From Pelomyxa schiedti (taxonomy: Eukaryota > Protista > Evosea), in contig JAHLWZ010000381.1 in NCBI GenBank assembly GCA_020536535.1, forward strand, positions 35,324 to 99,323: a stretch of DNA of 64,000 nucleotides, read 5' to 3'. This document shows positions 1-64,000 of the stretch, piece by piece. The position numbers and the translations under genes are program-made. Within the stretch, counting starts at the first letter, position 1; every line of letters starts with the position of its first letter. The notes beneath the pieces were generated by a model. That model was not told the DNA's origin and did not search any database. It saw only the letters and a program-made list of their open reading frames with translations.

Positions 1-125
1 ACAACGATCACAACGACCACAAACTCCATACCGTCGTCATCATTGGTTTTTTTTCCGCACTGCACGTTCTCCCTGACGTGACCTTTTATTGCTTCCCTGC
101 GAAACACATTAAACGGCCAAAACCC

Positions 126-910
126 ATGACACCGTTTCAATATTCAATTTTAAAAATGCCGGTTGGTAATGGTGCTAATTGCACTGCAGGACACTTACTT
201 GCTCGTTCAGCGGCTTCAAAATATTCCCAGGCAGGGGTATCAAGTACGTCAAGGCTGATTGCAAGGTTGGTATAAGCTTCTATTTTTCCCCTCTTCTTTA
301 CCTCTCACAATGCTCTAAAACAACAATAATTTCAACCGAAATTCAATAACCCCACCCAAACAGGCCTTCGTATTTTTCAGCTCAAAGACAAAGAGAGCTT
401 TCCTTCACCGCGCCAATCCTCGAAACCGCAGATGGACCCAGCAATACAGAACAGTCAACAAGAAGGGACAACAAACCGAGGCTGTTGCTCACCAACGCCG
501 CCGCAAAACACACAAGGTCGAGAGGGCCATTGAGGGCGCATCATTGGATGAGATTAGACAAAAAAGAATGCAGCGACCTGAGGCCCGCGCTGCCGCCCGC
601 GAAGCCGCTCTCCTGTACCCCTCCTCCCTTCTTCCCAACAAACTTATTCACCCCAATTTTCTGCCAACAGGAAAATCAAACAAAGCAAGCAGGCTAAAGC
701 CAAGCCCACCTCGGCTGCCCCCAAGAAGCCCGCCGCTCCAGCTGCCGCTGAGAAGGCAGCAAAGCCCGTCAAGGTACTATTGACCCTATTTCGTTTTATC
801 TTGGTTCTAATCAGGGTGTATTACATTTACAGGCAGCAAAAGCCAAAAAGGCAGCACCAGTGAAGAGTGTACCCAAACAAAACCCCAAGACCCAACAGAA
901 GGGCAGGTAA
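126..910 (+). CDS. RPL24: 60S ribosomal protein L24 (eL24), multi-exon
   Basis: Manual splicing (introns ~134-188, ~266-363, ~615-670, ~775-831) gives MTPTLTCSFSGFKIFPGRGIKYVKADCK-AFVFFSSKTKRAFLHRANPRNRRWTQQYRTVNKKG...VERAIEGASLDEIRQKR...AAAREAAL and a K/A-rich tail ending TAA at 910. These are the eL24 signature motifs. Confidence 0.93.
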
Positions 911-1043
911 AAATGTGGACAGGTGCAGTGAACAACATAAATAATCGAAAAATCCTTCTTGTTCTGTTACTGGTTCACCTCCTTTCTTTGGTTTTGGGTT
1001 TGTAGTTGTTTTTGTTGAACAATACACGTAGAGTTCAATCAAA

Positions 1044-1767
1044 TCACGCTTCTTCCACCCTTGATGGCCTTGTTTCCTTGTGCCCAAGCCAAACGGTGAT
1101 GTATTCAACGCTGGTCTCCTCAATTTCTACAGCACTAAGTACGTGTTCGCCGGAAGCAGAAGTGTTTGGGTCGTTGTAGTACTGTGCGTCATCTGGGGGT
1201 TCTACTACGCAATGCTCAGCGTGTGCAACCAGAGCAGTGGGAGTTAGGAAACCCCGATTGCAGTGCGGGCACCACTGGAGTGATTCAGAGGGTGGGGTGC
1301 TGTTTTGGGGCTGTGGTCGGGTGTGAAATTCTTCTATAAAATTCCCTCCATCCCAATTTATTGGTTATAGGTGTGAATAATTACATAAATTTATGTACGG
1401 TACGGAACACCAAGTACTGGGGAAAGAAAAGGGCATACGGCTCTGTCTCATCTGGCTCTTCGTAGAGCGGCGTTGCGGAGTAACTTTCACGATAGTTCCT
1501 GTTCATGTCCTCGAATGTATGTACACGTGGGTGATCAGGCAAGACTCCAAACTGTGGAGGAGACTGGTAGGCACGCGCGCCGCCAAAAAAGTCGCTGCTG
1601 GCGTAACCAAACATCGGCACCCCACCAAAGCCAAAAGGGTCACTTCCAAGCATAGAGAATAGGGGCGAAGCAGAGAAAAATGCTGTTTGCGGATATGCGT
1701 GCTGCCTCTGTGCCGCCCCGTTGCGAGAGGGAAAAAAAGCGTCGAATGGATCAAACCCCCACGACAT
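1044..1767 (-). CDS. Small protein with an F/G/P-rich N-terminus and a C2HC (UBZ-like) zinc finger
   Basis: Exon 1 reads MSWGFDPFDAFF... (ORF 1381..1779). A downstream minus-strand exon translates to LQWCPHCNRGFLTPTALVAHAEHC...RVEEA* (stop 1044-1046). The splice junction was not resolved exactly. Confidence 0.55.
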
Positions 1768-2091
1768 TGGCACCACCAAGAATAATGTTACTGTGGACTC
1801 GCAGCACGGTTATATGTGTCTTCTTAGCTCTCTTTGTCGCTGTTACGGTACGCGCGATCTCCGGCTGCTGACTCTGTAGTTTCTAATTTAACTGAAATTC
1901 AGACAAGTTTCCAGGCAGGTAACTCGAGCTCAGATCTGATCAGAACTGACCAACGTGGCCCACTAGTGTCTCACACTTCCTCCCGAATGTAGTATCCCAG
2001 AAAGATTGCCCTTGCGGCCTGTCCATCATGGGCCCTATCGCCCTTCACCGAATGCAGAAAAACCCGAACAACCAACAACAGCCACGATACG

Positions 2092-3538
2092 ATGGCAGAC
2101 AACCAACCCCAACCGCCACCACCCCCGCCGCCGGCAATGGGAGGGGGCCCAGGGGGGCGAGGCCGCGGTGGGGGCCGCGGCGGGCGCGGGGGAGCCGAGG
2201 GGGCGGGCAAGCGGCGGGCGTGGGCCGACCCCACCGCGGCGCTGGGCGGCGGGGCCTGCGACCAGACCGGGGTGCCCCCGCTGCCCCCCGCGGTGGTCGC
2301 CGCGGAGCCCAGGGAGGGGCTCGACGACGTGGACGCCTTCTGGTCCGCGGTGGCCTCGGTGAGGAAGAGCCAGGCCGGCAGCGGCGGCGTGTGGTTCGTG
2401 CAGCTCACTCCCCCTGGTTTACAGGTTCCCTTTCCTTTTCTTTCCTCCGCTCCTGCTCTGTTGGTGTATTATGGGAATGAATTTTTTTTTTTTTTTGTTT
2501 GTTTGTGTGAATGGTGTGTACTAATGGGATGTCGGGATAGACGGGAATAGTTGTTCTCAAGACATCAAATAGTATAGCTTCTGATTGGTTTTGCTTGGAA
2601 CTTGGAAAGATTCTGGGTGCTCCTATGCCTGTGATGCGTATACTAAAACCGGAATCCGCTGAAGTATTGTAAATTCTTTCCCCAGTCACAACTCTTATCT
2701 CTAATGTGGCAACAGTGCAGCCACTTACGCTTGCCTCGAACGCCTTGCCATACAAACACATGGAGCAATACCTCAACAGGCTAGGGGCCCACGTAACTTG
2801 AACACTCTTCTTCAACTCAGCTTGTGTGTCCCTGGGGCTGGAAGTTTTGCAAAACCTTATGCTCAACTCATGGAATTTTTACCATGCATGACTGGAGACC
2901 TCATGTTAGATTCCGCCATGTCCGCGGAACCCAATCCCACATCACCTGCAACAAAGTGCACAAATACCCAGGAAGCGCTGCAGCGGATCGGAAGACTGCT
3001 AGCTCTAGATGTGTTGACAAATAACTCAGATAGACTACCAGTTGGGCAGTTGTGGAAGTATATGGAAGGAGTTGAGGCAAACCTGCAAAACATCGCTTTC
3101 AGCCTCAGTGATTGTATGCCCTATGGCTTAGACCAGGCACTCAATTGCATATCCCCAACCCGGTCACATCAGAGATATGAGGAATACCTCCAAGAGACCC
3201 AAAAAATCGTTCATGCAGCCCGAGAGGCTTGTTCAACAGACTCCATTCCTTCATACCGGCCATTTCAAACAGCAGCATCCCTGTTGCAAAAAATGTTGGT
3301 TCTTACTCCCGGAGAAACTGCTCCACTGGAAAAATACATAGCAATTGGCTTCTGTGCTGCCCTGGATGAAGCAAAACACAAAATCTCCAGCCGGTCTGTT
3401 TTGGAGGAAATAAGGCAGAAAGTATGCACACCTTTTGAAAGGGTGGTGGAGATGTTTATGCTGACAAATGAATCAGTGGGACTCAACCGCGTCAACACTG
3501 ACTTCCTTTGGGAATTGCTATCTGTCACACTTCACTAA
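2092..3538 (+). CDS. Actin-fragmin kinase-like protein (atypical PI3/4-kinase-like fold)
   Basis: SQAGSGGVWFVQL, VVLK, LMEFL, GRLLALDVLTNNSDRLP and ANLQNI match the actin-fragmin kinase catalytic motifs as recalled (ALDVIVNNSDRLP...GNLDNI). Exons span ORFs 2092.. and 2798..3538. Confidence 0.8.
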
Positions 3539-3782
3539 ACGAGCCATAAAACAGTGTTTTGGCTTAGTGGGAAACTCTTTCGGCGTTCTATGAATAGCCA
3601 TATTCATTGTGCACTTGTTTAAGATAAGTTTGGTTTCCTCATGAGGTCTATTCGACGAAATCCAAAAATGGCCTGTGATCGTTTTTTCTATCCCAGGAGG
3701 GCGGTTAACACAAACTTTGTTCATTTTCCTTCACCAAAAACCAACGAAGTACGACGGGGATTCCCCTTCATTCACTACGCGA

Positions 3783-6700
3783 ATGCACCTGTCCCACGAC
3801 GACGCCGAGAACGACGCGAACGACACCCATAATGCCGCTCAGAGCACATCGCCTACCCCTCCACTAAAGCCAGGGAAGACTGAGGTACAAGGCCCAAGAG
3901 CGACTGTGACTGGGACTGGGACCAGGCCCGGACGGCGGCGCCGGAGACTGGACGCCATTGTGGGAATCGGTGTTGCTGTGGGCCTCGTCGTGGTCACGGC
4001 TGGATGTGTCTGGGCCACGTGGTTTTCGCTTCTGAATCAGTCTATTGACACAATGACAAATGAGGAAATGAAGTACTCTTCTGATTGTGTGCTTTGCTTT
4101 CTTTGTTCCCATCTCTATGGTTGTTGATCTAGTGATAACTTTGCTGTAGTGATTGAGACTGAGATATCTGCTGCCTTTCAGGTTTAAATGTGAATTTCTC
4201 TTTGGAAGAAGTCTTACCCATTGAGACAGGTCTTGACCACACAGGTTGATGTTTTGGCAGCTGGCATGATATTCAATCCTCAGACCGCAGACTCAAGTCA
4301 TGTATCCCAAATATGGCCAGAGCAAATAAGCCTTCTCGTTTCTGTAACTTCCGCTGTTCTGCTTTCAGTTTGTTCAGTTTTTACCAGGGAAAAAATCACA
4401 TTTCGTTTGTTGCTATTCCATTGCATCCTGAAACCTTTGACCCATACATTGAATTTTGTGAGGCTTCAAAAGTTGATATTGTACGAAAATTTTTTCTCCC
4501 TCAGTACCTAGTGACCTATGTGAAAAGATTATGAGTGTTGTGATACCCTTCGCTGATGGAACAGGAAACCTTCTGGTCACCATCAAGGACAACTCTACAG
4601 GCGGCCTAATGTTAGGATATATCGTTTCCTCCACCACCCAGGAGCGCTTACAGATATTTCTTGCTGATGGTAACATATCGTGGCCTCTACTCTTGCAACC
4701 TGCATTAAATGCAACTGGTGGTGTTACCTTCATTGGACCCGCATTTCTGAATTTATTGTACGTAATATGAAGATTCTATATAATTTTCACTCAAGTTTCC
4801 AGTGGGACTTTAGACTCGATGATCTTCATGGAAAAAGTACCTCTGTTATCCTTAGTATTGTAGCTTAAAGGCGAAAGGTTATTTTTTCTCCCCATGGCTA
4901 TCCTCTTGGGTGGGCAATCAGTGGCACAAAAACACTATTGGTGTGGGATGACTGCTTTGTTTCTTATCTGATTCGTTTAGCTTTCTGATATGTTAGGTTC
5001 GATTGAATTTCGGGATGGGAGTTTTGGCTATATCATTGATTCCGTTGGGCTGATAGTGTGTGCAATGGGAGCTGCAAAGACTATGGATGCCGAAATTGGG
5101 TATGAAATAATAAACAATCATTTTATTCAACTCAACTGTGGTTACCACAAGAACTACAACCCCAGACAAGTGCAACGACACAAAAATTTCCAATTCGATG
5201 GAGAAGATTAATAGGCACATAAACACAACTTCTCTTTTGGAATCTGTATACTTGTCAGCCACTTTCGACCACAAAGAATACCAAATGTGACCATCACTTC
5301 TCCTTCACACCTATTTTCGGAAAATTCACACAATTATAAAACAAAAATCAGAGCGGGTATCTGAGTTTGATCCCTCTTTCTATGATTAATTATATCGTGT
5401 AGTGAGCCCCATGTATCCCCATAAAACAGCAAAGTGGACACTTGTTATTGCTATATCTGCAGAGTATTCACATCCCTTTGTGGATTCTACTCACTTCTCC
5501 AAGGGTCTACAAGAAAGAAGCAAATTTTTCTTCCCGTATTATCATCTCCATTGCCATAACTCTAGGACTGGCCCTACTTCTGGTGGGAGTTGCGTATGTC
5601 AGCTCTATTACCTAGAAACCATTAATAAATAAAAGGACCTTCTCTTCAATAAAGTTGTCATCCAATTCCCAGAGTCACAACCCACAGACCCTGGACCTTG
5701 AATCAGGAATTACGAAGGTGAGATACCTAAGCCTTTGACATTTCCATAAATAGTGAATACAGGTGATTTCAGCATTACATTCTTTGAAAGAGTCCAGTGA
5801 TAAAAGAAGCAAAAAACTGATAGCAGAGATCATTATGAGCCTTACTCAAACAACATCCTTATTCATGCCCGACTTGAAGAATCAAGCTGTACTATTTGAT
5901 AAAGACATTCAAAAATGGTATTTTCGGGCTGTCTGTTGAAAGGTTAAAACGTTTAATGACACCCAGGCTGGATGAGGAAATAGCACCCACTGGCTTTAGT
6001 GGTCCCACGGAAAGCCACAGCGTGGCTTCATCACAATGTATTAGTTTGAAAGGATCCCGCCCAGAACTACAGAACATGGATTTGGGATCCCTAGATTTCC
6101 CGGTCAGTAACCTTTCCTAACTTTTCTTCTTATGCTTTGTGTTCAGCTATTTGATCTTCCAAGTGAAGGTATTCTGGAGAATATCTCTATGCAGGTTTTG
6201 GAAGAACTGGATGTATTAAAACCTTTGAACATCCCTACGGATGAAGTTAGGGCTTATATCAATGAAATTGAGCACCTATATCAGGTTGGAAAGGGGGTGG
6301 GGCAAATTTGTAGTTTCTAAGCCTATTTAACGCCTTTTTTCTCAGCCAAATTACTACCACAATCAAGTTCATGCTGCCGATGTAGTTCAGTGTTTGTACT
6401 ACTTGCTTGTACATGGGTTATGGGAAGCCATTGGCGTGAATAACTACCTTGATGTCTTTATCCTGATAATATCTGGGGTGGTGCATGACGTTGGGCACCC
6501 TGGGGTCAACAATGTAGGGATGAGGGCGTTTGAACTATGACTAACATAATTTCAGGCATTCCTCATTGCTACGGAGGATGAATTGGCGATGCGTTACAAT
6601 GGTATTGACCTATCAAATATTTGTTGTTAATATACGTTAGACAAAAGTGTGCTGGAGAACTTTCATTCCAGTGTAGCTGTAAAACTATTCCTCACAAAGT

Positions 6701-7389
6701 ATACAACTCGTTGGAATCTGACAAAAGAGCAAATAAAACAAGGTATTGCTCCCGAAAATCATAAATTGTAATAAAATCACGTCTGTGGGATAGTGAGGAC
6801 AGGAATTATTAGCTTGGTCCTATCGACTGATGTATCACAGCATTTTGAGATTATTTCTAAATTCAAGGTTTGGAAATAGTTCCCCTCAATCTCTTTTGTT
6901 TAGTTGTTAAATAATAGGTTTTAATGGAAAATCCCACCCGAGATTTTCAGAACAACAGAGACCATAGGATGCAGTTGATGTGTATAGCTATCAAAACGGC
7001 AGATATATCCAATGTAACGTTACCACCATTTCACTAATATGAACAAGAAAACTTAAACTTATTTCTAAAAATAATGAACGAGCATAACCCTCATCTCGTA
7101 GGTAATGAGACCACACGATATAATGCTACAGTGGGTGAAAAATCTCACACAGGAATTCTTCGCACAAGGAGACCAGGAACAAGCACACCATCTTCCTTTG
7201 AGCCCATTTGCTGACAGATCCTGCGGCACCGGAAAGCTGGCCAAGTTGCAGACTAATTTCGTTGGTCTAGTGGCAAAGCCCCTTGCTGCGATCTTGAATC
7301 TCGCCAGCCCTGCTGCCGGTTTGTTAAGCAATCTCGAGGCAACTAACGACTACTGGTCTGACAATCCCGCACCACTAGAGCTCAACTGA
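3783..7389 (+). CDS. Class I cyclic-nucleotide phosphodiesterase with N-terminal TM - putative Cache-like extracellular region - TM
   Basis: Spliced C-terminal motifs: YHNQVHAADV (~6353), HDVGHPGVNN (~6484), ELAMRYN/KSVLENFH, STDVSQHF, IKTADISN, FFAQGDQE. Hydrophobic segments occur near 3955-4035 and 5530-5590. Many short introns. Confidence 0.88.
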
Positions 7390-8212
7390 AACCCTTCGGC
7401 GTTCCGGCGTAAAAAGGATAGGCGTAGCTTTGCTAGAGGAGAACAATAGAGAAGAGAAAAGGAATTTTTAATTTCCGTGTTTGTTGGATCAGTCTTCACT
7501 GTCAGTGGAAGCGTCCTTGCCTTCAGCTTCAGCCTAGCGGTAATGGAGGCATTCAACTGAAGAGTTGCCTCCGGTGGCATGCTGCGTGATCTCCGAGTGT
7601 GTCATCGACGGGCTTGCAAGCCATCGTTTACGAGATTTCTGATAACCTCCAATCTCTGGAGGGTCAGTGCTTAGCGTACTACTCAAGAGTAGGGAGTACC
7701 CATTGGGTATGTCAATCCCGATCCCCACTCATTTCACATTCCAAACACACCCACTCTGAAGAAAGGATTTTTTTTGTCCACAAACACACGGAAAGCAACG
7801 TGTGTGTTGTGGATTTTGGAGGCTTGTTGGACCTGTGTCTTGGTCTTCTGGATCCATCACCTTCATCTCCAGTTCTCAACCAGTCACATCAGAACCCTGA
7901 GGGAGATTCCCCACCGTCTTCGCAGTTGGCCATGCCTCCCGACACTCAACAACCACAGGTGCCCACACAGACAAAAACAAAAAACCCAGTCAGTCCCCGA
8001 GTGGGACTTTCCCCCTGTGCACGAACGATGAAAAAGAAAAAAAAATTAGGTTTCAATTACAAAAACCAGAAAGAAACAAACAATCAAGGCAAACAATAGA
8101 AGAATCCTTTTCCTTATCTCGTTCTTGTTATCCGGTGTGTCTCACACCACGAACTACATCCCACACACATAAGTATGCATGGGGAGGGGGAACAGGATGG
8201 CATCATCAGGAA

Positions 8213-11200
8213 TCACGGTCGCTGTTCGTCATGGTCCGCCTTTTCCTTCCCCTTGTCTGCCTTTGCCCTCACTGCACCGAGGGAACCACCATCCTCGTTT
8301 TCTTCTTCTTCCTCCTCCTCCTCCTGCCCCTTGTCATTCTCATCCTCATCGTCATCCTCGTCGTGGTGGTGGCGATTGCTCCTTTGCACCCCCCTGGTGC
8401 CGGACGATGACTTGGCGCCAAAGGGCAGGGGCCTTGTGCAGCACCCCACGTGCACCACCATGTTGGGGCACTTTGTGCACCTGTAGTAGTGCTCCTGGCC
8501 GCCCTCGATCAGCCCAGAGCACTGGGCGCACCGCAGTTCCTCGTTGTCTGTCCCTTCCTCCTCGTCGTTGTTGTCGTCGTCGTCTTCATCTTCACCTTGT
8601 GGTTTTGGAGGCGCGGCTTCCTTGAGCTCCAGGGGGTGCTTGTGAGTCCTGACGTTGATCATCGGCGGGAGCGGGGTCGATGCGCCCGAGCACCCGACGT
8701 GGCAGAACGCATGACAGGAACTGCAGAAATAGACTCCGCCTTCTTTGCCCTCACCACCATCGCCACAAGCACAGCACACGCCGCTGAGGTCCTTGGGGGC
8801 CTTGCCGAACTGGAGCGGGTGCTTGTGCTTGCTGTTGAGGATGATCCACTTCTGCGGGTTCTGCGGGTTCTCGAGGCACTCGACGTGGAAGAAAACGTTC
8901 TCGGTGTGGCACTTGTACGCCCACGCGGGTCCCGGTTTTGGCTTGTTGCAGTGGTGGCACGTGAACTCGCCGCTGCTCAGGACCAGCTGCACTGGGTGTG
9001 TGTCTTGGTTGCACTTCTTCCACGTCAGTGGCTTCCCCTCGACGTCGGGAAGTTCCGTGGCTGACAGACAACACCCCACGTGGAGAGTGTGTTTATCCAG
9101 CTTGCAATAATAAAACTGCTCCTGCCGGATGGCCTCGCATTTGTTGCAGGACTCCTCACAACGGCGAGACTTGAGTGAAAGTGGATGAGGGTGTGCCGAT
9201 TCACCTGATTCGAGTACCCACTTTGGGAGTTCATGAGGCTCTCCGGCACACTGTGGGTGGAAATAAACACCTTCCGGTTTGCACACTTTGCACTCGAGTG
9301 CCCAACATGATCCCGGTTTCTCGCACTGGCAACACTGGAAGTCCTTCATGAACACCATTTTCAACAGGTGTGGATGTTCTGCGAATTTCTTCCAGTTATT
9401 TGGCTCTGATACGGGATCGGGAAGTGTCTCATAGGATTGCTTCATAATGCATTCAACCTCCACAAGGTACGCATCTTCACCTTCACAGACAGGACAAGCA
9501 TAATTTTGCCCGGAGAAATATTTACTGCAGAGACTGCACAGAACGTTGCTCTGGGAACCTCCAAGTTTGAGAGGGTGTTTGTGTACTTCAACCTTCACCC
9601 ACTTGGACAAGCCGTGAGGCTCACCAATGCAGGAAGGCTCAAAGTACAGGCCTCTCTTGGGACAGTGATAAACCCAGCCCCCTTGTTCTTTTTTCTTTTT
9701 GCACTGCCCACACTGATAAGAGCCGCTCTTGAATACCAACTGGAGTGGTGTTTCATGTCCGTCAAACATGCTCCATGAGAATGGAGTGTTTGGTTTTGGT
9801 GGTGGCTCTACTTCAGGAGAGTCGAGGCAGACTTCGATCACAAACGTGGAAGAGCATCGTTTGCAGGTATACCCAATGCGGGGACTCTCCCGGTCCAGAC
9901 GAACTGGGTGCTCATCACCTTCGTATAAAATCCATTCTGGCAACTCATAGGCGCCTGATGTGCACCGTGGATGGAAGTCCAGACTGTCCAATTCACAGTG
10001 ATATTCCAATCCCGATCCAGGCTCTGAGCATTCCGAACAAACGAACTGTGGGCTTGACCGCAACTCGAGAGGGTGTTTGTGTGACTTAAACCTCATCCAC
10101 TTGACAGAGTCGACGGACCATGGGAACTTGAGGTGGGCGAAAGCTTTGAAGAGAACATGAAGAGAATGTTTGGCCACCACCTCACCTTGTTGTGGGTTAA
10201 GAACCACGATCGTGGGTTCACCTGTTTGAAGAGAGAAAGAAAAAAACGAATGTGAGGAGGGTCAATAATGAAACAAGAAAGGAGGGAACAGACATGGAGT
10301 GACATCAAACAGATCCACGAGAGTCTCTTGCAACTCCCTTTCGTCAAACTGGAGATGTGACCATCCATTGACATCCCTTGGGGCATTGGTTTTGAACAGT
10401 CTTGCGGAGCGATCACAGGAGATCTCAATGATGGAGAACGTGTTCTTTGGTTGTTCTTGAATGAGAGATTCATACTGCTCTCTTAGAGTTGTTGTGCATT
10501 TTTTGCCCCTTGGATTGGAATAATTCGAGAAGAACAAACCCAGGAACTTGGGCATCTGCTTTGGTTTGCTTTGTGCTGAAGTCCACACTACGGACTTCAG
10601 TTTTTCAACTTGTGCAAGAACGACGCTGGGATCTACCTCCCTCTCCATTTTGAGTGCCCCAATGATTGCACGTGACTTCAGAAGGCTTTTGCTTTCCACA
10701 GTGAGGCCTTTGACTGTTTGCACGCTTGCATAAGCAGCAACAAGAGGCTGCATCGTGTGGCCTGTTCTGTGAACCAAAGTGACATCGATGTCTCTCCAGA
10801 CTCCAGGTTCAACACGAATAAAGTGGATGTCCCTTCCAGCAACAACAACAAGCATGTTGTCACCTGCTGCTGTGAGGGAGAATATCTGTCCGGAAAATGG
10901 ACCCAACGTGAGGACGCACCTCCTTGGATATACCAACTGCCAGAATAAAATCGTTGAGTTTACTGTGGCGATGGCTGCCACTTCACCCTTCAACAACAGG
11001 CACCATGGCCCATCTTTCACTATGGTAATCAGCTTTTTCTCGAAATAGCCTATTTCTTCCCTGGGTTGTTCCTTAAGAAAGTTAATATTAATTTCAGGAT
11101 CACAACTGTTTGCTATTAGCCCCCCACCCAGAACCAGGTTGAGGTCTAATGCGTATAAAATGCGCTCAGTCAAGAATAGCTGAATTCGACTTTCACTGTT

Positions 11201-14200
11201 GGGGAAACCGATTTTGTCGGTCAGATGTTTCCTCACGGAATCATATGAAAAACTGTAGTGCAAAATCTCAGGAGAAATTAATCCATCGGCAGTAACTTCT
11301 GGAAAAATAAAAACAGGTGAGGGATTGGACTCCACTCGTGTAATTGTGTGTGCCTCCTGGTCAATGATCATGGTAATGTTGGATTCCTGGTTGGGGTTGG
11401 TGGTGAGGAGTATCACTGATTTCCAAGACGGGGAGACAACAACCGAGTTCCAATCCACCCTTTGCAGTGGAAGCTTGATTGGTTGCTCTGCTACCAAGTT
11501 TGGTGTTGAAACGCCCCCAGTTTCCATTGATGATATATCATCACCCTCCCTCTCAGGCCCACGGTTTCCTCCAAAAATCAAGTTCAGTACGCAGAACAGA
11601 TTGTGTGGATCCATCGGGATGTCTTGGTCAGAGAAAACAACAAACCTTTCTTCACCAGTTGTGTCTGAGCCTTTGGTGTTGTTCTCTTCAGCTGTACCTT
11701 TCTTTCTTGTGAGAGCAATACCAAGCTTCACAGCCACCTCAGCTTCCTTTGATGGGAAGAAAGCTAAAGCTTTGATGTCGTGCCCGGTGAGTGTATTGTT
11801 GTGCTGGACGACTGCACCGCTGTTTAAATCCCAAACAAAGACAGTGGAGGAGTCACACCCAGCAAGGAACCTTCCATCAGAGGAGAAGCATAGATGTGAA
11901 TTAAGCGTGTTTGCCATGTCGAAGCCATTTGGAAGGGGCAACTTTTTGAGACCATCACTTGTCCACATCTCATGCACAAAACCCCACTCGGGCGATGTCT
12001 CGGCATCCTCCACGTGTTCCCCTCTTTCTTCGTCTGAAGGTGGGTGTTTCCCAGGCTCGGAAGTACCCTTTTCTTTTGACTTGGCTGATGACGAACGGGA
12101 GTGCCGCTTACTGTCAGTTTCCTTTGCTTTTGCTGGCCTCCTTGTGGCTGTCAGTACTTTGGATTTGCAAGCAGCAATACAGTGGCAAGGCCAACTCTCA
12201 GTGACCTGCAGATTTCTGGGCAACGCTTTGATCTCATAAATCTGGGAGTCTCCCAAATAACCAAGTGTGTCTTCACCAGTGAAGAAGCACTTTTGTGCCA
12301 CGTCGCAGTTTACACTCTGCGACTCGACGTGCAGCAACTGTGTCCCAGCAAGAAGCCATGTCCCTTTGGGTGAGAAAGAGAGGACAGAGAAGAATCGAGG
12401 ATCACTGACTTGGTGCTCAAAAAGCATGTGGAATGAATGCAAGTCCTTCTCAGAGAACTCCCACACCGTCACCTTTCCTGTTTGTTTGGAAAATCCGGCC
12501 AGTTTGTTTCTTGTTGGTGACACAGCAAACATTGAAATTCCACTCCCAATGTTCGTGGGTGTGTCTTTTAGTGGCGGTGGGGTGCTTGAGAGTTCCCCCG
12601 GTACCCCCCAGAATGGAGGACTCTTGTTCGTTGTCAGCAAAAGAGAAGACCCAATGAAAAAGTGAGCAAAGCAACCATCGAGGACGTGCTGTGGAAGTAC
12701 AACCACCCCTGCCTGTGCACTCTCTGTAACTGCTGTTGTGGTCTCTTTTACTGAGCCATCAGGTGAAGCTGGGGCGGGCAGGGAAAATATGAACGTTGCC
12801 GAACGTTCTTCCACTTCTTTTGAAATCGTGAGAACAGTGGAATCTGATGAGAAGCAAATGCTTTTGATTACGGCAGCTGACGAACCACATAGAGCTGATG
12901 ATATTCCAGTCTTTGATGATGCCGAACCTTTTTTCAGTTCCATGGATTTCGGAAGGTCGACATTGACGCAGGTATTGGAGGGAATGTCCAGAACCAACAC
13001 AGATTGATGATGCTCTTCATGCACAACCAGGCATATTTTCTTTCCATCAGGAGAGAATTTGCACTGGTCGCACTTAACTTCGGGGCCCACTTCTTTGAAT
13101 TCTAGGTCCTCGTCATTGACATCACACAACAGTGGGTGGCCTTTGTTGCGTGGGCATGCACACAACCTCGTTCCGTCCACAGTCACATCAACGCAGGCAA
13201 GGCCCACACCAAAATCGAAGGCAACCCTCTCATTGAAGCTCACGCCTGTCATGTTGCAGTTTCTGAGGTCGGCACCACACAACCACACCTGCCCCATTTT
13301 GCAGTCACTGAAATCGGCCCTCACCAAATCTGCACCACCAAATATTCCACTGCTCAGGTCTGCACTGTTGATGTGAATGCAACGCAAGTCCACGTTGGAG
13401 AAGTTTTGTTTTCCTTGAATAAGAAGCATCATCGCAGTTGATGCTGCTCTGTCAGCCCTGTCTAACCTCGCTTTGTTGTTGCCGTTGGAACGGTTTGTCC
13501 ACTTTGAGTTCTCAACGAGGAGGAGGAGTGCTTTTCGCAGACTGAATGCATCTTCCACTGCGTCATCCCTCCTCATCATCTCCAGTAAAAATCTGATAAC
13601 GTCGTTGACTTTGACAAGCGTATACTGATTTATAAGGAGTTCTTTTGGATATTTCACAACCTTCGTTCTTCTTCCCTGCTCTTTTGCAGCTTGCATCTTC
13701 CTCAACCTCCTTCGAAGGTCGATAACAACGCTCAAGCTTGGTCTGAAGTTATTTTTTGTGACTGTGTAGTCGACCTCTTCTTCAAGGTGCATCTCAGGCT
13801 TCAGTGTTCTGGAGAGAACCGATTCGCAAGCCTCTTTAACACTGCTGACTTCAGTGGTTCTGCTAGAGCTCATTTCTTCCAGGATGTCAGCTATGACTTT
13901 TTCCTTGTCAATAGAGGAACCCTTCTGTGCCTCAGGGTGGGAGTGAGCCTCTTTGATCTTCTTCATCCATTTGTCAAGACGTTGCCTTCCCCCAATCGCA
14001 GAAAGTATCTTGGCCAAAATTTCTCTGAGTCTCTTGAAATTTTCCTCCTGTTGCTGGTCCGAGGTGGCAGCAGTAGAGGCTGAATCGTCTGTGTTTGTGG
14101 CAGTAACTGTGGAGCTGGTTGCAGCCTTACCAGAAGAGGTGCTTTCGGGTGGGATTTGTTGCTTGGCAACCGCAGTTTCTTCATCACCAGAGGTGGTGCC

Positions 14201-17200
14201 GACAATCGGCGTTGCAGAGTTGCTCTCACTTGGTGTGCTGGTGCTTGGTGGCAACACACGATACTCCAAAAAGCAATCCTTGCAGATCTTAAAGTCGCAT
14301 TTGTAACAATACCAACCATTGGCATCAGGATTCCAAGACTCACGTACAGCTTGACAGCAGTCACATGCCCAACAGTAAGACATGCCCTGAGTAGCCCAGT
14401 CACAGGCGAATTGTGGCATGTATTCCATCTTGTGGTCATGGATAGACACTTCGGCCAGGACAAGAGGAGGGGGATGTGCCATCAGGAGGAGTGCGTCTTT
14501 GTGTTGCTTGAAAATCATTTTAACCCCATAAAATGGATCATCAGCCGGCTCTGAAACATTGTCAGTTGGACCCATCATGGTTTCAAAGAACTTTGTGTAC
14601 TCATCGTGACCTTCCACTGCTGGCAACCACTGGACTTTTTCACTGATTTCCTCAACAATCGCACTCACAATCTCGTGAGCTGTCTCGCGGTAGTTGCTCT
14701 GCATGAACTTTATTGTCTCCCTGCACTTCACTTGCGGAAAGTTCGAGAATGGCATGCTGGAACAGAGTTGGATCTCCTTGTAAATCTTGTAAGCAATGAA
14801 GTATTCCTGAAGCGACTTGTGGAGGAACATGAACGTGTTGGCTCCCTTCTTCTGAACAGGACACCCAGACAGGACGAGTTGGGTGCTCCTGTTCGTGGGG
14901 CTGAAGAACCTCTCGAGTGGGTTGTTCTGATCGATCACCTCGACACCCTGGCTGTTCAGTGTCCACACGGGACTGTATTGAAGTGCTGTCGCTCCCTTCG
15001 TGAACATGAAGATCGCGAGGTTCTCGGAGAACGACCTGAAGTCCTCGATGATGTCACCACCAACCTGGAAGTTGAACTTGACCTCCTCGACGTCGTCGGT
15101 GAGGTGCTGAGTGCACTGTGCCATCCTCTCTGGTGTGATCTTCGACTTTTGCCTCTGGAACCACTGTTCCACGAACCTGTCATAAAGTTCAAGCCTCGTC
15201 AGGTTCGTTGACAGCTCCATCGACAATGCCGGCGCACTGTTTCCGCTGTTGCTGCTGTCGTCGAACCTCTTCCTGCTCCTGTCCTGCTCCATCTGGTCGA
15301 CGAGGGTGGGGAGGATTTCCATGAACATTGTGAGGATGAACGGAGTCCTCAGCAGCTCCTCCACACCTTTCAGGAGTTCCTTGTGTTGGTTGAACAGGTC
15401 CGCGCTTCTCTTGCCCTGAGACCCTCCAAACGTGGAGTATTTTTCGACGTATTCCTTGATTTTGTGCCGTGTGAATGGTTCGATAAACCAGCACAGAACT
15501 TCTGGCTGCTCGGCAACCTGTATGGTTGTGTCTGATGACTTGCCAAGAGGACCACCAACAGAAGGAGGGACTCGCCAGTCAGTTTGAGCGCTTCCACTTG
15601 CTCCTGCCACTGTGGTTGTCGCAGCAGATTTTCCATGCTTAGTGCCGCTGGAACCACCAAGGCAACAGAAACTCTGGAAGAAATTTTGCCCAATCTTCTC
15701 AGGCCTGCTGGACACCAAGACCTGAGAGTGTTTCCAGTCACCAAGTTTGTTGGCTTGGCAGATGTTCACACCAACCTCGAGGGTGATCTCGTCATAACCA
15801 TCGAGGATGAACAACACACGCCTCCCTTCCTTGATTTCATCAATGTTGCTCTGCGAGAACCCAAGTGATGTCAATGCCTCTTGCTTGGGTTCTTGATTGT
15901 TGCAAGTGAGATGAAGATCGGGATGACGTGGCACCTGTCATACGACTCCCACAGGAGTTTTTCCACAAAGTGCCCGAATGTTGACTTTCCAGTTCCACCA
16001 GGACCAACAAGGACAAGTGTTTTGGTTGGCGGTGGGGCTGCGGCTGCTGTGCTTGTTGTCTCTGTTGTTGTTGAAGACGAGGATGAGGAAGAGGAGGAAT
16101 GAGACCTCCCACTGTGGTGGCGATGAGACTGTGACGTGACTGGAGGATCCAGTTTCAGTAATTTTTTGAACAGGGTGTCAGTCAACGGTGGTGTAGCCTT
16201 GTCAAGGACGCCCTCCCTGCAATTGCTTTCAACGTATGTCTTGAGTAGAGTATCGAGCTGTGGATCTTCCAAAGTGCGCTTCCTGAGATCCATCACCTGG
16301 TCATCAACAGAGTCTTTGAGTGTTGCCAACACCTCCGCCTTGGCTTTCATGAACAGTTCTGATGTGCACAAAGAGTCTTCTGCTACCGCGGTTTGCGGTT
16401 TGGTGGGTGGAATCAACATCTTGAACTGGAAAATTGGGTGTATATCGTTGTTGGCACTTACTGGTACCGGCAGTGTGGGAGGAATTGGGTGGGTTTGGAG
16501 GAAAAACAGGAAACTGAGTTTCACCGGGCTCAAGTGTGCCTTTGCCTGTGCTGAAAAGTGTGCATCGCTCTTGTTCAACTTGTCATCAAAGCAACTGATC
16601 ACTTCTGCTGTTGGTCGCTCTTTTGGGCGTGGAGCAGCAAGAGTTTTCTCGGAAAGGAGGATGCGTTCTGCTGGACCAGTTTCCTTGGGTGCAACGTACC
16701 ACCATTGTCCCTTTTCTGAAAGGTAAATCAGTGCCGGGCAATCAATATCGGAGCACGAACTCTCAAACTGGCTCTTCCGAGGGTAACACGCCAACCCAAA
16801 GTTGAGCCCGTTCTTGGTGTCTCTATTTGTCTGGTGTCTTGCCTCCTCTGTTTGGATGAAGTCCATCACTTCTTCCAGGATCTGCCAGGCAGTGCTTCCG
16901 ATCGGAGGAGGCATCGTTGAATACTCACGAAGCTTGATGACCACCATCATCAATCCAACCTCCGAGTTGAAGAACTTCATCAGGGTGCTGTCGCGATAAT
17001 CCTCACCAACAAGAATTCCCTTGAGCTGCGCCAGTGCCCAGTTCTTCATGTCGACGTTGTCGTGGAGCGGTTCAGATTTGATTACGTTGTCGAGGAGATT
17101 GACGTATCCAAGGCTGAAGTCATGTTCACCTTCAATGATCGCATTGAGCTGGCTTGTAATCTCACTCGCTTTCCTTTTGAGAGTGTGTGCTGTGGTTAAT

Positions 17201-18667
17201 ATTGTATCCTTCACCTTGTTGCCTGCTTTAGCCAGTGTACCCATGATCACACCGGGCTTCGCCGAGTCACCAGAGGTTGATGGTGGTTCTGCCGTTGTTG
17301 CCTCCTCTTTTTTTGCCGCATCGGCTTCATCACGCAACTCTTCACTGTGACGAATGCCAACTTTCCTGGACTTGGAGTAAAGACGTTCGATGGTGCTCTT
17401 CAATTCCTTCTGTTTATCTGGATGCAACGGTTTGAGCTCCTTCGAACCGACAGTGAGCTGCCACAACATCAAGTCAATGAAGAAAAGAACATCCATCCAA
17501 GACTTCTTGATGTAAATGTCGGCAACGCACTCCTTCAGCTCTGAGACACAGTTGAAAACCTCTCTGATGTCGTATTGCATGGCCAGATTTGCAATTGCGC
17601 CGACGGCCATGTACGCGTGACCAAGACGGGCGGCGACGTCGGCGAGGGGATCACCGTCATCTTGAATTCGCTGAAGATTCTGCTTGGCAACTTCGGCCTC
17701 TGCGGCGACGTAACACTCGAGGCTCTTGTAATTCGCGTATCGGTCCTTCATCGCCTGGAGGATCCCGAGCGACTTCTTCTTGTCCTCCTCGTCGAGACCC
17801 CTCACGCCCGATGCCCACATCGCTCGGAGCAGCTTGTTGAACCCCTTGAGTATCTGAAACACCCTGTCTGCGTTCTGCTGTTGCGAGTGAAGTGTCTCGA
17901 TCTTCGCGATGAGCATTCGATAGATCACGACGAGGTTCTCCACCGGAATGTGCCGCGACGAGCACTGGAAGAGAACCTCCGCCAGTCCCTCGATCATCGG
18001 AACGTCGAACAGCACGTTCTGGTCGATGGTGTTCGCGAGTGCTGTCACGAGCATCTGGACAACTTCCCCGTCGTCCACCCTCGCAAGCTGTATGATCTCG
18101 CGGATGAGGGCAGGAGTCTTGCTTGGTGTCGAAACGAAGTTGTCGATCATCTTGATTGCCAGACTCTGAAGTGCCCTTTGGCCTACCTTGTCGTTGACGA
18201 CCAGCGAACACATGAACTGTTCATCGGCATCGGAATTCTCCAAATCAGCTTTCGCACCCAAAACAGCCTGGGATGTTGGCACTGGAAAATACTCCGAGAC
18301 GAAGGACTTCGTAGTGTCGAACATCCTTCTGAGGATGTTCTTCTTCACCTCCGCTTTGCCTTCAGGAGCTGGAGTTGGCACAGTTCCGCTTCCCATGGGC
18401 GGAGGTTGCTCGGCGGCCCTCTGGTGCTCAGCAGTCACGAAACACTCGAGCTTGTTGAACCTGTCCTCGACGAGTTTCTCTCGGTTGTATGCCAGTGCTG
18501 CTACCAGTTGTGCTCCTGATGTCACGTTTTGAACTCGCTTCGCGCGAGACTCTTGTGGAGCACTTGGATGTTCTCCTCCTTTTTCATGCGAGCTGCTGTG
18601 ATGGTGGCTTGACGCAGTGGAAGACAGAGCAGTGGACGTTGTGGGGGTGCCTCCCCCATCCGTTGGT
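8213..18667 (-). pseudogene. NLR-like NACHT gene, copy A (Arm-like - NACHT - C1 - pentapeptide - WD40-like - nucleoredoxin-like - 9x DC1); frameshifted
   Basis: ORFs 15871..18525, 10262..15934 and 8213..10207 are colinear with copy B. Walker A GPGGTGKS (15982-16005), Walker B LFILDGYDE, FMFLHKSLQEYF. Intron 10222-10293 joins the DC1 exon in frame. There is a 13-nt deletion at ~15880 relative to copy B and no ATG equivalent to copy B's start. Pseudogene status could be an assembly error. Confidence 0.75.
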
Positions 18668-18838
18668 TTTTACCTCGTTTGGGATAGGCAAAACGGACAC
18701 ATCTGGAGAAAAGGCGACAACAGCTGTATTGGACGTTTTATTTGACTGAATGTCCAATAAAGAAACTAGTGAAGATGTCGGTCTGTGGTTTTTTTTTATT
18801 CGCTTAGGATCGGAATTTCGTTGGACTTCATTTTCGTT

Positions 18839-19461
18839 ACTCGAGGAGCTCACAGGGCGTTTGTTTTGTTTGACGAGGATGGGGACGACAGGCTCGATGC
18901 CGAGGAGCTCACAAAGCTAATGCGCTCCTTTGGTGTGTACCTTTGTGTGGCTTAAAGTAATCCAGTCTTGGTACACCATCAGCCCCTCCCTGGCTGAATT
19001 AAAAAAACACACAGCACAGGACCCATCGTCGAGGGACATCAGAGCGATGCTGGATGGTTGAGAGCTGAAACCGCATAACACTAACTCAGTCACAGAAAAA
19101 GGGAAACTGACATTTGAGAGCTTCATCAACGTGATGAGGGACAAAATTTCGAACACCAACACTGAGCTCGCCATCAAGCAGGCCTTTGATGTGCGTGTGG
19201 CCAGTCTTCCCCTTCACTTCCCCCATCATCACCATATCACCATTCTTTTTTAACCATCTTTTTCTGATGCAATTTACAGTTCTTTGACAAGGATGGAAGC
19301 AGGACAATCGATGCGGAGGAATTCAAAAAGGTGAAACGGGTTGCCCCAATCTCCTTGCCTTGTCCTCTCTGACATCACAAAACCATCAACACACACGCTC
19401 AGGTCATCACATTCCTTGGACAACACCTTGAAGACGAAGCAGCCATGGACCTCTTCAATGA
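18839..19461 (+). pseudogene. Truncated, frameshifted copy of the calmodulin-like gene
   Basis: Reverse-complement match to ~51330-51974, including introns. It lacks the start (MTSTKDEVLAEQ), has a 1-nt deletion (cacagggcg vs cacagaggca), and similarity stops after ...GACCTCTTCAATGA, before the last EF-hand loop. Confidence 0.85.
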
Positions 19462-19669
19462 TACAACCACGATGGTGGGGGCAGTGACACCTGGGTGGGA
19501 CCTATGCTGCAACAGCACGACTGGATCCCAAAACCAACTTTTTCCCAGTCTTTCCTCGGGGAGATGTGGAGGAGCTGCACTCACAAAGCTCTTTTAAAAC
19601 AAAATTCTTGTATTTTTGTTCTGGAATTAAAAAATAAGTTACAGGAATGTGGCACAGTGTCATGTAATT

Positions 19670-22600
19670 TTATGGCTGATGTGGAATATTGGCTCTTTCA
19701 AACCCCACTTGCCATTGTGCTCTTTGGTCAGAAGGAACATGAAATTCAATAGTGCGCTTTTGGCCAGAGTCTTTGTAGTCTGTGTAAAAAGTTAGGTTTG
19801 TCAAACTTTTCAAAGGAGGCAAGGTACCAATGCGAAGTGTGGAGCCTGCCATGTGACAGCAAGTTATGTCTGTTGTTGGAATTTCAAGACCCTGTGCCAA
19901 CAATTTATAATTAGATAAATGTGGAAAGAAAAAAGCGTACCTTGAATCCAGAGGCTGATTTGGTAGTGAATTTATACTGAGTTAGTTTACATTTCACTTG
20001 TTGTCCCGTGGAAAATGTCAGCTTTCCTGTGAGATCTCTTTTAACCAAAGGAGGAAAAGAAAAGCCATACCAGAGACTAACTTTCTGCTGAACAACGCTC
20101 GTGAAAGCGCCGAAACCGGAGTACTTGGAGCCTTGGTGACAACAATTTCAGTGGGTGGTGGAATTGAAGTGTTGGGAAGAAGAAATTCAATTGGCTCGAA
20201 TGATGATCGCGAGGCGCCAGTATCGAATTGTTGCAGAACGAGTTTGAAGCAACACACCATCCTTGGGCCACTTGTGGTTATTGCCCACAAATATCCGGAC
20301 TTGCTCGAATCACTGTCAGGCCAGAAGTGCATATCTCCCACAAGTGGGATGTCACAGTGCCGGATGGCGGTTGGTGGGTTTGACTGGGTGAGAGTAGAAA
20401 CTCGGGCACTGGCAAACTGCTGAGAGCGGGCTTTTTGGACCATACAGCCGTAGGCAATGGGGATTGGCATTAGTGTTGTCTGGAGGAAAGGCTCTGGTTT
20501 GCAAGCGGATTTGGTTAAGCCAGCAGATGTAAAGATTGTAGAACAGTCCTGAGCCGAAAAAGTGTCTGCCTTATGTGCTGTGCTTACAGCGGAAGAAAGC
20601 TCCACAAGTAGTCCTGAAAAATCCCACCCTATAATGTCACCTGTGTTATCACCTGTCCACACCTTATCCAAGCCAATGCAAATAGCGCTAAGAACACCCT
20701 GTGTGCCTTTCCCAACAGGTCCGCTGAGATCTATCCTGCACAGCCATCTGAGTGTACCACAGTGCCAAATATGAACAAGAGTAGATTTTTGAAGAAGCGC
20801 GAACACAAAATCTCCAATATGGGCTAATTTGCTCACTTTGCCATCAGATGGAATAATATTCACTACAGAACTGTCTATGTTGATCACACACAAGCAGTTT
20901 TTGGCCGTACCAACCCACACTTGATTGGCACATTGCAAAATGCACACAGGTATCATGCCTGGTCCTAGAGCTATTCTTCTGATGAGGGTTCGTTTCACTA
21001 CGTCGATGCCCAGTACTTCCGGTGAGCCATCACAGCAGCACCAAAGTTCATGTTGTCCATTGAATGTCACATCACACATTGCAATGATGAAGGAGTGAAA
21101 GCCTTCAAGTGTCAGGCTATCTTCCAGACTAAGAGTCAGCTGTTGCGGGGATGAGCAATGCCCTTCAACTTGGTTTTCTGGAAGGAAATATATTCGCCCA
21201 TCAGAGGTACCAATGCAAACTCTTCCAGAGACAAATGCACTGCAGAGTGGTTTCTTTGTTGTGGGAGCAGCAACTGTCTGAGAGGCAGACTGAAACAAAA
21301 CTTTCCTTGATGAAAATCCAGATGAAGTGGCAGTCTCATAAGGAATAGGAGATAGAGATTTTTCTGGGAATGACGGGCACCTCAAAATTTTCCCATCATC
21401 TAACGTTAAAACAACAAAGCCCTTTGTGTGAACAGAGCATATTGTCCTAATCTTGTTCTCTGGACTACATTCTGCAATCAGCTGTAGATCATACATATCA
21501 ATTATCTGGTTAAGTGCACCATCCAACTCTTCCTGGTAACGCACTAGTGATGTGTTACTGAAATTTTCTTTGCTGTGGTTAGTGGATGGGGAATACGACC
21601 TGCAGTTGTAAGAAGCTGAACCAGAGCCTGGGCATCTGGGCGCAGTGCTTCACGTTCCCAGCAGTTCAGTATCAAGGTTCGTAGTGCCAAAGGACAAGTA
21701 GTTGGTATTTCTGGGCGCAGTCCATTAATAATAAGCTCCTTTGGTCCTTGTTCATTTACTCTAGAAATCTCCCTCACAACTCTTTCTGCTGTCTTTGTCA
21801 CTGTGATTATATTTTGTGCATGGTCCAAAATTCGTGTGAGGAGAGTTCTCTTCCATTCTAGAACACTAATCTTGCCTTCCAATTTGCTCTTTTCCTCTAT
21901 CAAATCTGTGGAGGCACACAATGGGTCGTGTTCTTTTGCCATCATTTGGCTCCTTATCTGTGTTATCTCCTTCTCAACTTCTGGAAGTTGAGGCCCGAAG
22001 GACTGGCAATCAGCTCTGGCATCTTTAAGATCCTCCTCAGAGTATGTTTTGGTGGGAGTCATGTAAACCTCCTGTGGTACAGTTTTAGAGTATCCAGGTT
22101 TGTGGTCTAATTCCCAGAAGGGCTCATGTGGTGGGTTAACGAGTTCCAGTAGTATCATTCCAAAACTATAAATGTCTTCAGCACAATAATGATTAGTCTC
22201 GGAAACCATGAAGAAGGCGGTACCTGAGGCAAGACCATAATTAGCATTTTGTGAGAGAACTTCAGGTGCAAGCCATCTCCATGTGCCCAAAGTGGTGGAA
22301 GTGGTCATAATAGATCTTGTGGTCAGGCCATAATCGCCAACCTAGAAAAATCAGATTTCAGACAGGAGATATCAATAACCTTTGCACAGACACTGGCATG
22401 AATATCCTTTGATATTATAAATATATTTGGTGAACGCAGATCCCTACTCGTATGAAAAAGGGATGGAAAATATTGGAACTGACCTGTGAATGAACCCATT
22501 TGGTGGGACGTTGTGCAGAGCATGGAGACCTTTGGCAACATCCAAAGCTATCCGGTAAACCAGAGCACTACTGATCGGTTCAGAAGAGTTGAGTAAGCTG

Positions 22601-25600
22601 CGCAAGTCGCCGTGCTGGGCGAACTCCATTACCCTGCAACCAAGTTAAGTTTTTTTTTTTCTGACAGTGGTTCTACATCATGATAACAGGTTGTATAGAG
22701 ACACCCAATAAGGGAACCAAGTGTGGGTTGTCTGGGAGCTGTGCCATTACCTTGGTAAACAGTGATTAAAAAAAAAAAAAACAACGAAAAAGAAAACCTC
22801 GACTTCTTGACGGAACTCTGTCAAAGTTTGTGAAATGTCTGTATTCCGCCAAATCTTAACAGCAGTTGTTGTTTTTTTCCCATCAGGGTGCTTAAGTTCA
22901 GCTTTGAACACAGTACCATACCCTCCTCTTCCTAAGAGATTTGTGATCTCAACATCAGTGCATGCCAGCTTAGTTTTGGGAGCAACTCCAGCACACAAAT
23001 CTGGAGCTAAAGTAGATGGCTTCTGCAACGAGTTGCACTTGGTGCAAGTGAAGTGCTGCTTATGGCTGAAATTGGTAATGATATCGTTGCTGTCGTACCA
23101 ACTGGCAGAGTCAGGACTTTCTCCGTGATGGAGACATCCTAAGCAGCAAATACTGTGCTGTGAAGGATAAATTGGAGGATGTATTGTGGACAAAATTTGT
23201 ATGATTGAATCCATTGCCAAGCACAGTAGTGTGGGTGTGCTCGTCGGCTCGTAGGCGTAAATCTTCAAACCCTCAGAGGACTCAATGTTACACACGGTGA
23301 TATGGATAGCCTCATCAGGGTCTGGAGTACCAGATTGTGTGGAAATCATGGCACCACTTTTCCACAAGAATTCAGATGTCCTTCTTTTTGGAAGCTGTAA
23401 TAAAGCAGCTTGTATTTGCGAAACAAAACAAGAAGGAAGTCTGTCAAAGAGCAGTAATCTGCAGTGAACATGATATTCAGGGGTGTGTAATTTGGCAAGG
23501 GCAGACTGGACACCTTCTGGCTCACTCTCCATCAAGTTACTTGGTATCAAGTAGCCAGGTCCTGGGTCAACTGGTCCTTGGATTTCAATTGGTATTATTA
23601 CATTGAAACGAACGAGGAGGCTGAGAAATTGACGGTGCAGGGTATGATGAAATACCCGCCACAATTCGCGTTCCAGAATGTTCTGTGAAACACATGGTTT
23701 ATTGGAGGCACTGAGTGGAGCAAATAAGATAGCTGCAAGATGAGCAGGGTTCATAAAGATTGTATTCCACTCCTTGATATCAGCGAAATATGAAACTTGC
23801 CCAACGTTGTGGAGAAAAATTATAGCATCAAGGAGTGTGTCAAGCATGTCAGTGCCTGCTACAATTCGTCTGGCGAGATGAAGCAAGTCTCTCCATAATA
23901 TAATTTCTTGTGAATCTAATTGTGTAATAGTCCGTGCCAGAACAGGCCAGAGACCAGGAACAACTCTTTGCATGCGACAAGCCCCTTTATATAGGAAGTC
24001 CTTGATCTTATCAAGAAATTCAACTTCAACATTTGTGGTTGGACTTGGCCAGAAGACATCATGTTCTCCCCAGTTCAATCTTGGGTCCCAGTCAGTAGAA
24101 TTGGCCGCCAAAAAAAGAATGGCACGATTTGGTGTATAGCAGTGTGTGGCTGAGGTTACAAGACGGCTCCAGTGATTGATTGATTGTGGATTCACACTTG
24201 AGCCATCAAATGGAAAAATAAAAATAGTTTGTGGAGTCATGAAGAACTGAGGGATATCCCTATTGATAGCTTTTCTGGGTTAGTGTTTTTGTATATGGGG
24301 TTGTCTACCTTTCTGGGAAAAATTGAAGATCTGAAAATGGAACTGCTTCAAATCAAGAGTAGAAACCGTAAGTAACTCTGAATAAAATGATCAGTAAGAA
24401 AAGTGTTCAGATTTCCTGGAAAAAAGGGAATGGCACCAGAACTATACAGTGGCTGGGCACCTAAAGCACTCAACACAGCAGATTTATTATCTTGATACTT
24501 TGGTTGTAAATAAAGAAGATTTAGTGAAGAGAAGTCCTACATCTCCCAGTAACATAACCCTGAATGACACCCACAGATGAGTTTTGTTCAGGGAAACAGA
24601 CTTTTCCAGTATTGTCTCAAGTGGCACGGACGGTTCTTTGCACAGCTCAGACAGATTATTATTTGAATAGTTCACCAGTGTTTGATCCTTCATCAATGCT
24701 GCAATTCCAGAAGGTAAATCCTCCAACTAAAATACCATATTAAACTTACTCAAAAAAGCAAATTGAGTGAACCCTATTGTGAGAAATGTTCAAAGTTTTT
24801 AGGCAGGTAAGTAACCCAATCTCTGAAGAAACAGTTGTTAAGCAATTGCCTGAAAGCTGCAGGGTTGTGAGTAGGTAAAAAGATATTAACATGCTCTACA
24901 TCAAGGGTTGCGAGTTTGGAAAGTTTTGAAAATTGAGCTATATCCTTGGTCACACAACTTATTTTGTTCTCTTTTGAGTGTTGGTTACACCTTTGAGTAT
25001 GTGAAACATACTGCTTAGATTCAAAACTTGGAGATCCAGCAGGTTAGCAAGATTGTAAGGAAATTCAGAAATGAGATTCATTGATAAATCAACAGTCTTG
25101 AGAGCTTGAAATTTGGAATTGGTGGAATTGATGGGCACAAAATCAGGGGATGTCATCAGCTTTAGCTCTCGTAGGACAATTTTTTCACCAGTGCTTTCTC
25201 CAAGTTTCTTTTTCAAGTCTTGCTTGAGCTCTGTTTAAACAATGTAAACTAATAATCAGAATTTTGAAATACCAGAGCTCCTATTCAATGTGGAAAGTAT
25301 TTTTCTTTCATTTCGTGCCAGACCTGTACCATGAACCAAAAGTAAGGAGAGGCAGGAGTTGGCCTCAAGCATGTTGAGAAGGTTTGGAACATTTCGTTCT
25401 TCTATTGGATTTCCTGCGTGAAAAAAGTTAACTAAGAAGACACTATGGAAATATACTATTAAGGTTTAAAGATTGTAGACTGTGGTTGCGTTCCAGCCCT
25501 GTGAAAATATGTTGGATACCATCTTCGATTTTGTTTCCTGTTCTCAAGGATTATTGTAATGGAGACAATCTGAATGTTAAAAACCTGACAGATCCAACTT

Positions 25601-27282
25601 CAGAAGAGTACAATTACGAGAAAGCATCTGCCCAATAACACTGGCACCAATATTACTTATACAATTTCCTGGGTTTTGGTTGTGACTTTTTTGTTTGGGT
25701 GTTCAACAATTTGTCAAAGTGGTGTACCTGAAAGGAGTAATGTGGAGAGTTGACTGAACTCATGAGACATTAGAGGCACAATTCCTTCATCGTTGATTTC
25801 ATTGTCTTTCATTAGTATTAGGAATAGTGGGGGAATGTCCCTAAATGGGAGGGAACTTGAAAGGTCAAGAGTCAAGAGATTCCGAAGTAAAGGAGAGCTC
25901 GAGAGGATATCACAAATTTCATTTCCAAGATTGTTTCCTGGTTAAATAAGCAAACTTTGATGTGACTAGTCGTGTCACCTGCAAGAGAGATATTATTAAT
26001 GCCATGTGTGACAAACTGGTCTACAAGACTGGTCAAATGTGTTTTTTTCAACTGAATTGCTGCAACAGTCAAATTAATATGAACCTTTCTCAAGTAGCAC
26101 TTACATGATAAATCCAGGAAAATGAGAGAAGATTGGAGCGCCTTGAAAAAAGGGTCCAAAAAATCTTCACTTATGTGGCAGCCTATGCCCAGTTTAAAGC
26201 CAAGAGAGAAGTGCGAGTTGATACCTGAAAACCTGACACTTTTGACTTTGTTTGTTTTGATATATGCTGCAACCTGTCCTGGAGTAACAGGTAAAAAGAC
26301 AGTCCCTGCAATTTATTTGTTGGTCACAGTGATGCACACAAGTGGGGTGAGTATAGTGAAAACCTGTCAGATTTAAATCGACAATATCCATTTCCTGTGA
26401 GTCACAAAATTGGTCTACAGAAAGTTTAAAAAATGAGCTGTCCCGCAATTCTCTTAAGGAGCTGCCAGGTCTAAGGGCTTCCAGTATTGGGGATCCCACA
26501 GGGCGCCAGTCCAAATCAATTTGTGAAGAAATTTCTACTCACTGGTTATACAAGAAGGAAAGGGTGATACGGAGTTAAATTTTTGTTACTATCGTCACAA
26601 AGAGCAACTAAAACTAGATACACCAGCAAGTCATACTTGTTAAAGCATTCCTGGAAGACTGAAGTGATGTTTTATTTGCCAAAAACACCAAACCAACTTG
26701 CCCACCCACCCTCCTGGTCAGCCCCCAGTCCTCAGCCTCAAAAGACGCATCACCACTCTCATCACTAACTTGGTCCTGGTTGCTACTGACACCATGGCAT
26801 TGACAGTGACACTTACAGGTGATTCTCACATCCCTAGCCAATGAAGATTTCACTGGCTTTGATGTCGAATTTGCAGTTGCATTTGCTGCTGTGGTCGTGG
26901 TAGTTGTAGATGCAACTGCAACTTCAACTGTACTTGCAGATGCGAGTGGTGACGAATGTGACACGGGTGGGTCAGTGGGGTGGGAGCAAGAGTCGCAGCC
27001 CTGGTGCTCGTGGTCTTCGGTCTCGGGCGTGGTGGCGGCCTCCTGGAAGCGCAGCTGCTCGTAACTTTGGTTGGCGACACTGGCGTGGTGGTGATGGTGG
27101 TGGCCGCGATTATTATGGGTGTGATCAGGGTTGTGCCTGTGGCGGTTCGGGTCCAGGGACTGGTTCTGCTGCCGGTTGGACTCGCGGCTCTCCGATATCA
27201 TCGCTACGAAGTCCTCTACGGCCGAGGACCCACGTTCCCCGACGTGGTCCGCACTCATTCGGCGCCCGCGTCGGTCCGTCAT
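19670..27282 (-). CDS. Roco-family kinase (LRR - ROC - COR - TKL kinase - WD40/beta-propeller - PH-like tail)
   Basis: LRR exons (LKTVDLSMNLISEFPYNLANLLDLQVLNLS); ROC/COR text (QFFMTPQTIFIF, FLHNVGQVSYF, YLIPSNL); kinase motifs LGRGGYGTVFK, AVK, MEF, HRDLRSPNIF, DYG, WLAPE, DIYSFG; beta-propeller ORF 20018..21544. Start taken at MTDRRGRR. Confidence 0.85.
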
Positions 27283-27425
27283 TGCGTGGGGTTTTTTTTT
27301 TGTTGTTTTCTTTCCTTTTTGGCCAAACTCGAATTCCAATAAAAGAAGATGGCCTGAATTTGATAATTGCTTGTTTTGTCGTGTGGGGTGGGGGGGGAAG
27401 ATCTTGGGGGTGTGCGGTGCCGTAA

Positions 27426-28533
27426 CTAATAAGTTACCAAGTCAAGTATCCAGGCCTTCCCATTTACGGCTTCTATGGCCTTGGCCACCCTTTGTTGTGC
27501 TTCGGCAGAGTCACAGAGCGCCACCATGCAGCCGCCGCCGCCGGCGCCGAGTTGCTTGGCACCGCAGGCACCAGCGTCGCAGCAGGCGCGGCATAGCTCG
27601 TTCAATCGGGCCGTTGCTGCTCCCATGAGGTTTTCCTGCTCAAACTGCTGGCACATAAGGCTGCCCACGGTTCTCAAGTCGCCACGGGTGAGTGCTTCGC
27701 TGCCGGCGTAGAGGTACTCGGTGATTTTCTTGAAGCCCTCTAGTACGATAGGATCGCTGTCGGCCAGTCTTTTGCGGAATGCTGTCAGCATGGTCTTGAG
27801 CGGCCTAGGTTCCATGGTGTCACCGACTACAACCGGAAGTGACCGTACACTGAGCGGGGTTACACTGGGTGATTCACCAGTCTGTATCAGAGTAACACCG
27901 CCATGGGAGATGGCATACTGATCCATTCGCCCACATGGAATTCCCAGCTCATTATGCTCGGCATCGTAGGCCATTTCAGCGATTTCGTCCTTCTTCATTC
28001 CCAGCTCATACAACGTGTCTAGAGCCCTTACAAGAGCAACAGAAACGGCACCTGACGAGGCAAGGCCCTTGCCAATCGGAATGCGTGAGTCCACGGATGC
28101 CTCAAAGCCACAGGTCAAGCGTGGCCTCAATAAACGGGCAGCAGCACACCAATATTTGAGAGGGTGAGAGTACTGTCGCAATTTGGTTTCTTGCGTGTCA
28201 TCGTCGAGGCAGTAATTCAAGTCGCCGGGGAAATTTTCCGAGTGGAGAACAACGTCGCGACTTCCGTCCAGCTTCTTCGCGGTGATAGTGAGGGTGCCTT
28301 AACACAGTACAAATTTAATAAATCATGGAGACAGGCATTATATGAAATAGAAGAAAGCGAGAAAAAGGTAACGACATACAAGTAACCGTAGCGGCAATGA
28401 CGGGAAGTCCGGCGAGGTCGGTCTTGTCACCAAACAAACATATCCGGCCAGGGATGTCGGCTTGGAAGATCCGCTTAGAAAGAGCCGGGTCACCCGTTGT
28501 AGTCCTTGTGTCGGTGGCTGGTGTCTGCGACAT
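27426..28533 (-). CDS. GHMP-family kinase (mevalonate/galactokinase-like)
   Basis: PGRICLFGDKTD, PIGKGLASSGA (PxxxGLxSS motif), CGRMDQYA, GAKQLGAGGGG. One intron at ~28285-28385. Confidence 0.88.
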
Positions 28534-28813
28534 CGGCAGTGAGTGAGAGTGGTGGCGATTAGATAATCCCGAGTAAAAAATGTGGAAACAAAGAACCAAG
28601 ATTTCGGAGCAGGGGATTTCAGTGATGACCTGTCAAACTGTGACAGCAATGCCCTGGAACAGTAAGCTCTTCGGGGTGGGACTCTTGAGACTCTGAGATA
28701 TCCAGCTCCGAGGGCAGAGACTCAGCGGGCACCACTCAGAAAAGATTAAAACTTGTTGATCAGTTACGCGTAGGAAGCGCACACAAGCAAACCGGTAGTC
28801 GACGCACAATAGT

Positions 28814-31615
28814 ATGTCTAGTCATCCAGTCAACAATTGGACAGCACAGTCGTCTGTGGCGCCTCCGCCGAGTACCGTTCAGCCGGCGTCATCTACGCAA
28901 GATCCGGCCTCTATGGCAATTTCTGCACCAACTTCGATTGCCCAGATCCACAGCACGGCCTCGCAACTGCAGTTGTTGCAGCAGCTGATAGCGCAACAGA
29001 GCCCGGAGCAACAAAAGTCGTTGATGAAACCACCGGCGGAGCAGACGGTGGCAACTCCGAAGACAAAAACTGGCTGGAAGAACAAATTGATGAGGCCAAT
29101 CTCGACCAGACTTGGCGCAAACACGAGTTCGCCTGCTCTTGTTACACGTGGATTTATCCCCTTGTTTCCTGATGTAGTGTGGAAAATGTGCAACTACATC
29201 AAGCAAAACGGTTCGTTGCAACGATGATGCCAAAAACTAAGCATAAGGTTTTACTCCCAAAGGTCTGGATGAAGAAGGAATTTTTCGCGTACCTGGTGCC
29301 ACTATTGCCATTGCCCTCATTCGTAGTACATTTGAGACTGGTTTGTCTCTTCAATTCGTATACATTCCAGCATTGATAGTATCCGCTCAGGGGAAGAACT
29401 GGACAGTGTACCGGAACTGTCCCCTAATGCTGTAGCCAGTGCCCTGACGAGCAACTTGAGGGAACAACCAGAGCCCCTAATACCTTTCGCCGACTACCCC
29501 AAGTTTATTGCAGCGCAATGTGTGAGCACCTAAACACCCAGATAGTAAAAGAGCCCTACCAGTGCGTCTAACGTTACTGTTCCTCAGCTTCTTTGGAACA
29601 AACTGGTTCCCTGGTGGAGTTGAAGAATGCAGTGAACCAACTTCCTCCAACCAACAAACTTCTTCTGCATTGCATAGTCAATTTGCTTGTTGCTGTAAGG
29701 TTGCTTGCCAGTGCTTTTATTGTGCATAATGCTTATTCTCCTCTGCAGCCAACACAGCGCAGAAAACAAGATGTCCTCATCGAACCTTGGAGTTATATTT
29801 GGTCCCAACTTTCTCCGGGAAGAAGTGGAAAACTTATTTTCAGGAGAAAGATGTGATGTGGTTTCAAGTTTAATCGATCATTATGGAGAACTTTTTGATG
29901 TGTGGAATTTTCTTTGTAGCCATATTTGGTTGGTGATACTAATTTCGTACTGAACACCAGGATTCTGAACTCACAGCTGATAAGTTTCAGCGCCCCGGTC
30001 CTCCTGTGCCAACTCCTATCAGAGTTTCGGCAACAGCTAAAACTCCCTCTCAGCAAAGACTGGACTTGACAGCCGTATTATCAAACAACCTTCAGTTCTT
30101 TACACTGAATATTGTAGAGCGCACCTCCAAAGAAGAAACCTATTGTACAACAAGCACCACCCGGCTGTGCTGAAACTCGGGCCCTTATTGCACAGTTAGA
30201 GAAAGCACAAACAGAACGGGTAACATCAATGAATACAATTCTTTCCTGAAATAAACATTTTTAGATGATTATTGACATTCCCAAAGGAGGCACTGTGGAG
30301 GAGCTAAGAAATACCCTCAAAAAATCTGAGCGATCACTGACAACAGTTATAATGAAACTCGTTGAGATCACAAAAGAAAAGGCTGTTCTGGAAGACAAGC
30401 TAGCTAAAAGTAGAAAACTAGTAACAGCGTATGGGAATCTCTATCCCCATTCAAGGAATTTTAATGCCAGTACACAAATAGATATAAGGCTATGTATGGA
30501 CCTTTAAATGAAGGTTGTTTTGTGTTACATGTACATCTCTTCCTACAAACTCTAAAGACCAGACCGATCCGCAGCACATTGCTCGTGACGCTCCACCTGC
30601 AACTCCTGAGGAACCCCCACAACGTTATCTTCCCTCATTAGTTTTCACCTCTGATTTCTATTAGCTGCAATCAGACCAAATGCATTTGATGGCACCAAAG
30701 AAGAGCTGTCCAGTGCACTCCGAAAGTTAAATAATCTTCACTCGTTTGCGGGTACCATCTTAATTTTCAGCTTCAAACACAATCATTTAAAACAAACAAG
30801 TCAAGTCTTTGGAACCTCAAAAAATCAAGGCAACTATGAAGCAGATAAAGAAGATTAAAAGATACGCACAACATGCCCAGGAGGAAATCAAGACGGCAAT
30901 AACGAATGAAGATATAGTATCGTTTCCACTAGAATGCCCATTGGATTCAGTCTAATGCAGATGACAGGCAAAAGATACTGTGACAATGCCCAGTAGTGCA
31001 GTTCACTATTTGGATGAAGCAATGTCACAAGTTGTTTCAGGACTTGACCAAATTTCAGAACGGAAATCTACTGAGAGCTCAGAGCAGAGAACAGTCTGGG
31101 GCCGCATTGGCCAAGATATTGTTGACATTGCGGCAACAGTGTCCCGCACGCTACATACTCTCTCCAGCGAGTGCGCGGCGGCCGTGTCAGGCTCCTGCGC
31201 TCCCCAGCGCGGAGGCTTCATCCCCCCGCCCACGCAGCCACCCCCACCCCCGTCAACGTCATCAGGGCCCAAGAACCTATCTCCGCCGCTGACACCGCCG
31301 CACATGGCAATAATATCAGGCCCCACGACCGCGCCCACATCGGCATCAACCCCGCCGTCGCCGCCGCGCACCCACGAGATAGAGGCCCTCAGGGCCAAGA
31401 CTTGCAAACTCCAGGACGAGCTGGACGTCGAGCGGGCACGGGCCGACGACCTGCAGGAGTGCCAGGAGGCGTCCACCAGGGTCTTCGCCTCACTCCGCGA
31501 GGAGCTCATCAAGTGCAAGGCCCAGAGGGACGCCCTGCAGCAAGACATAACCAAACTCACGGTGTCGAGCAAACCACTTCCCCCACTTCCTCCGCATCAC
31601 GGCTCAAAGACGTGA
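28814..31615 (+). CDS. RhoGAP domain protein with coiled-coil and proline-rich C-terminus
   Basis: GLDEEGIFRVPG (arginine finger, ~29278), LREQPEPLIPF, NKMSSSNLGVIFGPNFL. Multi-exon. Confidence 0.85.
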
Positions 31616-31879
31616 GTGAAAACGGAATGCAACCCCGCGGCATTGTGGGTTCGCCAGCCCACGCAGCCCCCCAGACAGCAACAGCAAAAATACAAAGGAA
31701 TAACACCGATTTTTTTCTCTCCACGGAATTCCACCGCCCCTGTTTTATTGACATCTGCAAAGGTGTTGAACTGCCTTCGCGGAATGGCACTTGGATCAGG
31801 AAAAACCCTGCCTGTTTTTCAACCCCGTTTGGTTGTTTGGGATCTAAAACAGCAGTAAACCATTTATTAAAGAAAAATC

Positions 31880-34127
31880 ATGAGTCGTACGAGGGCGTAC
31901 TCGGCGTCCCCGTCGCCTTCACATTCTCCGTCAATGATGCCATCGCTTGGATCTCCGTTGTCGTCTTCGCCGTCTATGTCACCGCTATCACCACGTAACT
32001 CATCGGCGATGAGCCGCAGGGCGTCGCTGATTGCCGCGATCTTGCCCATATCTTTCGGCTCTCCGCCGAGCACCGTGCCCGAGGTGCCCTCTCCTCCACC
32101 TCCAGTTGTGCCAAACAAGAATGCCGGAATAAGTGATGGAGTTCGGGAGATACTGAACAAGCATGTTTCCAAGCTGCCCGTAAGCAAGGATTGGCTCCGC
32201 CTGGGCCATACATTTCGTGTTTTTGACCTCGCATCTGGTGTGATTTCGAAGCCACTTTAAGTGATACAACTCTCACCATCACAAAGGCGCTGAACTCTTT
32301 AACAGCGATACTGATACCAGTGATAATATAAGTGATTTGGAAAAGGGGTTTGCTATGCTTAGAGCTGTATATACTGCCGCCGAGACGGAGGAGAATGCGG
32401 TTGCACTGGAGCAGTTATTTAGAAAGCATGTGACCCGGGAAGATTTAGACTTCACTGAGCAATTTCAAGTCTTACTCATTTCTCTTGCCACACCCTCATT
32501 TCTCAAACAGAAATTTCTTGAGGAAGTCGATGATGAACTGCCAACAATAAAAGCAATTAAATGCATCTGCCAAGGTATCTTTTTTCTTGTTGGTTCCTTC
32601 AATTACGTTACCGTCTTCAGACGTAATTTATCCCGCGGTCATGTACTACAAGCGTATTATGGATCCAAAATACCCTTTCAAAGATAGCAAAGGAACCTGG
32701 CATATTGATGTAGGAATTAGAAAACATAGAACCCGCAGAACCACCTTCACTGTAACACACCACAAAGGACAATTGTCCCATGAGGTTGACATGTTTTCGT
32801 TTGAATGGAATTTAGAAATGGATATAAGGAGCAGGTTTCTTTTTTTTTTTTTTTTCCCCTTCTCTGAATTAATGGGAATTTATTGAAGTGGAGATATTCA
32901 AGCTCAACTTAACGTCATGGATTACCAAATAGGAGGCTCTGTTGCTGAGCCCCAAAAAAGTGAACTCACTTCAATATTCCAATCGGAATTACATCCCATT
33001 GTCCCCTTCCAAAAAGTAATTTTCCTCGGTTGCTGTGTGCTCACCATAATACAGTTTCTCACCCAAGTTCCATTTGCAGTTCGGCCTTGGACTTTATTGT
33101 CGTCTGGGTACTCTTTTACTATTTCCTCCCTCTCTCAAGCCTGCCTTAAGGGTTTCAATAATTCAAAATGGGACAATGTTATATCAATCTGCGGTGGTAG
33201 ACTCTGTAACGGAGTCCAAATATCAAATCGCATGTACTATTGCCCAGTTTTTGGATGGTGTGGAGCATGGACCACTTCTAACCCGTGTCGTTGAGGTTTG
33301 TACTAACTGTACGAAGTTCTTTTCTGAAAACTCCAAGTTACATCAGCGAGATGGATTTGTAAATTATCAAGATTTTCAATTACAACCACATTTTTTGAAA
33401 TGTATAGCATTATTATCACAGGTACCTCGTAGATAAAATCTTAAGATTTATTTCTGAGCTCACTTGCAGGATTTCATATATTTCGCCTATAAAAGACTCC
33501 GAAGCTGCTTACACGAGCGATTTCCGTTCAAAGACAAACGAGACTCTATCAGAGAAGCTAACCTGAAGTTCGGTTCGACTCACATTGTAATCTTCTCCAC
33601 ATGAAGAGGTTTTTTTGGGGTTTTTTTTTTTCCTTCTTTTACCTGCTAATCAATCAAATCTGCAGACTGTATGCCATAGAAAAGTTGAACAGTCTGGCGC
33701 ACAACAATTCGAATTTTCGTGGGAGTTACAGGCCAAGCTAACAACTAATTTCGAATTAATAAAAACTGAGTGCGTGCATTCCTCTCCTTCCACCATTGGC
33801 ATACTCAAACAGCACAGTTTGCGGATCACTTCATACACATTTTTTGACACCATGTCACTTGCAGATCGCAATGACTGGCTTTTGGCCGCATCAAGCCTCA
33901 TTAACAAGCACAGCAAAGAAATACCAGCCACACCAGTCTCAATTCTCTGTGCCTTGCGTGCATGCTGCACAGCCCTCGAATCCAAGAGCACAGCACCAAT
34001 GGTGCTCGTTCCCGGGTTGGAATTACCCCTGGAAGCAACCAGTATCCTGTCAGAAGTAATCAACTCACTCTCACAGTGCCCCAATCTGCCCCTGGTGCAC
34101 CTACGGCAAGACCCACAACACTCCTGA
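31880..34127 (+). CDS. Protein with two tandem copies of an amoebozoan-type domain (resembles the GlfB C-terminal-like domain)
   Basis: Repeat 1: IKAIKCICQ...YPFKDSKG...VTHHKGQ...FSFEWNL. Repeat 2: LKCIALLSQ...FPFKDKR...VCHRKVEQ...FEFSWEL. The family name is from recall and the 3' end is uncertain. Confidence 0.55.
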
Positions 34128-34313
34128 CTCAAAATCCTGTGTACACACAACAGCAAAGCCACACAGAACCCCCAAAACATACACAATCACATTCACCTAT
34201 TGAACAGTAACACAATTACGGCTGTACCTTCATCACAATTGTGTTACCCAATTTCGTTAGTCCTTCCAGTAAAAAAATAAACGAAAACCGTGGGGGCACA
34301 AGACAAGCACACC

Positions 34314-36559
34314 ATGGGACTGAGAGCGGTTTTTGTTGGTGTAGTTTTGGTGTTGGTTGCGTTTGGGACCGGTGTCGAATCTGGTCGCATCTGGTCCTCA
34401 CTACGCCAGGACCAGCAGCAACGAGTGCGTGATATCGTAGACTCCATGACTCTCGACGAGAAAATAGGTCCGTAAATGGACGAGCTTCGGTGGTTGGGCT
34501 TTCGTTTCGAATTTTTGTTTACACGTGGCTTTTTTCTTTTCCTCTTCTTACACGAATGACATTTGATAGGGCAAATGACACAGGGCGAGAGGTTGTCTCT
34601 TACAACAGCAGACGTTACTAATTTGTTTATTGGCTCTGTTTTGAGTGGAGGAGGCTCTGTTCCTGGTGACAACACTTTGGAGGACTGGCAGGTGCCTTGA
34701 GTCATATCTCACTTTTTCCCGCTTTCTATCCACCTTTGCTTTGTGTGATGGGAATAGATTGGCACCCTCGTTTAAGAAACCCATTCTTAGGATATGTATG
34801 ATGAATACCAGAAAGCGGCTCTTGACACCCGCTTGGCAATACCCATAATTTACGGCCAGGATGCCGTTCATGGAGTGAACAATGTGTACGGTGCTACAGT
34901 GAGTGTCCTCTTACAATATGCGTGGTTAATTTGGTCCTTTTCAGATTTTTCCCCACAATGTTGGTCTTGGGGCAGCCAACGATCCTGACTTAGTGGCAAG
35001 AATTGGGCAAGTAGTAGCAGAAGAATTATGTGCGTTTTTTTTTTTTCTCCGGGAAGCCCAATTAGTAACTGTGCATTAGGTTCATGCGGTAGTACTTGGA
35101 CTTTTGCACCTTGCATTGCCGTGCCACAAGACGATCGTTGGGGAAGGACATATGAAGGCTTTGGTGAATTGCCAGAACTGCAGTCTCTTGGCACTGCCTA
35201 TGTCAACGGACTTCAAGGCGCACCCTATGGTGCTATTGGGTGCTCCAAGCATTATCTTGGTGATGGTGGCACGAAATGGGGAACTGGTGATAATGGCTAT
35301 CCCATCGATCGTTGACGAAGCAACTCTTCGCGCAATTCATCTTCCAGGCTACATTGAAGCTGTCGAGGCCGGAGTGGGAACAGTCATGGTGTCATATAGC
35401 AGCTGGAACGGAGACAAGATGTCAGGTCACACCTACCTCATTACTGATGTTCTTAAGAATGAGCTTGGCTTTGATGGCTTTGTTGTAAGTGACTGGGATG
35501 CCATACTTGAACTTCCAGGTTCCTTCTATGACCAAGTTGTTGCAAGCGTCAATGCTGGCATGGATATGTTCATGATGCCATATGACTGGCAAGATTTTAT
35601 CGACAACCTAAAGAAAGCAGTTAACAAGGGCGATGTCCTCGTATCTCGCATCGATGATGCAGTAACACGAATTTTGGCTGTCAAGACTGCTTTTGGCTTA
35701 TTTGATCATCCTTTCGCCAACAGGTCCATAGGCGGTACATTTGGCAACTCCGAACATAGAAACATTGCACGTGAAGCTGTGCAGAAGTCTATGGTGTTAC
35801 TCCAGAATAGAAATTCACTCTTGCCACTCACGAAAAACAACATAACGTTTGTTGAATCTCAAGTAATGTATTGTCTAACTGAGAGAAAAAAAGGCTCTTC
35901 GTTGCTGGCGTTCATGCAGATGATATTGGTCTACAATGTGGTGGCTGGACCATTTCATGGCAAGGGTCAGCCGGCCCCATCACTACTGGAACTACTATTC
36001 TTGACGGCATCCGCGAGTCGGTTTCTGGATATGGCACTGTAGATTATGATGCTGTAAGTTATTCTCAATCCAAATAATCTCAGCAAGCAAGCAAGCAAGC
36101 AAACAAAAAACCCACAATAAGCTAGTATCCCATCATCCAACTTACAACCAAATAAAATAGAACGGCAACAACGCAGCCAACCATGATGTGGCAATTGTAG
36201 TAGTTGGAGAGTACCCCTACGCCGAAGGTGTTGGCGATGCCTCGAGCCTCGACCTAGCCAGTGACCAGCAGGCCCTCATCAACGAAGTATCCTCGGCCGT
36301 GGGAGCTGACAACACAGTGGTTGTGATTGTATCCGGCCGGCCTCTGGTCCTCCCGTCAGACACTATGCCCCAATGGGGAGCACTTGTTGCTGCTTTCCTG
36401 CCTGGAACCGAAGCAGGTGGGCTGGCTGATGTGCTCTTTGGGGATGCTCCATTCTCTGGCAGACTTCCACTCAGTTGGCCAAGGTCAACATCACAAGAGC
36501 CAATCAATTTCGGGGATTCCACCTATGACCCACTATTCCCCTACGGCTTTGGCCTGTAA
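34314..36559 (+). CDS. Secreted glycoside hydrolase family 3 beta-glucosidase/exo-glucanase
   Basis: Signal peptide [18 protein letters not shown]; MTLDEKIG; [15 protein letters not shown]; [13 protein letters not shown]; KHY; GFVVSDW (nucleophile Asp); [11 protein letters not shown]; GRLPLSWP; PLFPYGFGL*. There is a frame break near 35310. Confidence 0.92.
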
Positions 36560-36635
36560 GTTTTTAAAGGAATAAACAATACAGCTTTTTCTTTTTCCAA
36601 CTTCTTGTTTTTTCTGTGTTTGTTCTTTTTTAGTT

Positions 36636-38545
36636 TCATTCAGTTCGGGAGTTGAGAGCAATGTAGTTGAGAAGTTCAACTAAGAAATAAGAGAATTCAG
36701 GTGTGAAACCTTCAAGGGCAGAGAAGTCGGGAACTTGAAGGTAAAAGAGCAGGTCACCAGCAATTTCATTGGATGTCACCGAGTCGCTACAGACAGTGAA
36801 GATGTACTGCAGTTGCTCTGGGGTGACAGAGGGGGTTGCCTGGAAGAAAACATAGGCCAGGTTGGCAATGTAGGCTGAACAAGCTGGAGTGTCATAGCTC
36901 GCAATGGTTATTCTGTGGAGCAAGAATGCCTCTTGTTGGTTAATGTTGTAAATGTAGGAAACTGATTGAGGGAGGGTTGGCTGCTGGTAAGGTTGAGTCT
37001 CGCCTACTGGTTGTGTCTCGACAGGCTGGGGTCCGTCTACTGCAACATTCGGTGTGTATTCGATTATGGTTTGTTCTTTGGGCAGTTCCTGCTGCTGTGG
37101 TATTTCACATCTTTCTGGTTGTGGTGGTTCACAGGTTTCGTTTTGTGTGGATTTGCTGGTGTCCTGTTGAGGTTGATATGATTCCTGCTGTGGTTGGTAT
37201 GATTCCTGTTGTGGTTGGTTCCGCATCTGCTGTTGTGGTGGATGCATACACCCGGATTGCTGTGACAGTTCGGGTTCTTTTTCTGATAGATGTTGTGGTT
37301 TAAGAGGTGGTTGTGGCGGCTGAGATTGTTTTTGTGGTGGCGGAGATTGTCTTTGTGGCGGCGGAGATTGTCTTTGTGGCGGCGAAGCTTGTCGTTGTGG
37401 CGGCTGAGGTTGTCGTTGTGGTTGTAGCGGTTGCCGCTGTGGTGGCTCCAGTGATGGTTTTGGAGAAGTAGACATGGAAGGTACCTCGGGTGATAATACT
37501 TGTTGCTGTGGTGTTGTTTCTGAAGTTGCTCCTGTAGATTTATGTAGTGGATCACGGTTTTGATCTCCAAGTGTACTTGGCACGGCACGTTGCGGTGCCT
37601 CTGGGGTAGCTGGGAGTTTCGGAGGAGTGCGCTTTTTAGCCATTGCTGCGGCAAGAGCTGCTTCAGCTAGATCTCTTTGAATGGAGGGTACATTTGGTCT
37701 AGCCTGTGAAGTTGATGTCTTTGGCTTTGTGCGATCTACCCGAGATGTTAACAATTTTCTCGGTGCTAAGTTGAACCTTTATTTTGAGTGAGTACTTGCA
37801 AAACTTGGTCTTCTGTCCCTTCTCCAAAGTCGCACCCTGAAAATCTCTCATTCTTTCCCATCATGTCACAGGCAAACCTTGGCACAGGAATTTGATTATC
37901 TGTTTGTTCGTTTTAAGGGCTTCAAGGATCTGTATCCCTGCCTCGGGTCCCAGTTTTGGGTTTCCTATTCAACATAAGTTTGGCATTTGTCTTGTCAGGC
38001 AGCTCACCAGACAGATCGTATTCTTCAATGGAACTGGAAATTATCAGTTTGCGGAGGTCTTCTGCAGCTTCTCTAGTAAGATTGGCCTCTATTTCCCATT
38101 GGTAATTAACCTAAGCAGATGATTCTACTGAGGAATACCTGCAAGGTAGAATTTCTTCAAAGATCTGCTTTCACATGCTGTTTTCCAAAATGTAACCTCG
38201 CCCCTACCAAATTGTGTTCCTTTCCCACATCAAAAAGTAAAGGAAAAAGAAAGTGAAGTACTGCTAAGGTTTAAAGAAATCAAACTCCGCATGTACAAGA
38301 CAAGGCCATGACCACCCACAATGTCCGTATCTATGTAATTGTGAAAAAAAAAAGGTGCATAATGAAAGGAAAAAATCATGGACACTACCTGAAAGATCCA
38401 AATCAGTAGGCTTGCCACTTTTATTCCAGGCCGTCAACCTGTCAACCGCTCTTTGTGTGACAACGCCACTTGTACCCCGTCCAGATCTCCCACTCCCTTC
38501 TTGTGCATTAAAGGTAGGTCCAGGTGTGTCCCTTCTTGTGTCCAT
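36636..38545 (-). CDS. Protein with N-terminal RNI-like LRRs, a Q/P-rich linker and a small helical C-terminal domain
   Basis: PTDLDLS, LISLNLS and ILEALKTNKQI LRR-like exons; long terminal exon 36636..37754 with PPQRQS repeats. Confidence 0.6.
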
Positions 38546-38709
38546 TACAATGCCGCTTCTGTTGGTTTCTTTTTTTTTTTTTATGAGCCTCAACTTGGTG
38601 GATTTTAGAACAGTAGGTGGTTCCGAATAGAAAAATAGGAAAAATTCCTTCAAAAACAAACAAGGCGGTGCTTGCCCCCTTGTGATAAAACAACAATAGG
38701 GAAAAAAAT

Positions 38710-42020
<3,311 letters not shown>

Positions 42021-42158
42021 TGTGACTCTGTTTTTTTTTCTTTTTTTTTTTCGCCTTTCTGTTTCCGGTTATGCTAAACCTTCGTTTCCAAAAAGATCCA
42101 GATTTTACAAAAGAAACATCATTTCGAGATCTAGAAGACACAAAAAAACCCAAAAAAC

Positions 42159-45100
42159 CTACGTGCACCTCACAGCATCGCCACTCACACTGAGGAGACA
42201 ATACGCCTGTGTGTTTGTTGTGAACGAGAGTAAGCATGAGGGAGGAAAGAGAAGAAAAGAGGCACACTTGTTCTCTTTGTGGGCTGTGCTTGATGGAACA
42301 GACGTCGAGAGAGTAGTTTAGGAGTGCATTGCCTCCTCTTGCATTTACATGTGAACGCACAACGGCTAGAGCATCACACAAAAATTGGTGAACGAATGTG
42401 CCGAAGTCAGTCTCCCCGAGGGAGAAGGTCTCACGAATCAAGTGAATATTCACATAGCCCAAATAACTGTGATGCTGTTGTTGAGTCCTGTGTTGGAAGG
42501 AAAGTGTACAACAGTACCTCTGCACGTTCATTCCCGGAAGAAAGCTTGTCGGTGATATGATGATTTTTTCACCCATTGGGTTGGGTGACATATTTTTAGA
42601 CGTGTCCTATTGGGTATTGTCAAAACCGGCTAGTAGACACCATACTAACCCGTGTGTCAGATATACACATTGCAGTTATGCAAAACTGCACTTCAAAATC
42701 ATTAACAATAGTTGCTGTTGTGTTAGTCCGGTAGATACAACATGGACTCACGGGTCTAACCTGGTAGTCATTGCTTAGTAGGCTCAATTCACGCAAAGGC
42801 ATACCATTTCAGCCAAAGCAAAAAACATTTCGCGGAAAGCGGAATTGAATAATTTTGTAACCGGCTGTTTGCCAGAGTTGAATCTCACTCTCTGAACCAT
42901 AGTAACAAGTTGCTGCGCGTGACCACTGCTAGAGTCTATTCCAGGTAGACTCTGGTGAGGGTTGGAAAAAGATGAGGAAAAAAAGGGGGTGGTCTCACAT
43001 TGGTTGTGCACAGGCAAACACCAGGGTAAACTCCAATATTGTCCGTGAACGAATCAATAAAATAGGGCTCCATTTCGTTATCAATCTGCGTTTCTATTAG
43101 GTCTGTTTGGGAAAGCCAAGCTAGTACCTCAACAAAAAAGCCATCATGGGCAGCAACTTTGTCAGGTGGTGGTGATTGTGGGCTCGCTCTAAGGGAAGCT
43201 GAGTTGTTGCAACACCACCAAAAACAGTGGGAAAAATACATAGGGAATACTGAAGGCAAACTCACTTGAACGGATTCCACCACAGTTGAGTTTGTGGGAC
43301 AGGCAGGTGCTACAGATTGTGCTTGATCACAAATAAGGTTTCGTCTGGGAGTGTCTTGGGAGGTGGTTGTGACTTTGTGTCTCTTTGGTGAGATACAAGC
43401 AGGGTTAATGGGAGTTTCTTCGACACTCTGCTTTGTTGGCTTTTTATGTGACACTTGCTCAGCATTCAAGGCAGCTGTTTTTGGTGTGGAGGGACGCGGA
43501 GTTGCATTTGGTGTTACTCTTTTTGGGGATATGGGCACCTCGGCATTATGTTGTAGCTTTAGTTCATTTGTGTGAAATTGGTCTTCTGTGATTGTACTAT
43601 CTTGCGGAACTGTTTGTGTGAAATGGTGTTTTTTCGATGGCTTCCTCTGTCCCACATCGATCGAGGAATCAGGCATTTTCCCCGCCTTCGGTTTTTTGGT
43701 GACAATCTTCTCTCCTTCGTCATGTTGTTCAGACTGGTGGAAATGGGAAGATAGGGGCTCAAGCAAGGAAGTAATGTTGTTTTCAGAGTCATTTATCCCT
43801 TTCTTGTATTTACGGTGAGATTTCGTGTCACTGAAAGCCAAAGGTTCTTCAATTCTGTCTTCAACTAACTTCTTGACAACGTCAGAGCTCTTGGCAATAT
43901 CTCGCTCACAATTGTCATGGTCTCTTCGAGGGGAAGTGGTGCCACTCCCAGGTGGCTCCTGTGATGTTGCACTTTTGACTTTTGGTGAGTGAATGTGTGT
44001 TTGTTTCGTGATTCCATGACTAGATTGTGTTGAAGGGTGTTCGAAATCTAGACTCGGAAATTCCTCTCCATCGTGTTTGTGCTTCACTGGTTCAGATCCC
44101 TGTGTCTCAAGTTCAGTTCTGTCTCTTCTGTTATCTTCAGTGCGGATTTTTATCTTAACTCTTTCGATTTCTTCTGCACTATCTTTATTCAGTTTATTTT
44201 TTTCTTCTAAGTCTTCACCATCTTTGTGTTTTCTCCCTTTTCCTCGATCATTATGGGTACCTCCATCTAAATCGTCCACATCCTTTTCTTTGTGGTGCTT
44301 TTTCTCTTTTTCTCTTTTTTTCTTTTCTCGGTGATCTGGTGCTAGGGGTTCTTCTCGCTGGTCTCTTCCCTCTTCTCTCCTACCCTCTACTTGTTCAAGA
44401 CTTTGTGTCTTATACCTCAGTAGTTTATCATGCTTTTTTATGCCTATCTCTTGGGCGTCATATGTAGCAGAGGCATCACTTAAATATTGCTCGAAGTTTA
44501 ATTTCACCTTGCCTTCAGTGACAGGCTTCACAGAATTTTGATCAGGTGACAATGGAACCACAGATGGTGGCAGTGATGGTGAATGCCTGGAGCTTGGTAA
44601 CTTAGAAGAATGCTTAATTTTGTCTGGAAGGCAGGGTAAAGGTCCTGGTGAAAGAGGTTCTTCAACTTGACCTTTCTCCGGCTTGTGCCTTTTCTCCTTT
44701 CCAGGCAAATCTACTAATATGGGGTTGATAGTTGCCCTAGGTGTAATGGTGTCAGATTTCAGTGTCCTACTTTGAGCCCTTTTTTCAGAAGGCGAATCTG
44801 GCTGGAGAGATACTAATTGAAGTGGGGTATGTGGAGACTTGCTCAAGTACTCTACAGAAGTAGCCTGTGGTGCAGGTGGTAGCGAGAGAGATGGAAGGTT
44901 TTTTTTTCTGGATGACTTCTTGGACATGATGGGAGAGGATGGAGGATTAGGGCTTGGCGCGGAGATTATTTTTGGAGGTATTTGATATAATTCTCTTTGT
45001 CTTGCAACAAGCTTCGATAGGAAGCCAATCTGGGAAGGATTCAGTGTTAGAAGGAAATTACATTAAAGTGTGCAGTGTGGTGCACACAGTACAGAGTGGA

Positions 45101-47538
45101 TCGACATATTTTCAATCTCCCGAAGCTTTGAAAAAACGTCGCACTCTTTACTTGAACAGCGCAGTATGAGGGGTCCAGGAATAGGAAGAGCAACCAGACA
45201 TACCTATCTCCATAGTAAATAAAAAGAATTTGGTTCTTCCTATACAGCTGTGCCGGAAGCTACACCAGTTAACATATTACTGCCAATACTGATGTCTATC
45301 TGCAATCGGAAAACAGCATTCATTCCCTATGTCTATTGAGGAAAAGAAAATATGATAGTATGAAAGGTATAAAAAAAAAGGAAGGTGTAAAATAGTAATG
45401 TAAAAGGGCCATAGATACATAAAAATGCAGTTTGTGTACTATCTGTTTGTGCAAGTCGTATTCCAGGAAAGGCAAATCTTCTCTCATATCCACAGTGCTT
45501 TGGTCCCCCTACCAAAAAAGGAAGTGTTATGAACTGTTGAATGTAATTAATAGTTAGGTACCTCGGCTTTTCTTTTCTCTCTACAAATTTTAGCCTCCAG
45601 AAATTTCCCTGTTCCCACAATTGGAGTCTAATATCTCGTTGGCAAATGAGACGAATATAAAGTAATCGAACTTGTGAGGGCAATTCCGTTGTAGAGAGAA
45701 TTATCTCAGGAACGCGTTTCTGCTGACAAATACCACATTTTGAAGTTAGTGGCGCAGCGAGCAGTTCTTCATGTGGTATATGCCACAAGCTACAACTCTT
45801 TTTATGAATGTGTTGTTCTGCATTTGGTCGTTTGACCATAACAACAGCAGTACCAATAGCGGATATGACACAGATCTCTGTCATTCTACGTTACAATCAA
45901 GGTGTTGGTTATAAAGCAAACCTTCTTCTTCATGAATTACGACTGATTCCCTGTATCCAATAACATGCGTACAATGCAGAGCGCGGGCATGGCTCCTTAT
46001 CTCCTCTCTTGCTTCCCCCCACCACCTGTCTCGTGTGAAAGTATACTTCTCCTTTTTGAACATCTTTACTAATCGGGCCTGAAAAGATACATCAGAATGG
46101 AACGAATGGAGATATGATAAGTAACAAGTATACTCAACTGCAACAACACCACCATAATGTCGAATCGCCCCTGGCTCGAAATCAACAAGTGTGAGTAATG
46201 GAATGGTTCCACTGGGAACATCAACATGTCCCACGCCACTTTCGGGAGTGGTTTGGTTTGGGGCACCCCTGAGGGAGTTTCCTGGAAGAGAGCTTGGAGG
46301 TGCTGAAGTGTAAATTGAGGAACTCTGTTCTGGCTGCACAATTTCAGTTTGCGCAATTACATTGCTTGCAGGAGAAATAGGTAGAGATGAGGAGCAACTA
46401 ATTGCCGGGGTAGCAATACTGGTATTCGTACCGAGTGATAGACCGGCACTAACGTTGTTCATTGAAGAGGGAGAACGGGCTTTGCTGTCCAGGTCGAACA
46501 AATAATTCACTGACTTAACTATTGCTGCTGTTCCATATCCACGTGCTACTATGTATACTTCTCGTTCCAAGTCGATGTGTTGGTGATACCCCAGCACTGC
46601 ATTCCCTCCAAGACTTGATACCTTGAGACCTATTTGCCGACGAAGGCGGCTTTTCACAATGGGGATAATTAGAATAACACATGTGAAGAGTCTGTAACAG
46701 CAAAAAAAGGAATATTGAGACTCACCCAGAAAGGCGAATCAAGAGGAGTTGGCGGGCCTCATTAGAGGTACGCGATGTTCGAAATGTGTCAGCCCAATAA
46801 TGTTCAGGGTCGTCTTCCACAAGCAATTCATCAACTAGTCCTATGACAGATGTAACCTTCATACATTTTGGGTCTGGTAAACTACCTGCAGTGTTTTACA
46901 GTATGTATTACTAGAAAGAGAAGGTGTGGGGAAATGTACAGGCAAAAAATCTAACACTGGTGGATGTATCAGAAAAGGGGTTTGTGTTTCTAATCACATT
47001 CAATTTCGCCTCTACCTGCAATTCCCCTCTCACACCTGGAGTTGGAAGTTAGCACTATTTAAATAAAAATAGCTAGCTCTGAACCTCTGAGAGTATCATA
47101 TATTGGGAACCACCCACCCAGTCGTTTTGGAAGGGGGACCAAAAGAGGTGTGAGGTCCAAGTAAACAGTACCAATAACATCATTGGCACTAACAACGTCC
47201 CTATCCCAAACCCTTTTTCGTTTATCAGTATTGAATTGTGCAATATCTTGGGCTGTATGCCATAATCCAAAGTAACAACAAAGGATAAAGAAAAAAAAAA
47301 AAAAAAAAAAAAAATACCGCAATTCCGCGGGTTGGTCGAGTAACACGGCGTCGTTTGCTACCTCGAATTTGAAGTTCGAATTCCACTGGGGATCTAGGGT
47401 TTCAAACTGTGGGTGCGTGCGCCGTGGGGTGGCGTCGTTGAACTTGATCTCCACAAACGCGTCTGCGTTAAGTGTGCGGGCATCCATCACCGGCAGGTTG
47501 CGTGCAGAAACAACCACCAGCTTGAGAGTGAAAGGCAT
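42159..47538 (-). CDS. C2CD5: C2 domain-containing protein 5-like (C2 plus YbjQ-like repeats)
   Basis: MPFTLKLVVVSARNLPVMD...DAFVEIKF...LDPQWNS..FKFEV...GWFPIYDTLRG; LGGNAVLGY..HIDLE; RDRWWGEAREEIRSHARALHCTHVIGYRE; GGNALLNY; ends SVSGDAVRCT*. Confidence 0.87.
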
Positions 47539-47733
47539 CCCAGCTTGATCACAATTTGTTTTGTAGAATGCTTTTTTCGCCTTTTTCACAACCCTTGACA
47601 GGGGAGCAGGCAGTTAATTTTCTTGCTAGAAAGAGGCCGCAGAGAAAACGAACAGCAGCACAAACGGAAAGCTTCACTCAAAATCACAAAATTTTTCTTT
47701 TAAATAACAACAACATAAGAGCTGTGAGCCACA

Positions 47734-50700
47734 TCATGACATTTCATCAGCTTCAGCAGTAGCAGTTGAAGGCGTAATAACCACAGAGAAATTCAGCTTT
47801 GAATTGACCACAGTGATGCTGACAGTAGACCTTTCTCGTAACTGCCCGCCAATGATCATCTTTGACACCTCTGTGATGATGTGCTTCTCCAGGAACCTTC
47901 CAATTGGTCGGGCTCCAAACTGAGGTTCGTAGGCCTGCTCGATCACGAATCTCTTCGCGTCGTCTCCCATAACTAGCTTGATGTTCTGGTTCTCCAGCCT
48001 CTGCGAAATTCGTGTGACCATCAGCCCGACGATTTTCACCAAATCAGCTTGGGTCAGAGGGTTGAAAATCACAATGTTATCCAAGCGGTTCAGGAATTCT
48101 GCATACGTATTGGTAAGTACCGGTTTCTTTCTATTATAATAATAATAGTAATTGCTAGAGTGCGGACATACCGGGACGGAACTGTTTTCGTACAAGAGTC
48201 ATTACTTTCTCTTGAACTCCGACCAGCATTGTTCCATCCGGCCTGATGTTACTTAAGAGGAGGTCGGATCCAATATTCGAGGTCATGATGATAATGGTAT
48301 TGCTGAAATCAACAGTTCTGCCGTGGCCATCAGTGAGACGTCCATCATCAAGAACTGGGCAATGTTAGCTGTGGATACAAGAAAAGAGGCACTTCGCACC
48401 TTGAAGAAGCACATTCCAAACCTGCGTATGTGCCTTTTCAATCTCATCGAAGAGGACCACTGAGTAAGGCCTCCTTCTTACAGCTTCTGTGAGCTGGCCA
48501 CCTTCTTCAAATCCAACATAACCTGGAGGAGACCCAATCAACCTTGCGACACTATGCTGTTCCATGTACTATTGCATGATATCAGTGAAATTCCTTCATT
48601 AGCTTAGTTACACACCTCAGACATATCTATCCTAATCATATGTTTCTCATCATCGAAAAGTTCGTATGCCAGTGCTTTTGCCAGCTCTGTTTTCCCAACA
48701 CCGGAGGGACCCAGAAACTAATGACTTGTTAGAAGATATGAAGTTATCCACTAATCTTACCATGAAGCTTCCTGTTGGTTTACCCACATTGCCAAGTCCA
48801 GCACGGGATCGGAGTACTGCTTCAGACACTGCGTCAACGGCTTCATTTTGTCCAACAACTCTTTTATGTAGTTGGTCTGAGAGTTGTAGCAAGCGTTCAC
48901 GTTCTGTTTGGCTCAGTTTGGTCACAGGTATTCCAGTCCATCTGCTAACTACTTCAGCGATTTGCTCTGGTCCAACTACTTCGGTGAGCATTCTATCCTT
49001 TTCAGTACGTTGAAGTTCTTCCGTGAGCTGTGAAAACATGTTAGATTTACCTTATTAGTGTCATATTAGATACCATTACAACGCGCCTCTCGAGCTCTGG
49101 GATAGCCCCATACTGCAAGTCTGCAACCAAAGCTAGGTCTCCTCTTCTCTTTGCAGACTCCATTTTGTTTTTCAGTACTTCAGCTTTCTGTTTCAACTCA
49201 TTTATCTCCATAACCCTTGCTTTTTCTGCCTCATGTCTGGCCTTAAGCGGCATCAATTCTTCTCTGATCTTAGCCAGCTCTTCCCGGACTTTCTCTAGTC
49301 GTTGTTTACTTCCCACATCTTTCTCCTTCTCCAAAGCTGTGGCCTCAATTTCTAGTTGAAGTTGCTTCCTCTCCAATTGGTCAATAACTTCTGGCTGGCT
49401 GTCCAACTGCACTCTTACACTGGCAGCTGCTTCATCAATCAAGTCGATGGCCTTGTCTGGGAGGAAACGATTTGTGATATATCTTTGGGCCAGCTGTGCA
49501 GCAACAACAAGGGCACTATCCAGCAATCTTACACCATGATGAGTCTCGTATCGCTCTTTCAATCCACGTAGAATGCTGATTGTATCAGGGATGCTTGGCT
49601 CACCCACATAGACTTGTTGGAATCTTCTTTCGAAGGCTGCATCTTTCTCAACATGTTTGCGATATTCGTCCAGAGTCGTAGCACCAATGCAACGTAGTTC
49701 CCCTCTGGCACTGAAGAAAAAGTGAATTATTTATATGGAGAAACAGAGAAAAATGATGTGCATACAGCATGGGTTTGAGCAAGTTGGCGGCGTCCATGGA
49801 ACCTTCTGCTTTTCCTGCACCCAAAACGAGGTGAATCTCATCAATGAACAAAATAATCCCAGTCTTGGACTCTGCTATTTCCTTTAACACTGCCTTGAGT
49901 CTCTCTTCAAACTCTCCACGGTATTTTGCGCCAGCAACAAGTGCACCCTTTTTTAACCAAGGTTACGATAAGAAGGAAAAGAAAAGCTAAATACCATATC
50001 CAGGGCAATCACTTTGCAGTGTAGATCAGTAGGTATATCGCCGCGTACAATTCTTTGAGCCAGACCTTCCACGATTGCAGTCTTTCCTACACCAGGCTCA
50101 CCAATAAGGACTGGATTATTCTTTGTCCTCCTGTTGAAGAAAAGGTTAAGCTGAAAACTGCAGGATTTTGTCAGGGGAGCCGTACCTTGCCAATATGCGA
50201 ATGACACGTCTTATTTCATCATCTCTGCCGATCACAGGGTCCAGTTTTCCCTGTTCTGCCATAGCAACCAAATCGTGACCATATTTTTCCAGAGCATTGT
50301 ATGAGTCCTCTGGGTTTTGGCCATCAATTTTCCGTGTTCCTCGAGTCTGTGTGATCACTTTCTCCATCTGGTATTTTGACACTCCTGCGTCGCGCATAGC
50401 ACCTCCAACGTCCTTGTTCTCGTAAAGAGCCACTGTATTTCCAAACGTGAGCGTTGGTTATGTGGTCATTTATATCTACATATAAACAAACAACAAAACA
50501 AAAAAAGCAAAATGACACATACTCAAGAGGTGATCCACTGCCACGTGACTATCCTTTTGTCTAGTTTGAAGCTCCAATGCCGCTCTCAGCACCGCCATCA
50601 TCGGTCCCCCAGGTGACATCACTGAAGGTGGTGGATCCTGCCTTGGTTGTTTTTCCTATTTAAAGGAATCAGTGCAGATATACACCAAAATGCCACGACA

Positions 50701-50977
50701 TCTTTGACACATGACATCTTAACCAAAAAAAAAAAAAAACTCCATGACACGACCGACATCTACAAATACTTACCACTAGCCTCTTGATCACAGGGAGCAG
50801 GACGGCCGCGTCGCCGCCGGCTTTGGAGAACACCTGGCGCGCCAGGCCCGCCTCGTCCGAAAACAGAGCGAGGGCCACGTGGGACGGGTGCAGCTCGGGG
50901 GCACTGTGCTCCAGCGCCATGCGCTGCGCCTTGCTGAGCGCCTCCGCGGCCTTGTCCGTGAACTGTGCGTTGTCCAT
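47734..50977 (-). CDS. HSP101: ClpB/Hsp101/Hsp104 AAA+ disaggregase
   Basis: [90 protein letters not shown]. Multi-exon. Confidence 0.96.
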
Positions 50978-51264
50978 TGCGTGTCCAACTTGGATGTTGT
51001 GTTTTGATTGGTTGTTTATTACAAAGGTTTTTTTTTTGTCTGTGTTTTCTTTCTTTTCGTGTTTAAAAAGGTACCTTTGGAGATTCCGGCCAGATGCCGA
51101 TGGAAGATGAAAGAAATACGAGTGGAATTTCACAGACTGCAACAGCACGACTGGCTGCCAAAACAAAGAAAAAGTACAACAGTGTTATGGTGGATTTTTG
51201 TACTCGTTGTCAGTAAGGGTTGGTGTTTTATGCTTCCAAAATCAAATAAGTATTGTTCAAGTGA

Positions 51265-52010
51265 CTAACTGCACAAGAGGTTCTTGAACTCCTCGAAGGT
51301 GAGAACACCATCACCATCAATGTCAGCGTCATTGAAGAGGTCCATGGCCGCTTCGTCTTCAAGGTGTTGTCCAAGGAATGTGATGACCTGAGCGTGTGTG
51401 TTGATGGTTTTGTGATGTCAGAGAGGACAAGGCAAGGAGATTGGGGCAACCCGTTTCACCTTTTTGAATTCCTCCGCATCGATTGTCCTGCTTCCATCCT
51501 TGTCAAAGAACTGTGTAGTAAATGGCACCAGAAAGGTTAAAAAAATAAAAAAAAAAAGTGAGTGTGTTGTTGTGATATGGTGATATGATGAGGGAAGTGA
51601 AGGGGAAGACTAGCCGCACGCACATCAAAGGCCTGCTTGATGGCCAGCTCAGTGTTGGTGTTTGAAATTTTGTCCCTCATCACGTTGATGAAACTCTCAT
51701 ATGTCAGTTTCCCTTTTTCTGTGACTGAGTTAGTGTTGTAATGCAGTGTCATCTCTCGAACAACCATCCAGCATCGCTCTGATGTCCCTCGACGACGGGT
51801 CCTGTGCTTTTGTTTGTTTTTTTTGATTCAGTCAGGGGTTGACGTGGCATGAATTTGTATGCCACACAAAAGGTACACACCAAAGGAGCGCATCAGCTTT
51901 GTGAGCTCCTCGGCATCGAGCCTGTCGTCCCCATCCTCGTCAAACAAATCAAATGCCTCTGTGAGCTCCTCGAGTTGTTCAGCCAGCACCTCGTCTTTCG
52001 TTGACGTCAT
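51265..52010 (-). CDS. Calmodulin/centrin-like EF-hand protein (5 exons)
   Basis: Spliced product: MTSTKDEVLAEQLEELTEAFDLFDEDGDDRLDAEELTKLMRSFG...IKQAFD-FFDKDGSRTIDAEEFKK-VITFLG...LFNDADIDGDGVLTFEEFKNLLCS*. Three canonical EF loops, with EF2 degenerate. Confidence 0.9.
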
Positions 52011-52257
52011 TGTTGTCAGCAGCTGCTGTTAGGGTTGGTGGTCTGTTTACTACCGGCGAATCTGGGGCCTGGGACTTTTTTTTACCAGAGCTTGTCCGTT
52101 TGCACCAAACGAGGGAAAAAAACACAACCACACGCCGGGTTCGTTTTGGGGGTGATGTTGTGTCAAAAGTGGAACCTTTACTGTTTCTCGGTAGTGCAAC
52201 GGACACACGTTTAAGAGACCAAAAGAAAGCAAAACCCAACAAAAAAAAAACAGCCGT

Positions 52258-55200
52258 ATGAGCTCCACAGCACCAGGAGATGGGGGGGCTCACGCTACCT
52301 CCACAACGTCCACTGCTGAAAGGTCTTCCTCCTCATCAAGTCATCACCACAGCAGTTCCCACAGAGACAAAGCAGAACCAAGTGCCCCACAAGAGTCTCG
52401 CGCGAAGCGAGTGCAAAACGTGACATCAGGAGCACAACTGGTAGCAGCACTGGCATACAACCGAGAGAAACTCGTCGAGGACAGGTTCAGCAAGCTACAG
52501 GGTTTCGTGGCTGCTGAGCACCAGAGGGCCGCCGAGCAACCGCCGCCCCCCACGGGAAGCGGGACTGCCCCAACTCCAGCTCCTGAAGGCAAAGTGGAGG
52601 TGAAGAAGAAGAACATACTCAGAAGGATGTTTGACACCGCCAAGTCCTTCGTCTCGGAGTATCTGCCAGAGACCACGTCCAAAGCTGTTCTGGGTGCGAA
52701 AGTTGCTCTGGAAGAGTCGGACGCCGATGAACAGTTCAGGTGTTCCCTGATCATCAACGACAAGGTAGGCCAAAGGGCACTTCAGAGCCTGGCAATCAAG
52801 ATGATCGACAACTTCCTTTCAACACCGAGCAAGACTCCTGCCCTCATCCGCGAAATCGTGCAGCTTGCGAGGGTGGACGACAGGGAGGTGGTCCAGATGC
52901 TGGTGACGGCACTCGCGAACACCATCGACCAGAACGTGCTGTTCGACGTTCCGATGATCGAGGGACTGGCGGAGGTTCTCTTCCAGTGCTCGTCGCGCCA
53001 CATTCCGGTGGAGAACCTCGTCGTGATCTATCGAATGCTCATCGCGAAGATCGAGACACTTCACTCGCAACAGCAGAACGCAGACAGGGTGTTTCAGATA
53101 CTCAAGGGGTTCAACAAGCTGCTCCGAGCGATGTGGGCATCGGGCGTGAGGGGTCTCGACGAGGAGGACAAGAAGAAGTCGCTCGGGATCCTCCAGGCGA
53201 TGAAGGACCGATACGCGAATTACAAGAGCCTCGAGTGTTACGTCGCCGCAGAGGCCGAAGTTGCCAAGCAGAATCTTCAGCGAATTCAAGATGACGGTGA
53301 TCCCCTCGCCGACGTCGCCGCGCGTCTTGGTCACGCATACATGGCCGTCGGCGCAATTGCAAATCTGGCCATGCAATACGACATCAGAGAGGTTTTCAAC
53401 TGTGTCTCCGAGCTGAAGGAGTGCGTTGCCGACATTTACATCAAGAAGTCGTGGATGGATGTTCTATTCTTCATTGACTTGATGTTGTGGCAGCTCACTG
53501 TCGGTTCGAAGGAACTCAAACCGATGCCGCCAGAGGAACAGGAGAGACTCAAGAGCACGATCGAACGTCTTTACTCCAAATCCAGGAAAGTTGGGCTTCG
53601 CCAAGCTGAAGGCCTGAGCAAAGACGTAACCGCTGCTGAGGAAGGAGAGAAATCGTTTTGGCGTAATATTGGCGACAGTGTGAAAAGAAAACTAAGTGAG
53701 GTCAAAGCTCAGTTTGGTGCTATCATTGAAGGTGAACATGACTTCAGCCTTGGATACGTCAATCTCCTCGACAACGTAATCAAGGCCGAACCGCTCCTCG
53801 ACAACATCGACATGAAGAACTGGGCATTGGCGCAGCTCAAGGGAATTCTTGTTGGTGAGGATTATCGCGAGAGCACCCTGATGAAGTTCTTCAACTCGGA
53901 GGTTGGATTGATGATGGTGGTCATCAGCAAGCTTCGTGAGTATTCAACGATGCCTCCTCCAATCGGAAACACTGCATGGAAGATCCTGGGAGAAGTAATG
54001 GAGGTCATCCAAACGGAGGAGGCAAAAAACCAGTCAAACAGAGACATCAAGAACAAGATCGACTTTAGTTTGGCGTGCTACCCTCTGAGTAGCCAGTTGG
54101 AGAGTCCGTGCTCCGAGCTTCGTCGCCCCCGGCTGGTTTACATTTCAGATAAGGAACAATGGTGGTACATCATGCCCAAAGCAACACCAGAACGCATCCT
54201 CCTTTCCACTCTTCCTCCACCACGCCCAAAAGAGCAACCAACTGCAGAGGTGATCAGTTGTTTCGATGACAAGTTGATCAAGAGCGAGGCAAATTTCTCA
54301 GCACAGGCAAAGGCACTCTTGAGTCCGTTCAAGCTCAACTTCCTGTTTTTCATGAAAACCCACCCATCTCCTCCCACGCAGCCGGGGGCCTTTGCTAATA
54401 TCCACCCAATTTTCCAGTTCAAGATGTTGATTCCACCAACGAAACCACAAACCGTGCCACTGGAAGACACTTTGTGCACAGCAGAGTTATTCATGAAAGC
54501 CAAGGCGGAGGTGTTGGCAACACTGAAAGACTCTGTTGATGATCAGGTGGTGGACCTGAGAAAACGTACTTTGGAGGACCCACAGCTCGAGAGTCTGCTC
54601 AAAACATATGTTGAGAGCGATTGCAGGGAGGGCATCCTCGATAAGTCTGCACAATCATTGACTGGCACCCTGTTCAAGAAGTTCCTGAAACTGGAACGAC
54701 CAACCACGTCCCAGTCTCATCGCCATCACAGTGGGAGGTCTCATTCCTCCTCTTCCTCCTCATCATCGTCATCCTCAAAAACTGAGACAACAACCACAAC
54801 AGCCCCACCACCAACCAAAACACTTGTCCTTGTTGGTTCAGGAGGAACTGGAAAATCAATATTCGGGCACTTTGTGGAGAAACTCCTGTGGGAGTCGTAT
54901 GACAGGTGCCACGTCATCCCGATCTTCATCTCACTTGCAACAATCAAGAACCCAAGCAAGAACCTGTTCGAGAAGACATTGACATCGCTTGGGTTCTCGC
55001 AGAGCAACATCGACGAGATCAAGGAAGGGAGGCGTGTGTTGTTCATCCTCGATGGTTATGACGAGATCACCCTCGAGGTTGGTGTGAACATCTGCCAGGC
55101 CAACAAACTTTGTGACTGGAAACACTCTCAGGTCTTGGTGTCCAGCAGGCCTGAGAAGATTGGGCAAGATTTCTTCCAGAGTTTCTGTTGCCTTGGTGGT

Positions 55201-58200
55201 GGTGGTTCCAGCAGCAAACCTGGAAAACATGCTGCGACAACCACAGCAGCCTCCTCAGGAAACAAAACGGCAGGAGGAAGTTCTGGTGTTCCTCTTGGAA
55301 AGTCGTCCACAGTCACCACCAAACAGGTTGCCGAGCAGCCCGAAGTTCTGTGCTGGTATATCGAACCATTCACGAGGCACAAGATCGAGAAATACGTCAA
55401 GAAGTACAAAAAGTGCGGAGGATCACAAGGCGAGAGGAGCGCGGAACTGTTCAACCAACACAGGGAACTCCTGAAAGGTGTGGAGGAGCTGCTGAGGACT
55501 CCGTTCATCCTCACAATGTTCATGGAAATCCTTCCCACCCTCGTCGACAAAATGGAGCAGGACAGGAGCAGGAGGAGGTTCGACGACTCGAACATCAGCA
55601 ACAGTTCATCCGCATTGTCGATGGAGCTATCATCGAACCTGACGAGGCTTGAACTTTACGACAGGTTCGTGGAACAGTGGTTCCAGAGGCAAAAGTCGAA
55701 GATCACACCAGAGAGGATGGCACAGTGCACTCAGCACCTCACCGACGACGTCGAGGAGGTCAAGTTCAACTTCCAGGTTGGTGGTGACATCATCGAGGAC
55801 TTCAGGTCGTTCTCCGAGAACCTCGCGATCTTCATGTTCACGAAGGGAGCGACAGCACTTCAATACAGTCCCGTGTGGACACTGAACAGCCAGGGTGTCG
55901 AGGTGATCGATCAGAACAACCCACTCGAGAGGTTCTTCAGCCCCACGAACAGGAGCACCCAACTCGTCCTGTCTGGGTGTCCTGTTCAGAAGAAGGGAGC
56001 CAACACGTTCATGTTCCTCCACAAGTCGCTTCAGGAATACTTCATTGCTTACAAGATTTACAAGGAGATCCAACTCTGTTCCAGCATGCCATTCTCGAAC
56101 TTTCCGCAAGTGAAGTGCAGGGAGACAATAAAGTTCACACAGAGCAGCTACAAGGAGACAACCCGTCAGATTGTGAGTGCGATTGTTGAGGAAATAGCTG
56201 AAAGGGTTGAGTCAAAGTGGTTGCCAGCAACTGAAAGCGATGATGAACCCACCCAGTTCTTCCGAATCATGATGGGTCCCTTTGCCGAAGTTGATAAATA
56301 TGAATGTGAGGAAATTACAGAGATTTTTGTGGATTTCAAAGACCATTTCCTTGCGATGACGGATCCTCCTCCTCTTGAACTGGCTGAGGTTTCAAACGAC
56401 AAGCACAAGTTGGAACACCGGCGCGGAATGAGATTGGACTGGCTACCTCAGAGCAGGGACAAAAAATGGACATGTAATATTTGCGGCAGTGTGGGCGATT
56501 TGGAGAATCCCGACGACGAGTATTGGCACTGTGGCAAATGCGACTTGGACCTGTGCAAAAACTGTATTTCGAAGTTCCGTGTGTTGCCACCAAGCAAGAG
56601 CACACCAAGTGAAAACAACTCGGGCACAACAGCACCAGTTATCAGCAACACCTCTGGAGACAAAGAAGCTATGCCTGAAAAGCAACAAACAGCACCAGCC
56701 CCAAAAATTTCTACTGACAAGGCTGCAACCACATCCACTGTGCCTGTTACCTCCAGTGCTGTTGTATCAGAAGAACAACAGGAGGCAAATTTCCAGAGAC
56801 TCAGAGGACTGTTGGATAAGATCTTTTTTATTGTTGGGGAGAGGCGGCGTCTTGACAAATTGATGAATAAAATAAAAGAGGCACACTCCCGTCGTCAAGC
56901 ACAATCTTCTCAGGGATGCTCTTTTGACAAGGAAAAAGTCATAGCTGACATCCTGCACAGTATGGACTTGCTTAGGCACAGCGTGAAAGAGGCTTGTGAT
57001 TCTGTTCTCTCGCACACACGGAAGGCCGAGTTGCACCTTGAAGAAGAAGAGGTCGACTACACAATCACAAAAAACAACTTCAGACCAAGTTTGGGAGTTG
57101 TGATCGACATTCGAAGGAGGCTGAGGAAGATGCAAGCTGCAAAAGAGAAGGGAAAAAGAACAAAGGTTGTGAAGTATCCAAAAGAGCTTGTTGTGAACCA
57201 GTCCTCTCTTGTAAAAGTCCACGATGTTGTAAGCTTTTTGTTGGAGATGATGAGGAGGGATGATTCCTTGGCAACAACAGAAGATGCGAATAACAAGGAC
57301 ACATTCAGTCTGCGAAACGCACTCCTCCTCCTCATTGAGAATTCAAAGTGGACAAACAGAAAAATTGAAGGGGGCTCAACAGAAATCAATAGCAGCAACA
57401 AAATGAGGATTCACAGAGCTGACAGGGCTGCATCAACTGCGATGATGCTTCTTCTTCAAGGAAAACACAACTTCTCCAACGTGGATTTGAGGCACATCCA
57501 CATCAACGGTGCAGACCTGAGTGGTGGAATATTTGGTGGTGCCAGTTTGGTGAAGGCTGACTTGAGTGACTGCAAAATGCAGCAGGTGTGGCTCAGTGGA
57601 GCTGACTTGGCACACTGCGACATGACAGGTGTGAGCTTCAACGAGAGGGTTGCCTTCGATTTTGGTGTTGGTCTCGCGTGCGTTGATGTTTCTGCTGACG
57701 GGAAGAGGCTTTGTGCATGCCCACGCAACAAAGGTCACCCACTGTTGTGCGATATCACTGACGAGGACCACGAACTTAAGGAAATCGGCCCCGAGGTTCA
57801 GTGCAATCAGTGCAAGTTCTCTCCAAATGGGAAGAAAATATGCTTTGTTATGTCTGGAGATCAGTCTGTGTTGGTTCTGGAGACTCATGGCAACACCTGG
57901 TTCAACGTTGTGTTGCCAAAATCTACAGTTCTCATGGATGGGAAAAAAGAAAACCCCTCTGCAACAGCCAAGCCCTCGGCAACAACCAAGATTAGTGGAA
58001 TGTCCACAGCTGTGCCCAACGCGTCGTCTTCTGCCACAATCAAAAGCATTTGCTTCTCCGCTGATTCCTCCGTTCTCGCCATTTCCGTTTCCAAAGAACG
58101 CCGGGATGCTTTTGACACATTCATATATTCCCTGACCTCTGCCGCTGCCACTCCAACCACAACATCGACTCCCCCTTCTTCTGCCTTGCAACAACCAGCG

Positions 58201-61200
58201 GCAGTAGCAGCAGCAGCACCGGAGAGCCCAAAAACCACAGGAACAGAAGCAGTCCTGCCACAACATACACTCAACGACTGTGTTGGTCACTTTTTCATCA
58301 AGTCTTCTCTTTTGGTGACACAAAACGCCCCCAATAGCCCCCACTCTTGGTGGGAGGTTCCCGCTGCCGAAAAAACCGGTGCTGCCACGAGCACACCGCC
58401 GCCGCCAAAAGATCCACCAACCAACATTGGGAGCGACATTTCGATGTTTGCATTGTCACCAACAAGAAACAAACTTGCTGGATTCTCCCAAAAAACAGGA
58501 AAGGTGACGGTGTGGGAGTTCTCTGAGAAGAACTTGCGCTCATTCCACGTTCTTTTTGAGCACCAAGTCAGTGATCCACAGGGTGGATTCTCCAAACTCT
58601 CTGTCCTCTCTTTCTCACCCAAAGGGACATGGCTTCTTGCTGGGACACAGTTGCTGCACGTCGAGACCCAGAGTGTGAACTGCGACGTGGCACAAAAGTG
58701 CTTCTTCACTGGTGAAGACACACTTGGTTACTTGGGAGACTCCCAGATTTATGAGGTCAAAGCTTCGTCTGGGAACATGCGGGTCACTGAGAGTTGGCCT
58801 TGCCGTTGTGTTGCTGCTTGCAGATCCAAAGTTCTTATAGTCACGAGGAGACCAGCAGAACCAAAGGAAACTGCCGAATCGGAGAAAACGAGTGCCGCTT
58901 CTTCCTCTGGGAGCAATCCACCACAAGAAGAACACGCAAACGACTCATCCAAGTGGGTTATTGTGCATGAGATGTGGACAAGTGATGGGATCAAACAGTT
59001 ACCACTTCCAAATGACTTCGACGAGGCAAACAAGAAGAATCTGCGTCCTTGTTTCTCGTCTGATGGGAAGTACGTCGCTGGGTGTGATGCCTCGACCTTA
59101 TTCTTGTGGGATTTGAGCAGTGGCACCATGGTCAAACACAACAACACACTCACTGACTTTGAGTTCAAGGCTTGGTCGTTCTTCCCGGCAAAGGAAGGTG
59201 AACCTGTGAAGTTCGGTGTTGCTCTCACAAGAAAGCAAGTTGAAGATGATGCAAAAGAAAAAGAAAAGGAAGATGATGGTGACAGTAAAGAGAGTGAGGA
59301 TAATCATGAAGACAAAGACAATGACAAAGACGAAGACGAAGACCAAGCCAAAGATAAAGACGAAGATGAAGATGAAGATGAGGATGAAGATGAGGACGAG
59401 AGTGAGAATGAGTATGAGAGTGAAGATGAGTCAATTTCAGAAATTCAGGAGGGCAAGTTTTTCTGTGAGAAAGACATTCCAAAAGACCCCAATAATATTT
59501 TCTGTGTGTGGAAAGTGATGGGTGTAGATCCTTGTGAGGCTGTGGAGGAAAATGATGACACTCGAGATTCAGTCGTTTCAACACCGGGTTTAATCTTGGA
59601 GGAGCCAATCAGACTTCCACTGGGAAGAGCTATTTGGGACACCGTCGTTGTGTCTCCATCTTGGAAATCAGTGATACTCCTGGTCACCAACCCCTACAAG
59701 GCTAACTTCATGGTTATCATTGACCAAGAGGCACATACAATCACAGGAACGTTGTCGCTTCTCTCGCCCGTTTTTATTTTCCCAGGAATTACAACCGAGA
59801 GATCGCAAAGCACTTCAATTTTCGAATGCAGTCCCGACTTCGATCCCCACAGAAAGTTGCTAAAAGAAAAGGCCGATCAAGTGCTTGCCGCAAAAGGTTG
59901 TGCGCCAGCCAGTGAAGATCGACAATATTTGTCCTTGCAGGGAGACACTTTGGTTGGCCTGGACCTGAACCTGTTTGGATCTATTACTCTCTTGGAGGAA
60001 CTGGACCTGGAGAATGACAAAGACGCAAAGACAATTGATGAACTGGAGAGTTCTTCCAAGAATGAATATGGTATCTTCGAACGAAGCATGGGTGCCACTG
60101 TCCAAAGTGGCCCATGGTGCCTGTTGTTGCAGAGTGAAGTGGCAGCCATCGCCACAACCAAGTCAACGATTGTACTCTGGAAATTGGCCAGGCCAAAGAA
60201 GTGCTTCCTCACGTTGGGTCCCTTTTCAGGACACATATTCTCCGTTACAGCATCTGGTGACAACATGCTTGTTGTTGTTGCTGGAAGGGACATCCACTAC
60301 ATTCGTGTGGAAAGAAGGCCTGATGGTGATGGGTTCGTTGCAACATTGGTTCACAGAACAGGCCACACGATGCAGCCTCTCGTTGCTGCTCATGCAAACG
60401 TGCAAACAGTCAAAGGCCTGAGTGTGGAAAACAAAAGCCTTCTGAAGTCGCGTGCAATCATTGGAGCAATCAAAATCGAGAGGGAGTTCGATACCAAGGT
60501 TGTTCGACCACAGGTGGAAAAACTGAAATCGAAAGTGTGGACTTCAGCACAAAGCAAACCAAAGCAGATGCCCAAGTTCCTGGGTTTGTTCTTCTCGAAT
60601 TATTCAAATCCAAGAAGCAATAAGTGCACGGCGGACCTTGCAGACAAGTATGAATCTCTCATTCAAGAACAACCAAAGAACACGTTCGCTATCATTGAGA
60701 TCTCCTGTGATCGCTCCGCGAGATTGTACAAGACAAACGCACGAAAGGATATCAATGGATGGTCACATCTCCAGTTTGACGAAAGGGAATTGCAAGAGAC
60801 TCTCGTGGATCTGTTTGATGTCACTCCATGTACGTCCCTCTCTTCTTCTTTTCTCGTTTTTTACTTTTGTTTCCTTTTTCTCTTCAAACAGCTGAACCCA
60901 CAATCGTGGTTCTGAACCAACAAGGGGAGATGGTTTCCAAACATTCGGTTCATGTTCTCTTCAAAGAATTTGCCCACCTCAAGTTCCCATGGTCAGTCGA
61001 ATCTGTCAAGTGGGTGAAGTTTGAGTCACACAAACATCCTCTCGAGTTGTTGTCAACTCCAGAGTTCGTTTGTTCAAAATGTAACGAGGGTGGATCGGGA
61101 TTGGCATATCACTGCCATTTGGACAGTCAGGACTTCCATCCACGGTGCACATCAGGTCCCTCTGAGTTGCCGGAATGGATCTTTTACAAAGGTCATGAGC

Positions 61201-62957
61201 ACCCAGTTCGTCTGGACCAGAAGAGTTCTCCCCCCGAATATCACTGCAAGAAGTGCTCGCACGATGTTGAGCTCAAAGATTGCCTCAAACTGAAAAAGAT
61301 TGATCCGCCACCAAAACCAATATTCTCATGGAGCATGTTTGACGGACATGAAACACCACTCCAGTTGGTATTCAAGAGCGGCTCTTATCAGTGTGCGCAA
61401 TGCAAAGCAACAAAAGAAGGGGACTGGGTTTATCACTGTCCCAAGAGTAACCTTGACCGCGAGCCTTCCTGCCTCGGTGATCCCCACCCGTTGTCCAAAT
61501 GGCTGAAGCTTGAATATCACCCCCACCCTGTCAAACTCACTGAGAAATCGCCAGTGAGCTGGAGTGATCTGCAGTGTAGTATATGCAGGAAACGTTGCAC
61601 CAAGTGGTATTACACCTGCCCCGACTGTGAAAAGTTCTGCGTGGAAGTTGAATGCACTCTGACACAACCCTGTGAGGCACTTCCTGATCCCGTGGTGGAA
61701 CCAAACAACTGGAAGAAATTCCCCAAAGACCCACACCCATTGAAAATGGTGTTCATGAAGGACTTCCAGTGTTGCCAGTGCGAGAAACCGGGATCATGTT
61801 GGGCACTCGAGTGCAAAGTGTGCAAACCGGAAGGTGTTTATTTCCACCCACAGTGTGCTGGAGAGCCTCGTGAACTCCCAAAGTTGGTCCTCGAATCAGG
61901 TGACTCGGCACACCCTCATCCACTTGCCTTGAAGTCGTCTGAATATGGTGGTACATGTGACAAATGTGGTGATGACATCGAAGATACAGAGCAATTTTAT
62001 TATTGCAAGCTCGATGGCCATTGCCTTCATTTGAAATGTTGTCTGTCAGCCACAGAACTTCCCGACGTCGAGGGGAAGCCACTGACGTGGAAGAAGTGCA
62101 ACCAAGACACACACCCAGTGCAGCTGGTCCTGAGCAGCGGCGAGTTCACGTGCCACCACTGCAACAAGCCAAAACCGGGACCCGCGTGGGCGTACAGGTG
62201 CCACACCGAGAACGTTTTCTTCCACGTCGAGTGCCTCGAGAACCCGCAGAACCCGCAGAGGTGGATCATCCTCAACAGCAAGCACAAGCACCCGCTCCAG
62301 TTCGGCAAGAACCCAGGGTTCCTCAAACCCAAGTGCTGTGTGTGCAACAGCGACGGCGACATGGATGCGCAGGTGTACGTCTACTTCTGCGAGAGCTGCA
62401 ACGACTGGTGCCACGTCAAGTGCATGGAAGGGTGCGTGCCGCCGCCGCCGTTGATCAAGATCAAGAAGCACCAGCACCCCCTGGCGTTCGTGGAGGCGGC
62501 CCCGCCCAAGCCAGAGGGCGCCGACGACGACAACAACATCGACGGCGACAGCGACGACGAGCGCGCGGCCGCCGCGCAGTGCGACACGTGCTACGGCGAG
62601 ATCGCCGGGGAGCAGCACTACAAGTGCACAAAGTGCCCCGCTGTAAGGCACATCGGGTGCTGCTCCAAGCCCCAGGCGTTCGACCCCCTCGCCCCCGTCG
62701 GTGACGACGAAGACAGTAGCAGAAAGGGGAAGACAAAGGCCGATGCAGACAGTGACGACAGCGACGATGACAGCGACGACGATGACGAGGACCACGGGTC
62801 TCAAGAGCAGTTTTTACTAGCGGCAAAGATGCGCGCCATAGAAGCCAGATATGCAACTTCCCAACATCTCCATGGCCACCAGGCTGAAGACTCCAAGGCA
62901 GACAAAGGTAAAGACAAGGCCGAGGATGAAGCCGACTCCAGTGCCAGTGACGACTGA
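52258..62957 (+). CDS. Giant NLR-like STAND protein, copy B (intact, ~3545 aa): Arm-like - NACHT - inserted C1 - pentapeptide - WD40-like - nucleoredoxin-like - 9x DC1
   Basis: Exon 1 (52258-60829) plus exon 2 (60892-62957) total 10638 nt, or 3546 codons, across GT..AG intron 60830-60891. Walker A GSGGTGKS (54835-54858), Walker B LFILDGYDE, LVSSR, RTPFIL, FLHKSLQEYF; ADL pentapeptides ~57470-57640; repeated FSPxG motifs; HxHPL/CxxC repeats. Confidence 0.9.
59250..59430 (+). repeat. GAA/GAT/GAC-rich simple repeat encoding an acidic D/E tract
   Basis: gaagatgaagatgaagatgaggatgaagatgaggacgag...; in frame within copy B. Confidence 0.8.
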
Positions 62958-63118
62958 TCTTCTACCTAAATATACATCTTAGAAAGTTAAAAAAATGCTC
63001 AATCTATCAAAAAGATTTTGTTTTTCTTCCTGATACGGTTTGCTACGAGCGAAAAGGGCAGGGGAGGGGTCGTAGGCTATTCTGGAAATGAAAGAAAGAG
63101 TGGGGAGGGTGAAAGATG

Positions 63119-63218
63119 NNNNNNNNNNNNNNNNNNNNNNNNNNNNNNNNNNNNNNNNNNNNNNNNNNNNNNNNNNNNNNNNNNNNNNNNNNNNNNNNNN
63201 NNNNNNNNNNNNNNNNNN
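63119..63218. other. Assembly gap (100 N)
   Basis: Run of exactly 100 N. Confidence 0.99.
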
Positions 63219-64000
63219 TGTGTGTGCAACAGCGACGGCGACATGGATGCGCAGGTGTACGTCTACTTCTGCGAGAGCTGCAACGACTGGTGCCACGTCA
63301 AGTGCATGGAAGGGTGCGTGCCGCCGCCGCCGTTGATCAGGATCAAGAAGCACCAGCACCCCCTGGCGTTCGTGGAGGCGGCCCCGCCCAAGCCAGAGGG
63401 CGCCGACGACGACAACATCGACGGCGACAGCGACGACGAGCGCGCGGCCGCCGCGCAGTGCGACACGTGCTACGGCGATATCGCCGGGGAGCAGCACTAC
63501 AAGTGCACAAAGTGCCCCGCTGTAAGGCACATCGGGTGCTGCTCCAAGCCCCAGGCGTTCGACCCCCTCGCGCCCGTCGGTGACGACGAAGACAGTAGCA
63601 GAAAGGGGAAGACAAAGGCCGATGCAGACAGTGACGACAGCGACGACAGCGACGATGACAGCGACGACGATGATGAGGACCACGGGTCTCAAGAGCAGTT
63701 TTTACTAAAGATGCGCGCCATAGAAGCCAGATATGCAACTTCCCAACATCTCCGTGGCCACCAGGCTGAAGACTCCAAGGCAGACAAAGGTAAAGACAAG
63801 GCCGAGGATGAAGCCGACTCCAGTGCCAGTGACGACTGATCTTCTACCTAAAAATACATCTTAGAAAGTTAAAAAAATCCTCAATCTATCAAAAAGATTT
63901 TGTTTTTCTTCCTGATACGGTTTGCTACGAGCGAAAAGGGCAGGGGAGGGGTCGTAGGCTATTCTGGAAATGAAAGAAAGAGTGGGGAGGGTGAAAGATG
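63219..64000 (+). repeat. Near-identical direct copy of 62337-63118 (3' end of the NLR-like gene plus 3' flank)
   Basis: Same 782-nt length, a few substitutions and in-frame indels (-3, +9, -6). Both end in ...gggtgaaagatg. Confidence 0.92.

What the first reader, a model, noticed from the sequence alone, without database searches (positions are those of the whole stretch)
52258..62957. Giant NLR-like receptor with multiple integrated domains in a probable amoeba
Seen: one ~3545-aa reading frame after a single splice, with intact NACHT motifs, pentapeptides, WD40-like repeats, then a thioredoxin-fold domain and nine Cys/His fingers. Established: NACHT plus repeat-sensor STAND proteins are innate-immune or non-self receptors in animals, fungi and bacteria, and plant NLRs carry integrated decoy domains. 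Inference: this is a protist NLR-like immune receptor that has gained redoxin and DC1 modules as extra sensors. I do not know this combined architecture from described proteins.
Basis: partly seen in the sequence, partly recalled or inferred. Interest (0 to 1): 0.88.

Follow-up and report, generated by a model that had tools for sequence, protein, structure and literature searches.

The report
Amoeba NACHT switch with nucleoredoxin-derived tail
This is a real, intact two-exon gene of the anaerobic amoeba Pelomyxa schiedti for a 3,545-residue NLR-like (NACHT) switch protein that has captured the back half of the amoeba's own nucleoredoxin, lost its redox cysteines and multiplied its zinc finger to nine copies; this resembles plant immune receptors with integrated domains, but an immune role is not shown.

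Summary
Window 52258-60829 plus 60892-62957, joined over a 62-nt GT..AG intron, reads as 3,545 codons.

Domain order:
- ARM_5 solenoid
- NACHT module with all motifs intact; its AF2 model matches NLRP9, NLRC4, NOD2 and NLRP3
- one DC1 finger
- pentapeptide repeats
- a long, degenerate WD40-like beta region (weakly supported)
- a tryparedoxin/nucleoredoxin-type thioredoxin fold without CxxC
- nine DC1 fingers and an acidic tail

The organism is Pelomyxa schiedti (Archamoebae). Four paralogs share the tail and the intron position. Intron lengths differ modulo 3, and every domain has dN/dS below 1.

The tail is collinear with the last Trx+DC1 of the amoeba's own stand-alone nucleoredoxin (31% identity, E=8e-20).

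The chassis (ARM_5-NACHT-pentapeptide-WD40) is the known NLR-like family of Mortierellomycota, Glomeromycota and their Burkholderia-related endosymbionts. Sister Pelomyxa paralogs carry a PDE or a C2 domain instead of this tail. The fused architecture was found only in Pelomyxa.

The immune or decoy function is inference only. No RNA evidence could be obtained. The scan had already found a truncated paralog of this gene on another contig (s1-602759) and read it the same way. Verdict: new variant of a known kind.

The parts
52258..60829 (+). Exon 1 (2857 codons plus the first base of the split codon), starting at the first ATG after an in-frame stop
   Evidence: The open frame extends 21 codons upstream of the ATG (2906 against 2885 aa).
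60830..60891 (+). Single 62-nt GT..AG intron, phase 1, lying inside the Trx-fold domain one residue before the cis-Pro motif EPT
   Evidence: GT..AG sits at the same place in all four paralogs. Their lengths differ modulo 3, and B and C42 have in-frame stops.
60892..62957 (+). Exon 2 (two bases of the split codon, 687 codons, TGA stop at 62955-62957)
52762..53427 (+). ARM_5 (ARM-like alpha-solenoid) in the N-terminal region, aa 169-390
   Evidence: Pfam 8.9e-17 and 1.3e-17. ESM Atlas features give only weak HEAT/TPR-like leads.
54790..56157 (+). NACHT NOD module (NBD-HD1-WHD-HD2), aa 845-1300. Walker A is at 54835-54858, Walker B at 55036-55065, sensor-1 SSRP at 55132-55155 and the WHD His motif at 56014-56043. 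A low-complexity loop interrupts it.
56431..56568 (+). Extra DC1/C1_2-like zinc finger between the NOD and the pentapeptide repeats, aa 1392-1437
   Evidence: 26.7 bits, over the cut-off
57466..57645 (+). Pentapeptide repeats, aa 1737-1796
   Evidence: Pfam 33.5 bits, NCBIfam pentapeptide families, and a strand every 5 residues in the AF2 model
57655..60537 (+). Degenerate WD40-like all-beta region, aa 1800-2760, with Ser/Thr/Pro-rich inserts and an acidic insert (59269-59448)
   Evidence: Sub-threshold WD40 and beta-propeller hits, single-blade hhalign matches, and an all-beta but low-confidence model
60574..60995 (+). Tryparedoxin/nucleoredoxin-type thioredoxin fold (Thioredoxin_8), split by the intron. 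SNPRS stands in place of WCxPC, so it is redox-dead.
61026..62663 (+). Array of nine DC1 (C1_2) Cys/His zinc-finger modules
62691..62954 (+). Acidic, low-complexity C-terminal tail
   Evidence: It is the fastest-diverging part.
8213..18525 (-). Paralog B (NCBI Pelo_4669) with the same architecture, carrying a 13-nt deletion in the NACHT domain near 15880

Best explanation
Gene A is an intact, selectively maintained gene of Pelomyxa schiedti for a 3,545-aa STAND NTPase of the NACHT class.

Shown:
- Its chassis (ARM_5 solenoid, NACHT NOD, pentapeptide repeats, WD40-like beta region) belongs to the NACHT-PPR-WD40 NLR-like family. That family is otherwise found in Mortierellomycota and Glomeromycota fungi and in bacteria such as their Mycoavidus and Glomeribacter endosymbionts.
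- To its C-terminus the last Trx-fold domain plus DC1 finger of a nucleoredoxin has been fused.
- The Trx has lost its CxxC in all four paralogs but stays under purifying selection.
- The DC1 finger has been amplified to nine copies, and one more DC1 sits after the NOD.

Inferred by analogy with solved NLRs:
- The protein rests as an ADP-bound, closed monomer held shut by its C-terminal repeat region.
- Binding of a ligand or partner to the propeller, dead-redoxin or zinc-finger region releases the NOD.
- Nucleotide exchange then drives oligomerisation.
- The clustered N-terminal ARM-like domains recruit downstream factors.
- The dead nucleoredoxin tail therefore acts as a binding module (bait or sensor), not as an enzyme.

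The most likely biological setting is surveillance of intracellular bacteria or other non-self in an amoeba whose cytosol holds many prokaryotic endosymbionts. This last step is the least certain.

My odds: real fused gene 0.9, NACHT nucleotide switch 0.7, immune or conflict role about 0.35.
For: Reading frame and splice:
-.
- The intron sits at the same site in four paralogs. Lengths differ modulo 3, and in-frame stops occur in two of them.

Coding constraint:
- dN/dS is 0.08-0.56 in every domain against three paralogs. Trx is 0.23-0.27 and the DC1 arrays 0.23-0.49.

NACHT module:
- All 41 aligned NOD modules hit Pfam NACHT.
- The profile finds NLRC4, NLRP9 and NLRP3 in the PDB.
- The AF2 model has pLDDT 83. 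Its Foldseek top hits are NLRP9, NLRC4, NLRP2/7, NOD2 and NLRP3 at probability 1.0 over about 440 columns.
- Invariant G-G-GK, D..DE, R and H columns are present.

Chassis relatives:
-.
- PMC11291939 describes the NACHT-PPR-WD40 NLRs shared by Mortierellomycota and Mycoavidus.

Origin of the tail:
- The own genome holds stand-alone nucleoredoxins with three Trx domains plus DC1 and intact WCPPC and WCGPC motifs.
- The tail is collinear with Trx3+DC1: 31% identity over 190 aa, E=8e-20.
- In the annotated spliced paralogs the Trx profile is covered 2-93 of 94 and matches tryparedoxin II at 1.7e-7.
- The CxxC is lost in all four paralogs.

Modularity of the family:
- Sister paralogs end in a cyclic-nucleotide phosphodiesterase or start with a C2 domain.

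Setting and parallels:
- P. schiedti carries numerous cytosolic prokaryotic endosymbionts (PMC8887013).
- Thioredoxin and C1_2 are recurrent integrated domains of plant NLRs, and thioredoxin and DC1 (C1_2/C1_3) proteins are listed among Arabidopsis proteins that pathogen effectors interact with (PMC4759884).
Against:
- No death-fold, TIR, nuclease, pore-forming or other recognisable killing or effector domain was found. The N-terminus is only an ARM-like solenoid.
- There is no sign of positive selection at domain level. All dN/dS values are below 1.
- The family is small, with four tail-bearing copies and a handful of others. It is not the large, hypervariable repertoire typical of immune NLRs.
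- Animal NACHT-WD40 proteins such as TEP1 and NWD1 are not immune receptors (my own knowledge).
- A sister paralog with a C-terminal PDE suggests that C-terminal add-ons in this family may be outputs rather than sensors.
- The WD40 propeller assignment is weak.
Confidence: 0.55

Rival explanations
1. It is a non-immune regulatory STAND scaffold. The NACHT switch organises a housekeeping signalling complex, for example in redox, lipid/membrane or cyclic-nucleotide signalling. The dead Trx and DC1 array serve as localisation or partner-docking (output) modules.
For: - Sister paralogs on the same chassis carry a cyclic-nucleotide phosphodiesterase at the C-terminus or a membrane-binding C2 domain at the N-terminus. 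This points to signalling outputs.
- All domains evolve under purifying selection.
- The family is small.
- No cell-death or effector domain was found.
- Animal NACHT-WD40 proteins (TEP1, NWD1) have non-immune roles (own knowledge).
Against: - The nearest described relatives are treated as NOD-like receptors possibly involved in host-endosymbiont interaction (PMC11291939).
- Tandem paralogs with mosaic divergence are more typical of conflict genes. A versus B shows dS of 0.09 in ARM_5 against 0.73 in the propeller.
- A catalytically dead copy of a host protein fused to a STAND sensor is the signature of an integrated bait (PMC4759884).
Confidence: 0.3
2. It is a gene-model artefact. Two neighbouring genes, a NACHT-repeat gene and a separate redoxin-DC1 gene, are wrongly read as one, so the giant fusion does not exist as a protein.
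For: - No RNA evidence could be obtained here.
- In the protein searches here no database protein corresponding to gene A itself appeared. Only the paralogs Pelo_4669 and Pelo_8394 were returned.
Against: - The first two thirds of the Trx domain lie inside the same uninterrupted 2885-codon ORF as the NACHT and beta region. The fusion to the redoxin therefore does not depend on any splice.
- The Trx fold is completed only by exon 2. In the spliced annotated paralogs the profile is covered 2-93 of 94, with a higher score.
- The GT..AG intron is at the same place in four paralogs, with lengths differing modulo 3.
- The NCBI models of two paralogs join the same two parts.
Confidence: 0.03
3. It is a silent or decaying copy of an expanded family and has no present function.
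For: - The neighbouring paralog B has a 13-nt frameshifting deletion in its NACHT domain.
- The C42 paralog has a shortened, partly degenerate tail ending in an SR repeat.
- The assembly comes from whole-genome-amplified single cells (PMC8887013).
Against: - Gene A has 3,545 codons without a stop, and all catalytic motifs are intact.
- dN/dS is well below 1 in each domain.
Confidence: 0.05

Closest known systems
NACHT-PPR-WD40 NOD-like receptors of Mortierellomycota and Glomeromycota and of their endosymbionts Mycoavidus and Glomeribacter (Evol Lett 2024, PMC11291939)
   Same: - Best non-Pelomyxa matches of the NOD module come from this family, at 29-37% identity and E down to 1e-55.
- The domain order is the same: ARM_5, NACHT, pentapeptide repeats, WD40.
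   Different: - This protein comes from an amoebozoan.
- Its WD40 region is highly degenerate and carries long inserts.
- It adds a DC1 finger after the NOD, a dead nucleoredoxin-type Trx and nine C-terminal DC1 fingers.
- It is roughly twice as long.
- The function of the reference family is itself untested.
Animal NLRs (NLRC4, NLRP3, NLRP9, NOD2)
   Same: The NACHT NBD-HD1-WHD-HD2 fold and motifs are shared. The profile and Foldseek matches cover about 440 columns.
   Different: - Sequence identity is only 11-15%.
- There are no CARD, PYD or BIR domains and no LRR.
- The sensor region consists of pentapeptide repeats, beta blades, Trx and DC1 instead.
Plant NLRs with integrated domains (NLR-ID; Sarris et al. 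2016, PMC4759884)
   Same: A STAND receptor carries a copy of a host protein domain. Thioredoxin and C1_2/C1_3 are each recurrent integrated domains in plants.
   Different: - Plant NLR-IDs use NB-ARC plus LRR, not NACHT.
- Here the Trx is of the Thioredoxin_8 (nucleoredoxin) type and is fused together with its DC1, which is amplified ninefold.
- The resemblance is convergent, not homologous.
- No effector or guardee is known.
Nucleoredoxin (three Trx domains plus DC1), including P. schiedti's own genes on contigs C802 and C68
   Same: The tail is collinear with Trx3 plus DC1, including the FPW motif and the HxHPLEL...CxxC...YHC...HPxC finger.
   Different: - It has one Trx instead of three.
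- The active-site WCxPC is replaced by SNPRS in all paralogs.
- It has nine DC1 fingers instead of one.
Human NLRP1-thioredoxin complex (PDB 7wge)
   Same: A NACHT protein whose state is coupled to a thioredoxin-fold protein. The entry appears among the fold matches of the NOD model.
   Different: In NLRP1 the thioredoxin is a separate, redox-active partner. Here a dead Trx is covalently part of the protein. Any functional analogy is speculation.

Membership tests
NACHT-class STAND NTPase (NLR-like) | Walker A P-loop GxxxxGK[ST] | tested here: met
   GSGGTGKS at aa 860-867. The G, G, GK columns are invariant in the 41-sequence alignment.
NACHT-class STAND NTPase (NLR-like) | Extended Walker B hhhhDGhDE with two acidic residues | tested here: met
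   FILDGYDE ending at aa 936. D88, D91 and E92 are invariant.
NACHT-class STAND NTPase (NLR-like) | Sensor-1 arginine and the conserved winged-helix histidine | tested here: met
   VLVSSRPE at aa 959-966 and FLHKSLQEYF at aa 1253-1262. R120 and H411 are nearly invariant columns.
NACHT-class STAND NTPase (NLR-like) | Pfam NACHT above the gathering score | tested here: met
   27.7 bits on the whole protein and 32.1 bits on the module, against a cut-off of 26.7. All 41 of 41 relatives also match.
NACHT-class STAND NTPase (NLR-like) | NBD-HD1-WHD-HD2 fold | tested here: met
   The AF2 model has pLDDT 83. Foldseek finds NLRP9, NLRC4, NOD2 and NLRP3 at E 4e-9 to 1e-6 and probability 1.0. The profile search of the PDB finds NLRC4 at 2.6e-7.
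NACHT-class STAND NTPase (NLR-like) | Nucleotide-dependent oligomerisation on ligand sensing, and an immune output | not testable with these tools
   This needs biochemistry and genetics.
NACHT-PPR-WD40 family (Mortierellomycota / Mycoavidus type) | N-terminal ARM_5, then NACHT, then pentapeptide repeats | tested here: met
   ARM_5 8.9e-17, NACHT, and Pentapeptide 33.5 bits, in this order. The order is the same in P0009, P0014, P0002, P0003 and P0011.
NACHT-PPR-WD40 family (Mortierellomycota / Mycoavidus type) | Canonical WD40 beta-propeller(s) after the pentapeptide repeats | tested here: inconclusive
   Only sub-threshold WD40 hits were found. hhalign probability is 10% or less and covers single blades. 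The AF2 model is all-beta but has pLDDT 45.
Nucleoredoxin | Thioredoxin_8 (tryparedoxin-like) fold followed by a DC1 finger | tested here: met
   The tail is collinear with the own nucleoredoxin at E=8e-20.
Nucleoredoxin | Redox-active WCxxC motif | tested here: not met
   SNPRS (or SNPRG, SNPRT) stands in place of WCPPC or WCGPC in all four paralogs. The protein is therefore not a functional nucleoredoxin.
Nucleoredoxin | Three tandem Trx-like domains | tested here: not met
   Only one Thioredoxin_8 domain is present.
Plant-type NLR-ID (integrated decoy) | NB-ARC nucleotide-binding domain plus LRR | tested here: not met
   The domain is NACHT, not NB-ARC, and there is no LRR. The protein can only work like an NLR-ID; it is not a member.
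Plant-type NLR-ID (integrated decoy) | The integrated domain is a copy of a stand-alone host protein | tested here: met
   Stand-alone nucleoredoxins lie on C802 and C68, and the tail is collinear with them.
Plant-type NLR-ID (integrated decoy) | The integrated domain binds a pathogen effector that targets the stand-alone protein | not testable with these tools
   No effector is known. Interaction assays are needed.

The most novel reading that the evidence does not exclude
An amoebozoan has independently evolved the plant 'integrated decoy' strategy. In this reading a bacterial-type NACHT receptor guards nucleoredoxin, a redox hub, by carrying a catalytically dead copy of it with an expanded DC1 bait array. 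That array would trap factors from intracellular bacteria or viruses in a cell crowded with endosymbionts.
Probability: 0.2. Interest if true: 0.85.

Novelty: new variant of a known kind. Interest (0 to 1): 0.6.

Why it matters
NLR-like STAND receptors are studied in animals, plants, fungi and bacteria, but little is known about them in free-living protists. This gene shows three things.

1. The NACHT-pentapeptide-WD40 chassis shared by early-diverging fungi and their endobacteria also exists, expanded and intron-poor, in an anaerobic amoeba that harbours cytosolic prokaryotes.
2. The chassis is used modularly in that amoeba, with C2, phosphodiesterase or nucleoredoxin-derived add-ons.
3. A host redox protein was captured, inactivated and kept under selection. 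That is the hallmark of a bait domain.

If the decoy reading holds, it would be a case of convergent 'integrated domain' immunity outside plants. It would also point to nucleoredoxin as a target of intracellular microbes. If it does not hold, the gene is still a clean example of domain capture in a giant STAND protein.

Tried and rejected
The exons were searched apart by reference. Tests across the junction used the database proteins of the paralogs (P0001, P0005).
- Single-sequence phmmer of the NOD region against the PDB found nothing. Only the 41-sequence profile and the fold search gave NLR matches.
- AF2 of the pentapeptide-to-propeller region (1061 aa, 7-row alignment) gave pLDDT 45. I did not run a fold search on it.
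- hhalign of the two beta regions against a canonical WD40 propeller gave only single-blade matches, at probability 10% and 0.7%.
- ESM Atlas feature search of the N-terminus gave only sub-0.9 alpha-solenoid leads.
- Searches for the tail elsewhere found only the Pelomyxa paralogs among long proteins, and two weak hits to DC1-domain proteins, one of them from a plant, among mid-size proteins.
- I asked whether the intron is inherited from a nucleoredoxin gene. The C802 gene has no intron there. The C823 gene has a phase-1 intron two codons away. This is inconclusive.
- Bacterial contamination was rejected. The gene has a spliceosomal intron, lies on a 99-kb contig with Roco-kinase and other eukaryotic genes, and has an annotated P. 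schiedti paralog next to it.
- NCBIfam gave only weak pentapeptide hits.

Full report
**Observation**

The + strand holds an ORF of 2885 aa (52258..60915) and an overlapping ORF of 709 aa in another frame (60828..62957). Between them lies a 62-nt pyrimidine-rich tract bounded by GT (60830) and AG (60891). Removing it joins the frames in phase 1 with the split codon T|CT. It is the only T-rich, intron-like tract in the whole gene. The exons were searched apart by reference. Tests across the junction used database proteins of paralogs.

**Organism**

The NACHT region finds Pelomyxa schiedti proteins. One of them, Pelo_4669 (P0001), is encoded in this same window on the minus strand at 99% identity, and its contig length equals that of the window's contig. 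The window is therefore P. schiedti (Archamoebae, Amoebozoa). It is contig C381:35324-99323 of a 52.4-Mb assembly and ends at the contig end.

**Domains**

| Domain | Position | Pfam result |
|---|---|---|
| ARM_5 | aa 169-390 | 8.9e-17 |
| NACHT | aa 855-939 | 27.7 bits; 32.1 bits on the module alone; cut-off 26.7 |
| C1_2-like finger | aa 1392-1437 | 26.7 bits in the genome search |
| Pentapeptide | aa 1738-1776 (best stretch; repeat region ~1737-1796) | 33.5 bits against 20.2 |
| WD40 / beta-propeller | between aa 2053 and 2308 | sub-threshold |
| Thioredoxin_8 | aa 2773-2856 | 34.3 bits against 27 |
| C1_2 array | exon 2 | 4e-32, five significant stretches |

- By pattern, exon 2 holds nine DC1-like modules followed by an acidic tail.

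**The NACHT call is solid**

- The motifs GSGGTGKS, FILDGYDE, VLVSSRPE, TPFILTMF and FLHKSLQEYF are present. They fall on the invariant or nearly invariant columns of an alignment with 40 relatives.
- All 41 sequences hit Pfam NACHT.
- The profile finds NLRC4, NLRP9, NLRP3 and NLRP1 in the PDB.
- An AF2 model (pLDDT 83, pTM 0.77) matches NLRP9, NLRC4, NLRP2/7, NOD2 and NLRP3 over about 440 columns at probability 1.0.
- An exhaustive search gives 1315 representative relatives at E<=1e-3.

**The WD40 part is the weak point**

- Only single blades resemble WD40, for example around FSSDGKYVAGCDASTLFLWDL.
- The AF2 model of aa 1700-2760 is all-beta, with a pentapeptide-like strand every five residues at its start. 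Its pLDDT is 45, so I did not search with it.

**The splice and the fusion are real on comparative grounds**

- Four loci in the genome carry the Trx-like domain on this chassis: gene A, paralog B (window 8213-18525, minus strand), C663 (Pelo_8394, cut by a contig end) and C42.
- All four have GT..AG at the same place. The flanking exon sequence is conserved and the intron sequence is divergent. Intron lengths differ modulo 3, and B and C42 have in-frame stops.
- The first two thirds of the Trx fold lie inside the 2885-codon ORF, so the fusion to the NACHT-repeat body needs no splice.
- Exon 2 supplies the cis-Pro strand (EPT) and the rest of the fold. In the annotated spliced paralogs the Thioredoxin_8 profile is covered 2-93 of 94 with higher scores, and tryparedoxin II is matched end to end (1.7e-7).
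- Nei-Gojobori estimates by domain give dN/dS of 0.08-0.56 everywhere. Trx is 0.23-0.27 and the DC1 arrays 0.23-0.49, against B, C663 and C42. Both exons are therefore constrained as coding.

**Origin of the tail**

- The genome also encodes stand-alone nucleoredoxins: three Thioredoxin_8 domains followed by one DC1, on C802 and C68, plus a further Trx gene on C823. WCPPC and WCGPC motifs are intact in the C802 gene.
- The tail of this family is collinear with the third Trx plus the DC1 of that gene: 31% identity over 190 aa, E=8e-20, including the FPW motif and the HxHPLEL finger.
- In all four paralogs the active site reads SNPR(S/G/T) instead of WCxPC. The loss of redox chemistry therefore predates their divergence, while the fold is kept.

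**The chassis is known**

- Outside Pelomyxa the best matches are Mycoavidus cysteinexigens, Glomeribacter, Mortierella, Modicella and Cetraspora proteins, plus a metagenomic bacterium. They have ARM_5, NACHT, pentapeptide and/or WD40 domains.
- Ciach et al. describe these as NACHT-PPR-WD40 NOD-like receptors shared between Mortierellomycota and their endosymbiont, with an open role in the symbiosis (PMC11291939).
- In Pelomyxa the chassis is modular. P0003 ends in a cyclic-nucleotide phosphodiesterase, P0011 begins with a C2 domain, and gene A and its three closest paralogs carry the nucleoredoxin-derived tail.

**Uniqueness of the combination**

- Among long proteins only Pelo_4669 and Pelo_8394 carry the tail.
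- The DC1 array alone finds only two weak hits to DC1-domain proteins, one of them from a plant.
- These searches depend on shared 5-residue words, so distant cases could be missed.
- Thioredoxin and C1_2/C1_3 are, separately, recurrent integrated domains of plant NB-ARC NLRs. Thioredoxin and DC1 (C1_2/C1_3) proteins are listed among Arabidopsis proteins that pathogen effectors interact with (PMC4759884).
- The P. schiedti genome paper does not mention NACHT.

**Mechanism (inferred)**

By analogy with solved NLRs, I expect an ADP-bound closed state held by the C-terminal region. Ligand or partner binding to the propeller, dead-Trx or DC1 region would open it. Nucleotide exchange and oligomerisation through the NOD would follow, with clustering of the N-terminal ARM-like domains as the output. 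The tail cannot be a reductase and is best read as a binding module. P. schiedti has many cytosolic prokaryotic endosymbionts (PMC8887013), which gives a plausible setting for surveillance.

Evidence against an immune role:
- No recognisable death or effector domain is present.
- Selection is purifying at domain level.
- The family is small.
- A sister paralog has a PDE, which hints at signalling outputs.

I put the real fused gene at 0.9, the NACHT switch at 0.7 and an immune or conflict role at about 0.35.

**Not obtained**

No RNA evidence was obtained.

**Earlier notes of this scan**

- One note led me to paralog B (s1-377980).
- One noted the CxxC-less Trx completed by splicing (s1-632212).
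- One noted mosaic divergence between the paralogs (s1-632198).
- A follow-up on another contig reached the same reading (s1-602759). I saw it only after my own analysis.

**Verdict**

This is a new variant of a known kind, of moderate to good interest.

Noticed in passing
window 15840-15925 (minus strand), paralog B: Relative to gene A, paralog B lacks 13 nt inside the NACHT domain, between Walker A and Walker B. This shifts the frame (ORFs 15871..18525 and 10262..15934 overlap). The NCBI model Pelo_4669 accordingly starts downstream and lacks the ARM_5 region and the P-loop. It is either a young pseudogene or an error of the single-cell, whole-genome-amplified assembly.
   Followed up: partly
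window 63119-64000: A 100-N scaffold gap (63119-63218) is followed by a near-identical copy (95.7% at protein level) of the last ~206 codons and the 3' flank of gene A. Both copies stop at the same sequence (...ggtgaaagatg), one at the gap and one at the contig end. This looks like an allelic or paralogous end joined by the RNA-based scaffolder used for this assembly (PMC8887013). If so, it hints indirectly that RNA read pairs map here.
   Followed up: partly
window 52258-62957 versus 8213-18525: Synonymous divergence between A and B is very uneven: dS is 0.09 in ARM_5, 0.18 in the NOD, 0.30 in Trx and 0.73 in the propeller region. This fits a mosaic made by gene conversion between the two inverted paralogs, which lie 34 kb apart.
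   Followed up: partly
P0003 and P0011 (other contigs of the same genome): The same ARM_5-NACHT-pentapeptide-WD40 chassis ends in a 3'5'-cyclic nucleotide phosphodiesterase domain in P0003 (4e-51). In P0011 it begins with a C2 domain. NCBI names both proteins 'NB-ARC domain protein', although the domain is NACHT.
   Followed up: partly
window 20018-24240 (minus strand): ORFs with COR-A, protein kinase and WD40-like hits lie here. This is probably one Roco-family (LRRK-like) kinase gene next to paralog B.
   Followed up: no
G000 C42:6043-14661 (L002/L003): This is the fourth tail-bearing paralog. It is more divergent (about 58% aa identity). Its tail is shortened to about four partly degenerate DC1 modules and ends in a long Ser-Arg repeat.
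   Followed up: partly
whole gene 52258-62957: Gene A has one intron in 10.7 kb, against a reported genome mean of 7.43 introns per gene (PMC8887013). The single intron lies in the nucleoredoxin-derived part. This fits a bacterial-type, intron-poor chassis, but the origin was not tested.
   Followed up: no
L006 (G000 C823:92000-95500), minus strand around 1845-1880: A Trx-repeat gene on C823 has a phase-1 intron two codons upstream of the position of gene A's intron, relative to the cis-Pro motif. It is near but not identical, so common descent of the intron is unresolved.
   Followed up: partly
window 27426-28220 (-), 35104-36042 (+), 45881-46657 (-): Ordinary neighbours lie between the two paralogs: ORFs with GHMP kinase, glycosyl hydrolase family 3 and YbjQ_2 (C2CD5-like) domains.
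   Followed up: no
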